This document shows positions 1 to 64,000 of a stretch of 64,000 nucleotides of DNA, piece after piece (the first letter of the stretch is position 1; the number at the start of each line of letters is the position of its first letter). The notes under the pieces are model-generated. The model was not told where the DNA came from. It did no database searches and saw only the letters and a program-made list of their open reading frames with translations. The translations under genes were made by a program, and so were the position numbers. Source of the stretch: Blastocystis sp. Blastoise (Eukaryota > Protista > Bigyra: Opalinata); contig JBBPEB010000005.1 of the NCBI GenBank assembly GCA_039096225.1, forward strand, positions 496,001-560,000, given 5' to 3'.

Positions 1-124
1 TGTATTTCAACTATATCTATCTTTATTAATGGGTATATATATTCTACTTTATATATAGAATTATTTCATTATGTAAATAATACTAATATTCTTCTTTATA
101 TATACTATTATATAAGTATAATAG

Positions 125-165
<41 letters not shown>

Positions 166-477
166 TTAACTCCAGCACGTGATGCCTTAATATTATCATC
201 TTTTCATATATATCTATTTCAAGCATTATATGGATTTATTCTTAATATATATACTCGATATCCAAAACCACGATTATCTATAAATAATAATAAAAAAAAC
301 ATACTCAATTCCACTAATATATATATATTCTCTCTTCTTAGTCTTCTTGTATTCTTTAAATATACAATTCAAAGATATATCCCAATAGTTCCCCTTCTAT
401 CCTATTATATGATTATACTATGTATACTTATATATTATCCAATTACTTGTCTTTGTAATTATCCTGTACGTGAATAA
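1..477 (+). CDS. 3' end of an intron-containing gene, hydrophobic (probable membrane) protein, unidentified
   Basis: After a (TA)n intron ending AG at 164, an open frame reads LTPARDALILSSFHIYLFQALYGFILNIY...YMIILCILIYYPITCLCNYPVRE and stops at TAA 475-477. Truncated by the window start. Confidence 0.45.
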
Positions 478-689
478 CTATATTTTGTTTTATTATTCAT
501 AAAGATAAGTGTATATATTATATATTGATTGTTGTGTATTGTGAATGTGTTTGTTGTTAATCTATTTCCTATGATTTATACATTTATTGGTGTTCAATTA
601 GATCTATTTTTGTTTTTAAATCAAAGCCAAACAAATATAATAAAATACATAACAAATATATTAAATACATATATTCAAAATAAATTTAC

Positions 690-3655
<2,966 letters not shown>

Positions 3656-4129
3656 ATTTGTATTGAATCTTCTATAGTTGATCTATAATAGAATAAAAAA
3701 GTCAATTTTGATTCCCACAAACATAATCAGCTTTTTCTGGTAAATTCTAATTAAAAACCGTGATCCACGAATATATCGCCCTATGAACACAAAAAATACT
3801 CCTTATGTAAAACAATAAATACTTCTTTTATAGTTTATTTCAGGTTATTTCTTGAAAATTATAAGAATGTATGTATAAAATAAGAGAATCATTGGATGAA
3901 CAAATAAATCGTGCATGGTGCAGTTATTTCGATGAACAACCCCTAACAGTAAAAATGACAAAATGGACGACTTTAATCATGTTCTATTTAATTGTACTTT
4001 TTACAGATTTTTGTGGTAATATTTTAAAGTTTATTTTTTAATTATTTTGCTATATCAAAGTATTTTTACTTTTATTTTGTTAGAAATATATATTACTTAT
4101 ATGCTATTAGAAAGAATTGGAATAGAGAC

Positions 4130-4515
4130 ATGAATGGTTTATCAATATATAATATTATTTCTATAATTGTATTAATTGTTGTTATAACATGGTATGATTC
4201 TTCTTGTTTCATCTTATATTACTAGGCATTTCGACTCCATATATATTAATGGTTCAGAGTTCAGAAAGGCCAGTACAATGATCATTTTTTCAGGAAAATT
4301 TTCTTCAAATGCCTATACTCCTGAGTCATGTACAGTGAAAAACACGTCAGAGAGTTCTTATGAAAAATATGATAATGATAATAATAATATTGGCAGCCAA
4401 ATTCTTAAAACAAATAATGGTTCAATTGTTTTGCCAGCAAAAAATTATATACCATTTTCAAATCCATTATGGTATTCAGATACTTTTAAATTACTTTTAT
4501 CTCCTATTTATATAT

Positions 4516-4546
<31 letters not shown>

Positions 4547-6571
4547 GGAAAAGTGTTCTTGATCAACGATTTAGCATTTTAAAAAATAATTATGATATGT
4601 ATATTCATAGTTGATACTATTTTTATTATATTGCTATTATTACCCTATGCCATTTATTCTTTTATATAATACTTATTTATAGAATTAAGCGACCTGAGCA
4701 CATAATGACGCAACAAAAGTAATATTTTAAAGTTATATTATTAAATATATATCTTTCAAAATATTATCATAATATATAGGTATACAACAGCTAATATAAA
4801 ATTGTACAAATTTGGTATCAGAATTCTTGAAATGAATAATATTTGCTATGATCTTCAAACTAAAAAATTTGATATTTTTATAAATCGAGGTGATTCCACG
4901 AAAACAACAAACACTATAAACAGATGTATGTGCATAGCCCATAAATAATGTTCTATTTAAAATATATTTTCTTTTACTAAATTTCAATTGTGATCGTCAT
5001 TTAGTATTTTATCTGATATTTATATAGTTCATGATTTTATAACAACAAATAAGTTATATAAGACAATAGAGAATGAGATAATATATAATAAAACAAAAAA
5101 TATATGGATAATTCATGCAGCTTATGATTATCAAATAGCTCATTTTCAAGAAGCAGCTAATAATATGATTACCATAGCTAATCATCCTGAATTGTTCCCT
5201 AAAGTATATATAAGTAGTTAATTTATAGTATTTTATATTTATTAGTATAATTATTATATTATAATTATATTTATTATTAATGTTATTATTATATATATAA
5301 TAATTTTAATAATAATAATTTTTCTTATTTTGTAAATATAAATATAGGTAGATATGGTTTTATGGCCTACAAGAACTAATAAGGTATATTCTTGGATTCA
5401 AGAATATACGAATCTAATTCATGAATTGTATCCTTCAACTGTACCGTTTTATAGGAATAATGATATATATCGTATTTTTGGAAACCGTTTTTGTTTAGAA
5501 CATGTCGTATATATAAGTTATTTAATTAATATATATATATATTGTTATTTAATTAATATATATATATATATTGTTATTCAATTAATATATATATATATTG
5601 TTATTCAATTAATAAATATATATATATTGTTATTCAATTAATATATATATATATATATATATTGTTATTCAATTAATATATATATAATACTTCTAATTTA
5701 TATAGGATGTTGTACATAGAATTATGAATCCATTATTTGGTAATATTTTTGCAGATCCAATTGAAGCTTATTATGTTCGTGTATTAGCTTATAAATATAT
5801 AGGATATGATATTGCTTCTAAAAAATATACTGTTCCTTATGTAACAATAGTAAATAGAACTCCACGAACCAATCTATATAATCGTCAAATACGTAATATT
5901 GATGAAATTATGAGAGAATTCAATTCTAGTTTTTCTGGTTTAGTATATACTTTATATTTAATTTTCATTATTATAAAAATTATTATTGATATTTAGAGAA
6001 AGAGAAATAATAATTAGTTTTATTTTTGACTTTAGAATTATAAATATAGCTATTTAAGACTTTTTAAAAAATCATATATAATATTTCATCATTCATTTCA
6101 ATTATATATATATATAATATGTTTTATATATAGTTCAATTGTCGAAGTGAGCTTATTATTATGGATTTCTTAAAACTTCAAGAAGTAGTATCAATTATGG
6201 TGAAAACAGATATATTAGTAGGAGCAGTAGGTTCTGGACTAATAAATTCATTATTTATGCTTCCTTTTTCTGTTGTTATTATGTTTTTCCCTACTACTTC
6301 TCAAGATCATTATTTCTATAATCTTTCTTATTGTACAGATATCTATATACTTCCTTCTTATAATGCTTCTTTAAATCATTATCCTTCACCTAAATTCGAT
6401 AATTGTAATAAAACTATTAATAAATATGGAGTAATACTCAATAATTATACTTGTAATCATTTTGCTTATATGGATGATGTTTATATATCACCTAATATAT
6501 TATATCATCTATTATATATAGCAAATTTATATCTTAAACAAAAGAAATATTTTATACAATATGAATTTTAA
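4130..6571 (+). CDS. Glycosyltransferase family 61 (DUF563; EOGT/POMGNT2/xylosyltransferase-like), type II membrane protein, copy 1, multi-exon
   Basis: N-terminal signal anchor MNGLSIYNIISIIVLIVVITW; YDYQIAHFQE; VTIVNRTPRTNLYNRQIRNIDEIM; C-terminal LQEVVSIMVKTDILVGAVGSGLINSLFMLPFSVVIMFFP matches the GT61 'Q..D.l.g.HGAGL.N.lFm' pattern. Confidence 0.72.
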
Positions 6572-6576
6572 AAACA

Positions 6577-6607
<31 letters not shown>

Positions 6608-7420
6608 TTAATATCTATTCTTCTATTTATATTATTATAATATACGTCTAAATTGAATAATTAACAATATATATATATATAAACATATATACTTGTATAA
6701 TAATTTTTTTATCTTATTTAGTACTTTATTATTATATAAGTAAATATATATATATTTCTTCATGTATTCTTTTGTTTCTATTTTTAAGTATTTGTTTATT
6801 TATTATTATAAACTTATTACTATTTTTTTTTTGTAAATAAATATTTTGAATATTTGTTTAAAATTAATGAAAAGATTTAATTCATTTTGTATCTTTAACT
6901 TTGTTGATTCATTATTGATTTATATTTACATCATTTTCTTTTCATCAACGTCAATTTTAAAAATATATATTATATAAATTTCAAAGAAAAACAGTTTTGC
7001 GTATATTACTCATCTATTGAAATTATCATAAAAAACATATATCATTGATAAACATATTTCATGTTTGATTTCTCAAGAATTCCGAAAAAACTCAAATGAA
7101 ATATACTTTCTATAACTATTCTAATAGTTAGAATACTTATTTAAAATAATATGAATAATTTTAATAAAAAATGAAACAAAAATTTAAAAATACATAAAAC
7201 TGAAAAAAATATTCAGTCAAAATACATACATAAAACACAATCTATTCAGCAAAAAATCAGTCTTTGTCTTTAGGTTTTCAAAAAATACAAATACAAAAAA
7301 GAATTCCATGATTCTTTCATTCATTTTGTTTAAATTAATTGCAAAGTAACTTTACAAAACACATATAAGTATTTAAATATAACTGTTTATTTCTGGATAA
7401 TAAAATATAGAATCAAAAAA

Positions 7421-9155
7421 ATGGAAAAAAGCATCAATTCACAACCGTCTATATTATCTTTCTGTTGTAAAGAAAATAATATTATTATCCAGCTATCTTC
7501 TGAGTCCTTACAACTCTATCCAAACTCGTTGTTTTCGAAAGTTTATCATAATCAAAAGTCTGATAGTCGAGGAATCTTTCATATTGATGTATCTGAGTCT
7601 TATTTGATAGAAGCTAGTTATGTGATGAAGAATGAGATTATTCCTTTGATTAATTACGAAGAAGATGAAGAATTTACTGCTTTAATTGATGGATTAAAAG
7701 AATTTTCAGTTCCTATTCCTCCATATATAACAAGAAGAATGATGTCAGATAAAACAAAACATCTTCCCTATTGTGAGATAAAGGAAGATGAAGTTGATCA
7801 ATTGTCTACTTCAAATACTGAAAGTACTGTCGATACAAATGATAATATAGAATTTTCTAGAGAAGATTCTGAATGGAATTTATCTGAATTTGCAAAGAAT
7901 GCTCAAGAGAATTTATGGAAACAGATGGAGCAATTAGAAATGAGTATAAAAGAACAATCACCATTAAATTCTCCAGAATGTAATAGTGAAATATCTTTAG
8001 AAAATGATAATCATGATAATTATGAATCTATTGTATTTCCTTCATCTACTATATTAAATAAAAATATTGAATATGATTTATGTCAAATTCTACATAATAA
8101 TAATAATACTTGGAAAATGTTATTCAGGTAATTATTTATGAGTCATAATTTTATTTATTTGTTTGTTTGTTTTTTTTATTATTATTTTATTTATTTTTAT
8201 TATTTTGTAATTAATATTTTTTGATATTTGTATTTTTTTTTGAATAGTTATATATTTTTTAATAATCATCTGTTCATTCAAATTGATATTATATTATTTA
8301 TTTATTTATTTATTTATTTCTATTTCTATTGCTAATCTATCTATAGAGCCTCAGAGCATAATTTTTCAGCAACTGAATTTCATCAAATATGTGATAATCA
8401 TAGTAATCTATTAGTTTTAGTTAAAAGTATTAATAATAATATTCCTTGTATATTTGGAGGGTATACAAAAGTTGGCTGGAATACTACAAAATTAAATGAA
8501 TTATTTGGTGGTATATATTATATATTATATATTATATATTATATATTATATATTATATATTATATATTATATATTATATATTATATATTATATATTATAT
8601 ATTATATATTATATATTATATATTATATATTATATATTATATATTATATATTATATATTATATATTATATATTATATATTATATATTATATATTATATAT
8701 TATATATTATATATTATATATTATATATTATATATTATATATTATATATTATATATTATATATTATATATTATATATTATATATTATATATTATATATTA
8801 CTATAATATCCTATAACAACTCTATATAGATTATAAAACAATTCAAGATGAAGATGCTTTTGTTTTTACGTTACAAAACCCTCACAATGTCCCTCCTACA
8901 TGTTATCATTATATTGGCCAATTAGATTCTTTAGCTTATGACCCTCATTGGGGACCTATTTTCTCGTCTTGTTTTTGTATATGTGATCAATGTAATCAAT
9001 ATAATAAAAGTAGTATTGATAATGATAGTATGAATATACATACAAATTATGAATGGGATAATATATATAAATCATCTCTTTTTGTTGATACAAATGATAA
9101 AACAAAAGATAATTTCTTTTTTGTTGATGAATATGAAATCTTTGTCAAACAGTAA
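7421..9155 (+). CDS. TLDc-domain protein with a possible degenerate N-terminal BTB/POZ-like region, copy 1 (3 exons)
   Basis: Exon 1 ends WKMLFR; exon 2 reads ASEHNFSATEFHQICDNHSNLLVLVKS..IFGGYTKVGW; exon 3 reads DEDAFVFTLQNPHNVPP..GPIFS..FFVDEYEIFVKQ*. These are TLDc hallmarks. LQLYPNSLFSKV..IFHID resembles the start of a KCTD-type BTB. Confidence 0.85.
8512..8800. repeat. (TATATTA)n heptamer microsatellite in TLDc intron 2
   Basis: Perfect 7-bp repeat, about 41 units here versus about 16 in the duplicate (42178-42290). Confidence 0.95.
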
Positions 9156-9693
9156 TTTTTTTTTAGTATTTTTTTTATATATAAATTCTTTTGTTCTTTA
9201 ATATATCTAATTTAGTATTATAATACTCCTTTTTAAAATTTTTACATCTTTTTTTCTTTTTATTTTATATATAATGTTTACTTATACTTGAATTTCATAT
9301 ATTCTATATATAATTTCATGGCTTTTATCATGATGTAAAAGAATATATATATATATTTCATTTATTCATATTCAATTTTTTTTCAAGCTTTTATATTTCC
9401 TTTTATACCTCTTAGTATAAAAATATAACTAATTTATGCGCTATTATATTGTCATCATTAAATAGATTTGTTTTTTTTTAATAAATTTCATCAAATATAA
9501 CTCTTTATATGTCATCTATCTCATATTAGTTTTTTACTATAGAACAAACAACTAAAAGTGACCATGATTATACTACTACTTTTATTTACATAGTCTTAAC
9601 AATAAAATCTAATATAATATGAGTAACTTTATTAATAATTTGAATCAGACTATTATAAGGGAAAAAAAATTGTTAATAAGAAACACATAAAAG

Positions 9694-11134
9694 TAGAGAT
9701 GGGCAAAAGTAGCTACAAGTTTTGTGGCTACTTGTAGCTACTTTGTAGCTGAAAATAGCTACCCAAAGTAGCTACAAATTTTCATGATTTTTTCACGGGA
9801 GAAAAAAGTGGTTTTTTTGTGTATGATAGATATTATCTCATGAATATGTTGAAGTTATAATATAAAGAGGAAAGCATTTTATATGCCATAGGTAGCCTAT
9901 TTGAAGTGAAAGAATCCAAAAAAATAAGTTAGTCTTAACGATATTCAGAATTACAATTGGTAAATCAGAACAACGTTGAATATTGATGATTTAATTGATG
10001 ATATAAATGTAAATGTTGTAGATAACCACAGTAGTATATATTAAATCCTAAAAAAGTATTTATAATAAATTGTTATTCTTTAATTACATGTCATTATAGT
10101 GAGATACCACCAAAAACATATCACAAAATGCTTAGATAACTACATTGAAACTATTAAGCCACTTTATATCATAAAATAATAAAACTTTCTATAATAAAAA
10201 TATAATATTTCGTTATCGCATAGAATTTAATTATTTTTCTTGTTAAACGTGGTATTTAAAGCAAGTAGATTATTTTTAGTATATCATTTTAAATATTAAC
10301 ATGGTAATGTCACAGTTTTGAAATCATAAAACAATTTTCCTGGTTGTGAGTACAATTACATGTAGATTATATAGAATAATATATTAACAAATTATTCAAA
10401 TTATCTTTTGTGAACAAATAAATAAATGAATATACACAAAAACATTACTTTTAAGCAATAAGAACGATTAGAACGATGATCATAATGGAAATGAATATTT
10501 ATTTAAAAAATAGCATCTTACTTTCAAGTAATAGAAATTAAAAGACAATTTTTTAAATATACAAGACAAATTAAGATATTCTTTATACGAGAAATCACTA
10601 AATAAAATTACTACAAATGTATTCATTTCAATTATCTTACAATATACAAATATTATTCTGTTCTGTGACCTATGACTGCCTTATTTTGAGTTACATCTGT
10701 TCTCTAAATGGAAAAGTGTTCCATTTATGTGTCATTTGATGAGATTATATTTGTAGTTTATTATCTCTTTCCACATTAAAAGTCATTTGTGATTAATAAC
10801 GGTAGAATATGGTAGAGAATAAGTAAAAAATAGGAAGTTATTCAAATTAGCCATGCTTATAATCCTTTATTATATCTCTAACATTGGTAAGCACGAGTCT
10901 AATATAATAGTCATGATGTTTTAATTTATAATAGAATACTACTAAAGTAAATGTTGACCAATTATTATATCCAATTATCAAAATTTTATACTGGAAGTGT
11001 GAGAAATAATATAATGAATGTAAAAATATATTAAAACTATTTAAGAAATATGTCCTGGCTATTTAGAACAAGAATAAAAATTTTGCAAATACTTTTTTAG
11101 AAAAAAGAAACTCCATGTACCTTGCCCATCTCTA
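9694..11134. mobile_element. Non-autonomous hAT-superfamily DNA transposon (1441 bp), copy 1
   Basis: 13-bp perfect TIR TAGAGATGGGCAA / TTGCCCATCTCTA; 8-bp TSD CATAAAAG at 9686-9693 and 11135-11142; clustered GTAGCTAC subterminal palindromes at 9708-9776; no intact ORF. Confidence 0.9.
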
Positions 11135-11155
11135 CATAAAAGATTTAAAAAAAAA

Positions 11156-11863
11156 GAGAGAAAAATTCCAGACAATAGTTTGACTATTTTTCAACTCCAG
11201 ACAACAAAACTATAGGGAATCTAAATTATCGCGGAAATAATGACATTTTGGCAGAACATTTAAATTGAGTCTAAAGAAAAATCAAATATAGACAGGTTAT
11301 TTGTTATATATTTAAATACAGGCTATATAAGTGTTCTATTCAGATATAATGATTAAAAAATACGAATCAATGTTTAAAGAACAAAATTTTTCTAATATTT
11401 ATTCAACATTAGACCCCATTATTGTAGTATATGTCTTTAATATATGTTATTTAATTAATAAACACGTATAGGCATCTGATCATAGTGATAGACGAACAAA
11501 TCCGTTAACTTCAACAACAGCCAGTGGATTGCAGTATGCAGATGGAAAGCTAAGAACAAAGGTAGATGATTCCAACAATTGTAATGGGTTCTACAGAGTG
11601 ACTGATACTCCTAAATATATATTGTATAAAAATTTAATATTCGCTCAAATGAATGGCATTCCCAATGTGATAGACTCTTTGGATGAAGTTGAGATTTTTA
11701 TTCGTAAGTATAGTCATGATATGGGCTACTCATTAAGAGTAATCAGAAGTTCAAGTATGAACATTATTTATGGATGCCCAATTAAGATGTGCAACTTCGT
11801 TTGTGAATATAGATATGAAAAAGGTTCGTTTAATTTAGTCAAATATCACATACATGATACAAA
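11156..11863 (+). mobile_element. 5' part of a Mutator-like element: putative left end plus transposase exons 1-2 (ATG 11349; exons 11349-11426 and 11472-11863)
   Basis: LDEVEIFIRKYSHDMGYSLRVIRSS...CPIKMCNF...KYHIH has a C-x4-C-x18-H-x-H MuDR/FAR1 (WRKY-GCM1-type) DNA-binding pattern. A G-starting end with a repeated TCCAGACAA motif lies at 11156-11210. No DDE core was found downstream. Confidence 0.7.
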
Positions 11864-14800
11864 CGTATATATATCTATTTATTAGTATTAATTTATATTT
11901 TTTCTTCTTTATATATAATTAATATCCTTAATTTAGTTCTGCAAAAGTACGGTGTCTCACACACTTTCACCTTTATTGACTTTGTTATTAACTTTTATAA
12001 AATAAAAATAACATCATAAAATCCAGAACACAATTCTGAAAATGACTGTTAAAGAAATTTTTCAAAAACTCTAAATTTCTGGCTAAAAAACGGAAAAAAC
12101 CATTTTCGCACAAAATTTTAACCAAATCTATTGGATTATTTTTATTTTATCCAATATTTTTCATTTTTATAAAAACACTTATTTTTCGTTTTTCATTTTT
12201 TATTGTTTTCTTATTTTTCCTATATCACTTCACATACTCTATATTTATTTTTATAAAATTGACTTTTATTGACGGGTTAGTCTTATAAATAGTTTTGACG
12301 GGTGAATTTGTTTATATTTACAACTTGACAACATATCAATACACACATCACTAACTATAAACTCTAAAATGGTTTCAGTTGTTATGATACTGACCTCAAC
12401 TACTCTGAAACCACAATAATTCCTTTAAATAACAACAAAAGTCAAACTGATATCCGACACATTCCTTCTTTATAAACTTATTTGAGCTTTAATGTATTTA
12501 TTTAACTCTGTATCCGTCATAAATATGTTTTATATTTTAATAATATGTTTTAATAAGAAAATATTTGATAATAGAAATTTTGATGTTTTGATAGTATAGT
12601 TTGTTATTCGTCTTTCTCCTTGAGTTTTGGGTATTTTTTAAAAATAAAAGTATAATTATAATTAAGATAAGCTATTGCAGATACATATTTTTTATTTTAT
12701 CTAAATATTTAATATTGACTGAGAAACATTCATTTATATGAAAAACATAAAAATGAAAATTTTCAAAAAAGGGTATAGTTTGTTATTGTGATTTCTCAAT
12801 CAATTCTTAATAAAATAAAAAAGTTAGAACATATTTAGAAACTAGACATGTCATAGCAGATACATATTTTTCATTTTTTTAATTAATTGAAAACTCAGGT
12901 GACAAGAGTCAATAGTTGAACTCAATAAAAAATGACTTTCAAAAAATTTTCTTAAAAAGTTTTCATTTGTTTTTTGTTTATATTTTCATCATTAACAATT
13001 TTATTTGACATTTGACTTTATATTTAAAAACTACATACCAAAATAAACATATTTTACAATTTTATTTTGTTTTTAAAAGACTTTGACAACAGATCACCAG
13101 ACAATGTTAACTCAATAAACTCTTAAAACGTTTTAATACGTGTTCAGAACCACTCATAGACACTGTACGTGACTTATTTGAAAAAGTTAAGACAACATGT
13201 TGAACTGATACTGACAATGTTTGTCTTAAAAAGTTAGTTATGAGTCTTTATGAGTTGTATATGTCATAAATAAGCTTAAAATAAATAAATTTGTTTTTAA
13301 TTGTCTTTAATTAGTGAAATAAGTCGTTTAAAAAGTAGAAAGCATTTTGGATACTATAGTTTATTTTGACAATTTCTCCATCAATATTAATTTTTAAAAA
13401 ATAAATAAAACTTATTTATAAACTAGACAAACTATAGTTTATAAATTTATAAAAATATTATCAAAATATAAAATAACTTTTGAGATAAAAAATTATATAT
13501 GCAAAACATAAAAAAATTAATTTTTGAAAAAAGGGTATACTTTATAACATTAATTTCTCAGTCAATATTTAATTATTTTATATAATTTTAACAAATAAAT
13601 ATAGAGAATAACACATATTAATAATATAAATTTTAATATTTGAAATTAATAAAAAAATGAGTTCAGTAGAGTCAATAGTATAACATGTTAAAAAACTGAA
13701 AATTGAAAAATCATTTTTCTAAAAATTTTCTGAAAGTTGACAAATCAAATTCATATTTGACAAATAATTTTTATATATTTGTAAACTAGACCTTATATGT
13801 ATTGCATTTCTCAAAAAATTAGTCAAAAATAAGTTAGACGAGTGTATGAGTATATGCACATGTTGACTCATAATTTTGAAAAAAGTAGTTAAATATGTCC
13901 TAAACCACATATCAAAGCAATTCTATAAATATTATCACTTTATAATGAGTTTAAAGGGTAAAATAATTTTGAATTGTCTGTTTGACTGTCTTAAGTGAAG
14001 AGATTCAATACACTTTTTATAAAAATGAGTATTAGAGTGTTTAATGTTTATAATAATAAAAGAATTGTTTGAAATAAAGGTGGTTGTGTGTTTGACCAAA
14101 ATGTTAAAATGAGTCTATTTTTCTAAAATGGTTACAATAAGTATATATTGAGTGTTTTTAGAGTGTTTCATATTAAAATCTACAATAAATAAACATTTTA
14201 AGTTGTTCAAAAAATTATTTTTTTAGAATTACAATAGTTAAGTTAAGAGATTCAAGCTAATTTTTATAAAAATAATAAATAGACCTATTATAGAATATAA
14301 AATATTAAAAATTAGTTTAATTAAATGTGGTTGACTGTTTGATAGGAATGTTAAAATGGGTAAAAAGATTTCAATTGTTTCTAAAACCGTATAATATGTT
14401 TATTCTTTACTAAATACAAAATTATTATAGTTTAAAGAATGTTTTTTGTCTTTCAAAAGAACTCATTTTTTGTAATTGTGACTTTAAACAAAAGAGATTC
14501 AAGTTATTTTTTATAAATAAATATAACAAATTAAATATATGCGTATATGAATATAAAATTCGTTTTAATAAAAGTGAATGTGTGTATTTCAAAATGTTAA
14601 AGTCTTTTAGAGTTTTTTAAAAATAACTTATTTGTTGTATAAACTATATTTTATGTACAATAGGTAAAGTTTCCAGAGTATTTAAATCTATTTAGTTATG
14701 AAATGGAATGTAATTTTTGGTTTATATTTTTGTTTTTAGTTTTTAGTTATGAAATGATTTTGATAACACTATAAAAATTGAATTAAACTTGAATTAATTA

Positions 14801-15879
14801 ATTTTAAATAATGAAAAGATAATTTCTCTAAAAATAATCTCTTTTACTTAAAACGAATAAATTCTATTAATGATAAATATTAAAATAAGACTCTAATTTT
14901 TTGTTTATTATATAAAGTAATAAATATCTTTTAATTATTAAGAGTACTTTTGTATTAATAATTCAAACTGAAATAGGTATAATAAAAGAAAAATTATAAT
15001 ATTTATCAAATAATATCAAGATATGATTACTATTTATATAATTAAACATTTATTAATAGGGAAAAGCTGTATAATAGAATTTCTAAAAAAATTATATAAT
15101 AGTATATATAAAAGGAAAGGATAAAATATAAAAAAACAAATAGATATCAAAATCATAATATTTTAAAAGTAAAACAAAACAATATATGAACAAAATAAAA
15201 AAGAATAAATAGTGTTTTTTTAGACAAGAGAATAAGCTATTTCTCACAATAACAATTATCATTACTATATATATGAGAATAGGCAAAAAAATTCCCATTG
15301 GTCAGTTTTTGGAAAATGCATTTGATTGGCTACTATATACTATAGTTTGTGGACACAACTCCTCTAAACTTACGGGGAGTTAATGTTTGGTTGAAACACA
15401 GTTCAATAGGATATAACATGTAGTTGTGCACCATATATTTGGTTAAGCGATATTGTTTATAATTAAAAAGTTATTAATAAAAGAACAGAAAACATGATTT
15501 TTGAGTCGTTTTTGATTGGCTCTTTGGGATCATCCCGATAAAAATTGTTGACCAGACAATTGAAAAATAAACATGGGGTAAACTTGATTTTTTATCAATC
15601 CCACAATATACGTTATCCGTGTTTATTCTCTATATTTATCTATTTTTTAATACTTTTTCATATTGAACACGTGAGGCCTTAACGGTCAAATTTAGATTGT
15701 CAATTTGACATCATATTCTGATTCAGGAGGTCGAAAAACCTAGGTGTACCAATTTTTAGCTCCTGAGGACGATTTTTGAGTGATCGATATTTTCATCGAT
15801 CTTCTTATAATCGACTAATATTACAGTATTGTAATTAATAGGTCCTCAAACTACTATAGTTAAAACAAAGTCTTAAAAT

Positions 15880-17100
15880 AACGAGTTTAAAAGTGACAAT
15901 TTTGAAAAATGTGAATTAAGTGGTCTTAGAGGATAAGATTCAATATAATGACTTTTGTTTAGTAAACTAGAGATAATACTCTATTCTATGTTAAAAGGAG
16001 AGTCAAAATTATGAAGGTCAAAGTGTATGACCAAATGACAAAATGTGTCTTAAAAAGTAAAAGGGTTTCTATATGTGTATAGAATCATATATTAAGTATA
16101 TTCTATGAATAAGAGCTTTAAATAAATAGTTTAAGGTTGTCAAATTCAAAAGAATGTGTAAAACATAGTCTTAAACTATGAATAAAAAATTTATAGATTT
16201 TAATTAGTGTACAGCTGTAGTAGCTCTACAACATATCAAAAGTACAAAGAAAATAATTTTTAGAGAGTGGATGTGTGAAGGGTTGTGAGAGTCTTTTTAA
16301 AAATATTTTTACTTCAGTTTGAGCAAAATCGTGTTTTTGGAACACTGTAGAAAAATTAACTTCAAAAATCAACTCTAAGGGTCTTAATTTTTAAAAATGT
16401 GAAAATGTTTGACTTAGAGGACGAGATTCAAAATTCCATCTCACTTTCATATAACTAGACCACACACTCTATATTATATCAAAAGGAGGGACGAAAATAT
16501 TTTGGTCAAAGTAAATGAGCAAATGCAAAAGGTTTATAAAATGTTTTAAAGTGATGACCAATGTGTAGCTATGGTCTTATTAAGTATAGTGTGTAAATAT
16601 TAGCTTATAAAAATGATTTCAAGTGTGTAAACTTTTCATAATGTGTCAAAAAGGGTCTTTAAGAAAGAGATTCAAAACATTTACTTTTATTTAATAAATT
16701 GTATAATAAACTCTATACTATATCAAAAGACTGAAAGAAATTATTTTGATATAGTGGATCTTGAATGGGTAAAGTCTCTTTAAAAGTTATATTTTTGAGT
16801 TATTTGTGTTTAAAATCATTAGTTGAAATTAATATAAAAATATTAACTTTTTAAATAATGTTTTAGTTGTCAAAGTGAAAATGAATGTTGACTTTGTTAT
16901 ACTTAAAACTTCAAAATTCTTTTAAAAATTATTAAAATGAGTTAAAATTATTTTATTATGCTTATTTAAATGAATTTTATGAATTAAAAATACTTCAAAG
17001 TACTTCACATTGTTACTCATTTCTGAAGTTATTGACTTTAAAACTCAAAAAAAGCTTTAAACAGTTGTATAATTATTAATAATGTCAAAATTGATTTAGA
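15880..17100 (+). repeat. Degenerate ~244-bp tandem repeat array in Helitron A
   Basis: A gtcttag..gagattcaa-type anchor recurs at about 15921, 16165, 16409 and 16652 (period 244). Confidence 0.8.
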
Positions 17101-17197
17101 AAATAATTTTTTATAATGAATATAACTCAAAACGTTGTTTTTTATTTAAAATAATTTCTTCTTTATTTTTATATATTATTGAAAAAGTATAATAGAT

Positions 17198-17265
17198 TCT
17201 TATATCAGGAATTGAACCTGATTACAATTATTTATTGATTATAACTCTCCATGTAGAGTATAAGA
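17198..17265 (-). ncRNA. mascRNA-like tRNA-like structure (3'-proximal class)
   Basis: Reverse complement folds as TCTTATA CTCT ACATGG AGAG TTATAATCA ATAAA TAATTGTAA TCAGG TTCAATT CCTGA TATAAGA. Expression is not shown. Confidence 0.7.
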
Positions 17266-17684
17266 AATAAATAATAAATGATTAATAATAAATAATAATA
17301 AATAATAATAAATAAATAATAAATAATTAATAATAAATAAATAATTAACAATAAATAATAAACAATAAAAAATAAACAATATATAAAAATAATGAAGGAT
17401 ACTAAAAAACTAAACACACATATTTTCATGCAGCCGCGGTCCGGGGCCGTTAGGCACTGGACCTGCGGCGTGACCCTAGTATAGAATAATTCAAATAAAA
17501 CATAAATATTTAAAGGTAGGGTAAAAGTGATAATAATATGTTTTAAAAGAAAAAGTATTTTATAATCATATTGATATTATTTAAAATACTAACTATTTAT
17601 AAAACGATATGAATTGATAAAATACATAGAGAGTTATAAATGAAATAACAAAGAAAAGTGAATTAATATTGAAAACTATAAACT

Positions 17685-17785
17685 AAATAGAAATAGAAAT
17701 AGAAATAGAAATAGAAATAAAAATAGAAATAGAAATAGAAATAGAAATAGAAATAAAAATAGAAATAGAAATAGAAATAGAAATA
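17685..17785. repeat. (AAATAG)n microsatellite in Helitron B
   Basis: Hexamer repeat; a longer version lies at 51593-51778. Confidence 0.9.
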
Positions 17786-18589
17786 AGATCAAAAATAAAA
17801 CACAAGAGTTAATTAATTATCATTGATAAACAATAAATATATATAATCAATAATAAAAATGGCTAAAAAGAATATTAAAAAAAAAAGGAAATAATACTCA
17901 AAAACATATAGAATGTTAAGTAAGAATTATCAATATGTATGAATTAAATTATTTAAAATACTAAATTGAAAATTAAGATTAGAAGATAACAATTAAAAGC
18001 AATTGAAATAATATTTTATAAAATATGAAATAGTTTTAATCCTAAAAAAAAATAAAAACAGAAATGAATAACAAAAACATAAGAATAAATATTCATTTTT
18101 TAAAATTCAATGTAAGATATAACAATTGAGAGATAATAATTATCTAAACTCAAGCGTAGGCTGGCGTAGCCAGTCGTGAAACGCTTGTTTTATATTATTA
18201 TATATTATTATATATATTTTTATATTATTATATATAATTTTATATATTTTATATTATTATATATTATTATATATTATTATATATTATTATATATTACTAT
18301 ATATTACTATATATTATTATATATTATTATATATTACTATATATTACTATATATTATTACTAGGGTCACGCCGCAGGTCCGGGGCCTAACGGCACCGGAC
18401 CGCGGCTGCAATGAATAATAAGTGTTTGGTTTTTATACAATTTCTTTCCTTATTATCTATAATATATTATATATTATATATTATATATTATATATTATAT
18501 AATATGTATTATTTATTAAATATTATCTATTAGATGTTACTTATTATATATAATATATTATATATATTATACATTATTTTAATAAAACT

Positions 18590-18657
18590 TCTTATACTCT
18601 ATATGGAGAGTAACAATCATTTATTGATTGTTATCAGGTTCAATTCCTGATATAAGA
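18590..18657 (+). ncRNA. mascRNA-like tRNA-like structure (3'-proximal class)
   Basis: TCTTATA CTCT ATATGG AGAG TAACAATCA TTTAT TGATTGTTA TCAGG TTCAATT CCTGA TATAAGA; all four stems pair perfectly. Confidence 0.75.
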
Positions 18658-19949
18658 ATTAAATAGATTATTTAAATAATATCTGAAAAACTAAAAACAA
18701 AAAAAAATATATAAATTCTTGTTTGATTCATTATATTTGTTATTTATTTTTTTTTAAATATATTTTGTATTTATAAATAGTTTAGTTACTTTTTTAATCA
18801 TTATGGAATTTCTAAAGCTAATAAATCTCGAAATGGGTCACAATGTGAAGTATTGAAAAATATTTTTATTTTATTAAATTAATTTAAATAGATTAGAATA
18901 AAGTAGTTTAAACTATTTTTAACCATTTCATAAAACTAAAACAAATTTAACACAACAATATCAACATTTATTTTCACATTAACGACTTAAACACATAGTT
19001 TTAGAATTAATATTAATGAAATCAATCTAAATAGAATTTTTATACATAACAGTATCAACAATATCGCTTTTAGAGAGACTTTACCATTTCGATATCCACT
19101 GTATCAAAATCGTTTTAGACATAACTTTCACACAGTATAGATCTCATTGTATTATTTATTAATTATAGTTTAATGTCTTGAATCTCTGACCTCATGACGC
19201 TTTTTAATACATTTTGAAAAATTGACACACTTATAGTTAATTTAAAACTCTAATATTTAAACACTATACTCAACATAACTCTATCAATACATTAGTTACC
19301 ATTTTAACACTCTTTATAAACATTTTACATTTGGTCATACACTTTTTCAAGAGTATTTTTGTCACTTCTTTTAATATAATTTAGACTATAGTTCATAGTT
19401 TGATAAATAAAATGTTTTATATTGAATCTCGTCCGTTGAGTAACTTATTTCTACATTTAAAAAAATAAACCCCTTTAAACTTGTTTTTAAAAGTCAAAAT
19501 TTTCATAGTATAATAAAAACACAATTTTAAACAAAGAAGCTAACTCTTTAAAATTTCTAGACAACTCAAACACATTGTTAATTAACTTTTCAAAAATGAA
19601 ATTCTCTTAATTTTTAATATGTTGTAGAATTTAGCTTAGTGTATATTAAATCATTTTTTAGAATTTCGAATCTCTTAGTTTAAGAACCCCTTTTTACAAT
19701 TTTTTAAATTTTACAACCTTAAACTTACTTTTATGACTTTATATTTACACAATAATATATATATGCAAGATGAATTAGTGGAGAAAAACAAAACTTAAAT
19801 ATCTCAATCATTGACAGTATTAAATCAGTTATACTATATAAAGTTAAAAGTGGACAATAGATATTTTAAATTAAATTGAATCCAAACATTTAAAAACTTG
19901 ACACTATTTAATATATTAAGTAATTGAAGAATTATCTTAATAGTCGACA

Positions 19950-21516
19950 CAATTTAAATAAAAAAAAAAAAAAAGAAAAAGAACAAAACAAAAATAGAAC
20001 AAAAGAAAACATTTAAATATAGAATAGCTAAAACGATAACAACAGCATAAATAAATAAATAATATAAAGAAAGCAGATAATAGAAAGCTATTAAATGTGA
20101 AAAATAATAATAATAATAAGCAAAAGAAAAAGAAAAAGAACTAAAAAAAAAAAATCTAAACATAACCATAACACTAAGAGAACCTATATAGATAAAAGAT
20201 ATATATATATATAATAAGAGATAGTATAATAAATATATCTAACATATATATATATACCTTCAGTATTAAAAACTATTCACACCATCACTATATAGATATA
20301 AGATATAGATATATTAAAAGAAATATTATAAATATTTGTTATATATATATATATATATATATACCTTTAGATACATTTTTATTATTAAAATGAAAGCTAA
20401 CATTAGGGTGATAAGATCCCCTATTAGAAAAGACACCTATATATAATATAATAAATGATAAAATATATATAAACAATAAATATATATATATACCTTCTAA
20501 AGAAGGAACAGAGGAAACACCATGATATCTTAACTGACTTGAAGAACCTATATATAATGAAAAGATAATTAATAAATCAAAAAAAAAAGAAAGGAAGAAA
20601 TAAGAATATACCTGTATCATTATTACCATTAATCCAAGACTCCATAAGAAAAGAACGACCTATATAAGATAAAAATAATAATAAACTAAATTAAATTTAA
20701 AAAGTAGACATACCTTCATCATTAATACGTTCAGCAACTACAACCACAACAGTAGAATAACCTATAAAGAAACAGTAATAGACAAATAATAAATAAAAAA
20801 AAATAATAATAAATGAATGACAATATATATATACCTTTAATATCATATGAGCAGTCTACCTGATCACCAACAACATCCATAGCAACATTTACATCAATAA
20901 AACAAACCTATATATATAAAAGTAAAAAAAGAAAAATAAATGAATGACAACATACCTTCAACACCACACAGACATCTATTATCAACATCACTGTTAACAT
21001 GTACAACAACTGAAGAACCTATATATATAGAAATAATAAAAAAATAATAATAAAATATAAAAAAAAAAAAATAAATGATTGGTAACATACCATCTATAAA
21101 GCAAGAAGAACCTACATCAACACCGATATCACTATTGGAATCACTTACAATAACAGAAGAACCTATATATAAAGAAAAGTTAAAAAAATAAAAACAAATC
21201 ATTGACAACATACCTTCACAGTTAGCATAACAGGCAACACCACCACCTCTGTATGATACAAATAACATAGAACAACCTAAAATAATATAATAAATAATTA
21301 ATAAAAAAAGAAATGGAAAATATATACCTTTAAGACCATCAGAGCAAGTACCACCAAGACTAAGAACATACATAACTGGATTCTATTGAGTAGAAGAACC
21401 TAAATATGAATACTAATAACAAATAGATACAATATACCTGATTTTCTTTGAAATATAAATTATTTTTTATTTCCAGACCTCCACCTTGAAGCAATTTTGT
21501 TGTTCTTAGACATCAT
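19950..21516 (-). pseudogene. Helitron-borne micro-exon gene remnant (basic first exon, then repeated Gly-Ser-Ser-starting short exons)
   Basis: MMSKNNKIASRWRSGNKK*FIFQRKS followed by a phase-1 GT intron, then more than 10 short exons, many starting GTTCTTC and ending AAG|gt. In-frame stops in exons 1 and 2. The lower boundary is approximate. Confidence 0.55.
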
Positions 21517-21599
21517 AATTAATAATTTAATATATAAATGAGTATTAGATTATGTATTTAACAATCCTATTTCATTTGAATTAATAAATATAATAGGGT

Positions 21600-21730
21600 C
21601 TATTTTTAAAATATGCTTCTTAAAACATAATAGAAATCAAAAATAGCCTTAATTTTTCATTGATTTTATTACAAAAGTAATAATTGGGTCATTCTGGTTT
21701 AAAATCATTTTGGGTACCCAAAAAACATAG
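21600..21730. promoter_or_regulatory. Putative bidirectional promoter of Helitron A
   Basis: TTTTGGGTAC...CCCAATT motif pair conserved with 60995-61030; lies between the divergent sense ATG and the antisense spliced unit in both elements. Confidence 0.4.
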
Positions 21731-21871
21731 TTCTTTACTCTTTTTTAAATATTTTATTGTATTGATTGACTTAGTGTGTTTTATTTATTTATTTAAAGTT
21801 ATTTAACTTAGTATTATATTTATCTATTTATATACTAATTTATTTATTTAAAATAATACACTTCTTTATAG

Positions 21872-22288
21872 GATTCTCTTGTATTTGCCTTGGTTGTCAT
21901 GGTTAGTGGTTCTTGAAGTGGTCCTGGTTAAATGAAATGGTTTATTTAGTGTCAGGTATATAAATATATATATTTTTTATAATATTTCATTTTTAATTCA
22001 TTTGTTTCTTTAATTGTTTCTTTTTTTATTATCTTTTTGGTTTATATTTTCTTTATATATAATTAATCAATAGATTATTAGTTATTTTTATTCTATAGGG
22101 AAGAAAATGTAACTGATGTGTGTGTTATACTCTTCGTTTTTTCATGTCTTTCTTTTAAATCTGTGGTTTCAGGTTGATTTATATGTATATATTTATATTT
22201 TATTTATTATTTTTGTTATTTATTGTTTCTTTATTTATTTATATTTTATTTATTAAATTTATTTTATTTATTTATTTATTTATTTATT

Positions 22289-22331
<43 letters not shown>

Positions 22332-22910
22332 TTATATTTATTATATTTATATGTTTATTTATTTATTATTATTTATTTATTTTATATGTTTATTTATTTA
22401 TTTTTAATATTTATTTATGTATTTATTAATTATTTATATTATCTTTTTTATATGTTTTCTATTTTATATAGGTTTAAAATCTTCTTATTCTTTTTTTTCT
22501 TCTTTCTTCTTCCTTCTTACTTCTTTCTCATTCTTTCTACTTCCTATTTCCTTCTTCATTCCTTCTTCCTTCTTCCTATTTCCTTCTCCATTCATGCTTC
22601 CTTCTTCCTATTTCATTCTTCATTCATGCTTCCTACTTCCTACTTCCTACTTCCTTCTTCCTTCTTCCTCATCTTTGATTCTTCTTACTTACTTCTTCTT
22701 CATTCTGGATTCTTCCTTCTTCCTCATCCTTCCTTATTCTTACTTCTTCTTACTTCCTTCTTTCTCATCCTTCTTCCTCATCCTTCCTTATTCTTACTTC
22801 TTCTTCCTAATCCTTCCTACTTCCTTCTTCCTCATCCTTCCACTTCATTTCCTTCTTATTATATATATATAAATATATATATTTGATTATTATTATTATT
22901 TATAAACTCC
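21872..22910 (+). ncRNA. Putative spliced non-coding transcript, antisense to the Helitron, ending at a tRNA-like element
   Basis: AG/GT-bounded exons 21872-21955, 22099-22172 and 22472 onward (CT-rich tract). Stops occur in all three frames of the first exon. A homologous layout lies at ~60790-59902. Confidence 0.45.
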
Positions 22911-22976
22911 TTTTATGCTCTAGAAGGAGAGAAACAATCATATAGATTGTTTTCAGGTTCAATTCCTGACATAAAG
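22911..22976 (+). ncRNA. mascRNA-like tRNA-like structure (5'-proximal class)
   Basis: TTTTATG CTCT AGAAGG AGAG AAACAATC ATATA GATTGTTT TCAGG TTCAATT CCTGA CATAAAG. Confidence 0.75.
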
Positions 22977-23009
22977 TGTTATTTTTTTATTTTTTAATAT
23001 TTTATTCAC

Positions 23010-23064
<55 letters not shown>

Positions 23065-25069
23065 TCTTTTTTAAATTTATTTTAAACCATTTTAATTTAT
23101 ACTTTTCAATTTTGATCTTAAACATATATATCTAACTTTTTATAGCTTTTTTAGACTTCCTCTTCTTAACAACAGTCACAATGAGAACAAATCTATTTAT
23201 ACTCAAACAAATAAATTATCTCTAAACTGTTTGAATCAATCAATATAGACGTGTCTGACATAATTTATCAATTTAAACTCAATTTTAATAATTAAAAGTA
23301 AACAAACCAAACACACATGTCGACTTTAAAACGTTAAACTCAGTATTAATAATTTATTTTTATAGAGTAAACACGAAACATTGATTTATACAAAAAGGAA
23401 TGGAAACAATCAACTCTTGATACAACTTTACCATTTGGCAAAACACTCATCCACAATATTTTCTAAAGTACTTTTCATAAAGTGTTTATATACACATGCT
23501 ATCTATAAAATGAAAGTCAACTTCTTGAATCTCTTTGTTTAAGACACTACTTAATACATTTTGACAAATAGACAACCTTTAACTTATTATATAAAGCTAA
23601 TATTTTAAAATTAAACTTGATTTAGACCTATGAACACATTAGTCAACACTTTAGACTTTTTAAAGACACTTTACCATTTGGTCATACACTTTGATCAAAA
23701 TATTTTTGTCCCTCCTTTTAATATAATATAGGTTATACACTCTAGTTTAATGACTAAAAGCTCTTATTTTGAATCTCGTCCTCTAAGTCACTCATTTTTA
23801 CATTTTCTAAAAATTAAGACCCTTAGAGTTGATTTTTTAAGTTAATTTTTCTACAGTGTTCCAAAAACACGATTTTGCTCAAACTGAAGTAAAAATAAAT
23901 TTTAAATAATAGTCACAACACCTCACACATCCATTCTTTAAAAATTATTTTAACTGTACTTTTGATATGTTGTAGAGCTACTATAGCTGTACACTAATTA
24001 ATATCTCTAAATTTTTTATTCATAGTTTAAGACTATGTTTTACACATTCTTTTAAATTTGACAACCTTAAACTATTTATTTAAAGCTCTTATTCATAAAA
24101 TAGACTTGATACATGATTCTAAACACATATATAAACCCTTTTACTTTTTAAGACACATTTTGTCATTTGGTCATACACTTTGACCTTCATAATTTTGACT
24201 CTCCTTTTAATATAGAATAGAGTTATAAGTCTAGTTTACTAAATAAAAGTCATAATATTGAATCTCTCACTCTAAGACCACTTAATTCACATTTTTCAAA
24301 ATTGTCACTTTTAAACTCGTTATTTTAAAACTCTGTTTTAACTATAGTAGTTTGATGACCTATTGATTACTATGCTACAATATTAGTCCATTATAAGAAG
24401 ATCGAAGAAAATATCGATCACTCAAAAATCGTCCTCAGGAGCTCAAAATCGCTACACCTAGGTTTTTGGACCTCCTGAATCAGAATATCATGTCAAATTG
24501 AGAATCTAAATTTGACCGTTAAGGCCTCACGTGTTCAATATGAAAAAGTATTAAAAAATAGATAAATATAAAGAATAAACACGGATAACGTATATTGTGG
24601 GATTGAGAAAAAATCAAGTTTACCCCATGTTTATTTTTCAATTGTCTGGTCAACAATTTTTATCGGGGTCACCCCAAAGAGCCAATCAAAAACGACTCAA
24701 AAATCATGTTTTCTGTTTTTTTATTAATAACTTTTTAATTATAAACAATATCGCTTATCCAAATATACGGTGCAAAACTACACGTTATATCGTATTGAAC
24801 TGTGTTTCAACCAAAAGTTAACTCCCCGTAAGTTTAGAGGAGTTGCGGCGACAAACTATAGTATATAGTAGCCAATCAAATGGTTTTTCCAAAAACTGAC
24901 CAATGGGAATTTTTTTGCCTATTTGCTTTATAATAGTAATGATATATTATTATATATTACTATATATTACTATATATTATTATATATTATATATATTATT
25001 ATATATTATTATATATTATTAAATTAATAAATGTAATAACTATTATTATTAACATAATATTTATAAAGA

Positions 25070-26125
25070 AATTTTCAAAATATGATGCTGATTATATAGA
25101 ATTATTTAAACATAATACTATAAGAGAATCATCATATGACTACTATAAAGATATGATATCAGATTCAATCAATAATCAAACAAATGATACTAATGATTGT
25201 ATAAATTCTAATTATACTTCTATTACAATAACTCAAGAGAATGAAAACTTCTGAAAATCTGAAAAAACATTCATGAAACAAATGAATAATCAAAGTTTAC
25301 TAAAATAAATACTTTTGACAAAGAAGAGGAAGTATATATAGAACAAGATATAGATGATAATTTAACAAAAGATGAAGAAGAATTAATTAATAAAATTAAA
25401 GATTCTACATCTTCAGTTGATATTACTAATTCATCATATATAGATAATCTTCTACAGATTCACAATAATAGAGATTAAAATAATATAGCTTCTATTAATT
25501 ATATTCAACATGAAGATTATATAGATGAAGAGAAAAACGATATTAGTGAAGAGATATATGGCAAATGATATGATTCAAGCTTTATTAATAAATACAGAAA
25601 TTGTATATACTGTTGACATAAATAAACGTCAATCATTATTGGATCAATCTACTTATACAATTAATATAGCCTTTATAAAAACAGAATATAAACTAATGCT
25701 CTCTGATCCATTAAATGATACATTTGTTCTGAATTATTAAAGAGTCATTCAGAATTTAAGACCATATCTATAGGTTAAGCTAAGAAGAGGATAAGAGAGA
25801 GATTTCCTAGAATCAACTACAACTATATTCATTATACTGTTACTAATATTATACTTAATGAAAATTTATATAGTTATATCGTTTTAATAATAGAAGTAGT
25901 TAATAAAATGAATATAAATAATTAAGTATTCTTCATGTTATTTGGTAAATAGAAAACCAATAATGAAATAGCTTTGAATAGTCACAGTATACCTAAGGAT
26001 CTTCGTTTGTTATCATAGTATACCATGATAGTAGGTAACATAAGTCTATTAACTCTATCTCCATCAGTAATCCTTCTTAGTGGTACTTTCATGGGTCTCA
26101 GTAGTGTAGCTCTTGTCATTACAGG
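25070..26125 (+). pseudogene. Decayed coding-like sequence, unidentified
   Basis: Acidic/Asn-rich coding-like composition broken by stops and frameshifts (includes ORF 25525-25740). Confidence 0.3.
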
Positions 26126-26706
26126 TATATATATGATATATAATATATATATATATGTAATGATAAGGATATATATAAAGATGTAGATGAGTTATATATT
26201 GATGTATATGGTTTTTGAATGTATTTGTGACATAATGTTATATATATAATATATATATTCTATATTAGTACTATATATAGTATATATAGTATATATAGTA
26301 TAGATATAACCTATATACATAAAGATATATATAACTAGTATATAGAATGGTTTAACATTAATAATAATATCTCTTCGTAGTTATAATAATTTCGCATCTT
26401 TATAATACAAGTTATATATATCTTTATGTATATTGGTTATATATATACTATATATTCTATATAATATATATATGCTATATAAGTACTATTTATATATTCT
26501 ATATAACATATATATTCTATATAAGTACTATATATACTATATATAGAATATATATATTATATATATAACATTATATCACAGATGAATCTAAAGACCATTT
26601 ACATCAATATATAACTCATCTACATCTTTATATATATCCTCATATCATTTTACATATATATATATAATATATGATATAATTTATATACACATTATATATA
26701 TATACC
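26124..26706. repeat. Imperfect long inverted repeat (arms of about 230-300 bp, centre about 26370)
   Basis: aggatatatataaagatgtagatgagttatatattgatg (~26166) is the exact reverse complement of ~26602-26640; inner arms 26303-26348 and 26395-26442 also pair. Confidence 0.8.
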
Positions 26707-26709
26707 ATT

Positions 26710-29200
26710 TATATATCATTTATATATCATATATTGCTTCTATGTATTATCTATTCCTTCTATATATTATCTTTATACCATCTATTCCTTCTATATATAT
26801 CACATATATAATATCTATATATATCATCTATATATTATCTATATATATACCATCTATATCTATATATTACTATATATTACTATATATCATCTATATATGA
26901 TCTATTCTTTCTATGTATTATCTATATACCTTCGATTCATCCTATATACATCATATGCATAATATCTATATATTATATATATATCTATATGTCATATATA
27001 TATTACCTATATACCATTTATATATCATTTATATATCATATATATATATCATTTATATATCATATATTCATTCTATATACATTATATACATAATTTCTAT
27101 ATATTATATATATGTTATCTATATATATTTTATATATTATCTATATATCATTTATATATCATCTATTCATTCTATGTATTATCTATTCATTCTATATATT
27201 ATCTATATACCATCTATTCATTCTATGTATTATCTATTTCTTCTATATATTATCTTTATACCATGTATTCCTTCTATATATATCATATATATAATATCTA
27301 TATATATCATCTTTATATTATCTATATAATATCTATATATTATCTATATATCATTTATATATTATCTATATATCATTTATATATCATGTATATATCATGT
27401 ATATATCATGTATTCATTCTATTTACAATCTATTCCTTCTATATATCATCTATATATCATCTATATATCGTATATATATTATCTATTACTTGTATCTATA
27501 TCTATATATCATTTATATAATATTATATATAATATATATATATATCATTTATGTATATCTATATACTATATATATCATCTATTTTTTCTATCTATTATCT
27601 ATATATCATCTATTCCTTCTATTAATTATCGATATTTCAATATATCCATATACATCTATATACCATCTATATATTATCTATATATTACTTATTCATTTTA
27701 TAGATAATATATTTCTTCATTATATTATCTATTCCGATATATTATGTATATATTACTATATATCATATATATACCATACATATGTTATCTATATACTATA
27801 TATATTATCTATATACCGTCTATTCCTTCATTTATCTATTCATTCCATATATAATCTGTTCCATCTATATTAAATCCATATAATATCTATATATCATCTA
27901 TTTCTTCCATAAGTAATCTATATATCATTTATATATTATCTATATTATCTATATATTTATAATCTTTTTCTTCTATTTATCATCTATATAATATATATCA
28001 TCTATTTCATCTATATATACCATCTATTTCATCTATATATACTACTATTTCATCTATATATTATCATCTATATACCATCTATATTATCTATATTATCTAG
28101 AATATATATTATCTATATTATCTATATTATCTATATTATCTATATTATCTAGATTATCTATATTATCTATATTATCTATATTATCTATATTATCTATATT
28201 ATCTAGATTATCTATATTATCTAGATTATCTATATTATCTATATTATCTATATTATCTATATTATCTATATTATCTATATTATCTATATTATCTATATAA
28301 TCTATATTATCTATATAATCTATATTATCTATATATACTATATATACTACATATTTCTTCTATATATACTATATATACTACATATACTACATATTCCTTC
28401 TATATATACTATATATACTACATATTCCTTCTATATATACTATATATTATCTATATATTATCTATATATTCCTTCTATATATACAATATATACTATATAT
28501 TCCTTCTATATATTATCTATATATTCCTTCTATATATACTATATATACTATATATTCCTTCTATATAATATCTATATATACTATAAATATACTATATATA
28601 CTATATATTATCTATAATTACTATCTATTCTTTCTATATATATTTTTATATCATCTATATAGTATTTATAGCATCGATATATTATATTATATTATCAATA
28701 TAATCTTATATCATTTATATAACTATATATTCATTATATATATTATCTATATATCATCTATATCATACATATATTGTCTATATCATCTTATATTATTTAT
28801 ATATACTATATGTTCCTTCTATATATTATCTTTTTATCATATATCATATAACATATATCTATTCCTTCTATATATTATCTATATTATCTATATTATCTAT
28901 ATTATCTATATTATCTATAATATCTATATTATCTATAATATCTATATTATCATATTATCTATATTATCTATATTATCTATATCATCTATATCATCTATAT
29001 CATCTATATTATCTATATTATCTATAATATCTATATTATCTATATCATCTATATTATCTATATAATCTATATTATCTATATTATCTATATCATCTATATT
29101 ATCTATATTATCTATATATAATTTATTCCTTCTATTTATCATCAATATACTATCTATATATCATCTATATCATTTATACCATATATGATATATATATAAA
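26710..29200. repeat. Low-complexity/minisatellite tract including (TATTATCTA)n
   Basis: 9-bp units at about 28100-28330 and 28870-29120, with degenerate variants elsewhere. Confidence 0.85.
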
Positions 29201-29244
29201 TATAATAAACATATTATATATACTATTAGCTAATACTATATAGT

Positions 29245-29448
29245 TTCATTGATAACGAGATATTGTCACAAACGCCATGTTGTAAGATTCTGAAGCCTCT
29301 TTATGCTCTGCAGTCAAAAGGTAAGCCTGTCACTATTAGACGAAAGAGAAAGGCAGAAGAGGCTATGAATAAGAAGTATAAAAAGGTTCCTCATGTGAAA
29401 CGTGCCATACCACTTGAAGACCAGGTTAAAATGACTCGTTTTGATTAA
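29245..29448 (+). pseudogene. C-terminal exon of a second MULE-type transposase
   Basis: KILKPLYALQSKGKPVTIRRKRK...EDQVKMTRFD* aligns by eye with 52473-52690 (PIWPPLYAIRKRGPSRKNR...EEKVNIFDFSKFD). Both follow an intron with TCTATTATA repeats. Confidence 0.5.
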
Positions 29449-29754
29449 TTATTTATCAATATTATTTTCCATATTATTTCTAATACTATAAACAAATATG
29501 TATCTAATTTAACTAATTATCATAGTATTATTCATATATATCTTATTTAAATCTATTTTTATGATACTCATTCATTATATATATATATATATAAACATTT
29601 TTTATTTATTCAATTATTATACTCAAAATTATATTACATATTTTCCATATATATAACCTATTGTTTTTATTCTTGTTGAGTTCATCATTCTTAAATCTTT
29701 CTTCCTATATATCAATAAACAATAACATTCAATACTCTATAACCATAAACGAAC

Positions 29755-29785
<31 letters not shown>

Positions 29786-30395
29786 CAAAAGAATAAGTCT
29801 TTATTTAATATATTTTGACAAAATAAGATTATATACATATATTAACGACACAGAAAACCATCAATATCCTATCTCAAATATTATTTACATAATTTAATAT
29901 AATACTATCCATAATTAGTTTTTTTTTACCATAAATGAAGAACTATATATAGTAAGTTTATTAAATATATACAATATTAAACAAATAATAATAATATATA
30001 TACTATAAATAAGACACCAGTGAATAATAAACGTTTCATCTCATACTATAGATAAAATACAATATATAATATTAAAAATAACAACTTAAAAAAAACAAAT
30101 TAAAAATAGATTGCAGATAAAAAGTGAAAAGAAAGAATAATATATACTCTAAATCCAAGAAAATAGAAGATCTAATGCATTTAACAAATTAAATGTTGTA
30201 TTTGGAAATCTTTGAGTTTCACCTAATCAACCAATGTGTAAGTATTTCACAAACATGGGCTAGAACAGTTTGAGTAGTAATTTAACATTGATTGAGTACA
30301 GTGAAAAGTAGTTCTGAGTGAGTATTTGTCAACATGTAAATGATTTGTTAAGAATGTTGAATATTGAATATATTAATCTGTTTGTTTATCCTATA

Positions 30396-33300
30396 GCAGA
30401 TGTACAGTAGACTATATAGCAATAATAAAGAGAATAAAATATACAAGACAAGCCAAATTGTGTTTTAGAAAGCCAATATCCACAGATTTTAGGAGGACAG
30501 TATGACCTAGAAGGTATGATCTATACTAAATAGACATAATAAAATATATAATTAATTTTTATTACAATATTAATATAATAGTTTAATTACTATAGTATAT
30601 TTTACTTAATTCTTAAATTTCAAAAAAAAATAAGCCAAAAATTAAAATATTTTCACTTCATATTTTGTATTTGATTTAATAGTCGTCCCAAAGTGCTTTA
30701 AAAGCCTTAATATATTATTGATTGAATGTGTCTACTCATTTATAGTATATTTTATTTGCTTATTGTATTTAATTGTCTTTAGTTACAAACATTCTGGTGA
30801 ATTTATTGGAAAAGTTGAGATCCATGGAAATGTAACATATTGAGGGTTAGGGACACCTCCAGTTGATGTGCAAGGATAGAGATAGAATAGAAATAAATAC
30901 ATTGCCAAAAATCATAATGTTGTTGAAGTGGCTTATGATTGTTGAATTCTGAAAGGGTATGTTGTTAGGTATATAAATATAGTTGAATATTTAACTCTAT
31001 TATAGATTTACAAAAAACAATTATGAATGGTAAAGTTTATCTCCTAAACTGTTGTACCCTAACCAGAGAGTTACCTAAACCTGATTGCTTCGATGTACTA
31101 TTTTCACAAAATAAAGAATTATTATATACAAAAAATAGATTGTTCTTGTAAGTCTCTATTTATTTATTTTTATTCTATATCTATTATATTTTCTTATTTA
31201 GAGATGTTTTATTTAAGGATGTAATCTGTCAGAAGTATTTTTATTTACTAATCTTCATTGATCTTGTAAAATAATTTGTTTCTATAGAGCGATCAGTGAT
31301 TCCTACAAATTTAGAATGGGTTTATTTGGAAGAATTAGTGCTTTCCAGGTCTTAATATTGTTAACAAAATCAGATTCCAGATTAACTCTGGTCCTCAAAG
31401 GTATTTTGTTATTTATTTCTTATCATCACTATATCTATATTATATAGAAGACAAAGAATTTATAATATCTACGAAATTGAAGACTTTTTTTCTCAATTAG
31501 CTAGTTACAAACTATTATTGGGTCAAGTGTTGTTATAGAGGTTAGAATTAGTAAACAAATGGATTTTATTAATAAGTATATATATATTATATATTAAATG
31601 ATTAATTTTAAGTGTTTTAATATATAAATATTATTTTATTTAAATATTATATTATATTTTATTTTTTCTATAGTATTCTTCATATGTTAGGCATTTATTA
31701 TTCTTAAATCTTTTAATAAGAATGAATTGCAATATATTAAGTATATATATTCTTCTTTAGTCATTTTTTACTTTCTATTTAGATTTTAGAATGTTTTTCT
31801 ATTATTTTATTGTATATATATATTCTATATATAAATATATTTTAATCTTTTATCCTTCTTAGAAACATGATACTAATAATATTAATTATATACTCTCCTG
31901 TTATTTGGAAGATAATAGATTAGGAAATTAGAAATTTAACTCATTTCTAGTTATTCTAGATATATTATAGTATATATTTATATTTATTTTTTTATATATA
32001 ACTATATTTAAATATATCATTTATAGATACATCAAAATGTATATATAGCTATACTAAAGTATATATATATATAGATTGAGTCAATTACAAAACTATTAAG
32101 TGTAGAGAAAGTGGTATTCAAGTATATATATATATTTATATATATATGTATATAGTTATAAAAATGTTTATTTATATTAATGTATATAGTATATTAATAT
32201 ATATATAGTTAAATTATATAGCAAAACATACATATCTAGATGAATATATATGTATATAGTTATATTAAAGTACATATAAGAATAGTTATGTTAAAGTATA
32301 TGTATAAATTAATATTAAAGAATATATATATAGATATAATAAATTATATATGTAGTAAAGGATATTTATATATAGATATATTAAAATATATATGGATAAA
32401 GTTATATTAAACTATATGTATAAATAGATGCAGTAAAATGATATATAGATTTACTTATATAAAAGTATATATATTTATATTAAAGTATATATATATTAGA
32501 ATATTCATATTAATTATACTAGAGTATATATATATAGATAGATCATGATCTATTCATGTATTAAGCTAGATTATTGCTATTCTTATATTAAAGTGTATAT
32601 ATTTATTTATTATAATGTGTATTATATAGTTATATTAATGTATATATAAATAGATATAATAAGTGTATATGGACATATATATTCATATATATAATTATAT
32701 TAAAGTATATATAGATATGAGATAGTGAGGTGTATATAGATATAGATATAATAAAGTATATATATCATATTATATATATATATAGTATCTATAAAGATAG
32801 ATCTAATAAAGTAAATATTAGATATAGATATACTAAAATGAATATATATAGATATAATGAAGTCTAGATATAGATATAATGAAGTCTAGATATAGATATA
32901 TTAAAGTATATATTTATAGTATATAATGCATTATATATATAGATATACTAATATATATAGATATATACGAATATTAATATGTATAGATATATTTATATTA
33001 AAGTTTATAGATATTTATATCTATATTTAAACATATATATAGGTTATGTTATACAAGTATAGATATTTCTACCTGTTTGTTGTTTAAGAATGCTTATAAT
33101 CTATTTATATAAAAACATTTATGATTAGTCAGGTATTATATAAAGTATAATTATTCTATAGATATTTTAGATTACTTCTCTATTAATAAATTATCTATTA
33201 TTTTATGATTCGTATTTATGTATATATTTATAGAAAAACTCTCCGAAGAAGTGGTACTACATGAAATGATATTTATTTGGTATCTATTATTCTATTCAAA

Positions 33301-35869
33301 GAATCATTATAAAACATAATATATTTGGTACACATTAGTTTTATATAACTTTTGTATATAAATATAAATATAAATATATTTATATATATGTATATAGTTG
33401 TTTCTTTATAGTACAAATATTCTCCTTTCTTCTATTGCTATTCTCACCAGTGTTAATAGTTATGTATATAAATTCTTTTTATAAGTTCTTTGAATTATTT
33501 ATAATGTTATAAATTCTATTTTCATTGTATATTTCTTATTTATATATCATGTATTATATGTATATAGTTCAAATTGAATGTAATCTCTTAGTTATTATGT
33601 ATTATGAAAGATCTTCAGTTGTCTCTATTACCTATAGAGGTATATATATGACTGCTATTCCTATACCTATAGTTTTTCTTATCTTTTTATGTAGATATTA
33701 TAGATTTTCATATTTCATCTATTAATATATATACATATACTCTATATGGTTTTATATTTTTTCTTATATATGCAGAATAAGTAGAACTATCTTAAGATAC
33801 TCAATAAGATATCTATAGTTACTAGTCTCTCCTTCTGTTCCTATTCATATTGAGAAGCTTATATTTATGTATATTATTCTATTCTAGTCTATTGCTTATG
33901 TTCTATATTATTATTTGTATAGTTCAATATATATTTACTTTTCTTTTTATAATTATTTTTCATATAATTATATATATATATATATTACATATCATTATAT
34001 AGGTATAGAATACGTTAACTATATTCAAAAGGATAGGTTTATATTTAAAAATGGGTTATTCAAGTATATATATAAGCATATACTATATATATAACATAAT
34101 ATGTATAGTATTTATTCTTATATTATTTGTTAAATACATATATATATATAATGTACTTTATCTTTATTAAGTATATACTATTTTATATATAGTGTTAATG
34201 GAATAAACTTAGATGATTATATATTATGGATTAGTATTGTTTCCTACTACTATTTAAAGTCCTTTTTTAACTACTCTATATTGTATATAAATAATTTATA
34301 TTATTATTATTCCATATTAACTTATATAAGTTTGATGTTTTAAGAATTCTATTATATAATCATATTGATATTATTATATTATATAGATCCTAAACAATAT
34401 ATTTATATAGTTACTGGCGATTATAAGCAGATTTATAAGGATACTATTCTATATTAATTTATTGTATATAGTCACTATATTATATATATATATATATTAT
34501 TATAATTTCTTATCCAATAAACTTTTATTGTTTATGTTATTAATATATTATCTATATATAGATACAATCAAATATATCTTTCTCATCTTCATCGACTCTC
34601 TTCAACTTATATATATCATTTCACTATTAGATTAGTTATAATGACTTCCTTCCTGATTCAAATAGTAACTCTATTCTTATTCTAAATACTAACAAAAAGT
34701 ATCATTTGAAGGTATATAAATATTAACTTTATTTATTAATATATTTGAATAATATAAATATAATATAATTTAATATATAGTATATAATATATAGTAGCAG
34801 TATCATGGATTATATTGAAAGTATATATGTTATACATACTAATATATATATATATATATTATATCTATACTGATATTGATATAAAAAATATAGATAGTAA
34901 TATCATTATATAGTATGTCAGTGATCAACATGGAATATATGCTATGTGTCTAGTTTAGATTATATGAGTGGATATATAATATATGCCTACATAGTTGTTA
35001 CATTATAGAATACATAAATAATATATAGTATATAAGAATTATTACCTTAATATTATATATATTTTTATTAAATTATATTATATTGATTATTTATAACTTT
35101 TATTTTATTTCTAATATTATTATATGTCTAATTTTATCTTTTTATAGAATGAATAATATATAAATATCAGATCTGAGTATTATATGGTTTATCCTTCGTT
35201 GATAAGATATCTAATATACTTATACTTCTTTTACTCTTTCTGGTTTATTGTACATGAAAAAGTAAAATAGAAAAGAGAACCATTAATACGCTTATACTCT
35301 GCTACTTTATTCATCTATCTACACAATATTTACTATAACAGTAAGGTATACTATATATATTTCTCTTTTTCATGTTTTATAGGTTATCAATGATTCATTA
35401 TCATATTGATAAATCAATCTTATATTTAGATATATACAACATAGAATATATATAATAGTATATATATACTATATATACTATTCTATATTCTCTTTCTATT
35501 ATACAATAACTTTTATATTTAATATATACATTGTATATTCTACTTTGTGTATTATATATGGTTTATAAAATATATTTTTATATAGATAAGGTTATACTAC
35601 TAAAGAAATAGATAATATGTTTGATACTTAAATTATATCTATAGTGCTTTTGGTGTATCTACTTAAGTATATATTTATATTATATATAATATCATGAGTA
35701 TTAATAGTATATATATAATAACTTAATTACATATACTCTATTATGTTATATCTATAGTAATTGGTTTATTGATATTTTACTTGGGTGATTTCGAATACTA
35801 TGAGCATTTATTATATACTTGATATATATATAATAGTAATTATTTGTTATTTAGATAACTATTATTTAC

Positions 35870-35967
<98 letters not shown>

Positions 35968-36300
35968 CATAATTATATATAATAAATAATATATATTATT
36001 ACTTTCTACTTGATATATATAGAGTCTCCTTATACTTCTTTCTTCATTACTCATATTATTATTCTGAATATTTTATACACTTTATGGTTTATATATATTC
36101 ATTATACATTGTTATAGAGGTGATTTCTCTTTTATATATGATATTAATATTGATTCTATGTATATTATTTAAAGTATATATTGTACTTTATACTTAGATA
36201 TATTTTTTTAACAACAATTGTTACTCAACATCATTCTATATTGAAACGTAATATATTATTAATATGCTCTTATTCATATTTTATATTTATTCTTTTTAAT
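30396..36300 (+). pseudogene. Highly decayed multi-exon gene(s), unidentified, probably transposon cargo
   Basis: A long run of tatag|exon|gtat patterns whose exon-like islands contain stops; no recognisable motif. Confidence 0.3.
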
Positions 36301-36425
36301 TTCTATAAAGTTAGTTATTATTAATATTATTATTATTATTATAAAATGCTTTTTATTCTTTAGTTTTAAAAATCTTCTTTCTTATATATTCCTAGTTTCT
36401 TCTGTGTTTATTTCTATAACTGAAA

Positions 36426-36461
<36 letters not shown>

Positions 36462-37299
36462 TTCTATTAGTATACTCTATTTAGTATCGTTATATTATTG
36501 TTGTGTATTGTATTATTTACATATATTAATTCTAAACAAAACAACATATATAATCATATTTTTAAAGACTTAATCTATTAAACATATATAGTAATATCAT
36601 AATGGAGTTCTAATAGTATAATAACAATCAAATAACATACAATCCAGTAGCAGGCTGACCAGATCAATTCAATAAACTATGACCAATATGACTATTCAAT
36701 AATCCTAAATGACTATAATTATACATACTAGCATAATTAATAAGATAAAACAGAAACAATCCATAACAGCACCTAATCCATTTCCATTTATTGATAATAT
36801 ATATATATAACTTCTTAATAGATTAATTAGCATCAAAAACATCATTCTAATTGAATATGAAAACCTTATTAGTCAATTAACCATAAACACCCACAATGAT
36901 GCTAATTCTCTTTTGAATCTAACTATTCTCATTTCCTATCCTATATAATGATAGAGTATATCATTCTAGAATGACCGTAATAAAGAAGAAGCCTAAAGAG
37001 ATATTTTAAGGTTAATGATCATAATTATATATTTCATTATATACCTATCTTATTCTCACCACTACATTAAAAACACAATTCAAAGCCATCAGACAACGTC
37101 ATAACTTCATAGAATAACATATCATAACCATCTTACCATGTTAATGCCGTCTTATATTATTCTTATCACTTTTCCTATATATACTATACTATATATACAT
37201 ATTAAAGATACTTATATAACATATATACATCAATATATCAATACCCTTCAAGAGTCAATAAAAAATAAACATAGAGTTTTCCCCAGTATTATTTTTAAA

Positions 37300-37389
37300 C
37301 ATTTTTAAAGTCCCCACTCGTAGAATGAGCCGAAGACCACTGTCCTGAGTCAAGTTTTACAATTTAGAGCGTCCTGAGTCAATTATCTC
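37300..37389. mobile_element. Probable right terminus of a Mutator-like element
   Basis: GC-rich island with duplicated GTCCTGAGTCAA; reverse complement starts GAGATAATTGACTCAGGAC; ends exactly where duplicate copy 2 begins. No matching TIR or TSD was seen in the window. Confidence 0.45.
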
Positions 37390-37661
37390 AAAAGTCAATT
37401 TTGATTCCCACAAACATAATCAGTTTTTTCTGGTAAATTCTAATTAAAAACCGTGATCCACGAATATGTCGCCCTATGAACACAAAAAATACTCCTTATG
37501 TAAAACAATAAACCTTTTTTGGCTTATCAGAGAAATTTATTAAACAATAAAACTAGTATTTTGAAGCTATAATATATTGTATATTATCTTTATACAAAAG
37601 TATTTTTTTATTCTATTAAAAATATATACTTATATGTGAGCAGAAAAGACTGATTAAAATC

Positions 37662-38095
37662 ATGAAAGGCTTATCAATATATAATATAGTGCCATTTATT
37701 ATTTTTTGTGTTGTTATAACATGGTATAACTCTTTTCATCTCATCTTATATTACTAGTTACTTCAAGTATATATATTTTAATAATCCGCCGTTCAGAAAA
37801 AATAGTACAATGATCAATTTTTCGAGGTTTCTTTCTTCAAATTCTATTCCTATTCAGCCATATTCCATGAGGAATATATCAGAGGGTGTTCATGATATAT
37901 ATGATAATGTTAATGATATTGTTAACAACAAAACTATTAAAACAAATAATGGATCTATTATAGTGCCAATAATAAATAATATACCATTTTCAAATCCCAT
38001 ATGGTATAAATTTCGCATATAACTGTTATTTCATATATATATTATTATTATTATTATTATTTTTAATTAATTAATTAATTACTTTATTAATTGAT

Positions 38096-38190
<95 letters not shown>

Positions 38191-39035
38191 GGAAAAGTGT
38201 TCTTGATAAACGATTTGACATTTTAAAAAATAATTATGATATGTATATTCATAGTTAATATTCCTTTTATTCAATGATTATTATTATTTTTAAGATGAAT
38301 ATAATATGGTAAATTCCTTTTTTTAATAGAATTCAACGCCCTTCTCATATGATGATACGACAAAAGTATATATATATGCTTTTAATGTTATATATTTTTA
38401 TAATTAAATATATATATCTTTTATATAATATTAATGTAATATATATATAGATATACAACAGCTAACATTAGATTTTACAAATTTGGTATCAGAATTCTTG
38501 AAATGAATAATATTTGTTATGATCTTCAGACTAAAAAATTTGATATTTTTATAAATCGGAATTATGCTACTAGAACCAAGAAAATTATAAGTAGTTGTAT
38601 ATATATAGTAGTTAATTCTGTTTTGTATATATATATATATATATCATAATATAATTTATGATCATTTTATTATATCTGATATTTATATAGTTAGTGATTT
38701 TATACCAACAAAAACATTATATAAAACAATAGAGAATGTAACATTTTTTAATAAAACAAAAAATATATGGATAATTCATGCAGCTTATGATAATCAAATA
38801 GCTCATTTTCAAGAAGCAGCTAATAATATGATTACCATAGCTAATCATCCTGAATTGTTCCCTAAAGTATATATAAGTAGTTAATTAATAGTATTTTATA
38901 TTTATTAGTATGATGGAATAAAACATAAAATAATAATATTAGAAATCTTATGACATAAATAATATGTATTATTATTATTACTATTATTATCATAATTATT
39001 ACTATTATTATCATAATTATTACTAGATATATAAT

Positions 39036-39134
<99 letters not shown>

Positions 39135-40229
39135 TAGATATGGTTTTATGGCCTACAATCAAGAATAAAACATTTTCTTGGATTGAAGAATATACGAATC
39201 TAATTCATGAATTATATCCTTCAACTGTACCGTTTTATAGGAATAATGATATATATCGTGTTTTTGGAAGATATTTTTGTTTAGAACATGTTGTATATAT
39301 AGTTATTTAATTAATATATATATATACTTTTTTTTTATTTATTTATACTTATAAATGATATAATATTTTTAATATATATAGGATGTTGTACATAGAGTAA
39401 TGAATCCATTATTTGGTAATATTTTTGCAGATCCAATTGAAGCTTATTATGTTCGTGTATTAGCTTATAAATATATAGGATATGATATTGCTTCTAAAAA
39501 ATATACTGTTCCTTTTGTATCAATACTGAATAGAACTCCACGAACCAATCTATATAATCGTCAAATACGAAATATTGATGAAATTATGAGAGAATTCGAT
39601 ACAAGATTTTCTGGATCAGTATATACTTAATATTTAATTTTCATTATTATAAAAATTATTATTTATATTTGTAGAAAGTATATAAATAAACATTATTTTT
39701 AGAATATAGAACTATCTATATACTTTTTGTCTTTTTTTAAATCATATATCATATTTCATCACTAATTTATATATATATAATATATATTATATAGTTCCGA
39801 TGTATATATAAATATATTATTATGGATTTCTTAAAACTTCAAGAAGTAGTATCAATTATGGTGAAAACAGATATATTAGTAGGAGCAGTAGGTTCTGGAC
39901 TAACAAATTCATTATTTATGCTTCCTTATTCTGTTGTTATTATGTTTTTCCCTACTACTTCTCAAGATTATTATTTCTATAGTCTTTCTTATTGTACAGA
40001 TATCTATATACTTCCTTCTTATAATGCTTCTTTAAATCATTATCCTTCACCTAAATTCGATAATTGTGAAAAAACAATTAATAAATATGGATATATAAAG
40101 AATGTTTCCTGTCGTATTTCAACTTATATGGATGATGTTTATATATCACCTAATATATTATATCATTTATTATGTATAGCAGAATTATATCTTAAACAAA
40201 AAAAATATTTTATACAATACGACTTTTAA
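37662..40229 (+). CDS. GT61-like glycosyltransferase, copy 2 (diverged paralog)
   Basis: Starts MKGLSIYNIVPFIIFCVVIT; same exon structure as copy 1; DILVGAVGSGLTNSLFM motif. Confidence 0.72.
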
Positions 40230-40234
40230 AAACA

Positions 40235-40278
<44 letters not shown>

Positions 40279-41086
40279 TGTTTAATATCTATTCTTTTAT
40301 TAATATATTTAAAGCCAAAATTGAATAATTAAAAGAATAATATATATAAACATATATAATGATATAATAATTATTTTTATCTTCTTTATTACTTGATTAT
40401 TGTTAATGTATATATATATATATTTCTTCATGTATTCTTTTGTTTCTATTTTTAAGTATTTGTTTATTTATTATTATAAACTTATGACTTTTCTTTTGTA
40501 AATACATATTTTGAATATTTGTTTAAAATCAATGAAAAGATTTGATTCATTTTGTATCTTAAAGTTTGTTGATTCATTATTGATTTATATTTACATCATT
40601 TTCTTCTCATCAACGTCAATTTTAAAAAATATATATCATATAAATTTCAAAGAAAAACAGTTTTGTGTATATTACTCATCTATTGAAATTATCATAAAAA
40701 ACATATATCATTGATAAACATATTTCATGTTTGATTTCTCAAGAATTCCGAAAAAACTCAAATGAAATATACTTTCTATAACTATTCTAATAGTTAGAAT
40801 ACTTATTTAAAATAATATGAATAATTTTAATAAAAAATGAAACAAAAATTTAAAAATACATAAAACTGAAAAAAATATTCAGTCAAAATACATACATAAA
40901 ACACAATCTATTCAGCAAAAAATCAGTCTTTGTCTTTAGGTTTTCAAAAAATACAAATACAAAAAAGAATTCCATGATTCTTTCATTCATTTTGTTTAAA
41001 TTAATTGCAAAGTAACTTTACAAAACACATATAAGTATTTAAATATAACTGTTTATTTCTGGATAATAAAATATAGAATCAAAAAA

Positions 41087-42645
41087 ATGGAAAAAAGCAT
41101 CAATTCACAACCGTCTATATTATCTTTCTGTTGTAAAGAAAATAATATTATTATCCAGCTATCTTCTGAGTCCTTACAACTCTATCCAAACTCGTTGTTT
41201 TCGAAAGTTTATCATAATCAAAAGTCTGATAGTCGAGGAATCTTTCATATTGATGTATCTGAGTCTTATTTGATAGAAGCTAGTTATGTGATGAAGAATG
41301 AGATTATTCCTTTGATTAATTACGAAGAAGATGAAGAATTTACTGCTTTAATTGATGGATTAAAAGAATTCTCAGTTCCTATTCCTCCATATATAACAAG
41401 AAGAATGATGTCAGATAAAACAAAACATCTTCCCTATTGTGAGATAAAGGAAGATGAAGTTGATCAATTGTCTACTTCAAATACTGAAAGTACTGTCGAT
41501 ACAAATGATAATATAGAATTTTCTAGAGAAGATTCTGAATGGAATTTATCTGAATTTGCAAAGAATGCTCAAGAGAATTTATGGAAACAGATGGAGCAAT
41601 TAGAAATGAGTATAAAAGAACAATCACCATTAAATTCTCCAGAATGTAATAGTGAAATATCTTTAGAAAATGATAATCATGATAATTATGAATCTATTGT
41701 ATTTCCTTCATCTACTATATTAAATAAAAATATTGAATATGATTTATGTCAAATTCTACATAATAATAATAATACTTGGAAAATGTTATTCAGGTAATTA
41801 TTTATGAGTCATAATTTTATTTATTTGTTTGTTTGTTTTTTTATTATTATTTTATTTATTTTTATTATTTTGTAATTAATATTTTTTGATATTTGTATTT
41901 TTTTTTGAATATTTATATATTTTTTAATAATCATCTGTTCACTCAAATTGATATTATATTATTTATTTATTTATTTATTTATTTCTATTTCTATTGCTAA
42001 TCTATCTATAGAGCCTCAGAGCATAATTTTTCAGCAACTGAATTTCATCAAATATGTGATAATCATAGTAATCTATTAGTTTTAGTTAAAAGTATTAATA
42101 ATAATATTCCTTGTATATTTGGAGGGTATACAAAAGTTGGCTGGAATACTACAAAATTAAATGAATTATTTGGTGGTATATATTATATATTATATATTAT
42201 ATATTATATATTATATATTATATATTATATATTATATATTATATATTATATATTATATATTATATATTATATATTATATATTATATATTACTATAATATC
42301 CTATAACAACTCTATATAGATTATAAAACAATTCAAGATGAAGATGCTTTTGTTTTTACGTTACAAAACCCTCACAATGTCCCTCCTACATGTTATCATT
42401 ATATTGGCCAATTAGATTCTTTAGCTTATGACCCTCATTGGGGACCTATTTTCTCGTCTTGTTTTTGTATATGTGATCAATGTAATCAATATAATAAAAG
42501 TAGTATTGATAATGATAGTATGAATATACATACAAATTATGAATGGGATAATATATATAAATCATCTCTTTTTGTTGATACAAATGATAAAACAAAAGAT
42601 AATTTCTTTTTTGTTGATGAATATGAAATCTTTGTCAAACAGTAA
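41087..42645 (+). CDS. TLDc-domain protein, copy 2 (no amino-acid difference from copy 1 seen)
   Basis: Exon 1 ORF identical to 7421-8131; same TLDc exons. Confidence 0.85.
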
Positions 42646-43815
42646 TTTTTTTTTAGTATTTTTTTTATATATAAATTCTTTTGTTCTTTAATATATCTAA
42701 TTTAGTATTATAATACTCCTTTTTAAAATTTTTACATCTTTTTTTCTTTTTATTTTATATATAATGTTTACTTATACTTGAATTTCATATATTCTATATA
42801 TAATTTCATGGCTTTTATCATGATGTAAAAGAATATATATATATATTTCATTTATTCATATTCAATTTTTTTTCAAGCTTTTATATTTCCTTTTATACCT
42901 CTTAGTATAAAAATATAACTAATTTATGCGCTATTATATTGTCATCATTAAATAGATTTGTTTTTTTTTAATAAATTTCATCAAATATAACTCTTTATAT
43001 GTCATCTATCTCATATTAGTTTTTTACTATAGAACAAACAACTAAAAGTGACCATGATTATACTACTACTTTTATTTACATAGTCTTAACAATAAAATCT
43101 AATATAATATGAGTAACTTTATTAATAATTTGAATCAGACTATTATAAGGGAAAAAAAATTGTTAATAAGAAACACATAAAAGTAGAGATGGGCAAAAGT
43201 AGCTACAAGTTTTGTGGCTACTTGTAGCTACTTTGTAGCTGAAAATAGCTACCCAAAGTAGCTACAAATTTTCATGATTTTTTCACGGGAGAAAAAAGTG
43301 GTTTTTTTGTGTATGATAGATATTATCTCATGAATATGTTGAAGTTATAATATAAAGAGGAAAGCATTTTATATGCCATAGGTAGCCTATTTGAAGTGAA
43401 AGAATCCAAAAAAATAAGTTAGTCTTAACGATATTCAGAATTACAATTGGTAAATCAGAACAACGTTGAATATTGATGATTTAATTGATGATATAAATGT
43501 AAATGTTGTAGATAACCACAGTAGTATATATTAAATCCTAAAAAATGAGATACCACCAAAAACATATCACAAAATGCTTAGATAACTACATTGAAACTAT
43601 TAAGCCACTTTATATCATAAAATAATAAAACTTTCTATAATAAAAATATAATATTTCGTTATCGCATAGAATTTAATTATTTTTCTTGTTAAACGTGGTA
43701 TTTAAAGCAAGTAGATTATTTTTAGTATATCATTTTAAATATTAACATGGTAATGTCACAGTTTTGAAATCATAAAACAATTTTCCTGGTTGTGAGTACA
43801 ATTACATGTAGATTA

Positions 43816-46497
43816 TCATTACTATATATATGAGAATAGGCAAAAAAATTCCCATTGGTCAGTTTTTGGAAAATGCATTTGATTGGCTACTATATACTAT
43901 AGTTTGTCGCCGCAACTCCTCTAAACTTACGGGGAGTTAACTTTTGAGTGAAACACAGTTCAATAGGATATAACATGTAGTTGTGCACCATATATTTGGT
44001 TAAGCGATATAATTAATAATTAAAAAGATATTAATAAAAGAACAGAAAACATGATTTTTGAGTCGTTTTTGATTGGCTCTTTGGGGTGACCCCGATAAAA
44101 ATTGTTGACCAGACAATTGGAAAATAAACATGGGGTAAACTTGATTTTTTCTCAATCCCACAATATACGTTATCCGTGTTTATTCTTTATATTTATCTAT
44201 TTTTTAATACTTTTTCATATTGAACACGTGAGGCCTTAACGGTCAAATTTAGATTCTTATTTTGACATGATATTCTGATTCAGGAGGTCGAAAAACCTAG
44301 GTGTACCAATTTTGAGTTCCTGAGGACGATTTTTGAGTGATCGATATTTTCTTCGATCTTCTTATAATGGACTAATATTGTATAATGGTAATCAATAGGT
44401 CCTCAAACTACTATAGTTAAAACAAGGTCTTAAAATAATGAGTTTGAGTGTCACAATTTTGAAAAATGTGAATTAAGTGGTCTTAGAGGATAAGATTCAA
44501 TATAATGACTTTTGTTTAGTAAACTAGAGATAATACTCTATTCTATGTTAAAAGGAGAGTCAAAATTATGATGGTCAAAGTGTATCACCAAATGACAAAA
44601 TGTGTCTTAAAAAGTAAAAGTGTTTGCATATGTGTATAGAATCATGTATTAAGTATATTCTATGAATAAGAACTTTAAATAAATAGTTTAAGGTTGCCAA
44701 ATTTAAATAAATGTGTAAAACATAGTCTTAAACTATGAATAAAAAATTTATAGATTTTAATTAGTGTACAGCTGTAGTAGCTCTACAACATATCAAAAGT
44801 GCAAAGAAAATAATTTTTAGAGAGTGGATGTGTGAGGTGTTGTGAGAGTTATTAAAAATTTATTTTTACTTCAGTTTATTTAAAATCGTGAATTTCGTGC
44901 ACTGTAGAAAAATTGAGTCAAAAAATCAACTCTAAGGGTCTTAAATTTAAAAAAATGTAAAAATGAGTGACTTAGAGGACGAGATTCAAAATAAGAGTGT
45001 TTATTCATTAAACTAGAGTGTATGAGCTATATTATGTTAAAAGAAGGGACGAAAATGTTTTGATCAAAGTGTATGACCAAATGGTAAAGTGTCCTTAAAA
45101 AGTCTAAAGTGTTGACTAATGTGCTTATAGAGTCATATAAAGTCTACTATGTAAATATTAGCTTTTAAAAATATGTTTAAGCCTTTCAATTAGTAAAAAT
45201 ATGTTCAAAGAGAGTCATAAAATGAGAGTTTTAAGAAACGAGATATTGTTCAGTATACACTAAGAGACACTCTACAACATATCAAAAATATAGCAAAAAC
45301 TATTTTTAGAGACTGGATGTGTGAAGGGTTGTGAGAGTTATTGAAAAAATATTTTTACTTCAGTTTATCCAAAATCGTGTTTTTGGAACACTGTAGAAAA
45401 ATTAACTTCAAAAATCAACTCTAAGGGTCTTAATTTTAAAAAATGTGAAAATGATTGACTTAGAGGACGAGATTCAAAATTCCCCATCGCTTTCATATAA
45501 TTAGACAACACACTCTATATTATGTCAAAAGGAGGGATGAAAATATTTTGGTCGAAGTAAATGAGCAAATGCAAAAGGTTTACAAAATGTTTTAAAGTGA
45601 TCACCAATGTGTAGCTATGGTCATATTAAGTAAAGTGTGTAAATATTAGCATTTAAAAATGAGTTTAAGTGTGTCAACTTTTCATAATGTGTCAAAAAGG
45701 GTCTTTAAGAAAGAGATTCAAAACATTTACTTTTATTTAATAAATAGTATGATAAACTCTATATTATATCAAAAGACTGACGGAAACTGTTTTGATACAG
45801 TGGATCTTGAATGGGTAAAGTCTATTTAAAAGTTACTATTTTGAGTTATTTATGTTAAAATCATTATTTGAGACGAATATAAAAATATTAACTTTTTAAA
45901 TAATGTTTTAGTTGTCAAAGTTAGAATGAATGCTGACTTTGTTATGATTAAAGCTTTCTAATTCTTTTAAAAAGTATTAAAATGAGTTAAAATTATTATA
46001 TTATGCTTATTTAAATGAATTTTATGAATTAAAAATACTTTACACTACTTCACATTGGTACTCATTTCTAAAGTTATTGACTTTAAAAACTCAAAGAATG
46101 TTTTAAACAGTTGTTTAATTATTACTAAATACAAAATATATTTTAAAAATAAATTGTTGTGAAAAAATTGACTTAGAAAGTGATTTTAATTAAACAATAA
46201 TTTTTTTCTCTTTTTTAATTTCTTATTTAAAAAGTCTAAAATAATCTTATATCAGGAATTGAACCTGATTACAATCATAAAATAATTGTAACTCTCCATA
46301 TAGAGTATAAGAAATTAATATTTAATAAATAATAAATAATATATATAATATATAATATATAATATATAATAAATGACTCATATTAAAAACTATATATATA
46401 TAATATATAAGATAAAAGATAATAAATATTTTTTATATACTCTTTATGCAGCCGCGGTCCGGGGCCGTTAGGCACTGGACCTGCGGCGTGACCCTAG
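43816..46497 (+). mobile_element. Non-autonomous Helitron, family A (2682 bp)
   Basis: TC...hairpin-CTAG; the empty site at 10369/10370 shows A^T insertion with no TSD; about two more 244-bp units than the 15259 copy. Confidence 0.93.
46245..46312 (-). ncRNA. mascRNA-like tRNA-like structure (3'-proximal class)
   Basis: Reverse complement: TCTTATA CTCT ATATGG AGAG TTACAATTA TTTTA TGATTGTAA TCAGG TTCAATT CCTGA TATAAGA. Confidence 0.75.
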
Positions 46498-47283
46498 TAT
46501 AGAATAATATATTAACAAATTATTCAAATTATCTTTTGTGAACAAATAAATAAATGAATATACACAAAAACATTACTTTTAAGCAATAAGAACGATTAGA
46601 ACGATGATCATAATGGAAATGAATATTTATTTAAAAAATAGCATCTTACTTTCAAGTAATAGAAATTAAAAGACAATTTTTTAAATATACAAGACAAATT
46701 AAGATATTCTTTATACGAGAAATCACTAAATAAAATTACTACAAATGTATTCATTTCAATTATCTTACAATATACAAATATTATTCTGTTCTGTGACCTA
46801 TGACTGCCTTATTTTGAGTTACATCTGTTCTCTAAATGGAAAAGTGTTCCATTTATGTGTCATTTGATGAGATTATATTTGTAGTTTATTATCTCTTTCC
46901 ACATTAAAAGTCATTTGTGATTAATAACGGTAGAATATGGTAGAGAATAAGTAAAAAATAGGAAGTTATTCAAATTAGCCATGCTTATAATCCTTTATTA
47001 TATCTCTAACATTGGTAAGCACGAGTCTAATATAATAGTCATGATGTTTTAATTTATAATAGAATACTACTAAAGTAAATGTTGACCAATTATTATATCC
47101 AATTATCAAAATTTTATACTGGAAGTGTGAGAAATAATATAATGAATGTAAAAATATATTAAAACTATTTAAGAAATATGTCCTGGCTATTTAGAACAAG
47201 AATAAAAATTTTGCAAATACTTTTTTAGAAAAAAGAAACTCCATGTACCTTGCCCATCTCTACATAAAAGATTTAAAAAAAAA

Positions 47284-50200
47284 GAGAGAAAAATTCCAGA
47301 CAATAGTTTGACTATTTTTCAACTCCAGACAACAAAACTATAGGGAATCTAAATTATCGCGGAAATAATGACATTTTGGCAGAACATTTAAATTGAGTCT
47401 AAAGAAAAATCAAATATAGACAGGTTATTTGTTATATATTTAAATACAGGCTATATAAGTGTTCTATTCAGATATAATGATTAAAAAATACGAATCAATG
47501 TTTAAAGAACAAAATTTTTCTAATATTTATTCAACATTAGACCCCATTATTGTAGTATATGTCTTTAATATATGTTATTTAATTAATAAACACGTATAGG
47601 CATCTGATCATAGTGATAGACGAACAAATCCGTTAACTTCAACAACAGCCAGTGGATTGCAGTATGCAGATGGAAAGCTAAGAACAAAGGTAGATGATTC
47701 CAACAATTGTAATGGGTTCTACAGAGTGACTGATACTCCTAAATATATATTGTATAAAAATTTAATATTCGCTCAAATGAATGGCATTCCCAATGTGATA
47801 GACTCTTTGGATGAAGTTGAGATTTTTATTCGTAAGTATAGTCATGATATGGGCTACTCATTAAGAGTAATCAGAAGTTCAAGTATGAACATTATTTATG
47901 GATGCCCAATTAAGATGTGCAACTTCGTTTGTGAATATAGATATGAAAAAGGTTCGTTTAATTTAGTCAAATATCACATACATGATACAAACGTATATAT
48001 ATCTATTTATTAGTATTAATTTATATTTTTTCTTCTTTATATATAATTAATATCCTTAATTTAGTTCTGCAAAAGTACGGTGTCTCACACACTTTCACCT
48101 TTATTGACTTTGTTATTAACTTTTATAAAATAAAAATAACATCATAAAATCCAGAACACAATTCTGAAAATGACTGTTAAAGAAATTTTTCAAAAACTCT
48201 AAATTTCTGGCTAAAAAACGGAAAAAACCATTTTCGCACAAAATTTTAACCAAATCTATTGGATTATTTTTATTTTATCCAATATTTTTCATTTTTATAA
48301 AAACACTTATTTTTCGTTTTTCATTTTTTATTGTTTTCTTATTTTTCCTATATCACTTCACATACTCTATATTTATTTTTATAAAATTGACTTTTATTGA
48401 CGGGTTAGTCTTATAAATAGTTTTGACGGGTGAATTTGTTTATATTTACAACTTGACAACATATCAATACACACATCACTAACTATAAACTCTAAAATGG
48501 TTTCAGTTGTTATGATACTGACCTCAACTACTCTGAAACCACAATAATTCCTTTAAATAACAACAAAAGTCAAACTGATATCCGACACATTCCTTCTTTA
48601 TAAACTTATTTGAGCTTTAATGTATTTATTTAACTCTGTATCCGTCATAAATATGTTTTATATTTTAATAATATGTTTTAATAAGAAAATATTTGATAAT
48701 AGAAATTTTGATGTTTTGATAGTATAGTTTGTTATTCGTCTTTCTCCTTGAGTTTTGGGTATTTTTTAAAAATAAAAGTATAATTATAATTAAGATAAGC
48801 TATTGCAGATACATATTTTTTATTTTATCTAAATATTTAATATTGACTGAGAAACATTCATTTATATGAAAAACATAAAAATGAAAATTTTCAAAAAAGG
48901 GTATAGTTTGTTATTGTGATTTCTCAATCAATTCTTAATAAAATAAAAAAGTTAGAACATATTTAGAAACTAGACATGTCATAGCAGATACATATTTTTC
49001 ATTTTTTTAATTAATTGAAAACTCAGGTGACAAGAGTCAATAGTTGAACTCAATAAAAAATGACTTTCAAAAAATTTTCTTAAAAAGTTTTCATTTGTTT
49101 TTTGTTTATATTTTCATCATTAACAATTTTATTTGACATTTGACTTTATATTTAAAAACTACATACCAAAATAAACATATTTTACAATTTTATTTTGTTT
49201 TTAAAAGACTTTGACAACAGATCACCAGACAATGTTAACTCAATAAACTCTTAAAACGTTTTAATACGTGTTCAGAACCACTCATAGACACTGTACGTGA
49301 CTTATTTGAAAAAGTTAAGACAACATGTTGAACTGATACTGACAATGTTTGTCTTAAAAAGTAAGTTATGAGTCATTATGAGTTGTATATGTCATAAATA
49401 AGCTTAAAATAAATAAATTTGTTTTTAATTGTCTTTAATTAGTGAAATAAGTCGTTTAAAAAGAAGAAAGCATTTTTGATACTATAGTTTATTTTGACAA
49501 TTTTTCCATCAATATTAATTTTTAAAAAATAAATAAAACTTATTTATAAACTAGACAAACTATAGTTTATAAATTTATAAAAATATTATCAAAATATAAA
49601 ATAACTTTTGAGATAAAAAATTATATATGCAAAACATAAAAAAAATAATTTTTGAAAAAAGGGTATACTTTATAACATTAATTTCTCAGTCAATATTTAA
49701 TTATTTTAAATAATTTTAACAAATTAATATAGAGAATAATATATATTAACGATATAAATTTTAACATTTAAAATTAATTAAGAAATGAGTTCAGTAGAGT
49801 CAATAGTATAACATGTTAAAAAACTGAAAATTGAAAAATCATTTTTCTCAAAATTTTCTGAAAGTTGACAAATCAAATTCATATTTGACAATTAATTTTT
49901 TTATTTTTGAAAACTAGACTACATATGTATTACATTTCTCAAAAAAATGGTCAAAAGTGGAGTTGACGAGTGAATGAGTATATGCACATGTTGACTCATA
50001 ATTTTGAAAAAAGTAGTTAAATATGTCCTAAATCACATATCAAAGCAATTCTATAAATATTATCACTTTATAATGAGTTTAAAGGGTAAAATAATTTTGA
50101 ATTGTCTGTTTGACTGTCTTAAGTGAAGAGATTCAATACACTTTTTATAAAAATGAGTATTAGAGTGTTTAATGTTTATAATAATAAAAGAATTGTTTGA

Positions 50201-52184
50201 AATAAAGGTGGTTGTGTGTTTGACCAAAATGTTAAAATGAGTCTATTTTTCTAAAATGGTTACAATAAGTATATATTGAGTGTTTTTAGAGTGTTTCATA
50301 TTAAAATCTACAATAAATAAACATTTTAAGTTGTTCAAAAAATTATTTTTTTAGAATTACAATAGTTAAGTCAAGAGATTCAAGTCACTTTTTATAATAA
50401 TAATAAATAGACTTATTATAGAATATAAAATATTAAAAATTAGTTTAATTAAACATGGTTGACTGTTTGATAGGAGTGTTAAAATGGGTAAAAAGATTTT
50501 AATTGTTTCTAAAACTGTATAATACGTTTTTATGTTACTAAATACAAAATTATTATTGTTTAAAGAATGTTTTTTGTCTTTCAAAAGAACTCATTCTTTG
50601 TAATTGTGACTTTAAACAAAAGAGATTCAAGTTATTTTTTACAAATTAAAATAACAAATTCAATACATGTGTATATTAGCATAAAATTAGTTAAAATAAA
50701 AGTGAGTATATGTATTTAAAAACGTTCAGTCTTTTAGAGTTTTTTTATGATAACTTATTTGTTTTAGAAGCTATATTGTATGTATAATAGGTAAAGTTTC
50801 CAAAGTATTTAAATCTATTTAGTTATGAAATGAAATGTAATTTTTGTTTTATATTTTAGTTTTTATTTCTTATTTCTAGAATGATTTTGATAACACTATA
50901 AAAATTGAATTAAATTTGAATTAATTAATTTTAAATAATGAAAAGATAATTTCTCTATAAATATTCTCTTTTACTTAAAACGAATAGATTCTATTAATGA
51001 TAAATATTAAAATAAGACTCTAATTTTTTTGTTTATTATATAAAGTAATAAATATCTTTTAATTATTAAGAGTATTTTTGTATTAATAATTCAAACTAAA
51101 ATAAGTATAATAAAAGAAAAATTATAATATTTATCAAATAATATCAAGATATGATTACTATTTATATAATTAAACATTTATTAATTGAGAAAAGCTGTAT
51201 AATAAAATTTCTAAAATATTTATATAATAGTATATATAAAAGGAAAGGATAAAATATAAAAAAACAAATAGATATCAAAATTATAATATTTTAAAAAATA
51301 AAACAAAACAATATATGAAAAGAATAAAAAAGAATATATAATATTTTTTTAGACAAGAGAATAAGCTATTTCTCACAATAATAATTATATAGACTAATTC
51401 AAATAAAACATAAATATTTAAAGGTAGGGTATAAGTGATAATAATATGTTTTAAAAGAAAAAGTATTTTATAATCATATTGATATTATTTAAAATACTAA
51501 ATATTTATAAAACTAAATGAATTGATAAAATACATAGAAAGTTATAAATGAAATAACAAAGAAAAGTGAATTAATATTGAAAACTAAAAACTAAATAGAA
51601 ATAGAAATAGAAATAGAAATAGAAATAGAAATAGAAATAGAAATAGAAATAGAAATAGAAATAGAAATAGAAATAGAAATAGAAATAGAAATAGAAATAG
51701 AAATAGAAATAGAAATAGAAATAGAAATAGAAATAGAAATAGAAATAGAAATAGAAATAGAAATAGAAATAGAAATAAGATCAAAAATAAAACACAAGAG
51801 TTAATTAATTATCATTGATAAACAATAAATATATATAATCAATAATAAAAATGGCTAAAAAGAATATTAAAAAAAAAAAGGAAATAATACTCAAAAACAT
51901 ATAGAATGTTAAGTAAGAATTATCAATATGTATGAATTAAATTATTTAAAACACTAAATTGAAAATTAAGATTAGAAGATAACAATTAAAAGCAATTGAA
52001 ATAATATTTTATAAAATATGAAATAGTTTTAATCCTAAAAATAAATAAAAACAGAAATGAATAACAAAAACATAAGAATAAATATTCATTTTTAAAAATT
52101 CAATGTAAGATATAACAATTGAGAGATAATAATTATCTAAACTCAAGCGTAGGCTGGCGTAGCCAGTCGTGAAACGCTTGTATA

Positions 52185-52241
<57 letters not shown>

Positions 52242-52391
52242 CTCTATTATATCTATTATATCTATTATATCTATTATATCTATTATATCTATTATATCTA
52301 TTATATCTACTATTATGTTTATTGTCTTTTATATTATGATTATAACTACTACTATTATTATATCCACCGTTTTTATTGTTATTATATCTTC

Positions 52392-52468
<77 letters not shown>

Positions 52469-52690
52469 TATAGTCAATTAATAGGAACAGATTTTTTGAT
52501 TTTATCAAATCCACCAATATGGCCACCATTATATGCTATTAGAAAAAGAGGACCAAGTAGAAAAAATAGATACAAAAAGATTTGTGAGAAGAAAAGAACT
52601 TTTTCTGCCAAAAAACGTTATTGTAGAAGGTCGTTTGAAGAAAAAGTGAATATTTTTGATTTTTCCAAATTTGATAAGTTTAGTAATTAA
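47284..52690 (+). mobile_element. Mutator-like element with internally deleted transposase (ATG 47477, DNA-binding exon to ~47991, C-terminal exon ~52473-52690); right end not seen
   Basis: MuDR-type C2H2 DNA-binding domain plus the basic PP..RKRGP.RK.R tail typical of MULE transposase C-termini; no DDE or SWIM exons in between. Confidence 0.62.
48053..52180 (+). mobile_element. Non-autonomous Helitron, family B (4128 bp, uninterrupted)
   Basis: A|TCCTTAATTTAG ... hairpin 52144-52180 ending CTTG|T. Confidence 0.72.
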
Positions 52691-55567
52691 TATATCCTTT
52701 AATTATTATTATATACTATATTAATATCCTTAATTTAGTTCTGCAAAAGTACGGTGTCTCACACATTTTCACCTTTATTGACTTCGTTATTAACTTTTAT
52801 AAAATAAAAATAATATCATAAAATCCGGAACACAATTCTAAAAATGACTGTTAAAATTATTTTTCGAAAACTCTAAATTTCTGGCTAAAAAACGCAAAAA
52901 ACCATTTTCGCACAAAATTTTAACCAAAATTATTGGATTATTTTTATTTTATCCAATATTATTCATTTTTATAAAAACACTTATTTTTCCATTTTCATTT
53001 TTTATTGTTTTCTTATTTTTCCTATATCACTTCACATACTCTATATTTATTTTTATAAAATTGACTTTTATTGACGGGTTGGCCTTATAAATAGTTTTGA
53101 CGGGTAGATTTGTTTATATTTACAACTTGACAACATATCAATACACACATTACTAACTTTAAACTCTAAAATGATTACATTCGTAATGCAAATGACTTTA
53201 ACTACTCTGAAATAGCAATAATTCCTTTAAATAACGACAAAAGACAAACTGATATCCAACACATTCCTTCTTAATAAACTTATTTGAGCTTTAATGTATT
53301 TAGTTAACTCTATATCCGTCATAAATATGTTTTATATTTTAATAATATGTTTTAAAAGAGAAATATTTGTTTATAAAAATTTTTCATCTTTGATACCCAA
53401 TTTTGTTATCATCAGATCTCAGTCAATATTCAACATATAATAATAATAAAAACATATGTGTAAACAAGACAACCTAAATATCATCCGTTTTTTATATTTT
53501 TGTTTAATATCCAATATTGACCGAGATATGTTAATTTATATTAAAAACATAAAAATGAAATTTTTCTAAAAATGGTATGTTTTGTTATCATCAGATCTCA
53601 GTCAATATTTTATAAAATAAAAAGGTTAAAGCTTATTTAGATATAAGACGACCTAAATATCATCCGTTTTTGTCATTTTTTCAAAATATTAAAAAATGAA
53701 CTCACAGGAGACAAGAGTTGAACTCAATAAAGAAAAGACTTTTGAAACTTTTCTCAAAAATGTTTCATTTGTTTTTTGTTTATATTTTCATCATTAACAA
53801 GCATATTTGACATTTGACTTTATGTTTAAAAACTACATACCAAAATAAACATATTTTATTATTTTCTTTTGTTTTTAAAAGACTTTGACAACAGATCACC
53901 AGACAATGTTAACTTAATAAACTCTTAAAACGTTTTAATTTGTGTTTAGAATCACTCATAGACACTGTATGTGACTCATTTACAAAAGTTAAGAACATGT
54001 TGAACTGATACTGACAATGTTTGTTCTAAAAAGTTAGTTATGAGTCATTATGAGTATAAAATGTTATAAATAAGCTTTAAATAAATTAATTAATTTTTAT
54101 AAGTCTTTAATTAGTGAAATAAATCGTTTAAAAAAAGAAAGCATTTTTGATACTATAGTTTATTTTGACAATTTCTCCATCAATATTAATTTTTAAAAAA
54201 TAAATAAAACTTATTTATAAACTAGACAACCTATAGTTTATATATTTATAAAATTAATATCTAAATATAAAATAACTTTTGAGAAAAAAAATTATATATG
54301 CAAAACATAAAAAAATTAATTTTTGAAAAAAGGGTATACTTTATAACATTAATTTCTCAGTCAATATTTAATTATTTTAAATAATTTTAACAAATTAATA
54401 CAGAGAATAACACATATTAATAATATAATTTTTAATATTTGAGATTAATAAAAAAATGAGTTCAGTAGAGTCAATAGTGTAACATGTTAAAAAACTGAAA
54501 ATTGAAAAATCTTTTTTCTCAAAATTTTCAGAAAGTTGACAAATCAAATTCATATTTGACAATTAATTTTTACATATTTGATAACTACACGTTATGTGTA
54601 TTGCATTTCTAAAAAAATCTGTCAAAAAAAAGTTTGAAGAGTGAATGAGTAAATGGAAATGTTGGCTCATGATTTTAAAAAACACTGTTATTCATGTCAT
54701 AAATATCATATTTAATACAAATCACTAATATTAGCTTTTTACGGTATGTTTATGTCGTAAAAAAGTAGTAATTTGTTTGTTTGACTGTCTTATGTCAAGA
54801 GATTCAAGACAATTTTTGTAGAAATGAATATAAAAGTATTAATTGAGTCTTAGTACGACTACAATTGTTGAAATAAACGTGATAAAAAAATAGACAAATT
54901 TTGAAATTGACCATATCTTTATAAATATATTCCAATCGCGTAAAAGTCATTGTATATATGATATAAAAACGTTTTTTTTACATATATAAATTTACTTGGG
55001 GTCATAAACACTTATCATTCTTATTGATTGTCAAGAATTTTTCAATTATTTATAACATGATTAACAAAAATTCGTTTGAAATTGTTAGTGTAGCTGTTTT
55101 GTTACAACATTACTATATAGAAATACACAAATTGAATAAACAAATCGTTAAGATGTCTTTATTACTTAAAAAAGTTATTAATTACTGTTAAATATTTCTT
55201 TTTATATTGTATTATTTAAATATCTTTATATAAGTTTATGTTCGTAAAGTAGAAGATTAATGAATTCTGACTTTTTATATTAAAATTTTTATTCATGTTT
55301 TCTTGATTCTAATAGAATACTCATTTTAATGTTTATATTCAAATAAATAAAAAAGAATGACACTCTTTTATCTGCCCATTCAGTCTGATCTTGAAAAATA
55401 TACTACTTTTAAGACCTAGAAATATTTATTCGAAATTATGACATTAGTGAGAAGTTCATTTCATAAATTATTGTTTAAAATAATATACATATAATTACCG
55501 AATTAAGAGAAAATCTTCAATATGAATAATATATAAATATCTAGATTCTGTAAAACAATATTTTGTA

Positions 55568-55635
55568 ATCTATATCAGGGTTTGAACCTGATAGTAATTC
55601 ATAATAAAATTACTGCTCCCATACTGAGCATAGAT
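55568..55635 (-). ncRNA. mascRNA-like tRNA-like structure in Helitron family B
   Basis: Reverse complement: ATCTATG CTC AGTATGG GAG CAGTAATTT TATTAT GAATTACTA TCAGG TTCAAAC CCTGA TATAGAT. Confidence 0.7.
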
Positions 55636-56598
55636 ACAGCCAAATGATATATTTATAAAAAGTAATATAGATAAAGAAATAAATACTAAATGATAAATAT
55701 ATAGAAAAAACAGCATCAAATAAAATTAGAAAACAGTACAACCATATACTAATAAATACTCAATAACAACATCTTTAATGAGTAGTATAAATAGAAGATC
55801 TAAATAAATTAATTGATAGCCATTTAAAATCAAAACAATAATAAATGAGATGATAAAACTAATAAAGAATAAATTAATAATTAATACAGAAATAATACAA
55901 TCAATAATTATAAAAAATTTCAACGATAGACAAAAATAGCTACTAAATCAAAAAAATATTATGATTAAGAAGAAACAATCATAAATAAAAAAATACAAAA
56001 AAATCAAACGTGATAAAGTAAAAGACTAATAAATAAAGACTAAATAATCAAATCTAAAGAATAAAAATAACAAAAATAAATAAATAGCAATTAGTAAAAC
56101 TGACAAAACATCTACATCTAACCACTGAAGAAGAAGAAAATCAAAATAAGGAAAACGTTCATGAAGTCTAAATCACAGCTTGAGTTTCATACATCATTTT
56201 GGATACAGAATTAACACAACATCAATAACAAATAATTATGAACATCTGGACAAACTCTGAATTAATTTTTTAAGCAGTAGAACAATACTAACTCATTCTA
56301 CTACAGAAGTTACTAATATTTATCAATAATTTTGACATACTATTCTAGGATAGCAATAGCAATTAGTTGATAACCATCATAGATTCATAGACATCATTGT
56401 TAACGTTAAGAAAATCAACAGTGACAATAGATAACTTAAAAAATTAATATTGAAAAAAAACAAGTTTTAAATTTTTTAAGAAAGTCAGTTTAAATAATTG
56501 TGAATAATTTAAATTATTGTTTGAAGTTTTGTTTTTCCCCGTTTATCAATAATAATTGTATATGAAAATAAGAAAAGATCACTCATATTTATTTATGT

Positions 56599-57898
<1,300 letters not shown>

Positions 57899-59833
57899 TC
57901 ATTACTATATATATGAGAATAGGCAAAAAAATTCCCATTGGTCAGTTTTTGGAAAATTCATTTGATTGGCTACTATATACTAGAGTTTGTACCCACAACT
58001 CCTCTAAACTTACGGGAAGTTAACTTTTGGTTGAAACACAGTTCAATACGATATAAGCTGTAGTTGTGCACCGTATATTTGGTTAAGCTATATTGTTTAT
58101 AATTAAAAAGTTATTAATAAAAAAACAGAAAACATGATTTTTGAGTCATTTTTGATTGGCTCTTTGGGATCATCCCGATAAAAATTGTTGACCAGACAAT
58201 TGGAAAATAAACATGGGGTAAACTTGATTTTTTCTCAATCCCACAATATACGTTATCCGTGTTTATTCTTTATATTTATCTACTTTTTAATACTTTTTCA
58301 TATTGAACACGTGAGGCCTTAACGGTCAAATTTAGATTCTTATTTTGACATCATATTCTGATTCAGGAGGTCCAAAAACCTAGGTGTACCAATTTTCAGC
58401 TCCTGAGGACGATTTTTGAGTGATCGATATTTTCTTCGATCTTCTTATAATGGACTAATATTGTAGCATAGTAATCAATAGGTCATCAAACTACTATAGT
58501 AGAAACAGAGTCTTAAATTAATGAGTTTGAGTGTCACAATTTTGAAAAATGTGAATTAAGTGGTCTTAGAGTGAGAGATTCAATATAATGACTTTTATTT
58601 AATAAACTAGACTTATAACTCTATACTATATTAAAAGGAGAGTCAAAATTATGAAGGTCAAAGTGTATGACCAAATGACAAAATGTGTCTTAAAAAGTAA
58701 AAGGGTGTCTATATGTGTATAGAATCATATATCAAGTCTATTCTATGAATAAGAACTTTAAATAAATAGTTTAAGGTTGTCAAATTCAAAAGAATGTGTA
58801 AAACATAGTCTTAAACTTTGAATAAAAAATTTAGAGATATTAATTAGTGTGCAGCTGTAGTAGCTCTACAACATATCAAAAGTACAAAGAAAATAATTTT
58901 TAGAGAGTGGATGTGTGAAGGGTTGTGAGAGTCTTTTTAAAAATATTTTTACTTCAGTTTGAGCAAAATCGTGAATTTCGTGCACTGTAGAAAAATTAAC
59001 TTCAAAAATCAACTCTAAGGGTCTTAAATTTTGAAAAATGTAAAAATGAGTGACTTAGAGAACGAGATTCAAAATTCCATCTCACTTTTATATAACTAGA
59101 CCACACACTCTATATTATATCAAAAGGAGGGACGAAAATATTTTGGTCGAAGTAAATGAGCAAATGCAAAAGGTTCATGAAAAGTGTTGAAGTAATAACT
59201 ACTGTGTTAGTAAGGTCTATTTAGATACACTGTGTGAAAATTAACTTTTAAAAACGTTTTTAAGTTTGTCAAACACAATGAATGAGTCAAAAACGGTCTT
59301 AAGCTACGAGATTCATAAAACTGTTTTTCAGTTAATATTGTCAATAATATATTATACACTGTGTCAAAAGGTTGTCTCAAAATGTTTAGATACAGTCAAT
59401 GAATAGATGTTGAAGTATTTTATTGAATCTGAAATTTTTAGTTATTTGTCTTTAAAAAAGTGATTCATGTCGACTCTATAAAAATTAGCTTTTAAGTTAA
59501 GATTTTATTGTAAAAGTCACAATGAATGTTGAGTTCTCTTTGTTAATAACTTTTTCTTTTTAAATATATTATTGATTTGATTCCAAATTCACTATTTAAG
59601 CGAATATAATAGTTTTTATGTAAATCAAAGTATTAAACACTTTTCACATTGTGACCCATTTCTGTTGCTGTGATATTTGAAAAGTTGAAAAATATGCATA
59701 AAGTCGCTATATAATAAATAAAATTAAAATAAATTGTTTTAAAGAAGAAAATATTAAAAAAAAATTATTAAAAGTGATAATATATGTATATTAAAAAAAT
59801 ATATATATAGATAAAAAGAGAAGAATCATAAAG

Positions 59834-59901
59834 CCTTAAGTCAGGAATTGAACCTGATAATAGTTCAAAAAGAACTATTACTCTCCATTTAGAGCTTGGG
59901 G
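59834..59901 (-). ncRNA. mascRNA-like tRNA-like structure (5'-proximal class)
   Basis: Reverse complement: CCCCAAG CTCT AAATGG AGAG TAATAGTTC TTTTT GAACTATTA TCAGG TTCAATT CCTGA CTTAAGG (two C.A mismatches in the acceptor stem). Confidence 0.7.
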
Positions 59902-60790
59902 ATAATAAATAATATAAAATAATAATAAACAAATAAATAAATATTAATATATATATATAATTATTTGAATATAGATAAATAATAAATAATATACAAAGAA
60001 AGATAAATAAAAAAATGATATATAGAAGAAGGAAAGAGAAATAATACAAGGAAGGAAAAAAAGAATAAAACAAATAAATAAAAGGAATAAAAATAAATGA
60101 AAAGGAGAGGAGAAGAATGAATAAAAGAGTGTAAAAAGAAAAGATGAAGGCAGGATGAAGAAAGGAAGAAATGAAGAAAGAAGGAAGAAGAAATAATGAA
60201 AAAGTGATTGATGCGAAGAATAACGACAGAAGAAAAAGAACTTAGTTGATGGCAACCTATATAAATATATTATTAAAATAAAAACAAATAATAATTGATA
60301 TATATATATATATAATAAAATAAAATAAAAATAATAAAAATATAACAAGTAATAATTTAGTAATAAGCTATACAGAAAAGAAAATAAATTATAAAAATAG
60401 CATATAAATAATAAGTAATAATAATAATATATATACGTATTAAATAAATTAATAAAAATAAATAATTAGAACAGAAATAAAATATAAAATAAAACAAACA
60501 ATAAGAAATATAATAAACTATATATACCTTGACATTTTTGATTTGAATAAGCACCTGAAGTTTGTTTTTAAAAGGCCCATCATGGCCAAAATGGAAGAGA
60601 GAAATAAGCATCATTTTCTAACCTATATAGAGATAAATATAGCAAAATAAATAAAATAAAACAAACAAAAAATATATACATACCAATATTTTGAAGAGGA
60701 AAACCACTGATTGAATATGAAACCACGAAATTATTTTTGATTACAACTCAGGCAAGTCTAGCTAAATAGAAAAAGCATCTTAGATATAAA
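59902..60790 (-). ncRNA. Putative spliced antisense non-coding transcript of the autonomous Helitron
   Basis: Exons at about 60790-60683, 60622-60528 and 60256 onward (CT-rich). Shares ttgcct.rgttgt.at and agaaaatg..ctcttc..cttttaaa with 21872-22172. Stops occur in all frames of the first exon. Confidence 0.45.
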
Positions 60791-61194
60791 AATAAAATAA
60801 AAGAAAAAGAAAAAATACATAATTATTGGAAAAAATATATAAGAGCTAAATATTATATGAATATAATAATGGCGCTATATAAAAACACCAAATCCATTAA
60901 TAATAATATAATATGTATGGAGAAATATGAAAAATAAAAGAAGACAAAAGTATACTGACTCTTTTAGTAGAAATATTCTTTTTTAGTAAATTATTTTTGG
61001 GTACATAAATTTATATGAAGCCCAATTGTTTTAGTCTTATAAAAATTAATTAAAAATTTGTGATAAACTCTATAATAAATGCATTTTAGGGTACATATAT
61101 ATATTTCTTATCATTTTGTAAAAAGAACAATTAGTTTTATTTCTTTCATATTATACATAAATTATTTATTATATTTAATATTTTAAATACTAAA

Positions 61195-62840
61195 ATGCCT
61201 TCAAGACATCGTATGTCAAGACGTAGACGCTCGGAGGGGAACAGAGAATTTATGAAGGGAGTAAGAAGAAATAGATTGGATGAGACGGACTCTGAAACTG
61301 GTATGGATCGATCGTTGCCTGCACTATATGGGTCTAATGAAGTAATGATGGGTACTACTCAGACTTTTGAAGGTATATACGAATATATATTTAGTGATCT
61401 CCTTTTGTTTTTATTTCTTATTGATTGTCACTGGGATGCTTTTTACCTTGAATTATTATGAAGAAAACGGGTCATTAGGTTTAAAATATTATTTTTGTTA
61501 ATATCAGGATTACCATTTGATTCTTAACTCAAGTATGAACTGTAGCTTTTATTAGTTTAATGTTGTGTGGGTTGTGTATTGATGTAATGAATTATAGGTA
61601 TAGAGCTTCATAGTATTTACTTTATGTTTTAATTTTTTTTTTATTGGTAACTATTGAGGTGACAGTATTAGTGTTATGTATTATGAGAGAAATCATTTAG
61701 ACATGTTGTGTGATCTAATAGTTGATATAGTGTTTCGTGTTTTACTTTTTATAGTGTTTATTATTTAAAGATAGATATATACAGTGTTATATGAAATCAT
61801 ATTATAAATTTTGTTAACTTAACAGCTATTGATTTAGATGTTATTGATATTAATTATATTATATTAGTAAAAAATAAAATAGTTTACTTTGTTTTAAGTA
61901 ATCCAAATAAAATTTTATCTATCGAATATATATATATATATATATTAACCAAATAAATATGAAGAGTTGTATAATAATATACAAATAAAAGAACTGTTAC
62001 ATAATTCTATGTTATATATAGATATAGTTGTTAAAAGCATCTTATACAATTATATTATATTATAAATATTATACTATCTATTAGTACATTAACTAATAAT
62101 TCTATTTCTATAGACGCAAATAATAGTTCATTTATTAATACAGATCCAAATTTATATCAAAATCAATCTAATAATGTTTTTATACCATTTTTTAATAATT
62201 CTACATTTATAAATTCAAGTGTTGGTGTAACACCTTTATCATCACAAAATAATATTTCTTTATCACAAATACAAAACAATTTTATAACTTCTTTAAATAA
62301 TAATTCAAATATAAATATTGATATAGATAATAGTTATTCACAAATAAATAATAATAATTCTATATTAAATAATGGTTCAAACTTATTCAATCAAATGAAT
62401 CCAGTTAATCAATCAATTAATAACATATCTATTGTTCAAAGTCAAATTAATAATAATAATCAATCTATTCCTATATCAACTACTATTATACAACCTACAG
62501 AAAAAAATACTTCTGTTTCTAATAACAATAATGATTCTATTAATACTTCTTCACACTCTTTACCTGTTGTTACTACTATTCCAACTGATGTAAATATATC
62601 TAACAATAATAATTCTGTAATCATTAATGACAATACGAATCATTCTATAAATAACACTAATACTAATAATAATGAAACAATAATACAAAGAAATAATAGA
62701 TCTATTAATTCCATCATGAATAGTTATTTAACCATTCCTGATTTAAGTCCTATTCTTCCTCCTTTAAGTATTCTAACAAATATTCCTCATATTAATTTAA
62801 ATAATGATAATGAATCAGAAATTATAACAACAATACCTAA

Positions 62841-62898
<58 letters not shown>

Positions 62899-64000
62899 TT
62901 TTCTGATAATGATTCTGATTCTGATTATATTGATCCTTTTCCTGATATCAATAGTAATACTCAAAATAATGATGAAACACAAGCTATAAGAACTATTAGA
63001 AGACCTATAACAGATAATAGTATGTTTTTTTTTATTATTTAAATATATTTATTTAATACTTTTTTATAGTTGAAGAAGACATAACTATTCATCCTATTAT
63101 TAATAGAGGAAGAAGTAGAGCTTTAGATATTTGTATGATATTTATATTTTTTAATTCTTAATAAATAATGAAATAACAAATTATTTTTATAGATAATCAG
63201 CAAAGATTATTATATCCTGGATTACATAATTGTATTGCTTCTATTCAAAGAAGTATTTATATATTTTATACTATTTTATATTATTTTATATAGATTCTCA
63301 TGGTGATTTTGTATTAAATGAAGCATTGAATACTTATACAGCTAATTATTTAGGTGATTTTAATGTTCATTGTGAATATTGTCATGCTAAACATTTTGAA
63401 TTAGAGAAAGGAATGAATGATAAGTTTTATACTTGCTGTGGTAGTGGTAAAGTAGTTCTTCCTGAGCTTCCTGATCTTCCTAATACTATTCGTTCTTTAT
63501 TACAAAGAGATAATCCAGATTCAAGAGAATTTATTAATAATATTATTCGATATAATAATTCTGTTGCTTTAGCTTCTTTAGCTGGAAATAATACTTCTGA
63601 TGATGATTTAAGAAATTCTTCTGGACCTTTACTATTTAAATGTGGAGGTAATATATATCATACTTTTAAGAGTGCTTTAGATTTTGATGTGAATGATCCT
63701 ACAAGACATCCTGTATTCAATCAATATTATATGATAGATGGAGATGAAGCTACTCATATGAGAAGTATGAATCGATATTTTTGTGATTTAAAACCAAATA
63801 TTTTAGAGATATTAGATAGTACAATAAGAGAATATCATCCATTAGCTCAAATATATAATTCACTTCGAGAAAGAGTAGATGAAGTATTAGAAGAGAATAG
63901 TCAAATGAATAGAAATAATATTAATTTATTAATAGAGTTTAAGAAACAAAGAAGAGAAGTACCTGATATAAGAAGATATAATACTCCTCAAGTAGATGAA
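61195..64000 (+). CDS. Helitron Rep/helicase (RepHel) transposase, N-terminal part; exons 61195-61372, 62114-63019, 63070-~63132, ~63193-63252, 63294->64000
   Basis: YLGDFNVHCEYCHAKHFELE...CCGSGKVVLPELPDLP..LL...SREFINNIIRYNNSVALASL...GPLLFKCGGNIYH...PVFNQYYMID...RRYNTPQVDE matches the canonical Helitron N-terminal region. Exon phases are compatible. This exon is missing from the ORF track because it has no stop in the window. Confidence 0.92.

What the first reader, a model, noticed from the sequence alone, without database searches (positions are those of the whole stretch)
18360..24942. Full Helitron A architecture: gene cassette bracketed by two 'repeat array + antisense tRNA mimic' modules
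Seen, in element orientation: 5' end, 244-bp array, mimic I, antisense spliced RNA, promoter, sense gene, second array, mimic II, hairpin-CTAG. All six mimics in the window are antisense to their element and lie just 3' of an array. Inference: mimic I could end the divergent promoter transcript, and mimic II could cut antisense read-through entering from the 3' flank, limiting dsRNA over the transposase gene (an anti-silencing device). An alternative is that the perfect B-box GGTTCAATTCC recruits TFIIIC as a boundary element.
Basis: partly seen in the sequence, partly recalled or inferred. Interest (0 to 1): 0.82.

Follow-up and report, generated by a model that had tools for sequence, protein, structure and literature searches.

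The report
Non-autonomous Helitron with two tRNA mimics
The 6.6-kb stretch is a real jumping gene of the rolling-circle (Helitron) kind, but it has lost its transposase; its second "repeat array plus tRNA look-alike" block is missing from all the complete, transposase-bearing relatives examined, so it most likely came from a fusion of two elements and is not a built-in shield around a gene.

Summary
The features and their order are real. Window 18360-24942 (minus strand) is a 6,583-bp canonical Helitron: 5'-TC, GC-rich hairpin plus CTAG, inserted A|T in phase in a 10-bp microsatellite. It has two 244-bp arrays, two antisense 66-68-nt tRNA mimics, an antisense exon-like unit and a micro-exon region.

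It is not the "full" Helitron A. It has no RepHel, and its "sense gene" is a dead 5' remnant of the RepHel gene. One in-frame stop is shared by all seven two-module copies compared.

Six sequenced transposase-bearing relatives have no array or mimic at the 3' end, and five more show none by coordinates. RepHel stops 214-251 nt before the 3' hairpin.

The two-module layout belongs to one non-autonomous lineage, seen in 13 sequenced copies. It is most simply a fusion of an autonomous 5' part with the 3' part of a short element.

Mimic I ends a conserved divergent antisense unit. The mimics covary and are better conserved than their flanks. RNase P/Z processing is plausible but untested.

The scan found this 6.6-kb family (s1-734345) and the mimic before, on other DNA.

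The parts
24343..24942 (-). 5' terminal module (F5), starting 5'-TCATTACTAT; the richest in GC of the element
   Evidence: 94-100% identical to the 5' ends of at least 41 scored (144 candidate) places in the genome. Always preceded by A.
23443..24342 (-). Array 1: about 3.7 diverged units of 244 nt (higher order 488/489)
   Evidence: Autocorrelation peaks at lag 244 and 489. Spacings of 244/488 in repeat families D12 and D17.
22983..23442 (-). Unique spacer preM1 between array 1 and mimic I
   Evidence: 85-100% identical in autonomous and two-module copies. Not homologous to preM2.
22911..22976 (+). tRNA mimic I (66 nt), antisense to the element
   Evidence: Covariance model R1, 82.4 bits, E 2.6e-21. 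Folds as a cloverleaf, z -3.4.
22472..22910 (+). Putative antisense exon 3: CT-rich tract, then an AT-rich tail that abuts mimic I
   Evidence: Acceptor TATATAG|GTTTAA found by pattern in 7 of 9 copies. The tract is present but differs in length between copies. Inferred; no RNA data.
22099..22184 (+). Putative antisense exon 2
   Evidence: Conserved block between acceptor TTCTATAG|G (9 of 9 copies) and donor GTATATAT (found by pattern in 6 of 9). The next intron, a (TTTA)n tract, varies from about 170 to over 380 nt between copies.
21872..21955 (+). Putative antisense exon 1
   Evidence: Conserved block bounded by TATAG|G (8 of 9 copies) and CAG|GTATAT (9 of 9).
21708..21723 (.). Perfect 16-nt palindrome TTTTGGGTACCCAAAA in the 350-nt zone between the two divergent units (candidate bidirectional promoter)
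   Evidence: Present at the same place in 7 of 9 copies compared, autonomous ones included.
20153..21517 (-). Micro-exon region: dead 5' remnant of the RepHel gene
   Evidence: Homologous (67-70%) to the open, phase-1 micro-exon chain upstream of RepHel in autonomous copies. Here TAA in exon 1, TAG in exon 2 and TGA in exon 6.
19765..20152 (-). POST: start of the long RepHel intron. Last stretch homologous to autonomous copies.
   Evidence: Homology to the autonomous copy C14 ends at position 382 of 388.
19043..19764 (-). Array 2: about 3 units of 244 nt, 71% like array 1
   Evidence: Autocorrelation peak at lag 244. BLAST to array 1 and to the arrays of short elements.
18663..19042 (-). Spacer preM2
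   Evidence: 70-74% identical to the spacer of short non-autonomous elements. That spacer is 68-69% identical over about 235 nt to the spacer of the 57899 autonomous element, with which preM2 itself shares only a 20-nt exact word.
18590..18657 (+). tRNA mimic II (68 nt), antisense to the element
   Evidence: R1, 94.9 bits, E 5e-25. z -4.45. Only 2-8 differences from the mimics of short elements, while the adjacent 400 nt differ by 18-24%.
18451..18565 (.). (TATTATA)n microsatellite between mimic II and the 3' end; a site of nested insertion in another copy
   Evidence: TRF. C1 copy 3 sits inside this tract of C1 copy 2.
18360..18462 (-). 3' terminal module with the GC-rich hairpin and CTAG (type a)
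   Evidence: The motif GCGGCGTGACCCTAG makes up 82 of the first 100 listed places of 129.
18191..18359 (.). Target microsatellite (10-nt unit), 3' flank; its other half is at 24943-25021
   Evidence: TRF. The repeat phase is continuous across the insertion.

Best explanation
Window 18360-24942 is one copy of a multi-copy, recently active, non-autonomous Helitron of a very AT-rich protist. The assembly fits Blastocystis sp. Rus-B.

It is a fused element, and three points are shown.
- The first 5.17 kb equal the 5' part of the autonomous 'A' Helitron. That part holds the 5' terminus, a 244-bp array, tRNA mimic I, a divergent antisense exon-like unit, the promoter zone, the first micro-exons of the RepHel gene and the start of its long intron.
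- The last 1.4 kb (array 2, spacer, mimic II, microsatellite, type-a hairpin-CTAG) equal the 3' part of the short non-autonomous elements. Those short elements consist of just 5' terminus, array, mimic and 3' end.
- The two modules are paralogs.

One point is inferred. The bracket arose by this fusion and then spread as a unit, so it is not the design of the autonomous element. RepHel-bearing copies have only the 5' module.

Mechanism (inferred, not shown). The mimic acts as RNA on the antisense strand, as a substrate for the tRNA-end enzymes RNase P and RNase Z. In autonomous and two-module copies, mimic I would cut off and so define the 3' end of the divergent antisense non-coding transcript before it runs out through the 5' end of the element. 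Mimic II would at most cut transcripts that enter from the 3' flank. It may simply be carried along.
For: Helitron identity:
- 5'-TC, hairpin plus CTAG, A|T insertion without duplication, in about 15 copies.
- RepHel ORFs of 1558-1571 aa with Helitron_like_N and PIF1 in relatives.

Non-autonomous status:
- No long ORF.
- The stop in micro-exon 2 is shared by all 7 two-module copies compared, but the codon is open in 3 autonomous copies.

A moving unit:
- Nine copies of the POST-to-array-2 junction at up to 3 mismatches, 7 of them exact, on 6 contigs.
- Distinct flanks, and one copy nested inside another.
- Diverged subfamilies with the same layout and a junction within about 50 nt, where the POST stretch is detectable.

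Autonomous copies lack module II:
- The 57899 element ends at C31:564117 with RepHel stopping 214 nt before the hairpin.
- The same holds in C14, C4, C7, C23 and C31:788900, with gaps of 239-251 nt.
- No model match at E<=1 in their 3' parts.
- Five more copies were checked by coordinates.

Fusion:
- Homology to the autonomous copy ends at element position about 5172.
- Homology to the short elements starts at 5178-5218.
- The short elements' spacer, which matches preM2, is also 68-69% like the spacer of the 57899-type autonomous element.

Mimic under selection:
- 15 of 24 pairs show double changes among 12 distinct sequences, and 97.6% of cells are paired.
- 92-94% identity against 42-74% in the flanks.
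- 2-8 differences in 68 nt against 18-24% next door, P 4e-5 to 0.01.

Antisense unit:
- Splice-site-like borders are conserved, one intron varies in length, and the unit ends at mimic I.
Against: - No RNA data were available. Splicing, the antisense transcript and cleavage at the mimic are all inferred.
- Both strands fold as a cloverleaf, and G-U (7) against A-C (4) hardly favours one strand. The strand call rests on the tRNA-like T-loop and the D-loop GG.
- Short elements have no internal promoter yet keep the mimic, which the 'ends the antisense transcript' role does not explain.
- The direction of descent is not proven. An extinct autonomous ancestor with both modules, or short elements arising from two-module ones by array-array recombination, would give the same pattern today.
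- Only part of the genome could be read.
Confidence: 0.6

Rival explanations
1. The two 'array + antisense mimic' modules are a designed bracket of the complete Helitron A. Mimic I ends the divergent transcript, and mimic II cuts antisense read-through from the 3' flank. Little double-stranded RNA then forms over the transposase gene, so the bracket works as an anti-silencing device.
For: - The layout is real and recurs in at least 13 sequenced copies.
- Both mimics are kept better than their flanks.
- An Argonaute-type Piwi domain gene exists in the genome, so a small-RNA pathway is possible.
Against: - No transposase lies between the modules, and the enclosed gene remnant is dead.
- All 6 sequenced and 5 coordinate-checked RepHel-bearing copies lack module II. 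Those are the elements that would need the shield.
- The antisense unit diverges from the sense gene and does not overlap it, so mimic I would not limit double-stranded RNA over the gene.
- RNase III was not detected, which is inconclusive.
Confidence: 0.07
2. The mimic works as DNA or as a Pol III unit. Its perfect B-box recruits TFIIIC, as a boundary or open-chromatin element, or drives Pol III transcription of a small tRNA-like RNA, independently of any Pol II antisense transcript.
For: - GGTTCAATTCC fits the B-box consensus. The 13-mer AGGTTCAATTCCT occurs 266 times in the genome and its reversed control 0 times.
- The T-arm is invariant in every Helitron copy.
- This role would explain why promoter-less short elements keep the mimic.
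- T-runs follow several copies.
Against: - Compensatory changes in the acceptor, D and anticodon stems are not needed for TFIIIC binding, though they would fit a Pol III product.
- The D-arm does not match the A-box well (own reading).
- No TFIIIC B-block domain was found in a six-frame search, which is inconclusive.
- T-runs are uninformative at 20% GC.
Confidence: 0.15
3. The cloverleaf acts at the DNA level in rolling-circle transposition. It could be a folded structure in the displaced single strand that RepHel or a host factor binds. That would be why every non-autonomous derivative keeps 5' end, array, mimic and 3' end.
For: - The minimal short elements retain exactly these parts.
- Both strands can form the cloverleaf.
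- The mimic is conserved in gene-less copies.
Against: - RepHel families of 1631-1644 aa in the same genome show no mimic within the regions read.
- Earlier notes of this scan place the same mimic in cut-and-paste transposons that make no single-stranded circle. I tested this only partly: one non-Helitron-type copy, L002:6988-7055, fits the model.
- The invariant T-loop and D-loop GG are the tRNA elbow, which is an RNA recognition feature (established tRNA knowledge).
Confidence: 0.08
4. Module II has no function of its own. It is a passenger of the fusion event. Its conservation reflects the youth of the copies and constraint acting earlier, in the lineage where it was the 5' module.
For: - Many copies are 98-100% identical.
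- Some copies carry damaged second or sole mimics: a D-stem deletion in L009, acceptor mismatches in L025, and module II interrupted in L026 with no B-box match.
- Autonomous copies do without it.
Against: Across two-module subfamilies whose module II flanks differ by 13-17%, mimic II differs by only a few, mostly paired, changes.
Confidence: 0.35

Closest known systems
Non-autonomous and chimeric Helitrons (bat Helibat/Helraiser work, PMC4778049, PMC4224331)
   Same: 5'-TC and 3' hairpin plus CTRR termini, A|T insertion without duplication, loss of RepHel, and new combinations of 5' and 3' parts that then spread as units. [quoted passage not shown]
   Different: This family carries two paralogous 'array + tRNA mimic' modules and a retained bidirectional promoter zone with a dead gene stub. 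No host gene fragment was seen. I did not show how the fusion arose.
DINE-1 / Helentron-derived non-autonomous elements with internal tandem repeats (PMC4067079; oyster elements, PMC7492417)
   Same: Rolling-circle non-autonomous elements that carry internal tandem-repeat arrays and reach high copy number.
   Different: Those are Helentrons, with different termini. Here the termini are canonical Helitron ones. The array has a fixed 244-nt period at the 5' side and is also present in the autonomous partner.
mascRNA / menRNA modules at the 3' ends of MALAT1 and NEAT1
   Same: A non-decoding tRNA-like cloverleaf lies at the end of a non-coding Pol II unit, in the same orientation, where RNase P would make the 3' end. 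[quoted passage not shown]
   Different: I saw no upstream triple-helix or A-rich tract. The element sits in a DNA transposon of a protist. It has an 8-bp anticodon stem, no linker bases and no variable loop. There is no sequence relation, and cleavage is untested.
t-elements of plant mitochondria and the tRNA punctuation of mitochondrial transcripts (own knowledge, not checked here)
   Same: tRNA-like folds used purely as RNase P/Z cutting signals at transcript ends.
   Different: Those are organellar and not carried by transposons.
tRNA-derived SINEs and extra-TFIIIC (B-box only) sites
   Same: A perfect B-box in a dispersed repeat.
   Different: The mimic is not itself the mobile unit. It has no A-box-like D-arm and no retroposon tail, and it shows structure-preserving covariation.

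Membership tests
Helitron (canonical, Helitron1-type) | 5' terminus TC and 3' terminus CTRR | tested here: met
   TCATTACTAT... at 24942 and ...CCCTAG at 18360. The same termini occur in about 15 other copies.
Helitron (canonical, Helitron1-type) | GC-rich hairpin a few bases upstream of the 3' end | tested here: met
   Hairpin at 18366-18410, 6 nt before CTAG. The two hairpin types in the genome differ by paired changes.
Helitron (canonical, Helitron1-type) | Insertion between A and T with no target-site duplication | tested here: met
   All complete copies are flanked by A...T. The microsatellite phase is continuous across this copy.
Helitron (canonical, Helitron1-type) | Encodes RepHel (Rep/HUH domain plus PIF1-like helicase) | tested here: not met
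   No ORF over 166 aa in 18360-24942 and no RepHel block. This copy is therefore non-autonomous. Relatives with the same 5' end encode 1558-1571-aa ORFs with PF14214 and PF05970.
Helitron (canonical, Helitron1-type) | Many copies with the same ends at unrelated loci | tested here: met
   The 5' end matches at least 41 scored places, the 3' motif 129 places, and this subfamily's junction 9 places.
   Absent in 6 sequenced copies. RepHel stops 214-251 nt from the hairpin, and there is no model match. Absent in 5 more copies by coordinates.
tRNA gene | Recognised by tRNA finders or the Rfam tRNA model | tested here: not met
   ARAGORN finds 0 genes. Rfam finds 0 matches at gathering scores.
tRNA gene | Four-armed cloverleaf supported by covariation | tested here: met
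   15 of 24 pairs show double changes and 97.6% of cells are paired, after removing reverse-strand rows.
tRNA gene | Seven-base anticodon loop with conserved flanks, linker bases 8, 9 and 26, and a variable loop | tested here: not met
   The loop is 5-7 nt and variable, the anticodon stem is 8 bp, and there are no linker or variable-loop bases.
mascRNA-type 3'-end module (MALAT1/NEAT1) | tRNA-like fold at the end of a non-coding Pol II transcript, same orientation | tested here: inconclusive
   The layout fits for mimic I, with exon-like blocks that end at the mimic. No RNA evidence. Mimic II has no upstream unit inside the element.
mascRNA-type 3'-end module (MALAT1/NEAT1) | Cleavage by RNase P and RNase Z, then CCA addition | not testable with these tools
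   Needs RNA-seq, small-RNA data or enzyme assays.
mascRNA-type 3'-end module (MALAT1/NEAT1) | Upstream U-rich motifs plus an A-rich tract forming a protective triple helix | tested here: inconclusive
   By eye, the 60 nt upstream are (TA)n and AT-rich, preceded by a CT-rich tract. No A-rich tract was seen. No formal search was made.
TFIIIC B-box site / Pol III gene | B-box consensus | tested here: met
   GGTTCAATTCC is invariant in the Helitron copies.
TFIIIC B-box site / Pol III gene | TFIIIC or Pol III occupancy; an A-box for transcription | not testable with these tools
   Occupancy needs ChIP. The D-arm fits the A-box poorly by eye. PF04182 was not found in the six-frame search, which is inconclusive.

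The most novel reading that the evidence does not exclude
The tRNA mimic is a cis-acting device that this Helitron lineage carries to borrow the host's RNase P and RNase Z. By earlier notes of this scan, unrelated DNA transposons of the same protist carry it too. It would close off the element's own antisense non-coding transcript and cut read-in RNA. It would be selected even in gene-less copies because it keeps the copy transposable or unsilenced. That would be the first MALAT1-like 3'-end system outside vertebrates, and the first in a DNA transposon.
Probability: 0.3. Interest if true: 0.8.

Novelty: new variant of a known kind. Interest (0 to 1): 0.5.

Why it matters
This result corrects the map of the family. 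The complete Helitron A has one 5' module, not a bracket. The 6.6-kb two-module form is a fused, gene-less derivative.

That removes the main support for a 'shield around the transposase' model. It also sharpens what is still worth testing. A structurally selected, non-decoding tRNA look-alike sits exactly where a conserved divergent antisense unit of an apparently active DNA transposon ends, and every non-autonomous derivative sequenced here keeps it.

If RNase P/Z processing is shown, it would extend a mechanism described for MALAT1 and NEAT1 to a protist transposon. According to its methods, the genome paper for this strain (PMC12129017) used RNA-seq evidence for gene annotation, so the test is within reach. 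That paper does not mention Helitrons.

Tried and rejected
- Rfam at gathering scores and ARAGORN found nothing in the window.
- DUST-masked BLAST of this element against the 57899 element matched only the 5' 2.7 kb. That is what led me to look for its 3' end directly.
- I tried to find the 5' end of the 1631-aa RepHel family, which shares the type-a 3' end, to see whether the non-autonomous elements are hybrids of two families. Comparing three copies did not give a clean boundary, so this is left open.
- My first automatic splicer for the micro-exons failed. A stop-free path search worked only for the first seven exons of the autonomous copy. I joined those exons only inside a local script, for a local tblastn against copies already held. 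The stops in exons 1 and 2 can also be read directly from the sequence.
- The six-frame searches for RNase III and the TFIIIC B-block domain found nothing. In an intron-rich genome this says little.
- Folding energies do not tell the strands apart.
A full census and a larger covariation set were therefore not possible.
- Literature searches for Blastocystis plus Helitron, and for Helitron plus tRNA-like plus RNase P, found nothing relevant.
- I rejected 'two complete nested elements', because there is only one 5' terminus and one hairpin inside 18360-24942.
- I rejected 'segmental duplication only', because identical copies have different flanks and one sits inside another.

Full report
**Source.** The window is C31:496001-560000 of a 33.34-Mb, 34-contig assembly with about 21% GC. 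Size, contig number and GC fit Blastocystis sp. Rus-B from a Russian tortoise (Table 1 of PMC12129017). This is a circumstantial identification. That paper does not contain the word Helitron.

**The observation.** On the minus strand the stretch starts TCATTACTAT at 24942. It ends with a GC-rich hairpin, six bases and CTAG at 18360. It is preceded by A and followed by T. The 10-nt microsatellite on both sides continues in phase, so nothing was duplicated.

- a 600-nt 5' module;
- a diverged array with autocorrelation peaks at 244 and 489 nt;
- a 460-nt spacer;
- mimic I at 22911-22976 on the plus strand;
- a CT-rich tract and exon-like blocks on the plus strand;
- a 350-nt zone holding a perfect 16-nt palindrome;
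- a micro-exon region on the minus strand;
- a second 244-nt array;
- a 380-nt spacer;
- mimic II at 18590-18657 on the plus strand;
- a microsatellite;
- the hairpin.

**What it is not.** There is no ORF above 166 aa and no Rep or helicase.

The genome holds about 50 RepHel ORFs. One belongs to the element that starts at window 57899. I fetched the rest of that element. It ends at C31:564117, with a 1558-aa ORF stopping 214 nt before a hairpin-CTAG. It has one mimic, at the 5' side, and no second array or mimic.

The same holds for five more sequenced RepHel-bearing copies: C14, C4, C7, C23 and C31:788900. Their stop-to-end distances are 239-251 nt. It also holds for five copies judged from the coordinates of RepHel, B-boxes and 3' ends.

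RepHel families of 1631-1644 aa show no mimic at all in the regions read.

**What it is.** The two-module layout is nevertheless a real moving unit.
- The junction between the last autonomous-like stretch and array 2 occurs nine times at up to three mismatches, seven times exactly, on six contigs.
- Copies on C1 have different flanks, and one sits inside the microsatellite of another.
- Diverged subfamilies share the same order of parts. Module II is 83-87% identical and the gene region 78-93% identical. The junction lies within about 50 nt wherever the POST stretch is still detectable.
- From the spacing of B-boxes (4.07-4.43 kb on one strand) I count about 21 such elements among the first 100 of 266 listed B-boxes. 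This is a lower bound.

In autonomous copies the micro-exons form an open chain with phase-1 introns. It has a basic N-terminus followed by units that begin Gly-Ser-Ser. In all seven two-module copies compared, exon 2 carries the same TAG where autonomous copies have CAG or ATG. Four of the seven also have a TAA in exon 1. The enclosed 'gene' is thus a remnant that was already dead in the common ancestor of the lineage.

**Origin of the second module.** Homology to the autonomous C14-type copy runs from element position 1 to about 5172. From 5178-5218 onward the element aligns with the short 2.2-3.2-kb non-autonomous elements. Those consist of a 5' module, an array, a spacer of the preM2 type, a mimic and a type-a 3' end.

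The preM2-type spacer is not homologous to preM1. The short elements' version of it is 68-69% identical, over about 235 nt, to the spacer of the 57899-type autonomous element. Module II is therefore a paralog of a 5' module from another lineage.

The simplest history is a fusion of an autonomous 5' part with the 3' part of a short element. A short element nested in the long RepHel intron is actually seen in the C23 copy. I cannot exclude an extinct two-module autonomous ancestor. I also cannot exclude that short elements arose from two-module ones by recombination between the arrays.

**The mimic.** A covariance model built from six copies finds 22 true matches in the DNA held, plus two reverse-strand echoes.

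After removing the echoes, 12 distinct sequences give 15 of 24 pairs with changes on both sides and 97.6% pairing. The tool's own count and its slide control agree.

The T-arm and the D-loop GG are invariant, while the anticodon loop varies in sequence and length. The mimic is 92-94% identical across copies whose flanks are 42-74% identical. Mimic II differs from the mimics of short elements at 2-8 of 68 positions, while the next 400 nt differ by 18-24%.

Both strands fold equally well. The strand assignment therefore rests on the resemblance to tRNA.

**The antisense unit.** Nine copies were compared, including two autonomous ones. Three exon-like blocks on the mimic's strand keep their lengths. 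Their GT/AG-type borders were found by pattern in 6 to 9 of the 9 copies, depending on the border. The second intron, a (TTTA)n tract, ranges from about 170 to over 380 nt. The last block runs into mimic I. This fits a divergent non-coding transcript ended at the mimic, but no RNA was examined.

The antisense unit does not overlap the sense gene. Mimic I therefore cannot be limiting double-stranded RNA over that gene.

**Rivals.** A TFIIIC or Pol III role fits the perfect B-box and the retention of the mimic in promoter-less short elements. It does not need the covariation seen in three other stems. A DNA-level role in transposition is possible but less likely. A passenger status for module II is quite possible.

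**Comparison with what is known.** Chimeric and non-autonomous Helitrons, and rolling-circle elements carrying tandem arrays, are known (PMC4778049, PMC4224331, PMC4067079, PMC7492417). In the library searched I found no report of a tRNA-like module in a Helitron. MALAT1 and NEAT1 are described as the only lncRNAs matured by the tRNA machinery (PMC12941219).

Earlier follow-ups of this scan had already called the 6.6-kb unit a non-autonomous Helitron (s1-734345). Several had also described the mimic (for example s1-718316 and s1-729086).

New here are four things:
- the direct comparison with the autonomous partner;
- the failure of the bracket model;
- the fusion reading;
- the shared stop codon.

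Noticed in passing
L005/L006 (C4:1403283-1414356 inside a two-module copy); L003/L004 (C1:132705-139285 inside C1 copy 2); L020 flanks: Helitrons here often land inside other Helitrons. The (TTTA)n intron of the antisense unit, the (TATTATA)n tract next to the 3' end and the promoter zone each host a nested copy. Many copies crowd the first 100 kb of contigs C6, C7, C10, C11 and C20.
   Followed up: partly
window 18360-18412 versus L002:430-518 (3' end of the 57899 element): There are two 3' hairpin types with the same frame but paired differences in the stem. All non-autonomous elements with the A-type 5' end that I read carry type a (GTGACCCTAG), which also ends the sequenced copy of the 1631-aa RepHel family. 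The A-type autonomous copies carry type b (GTTACCCTAG). Which transposase moves the non-autonomous elements is open.
   Followed up: partly
L018:3240-4400 (autonomous copy on C14): The RepHel gene seems to start with ten or more micro-exons of 45-76 nt separated by phase-1 introns. They encode a basic N-terminus and then repeated Gly-Ser-Ser... acidic units. A long intron of about 1.5 kb follows, holding a tandem repeat of about 115 nt, and then an Asn-rich exon.
   Followed up: partly
window 21708-21723: A perfect 16-nt palindrome, TTTTGGGTACCCAAAA, lies in the zone between the divergent units. It is kept in 7 of 9 copies. It is a candidate factor site of the bidirectional promoter.
   Followed up: no
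window 57899-64000 plus L001/L002, compared with L018/L019: Two autonomous copies are mosaics of each other: 75.6% identical over the 5' 2.5 kb, not alignable over the promoter and micro-exon part, and 96.7% identical over RepHel and the 3' end. Modules are evidently exchanged between lineages.
   Followed up: partly
window 55568-55635 (-): This sixth, divergent mimic (T-loop TTCAAAC, 50 bits) has no 244-nt array nearby and no Helitron A parts around it. Sequence about 1 kb to its left (52680-54881) recurs at 11882-14082 and 48010-50210 at about 86%.
   Followed up: partly
window 20894-21373 (-): A 159-aa ORF reads straight through four putative introns of the dead micro-exon region. In this copy those introns are 48-72 nt, all multiples of three and stop-free. 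In the autonomous C14 copy the intron lengths are mostly not multiples of three, so this is probably chance plus T-richness.
   Followed up: partly
window 17480-18190 and 51388-52100: The DNA between the short Helitron and this element recurs at 97% identity elsewhere in the window and ends next to a similar microsatellite. The target microsatellite may itself belong to another repeat family.
   Followed up: no
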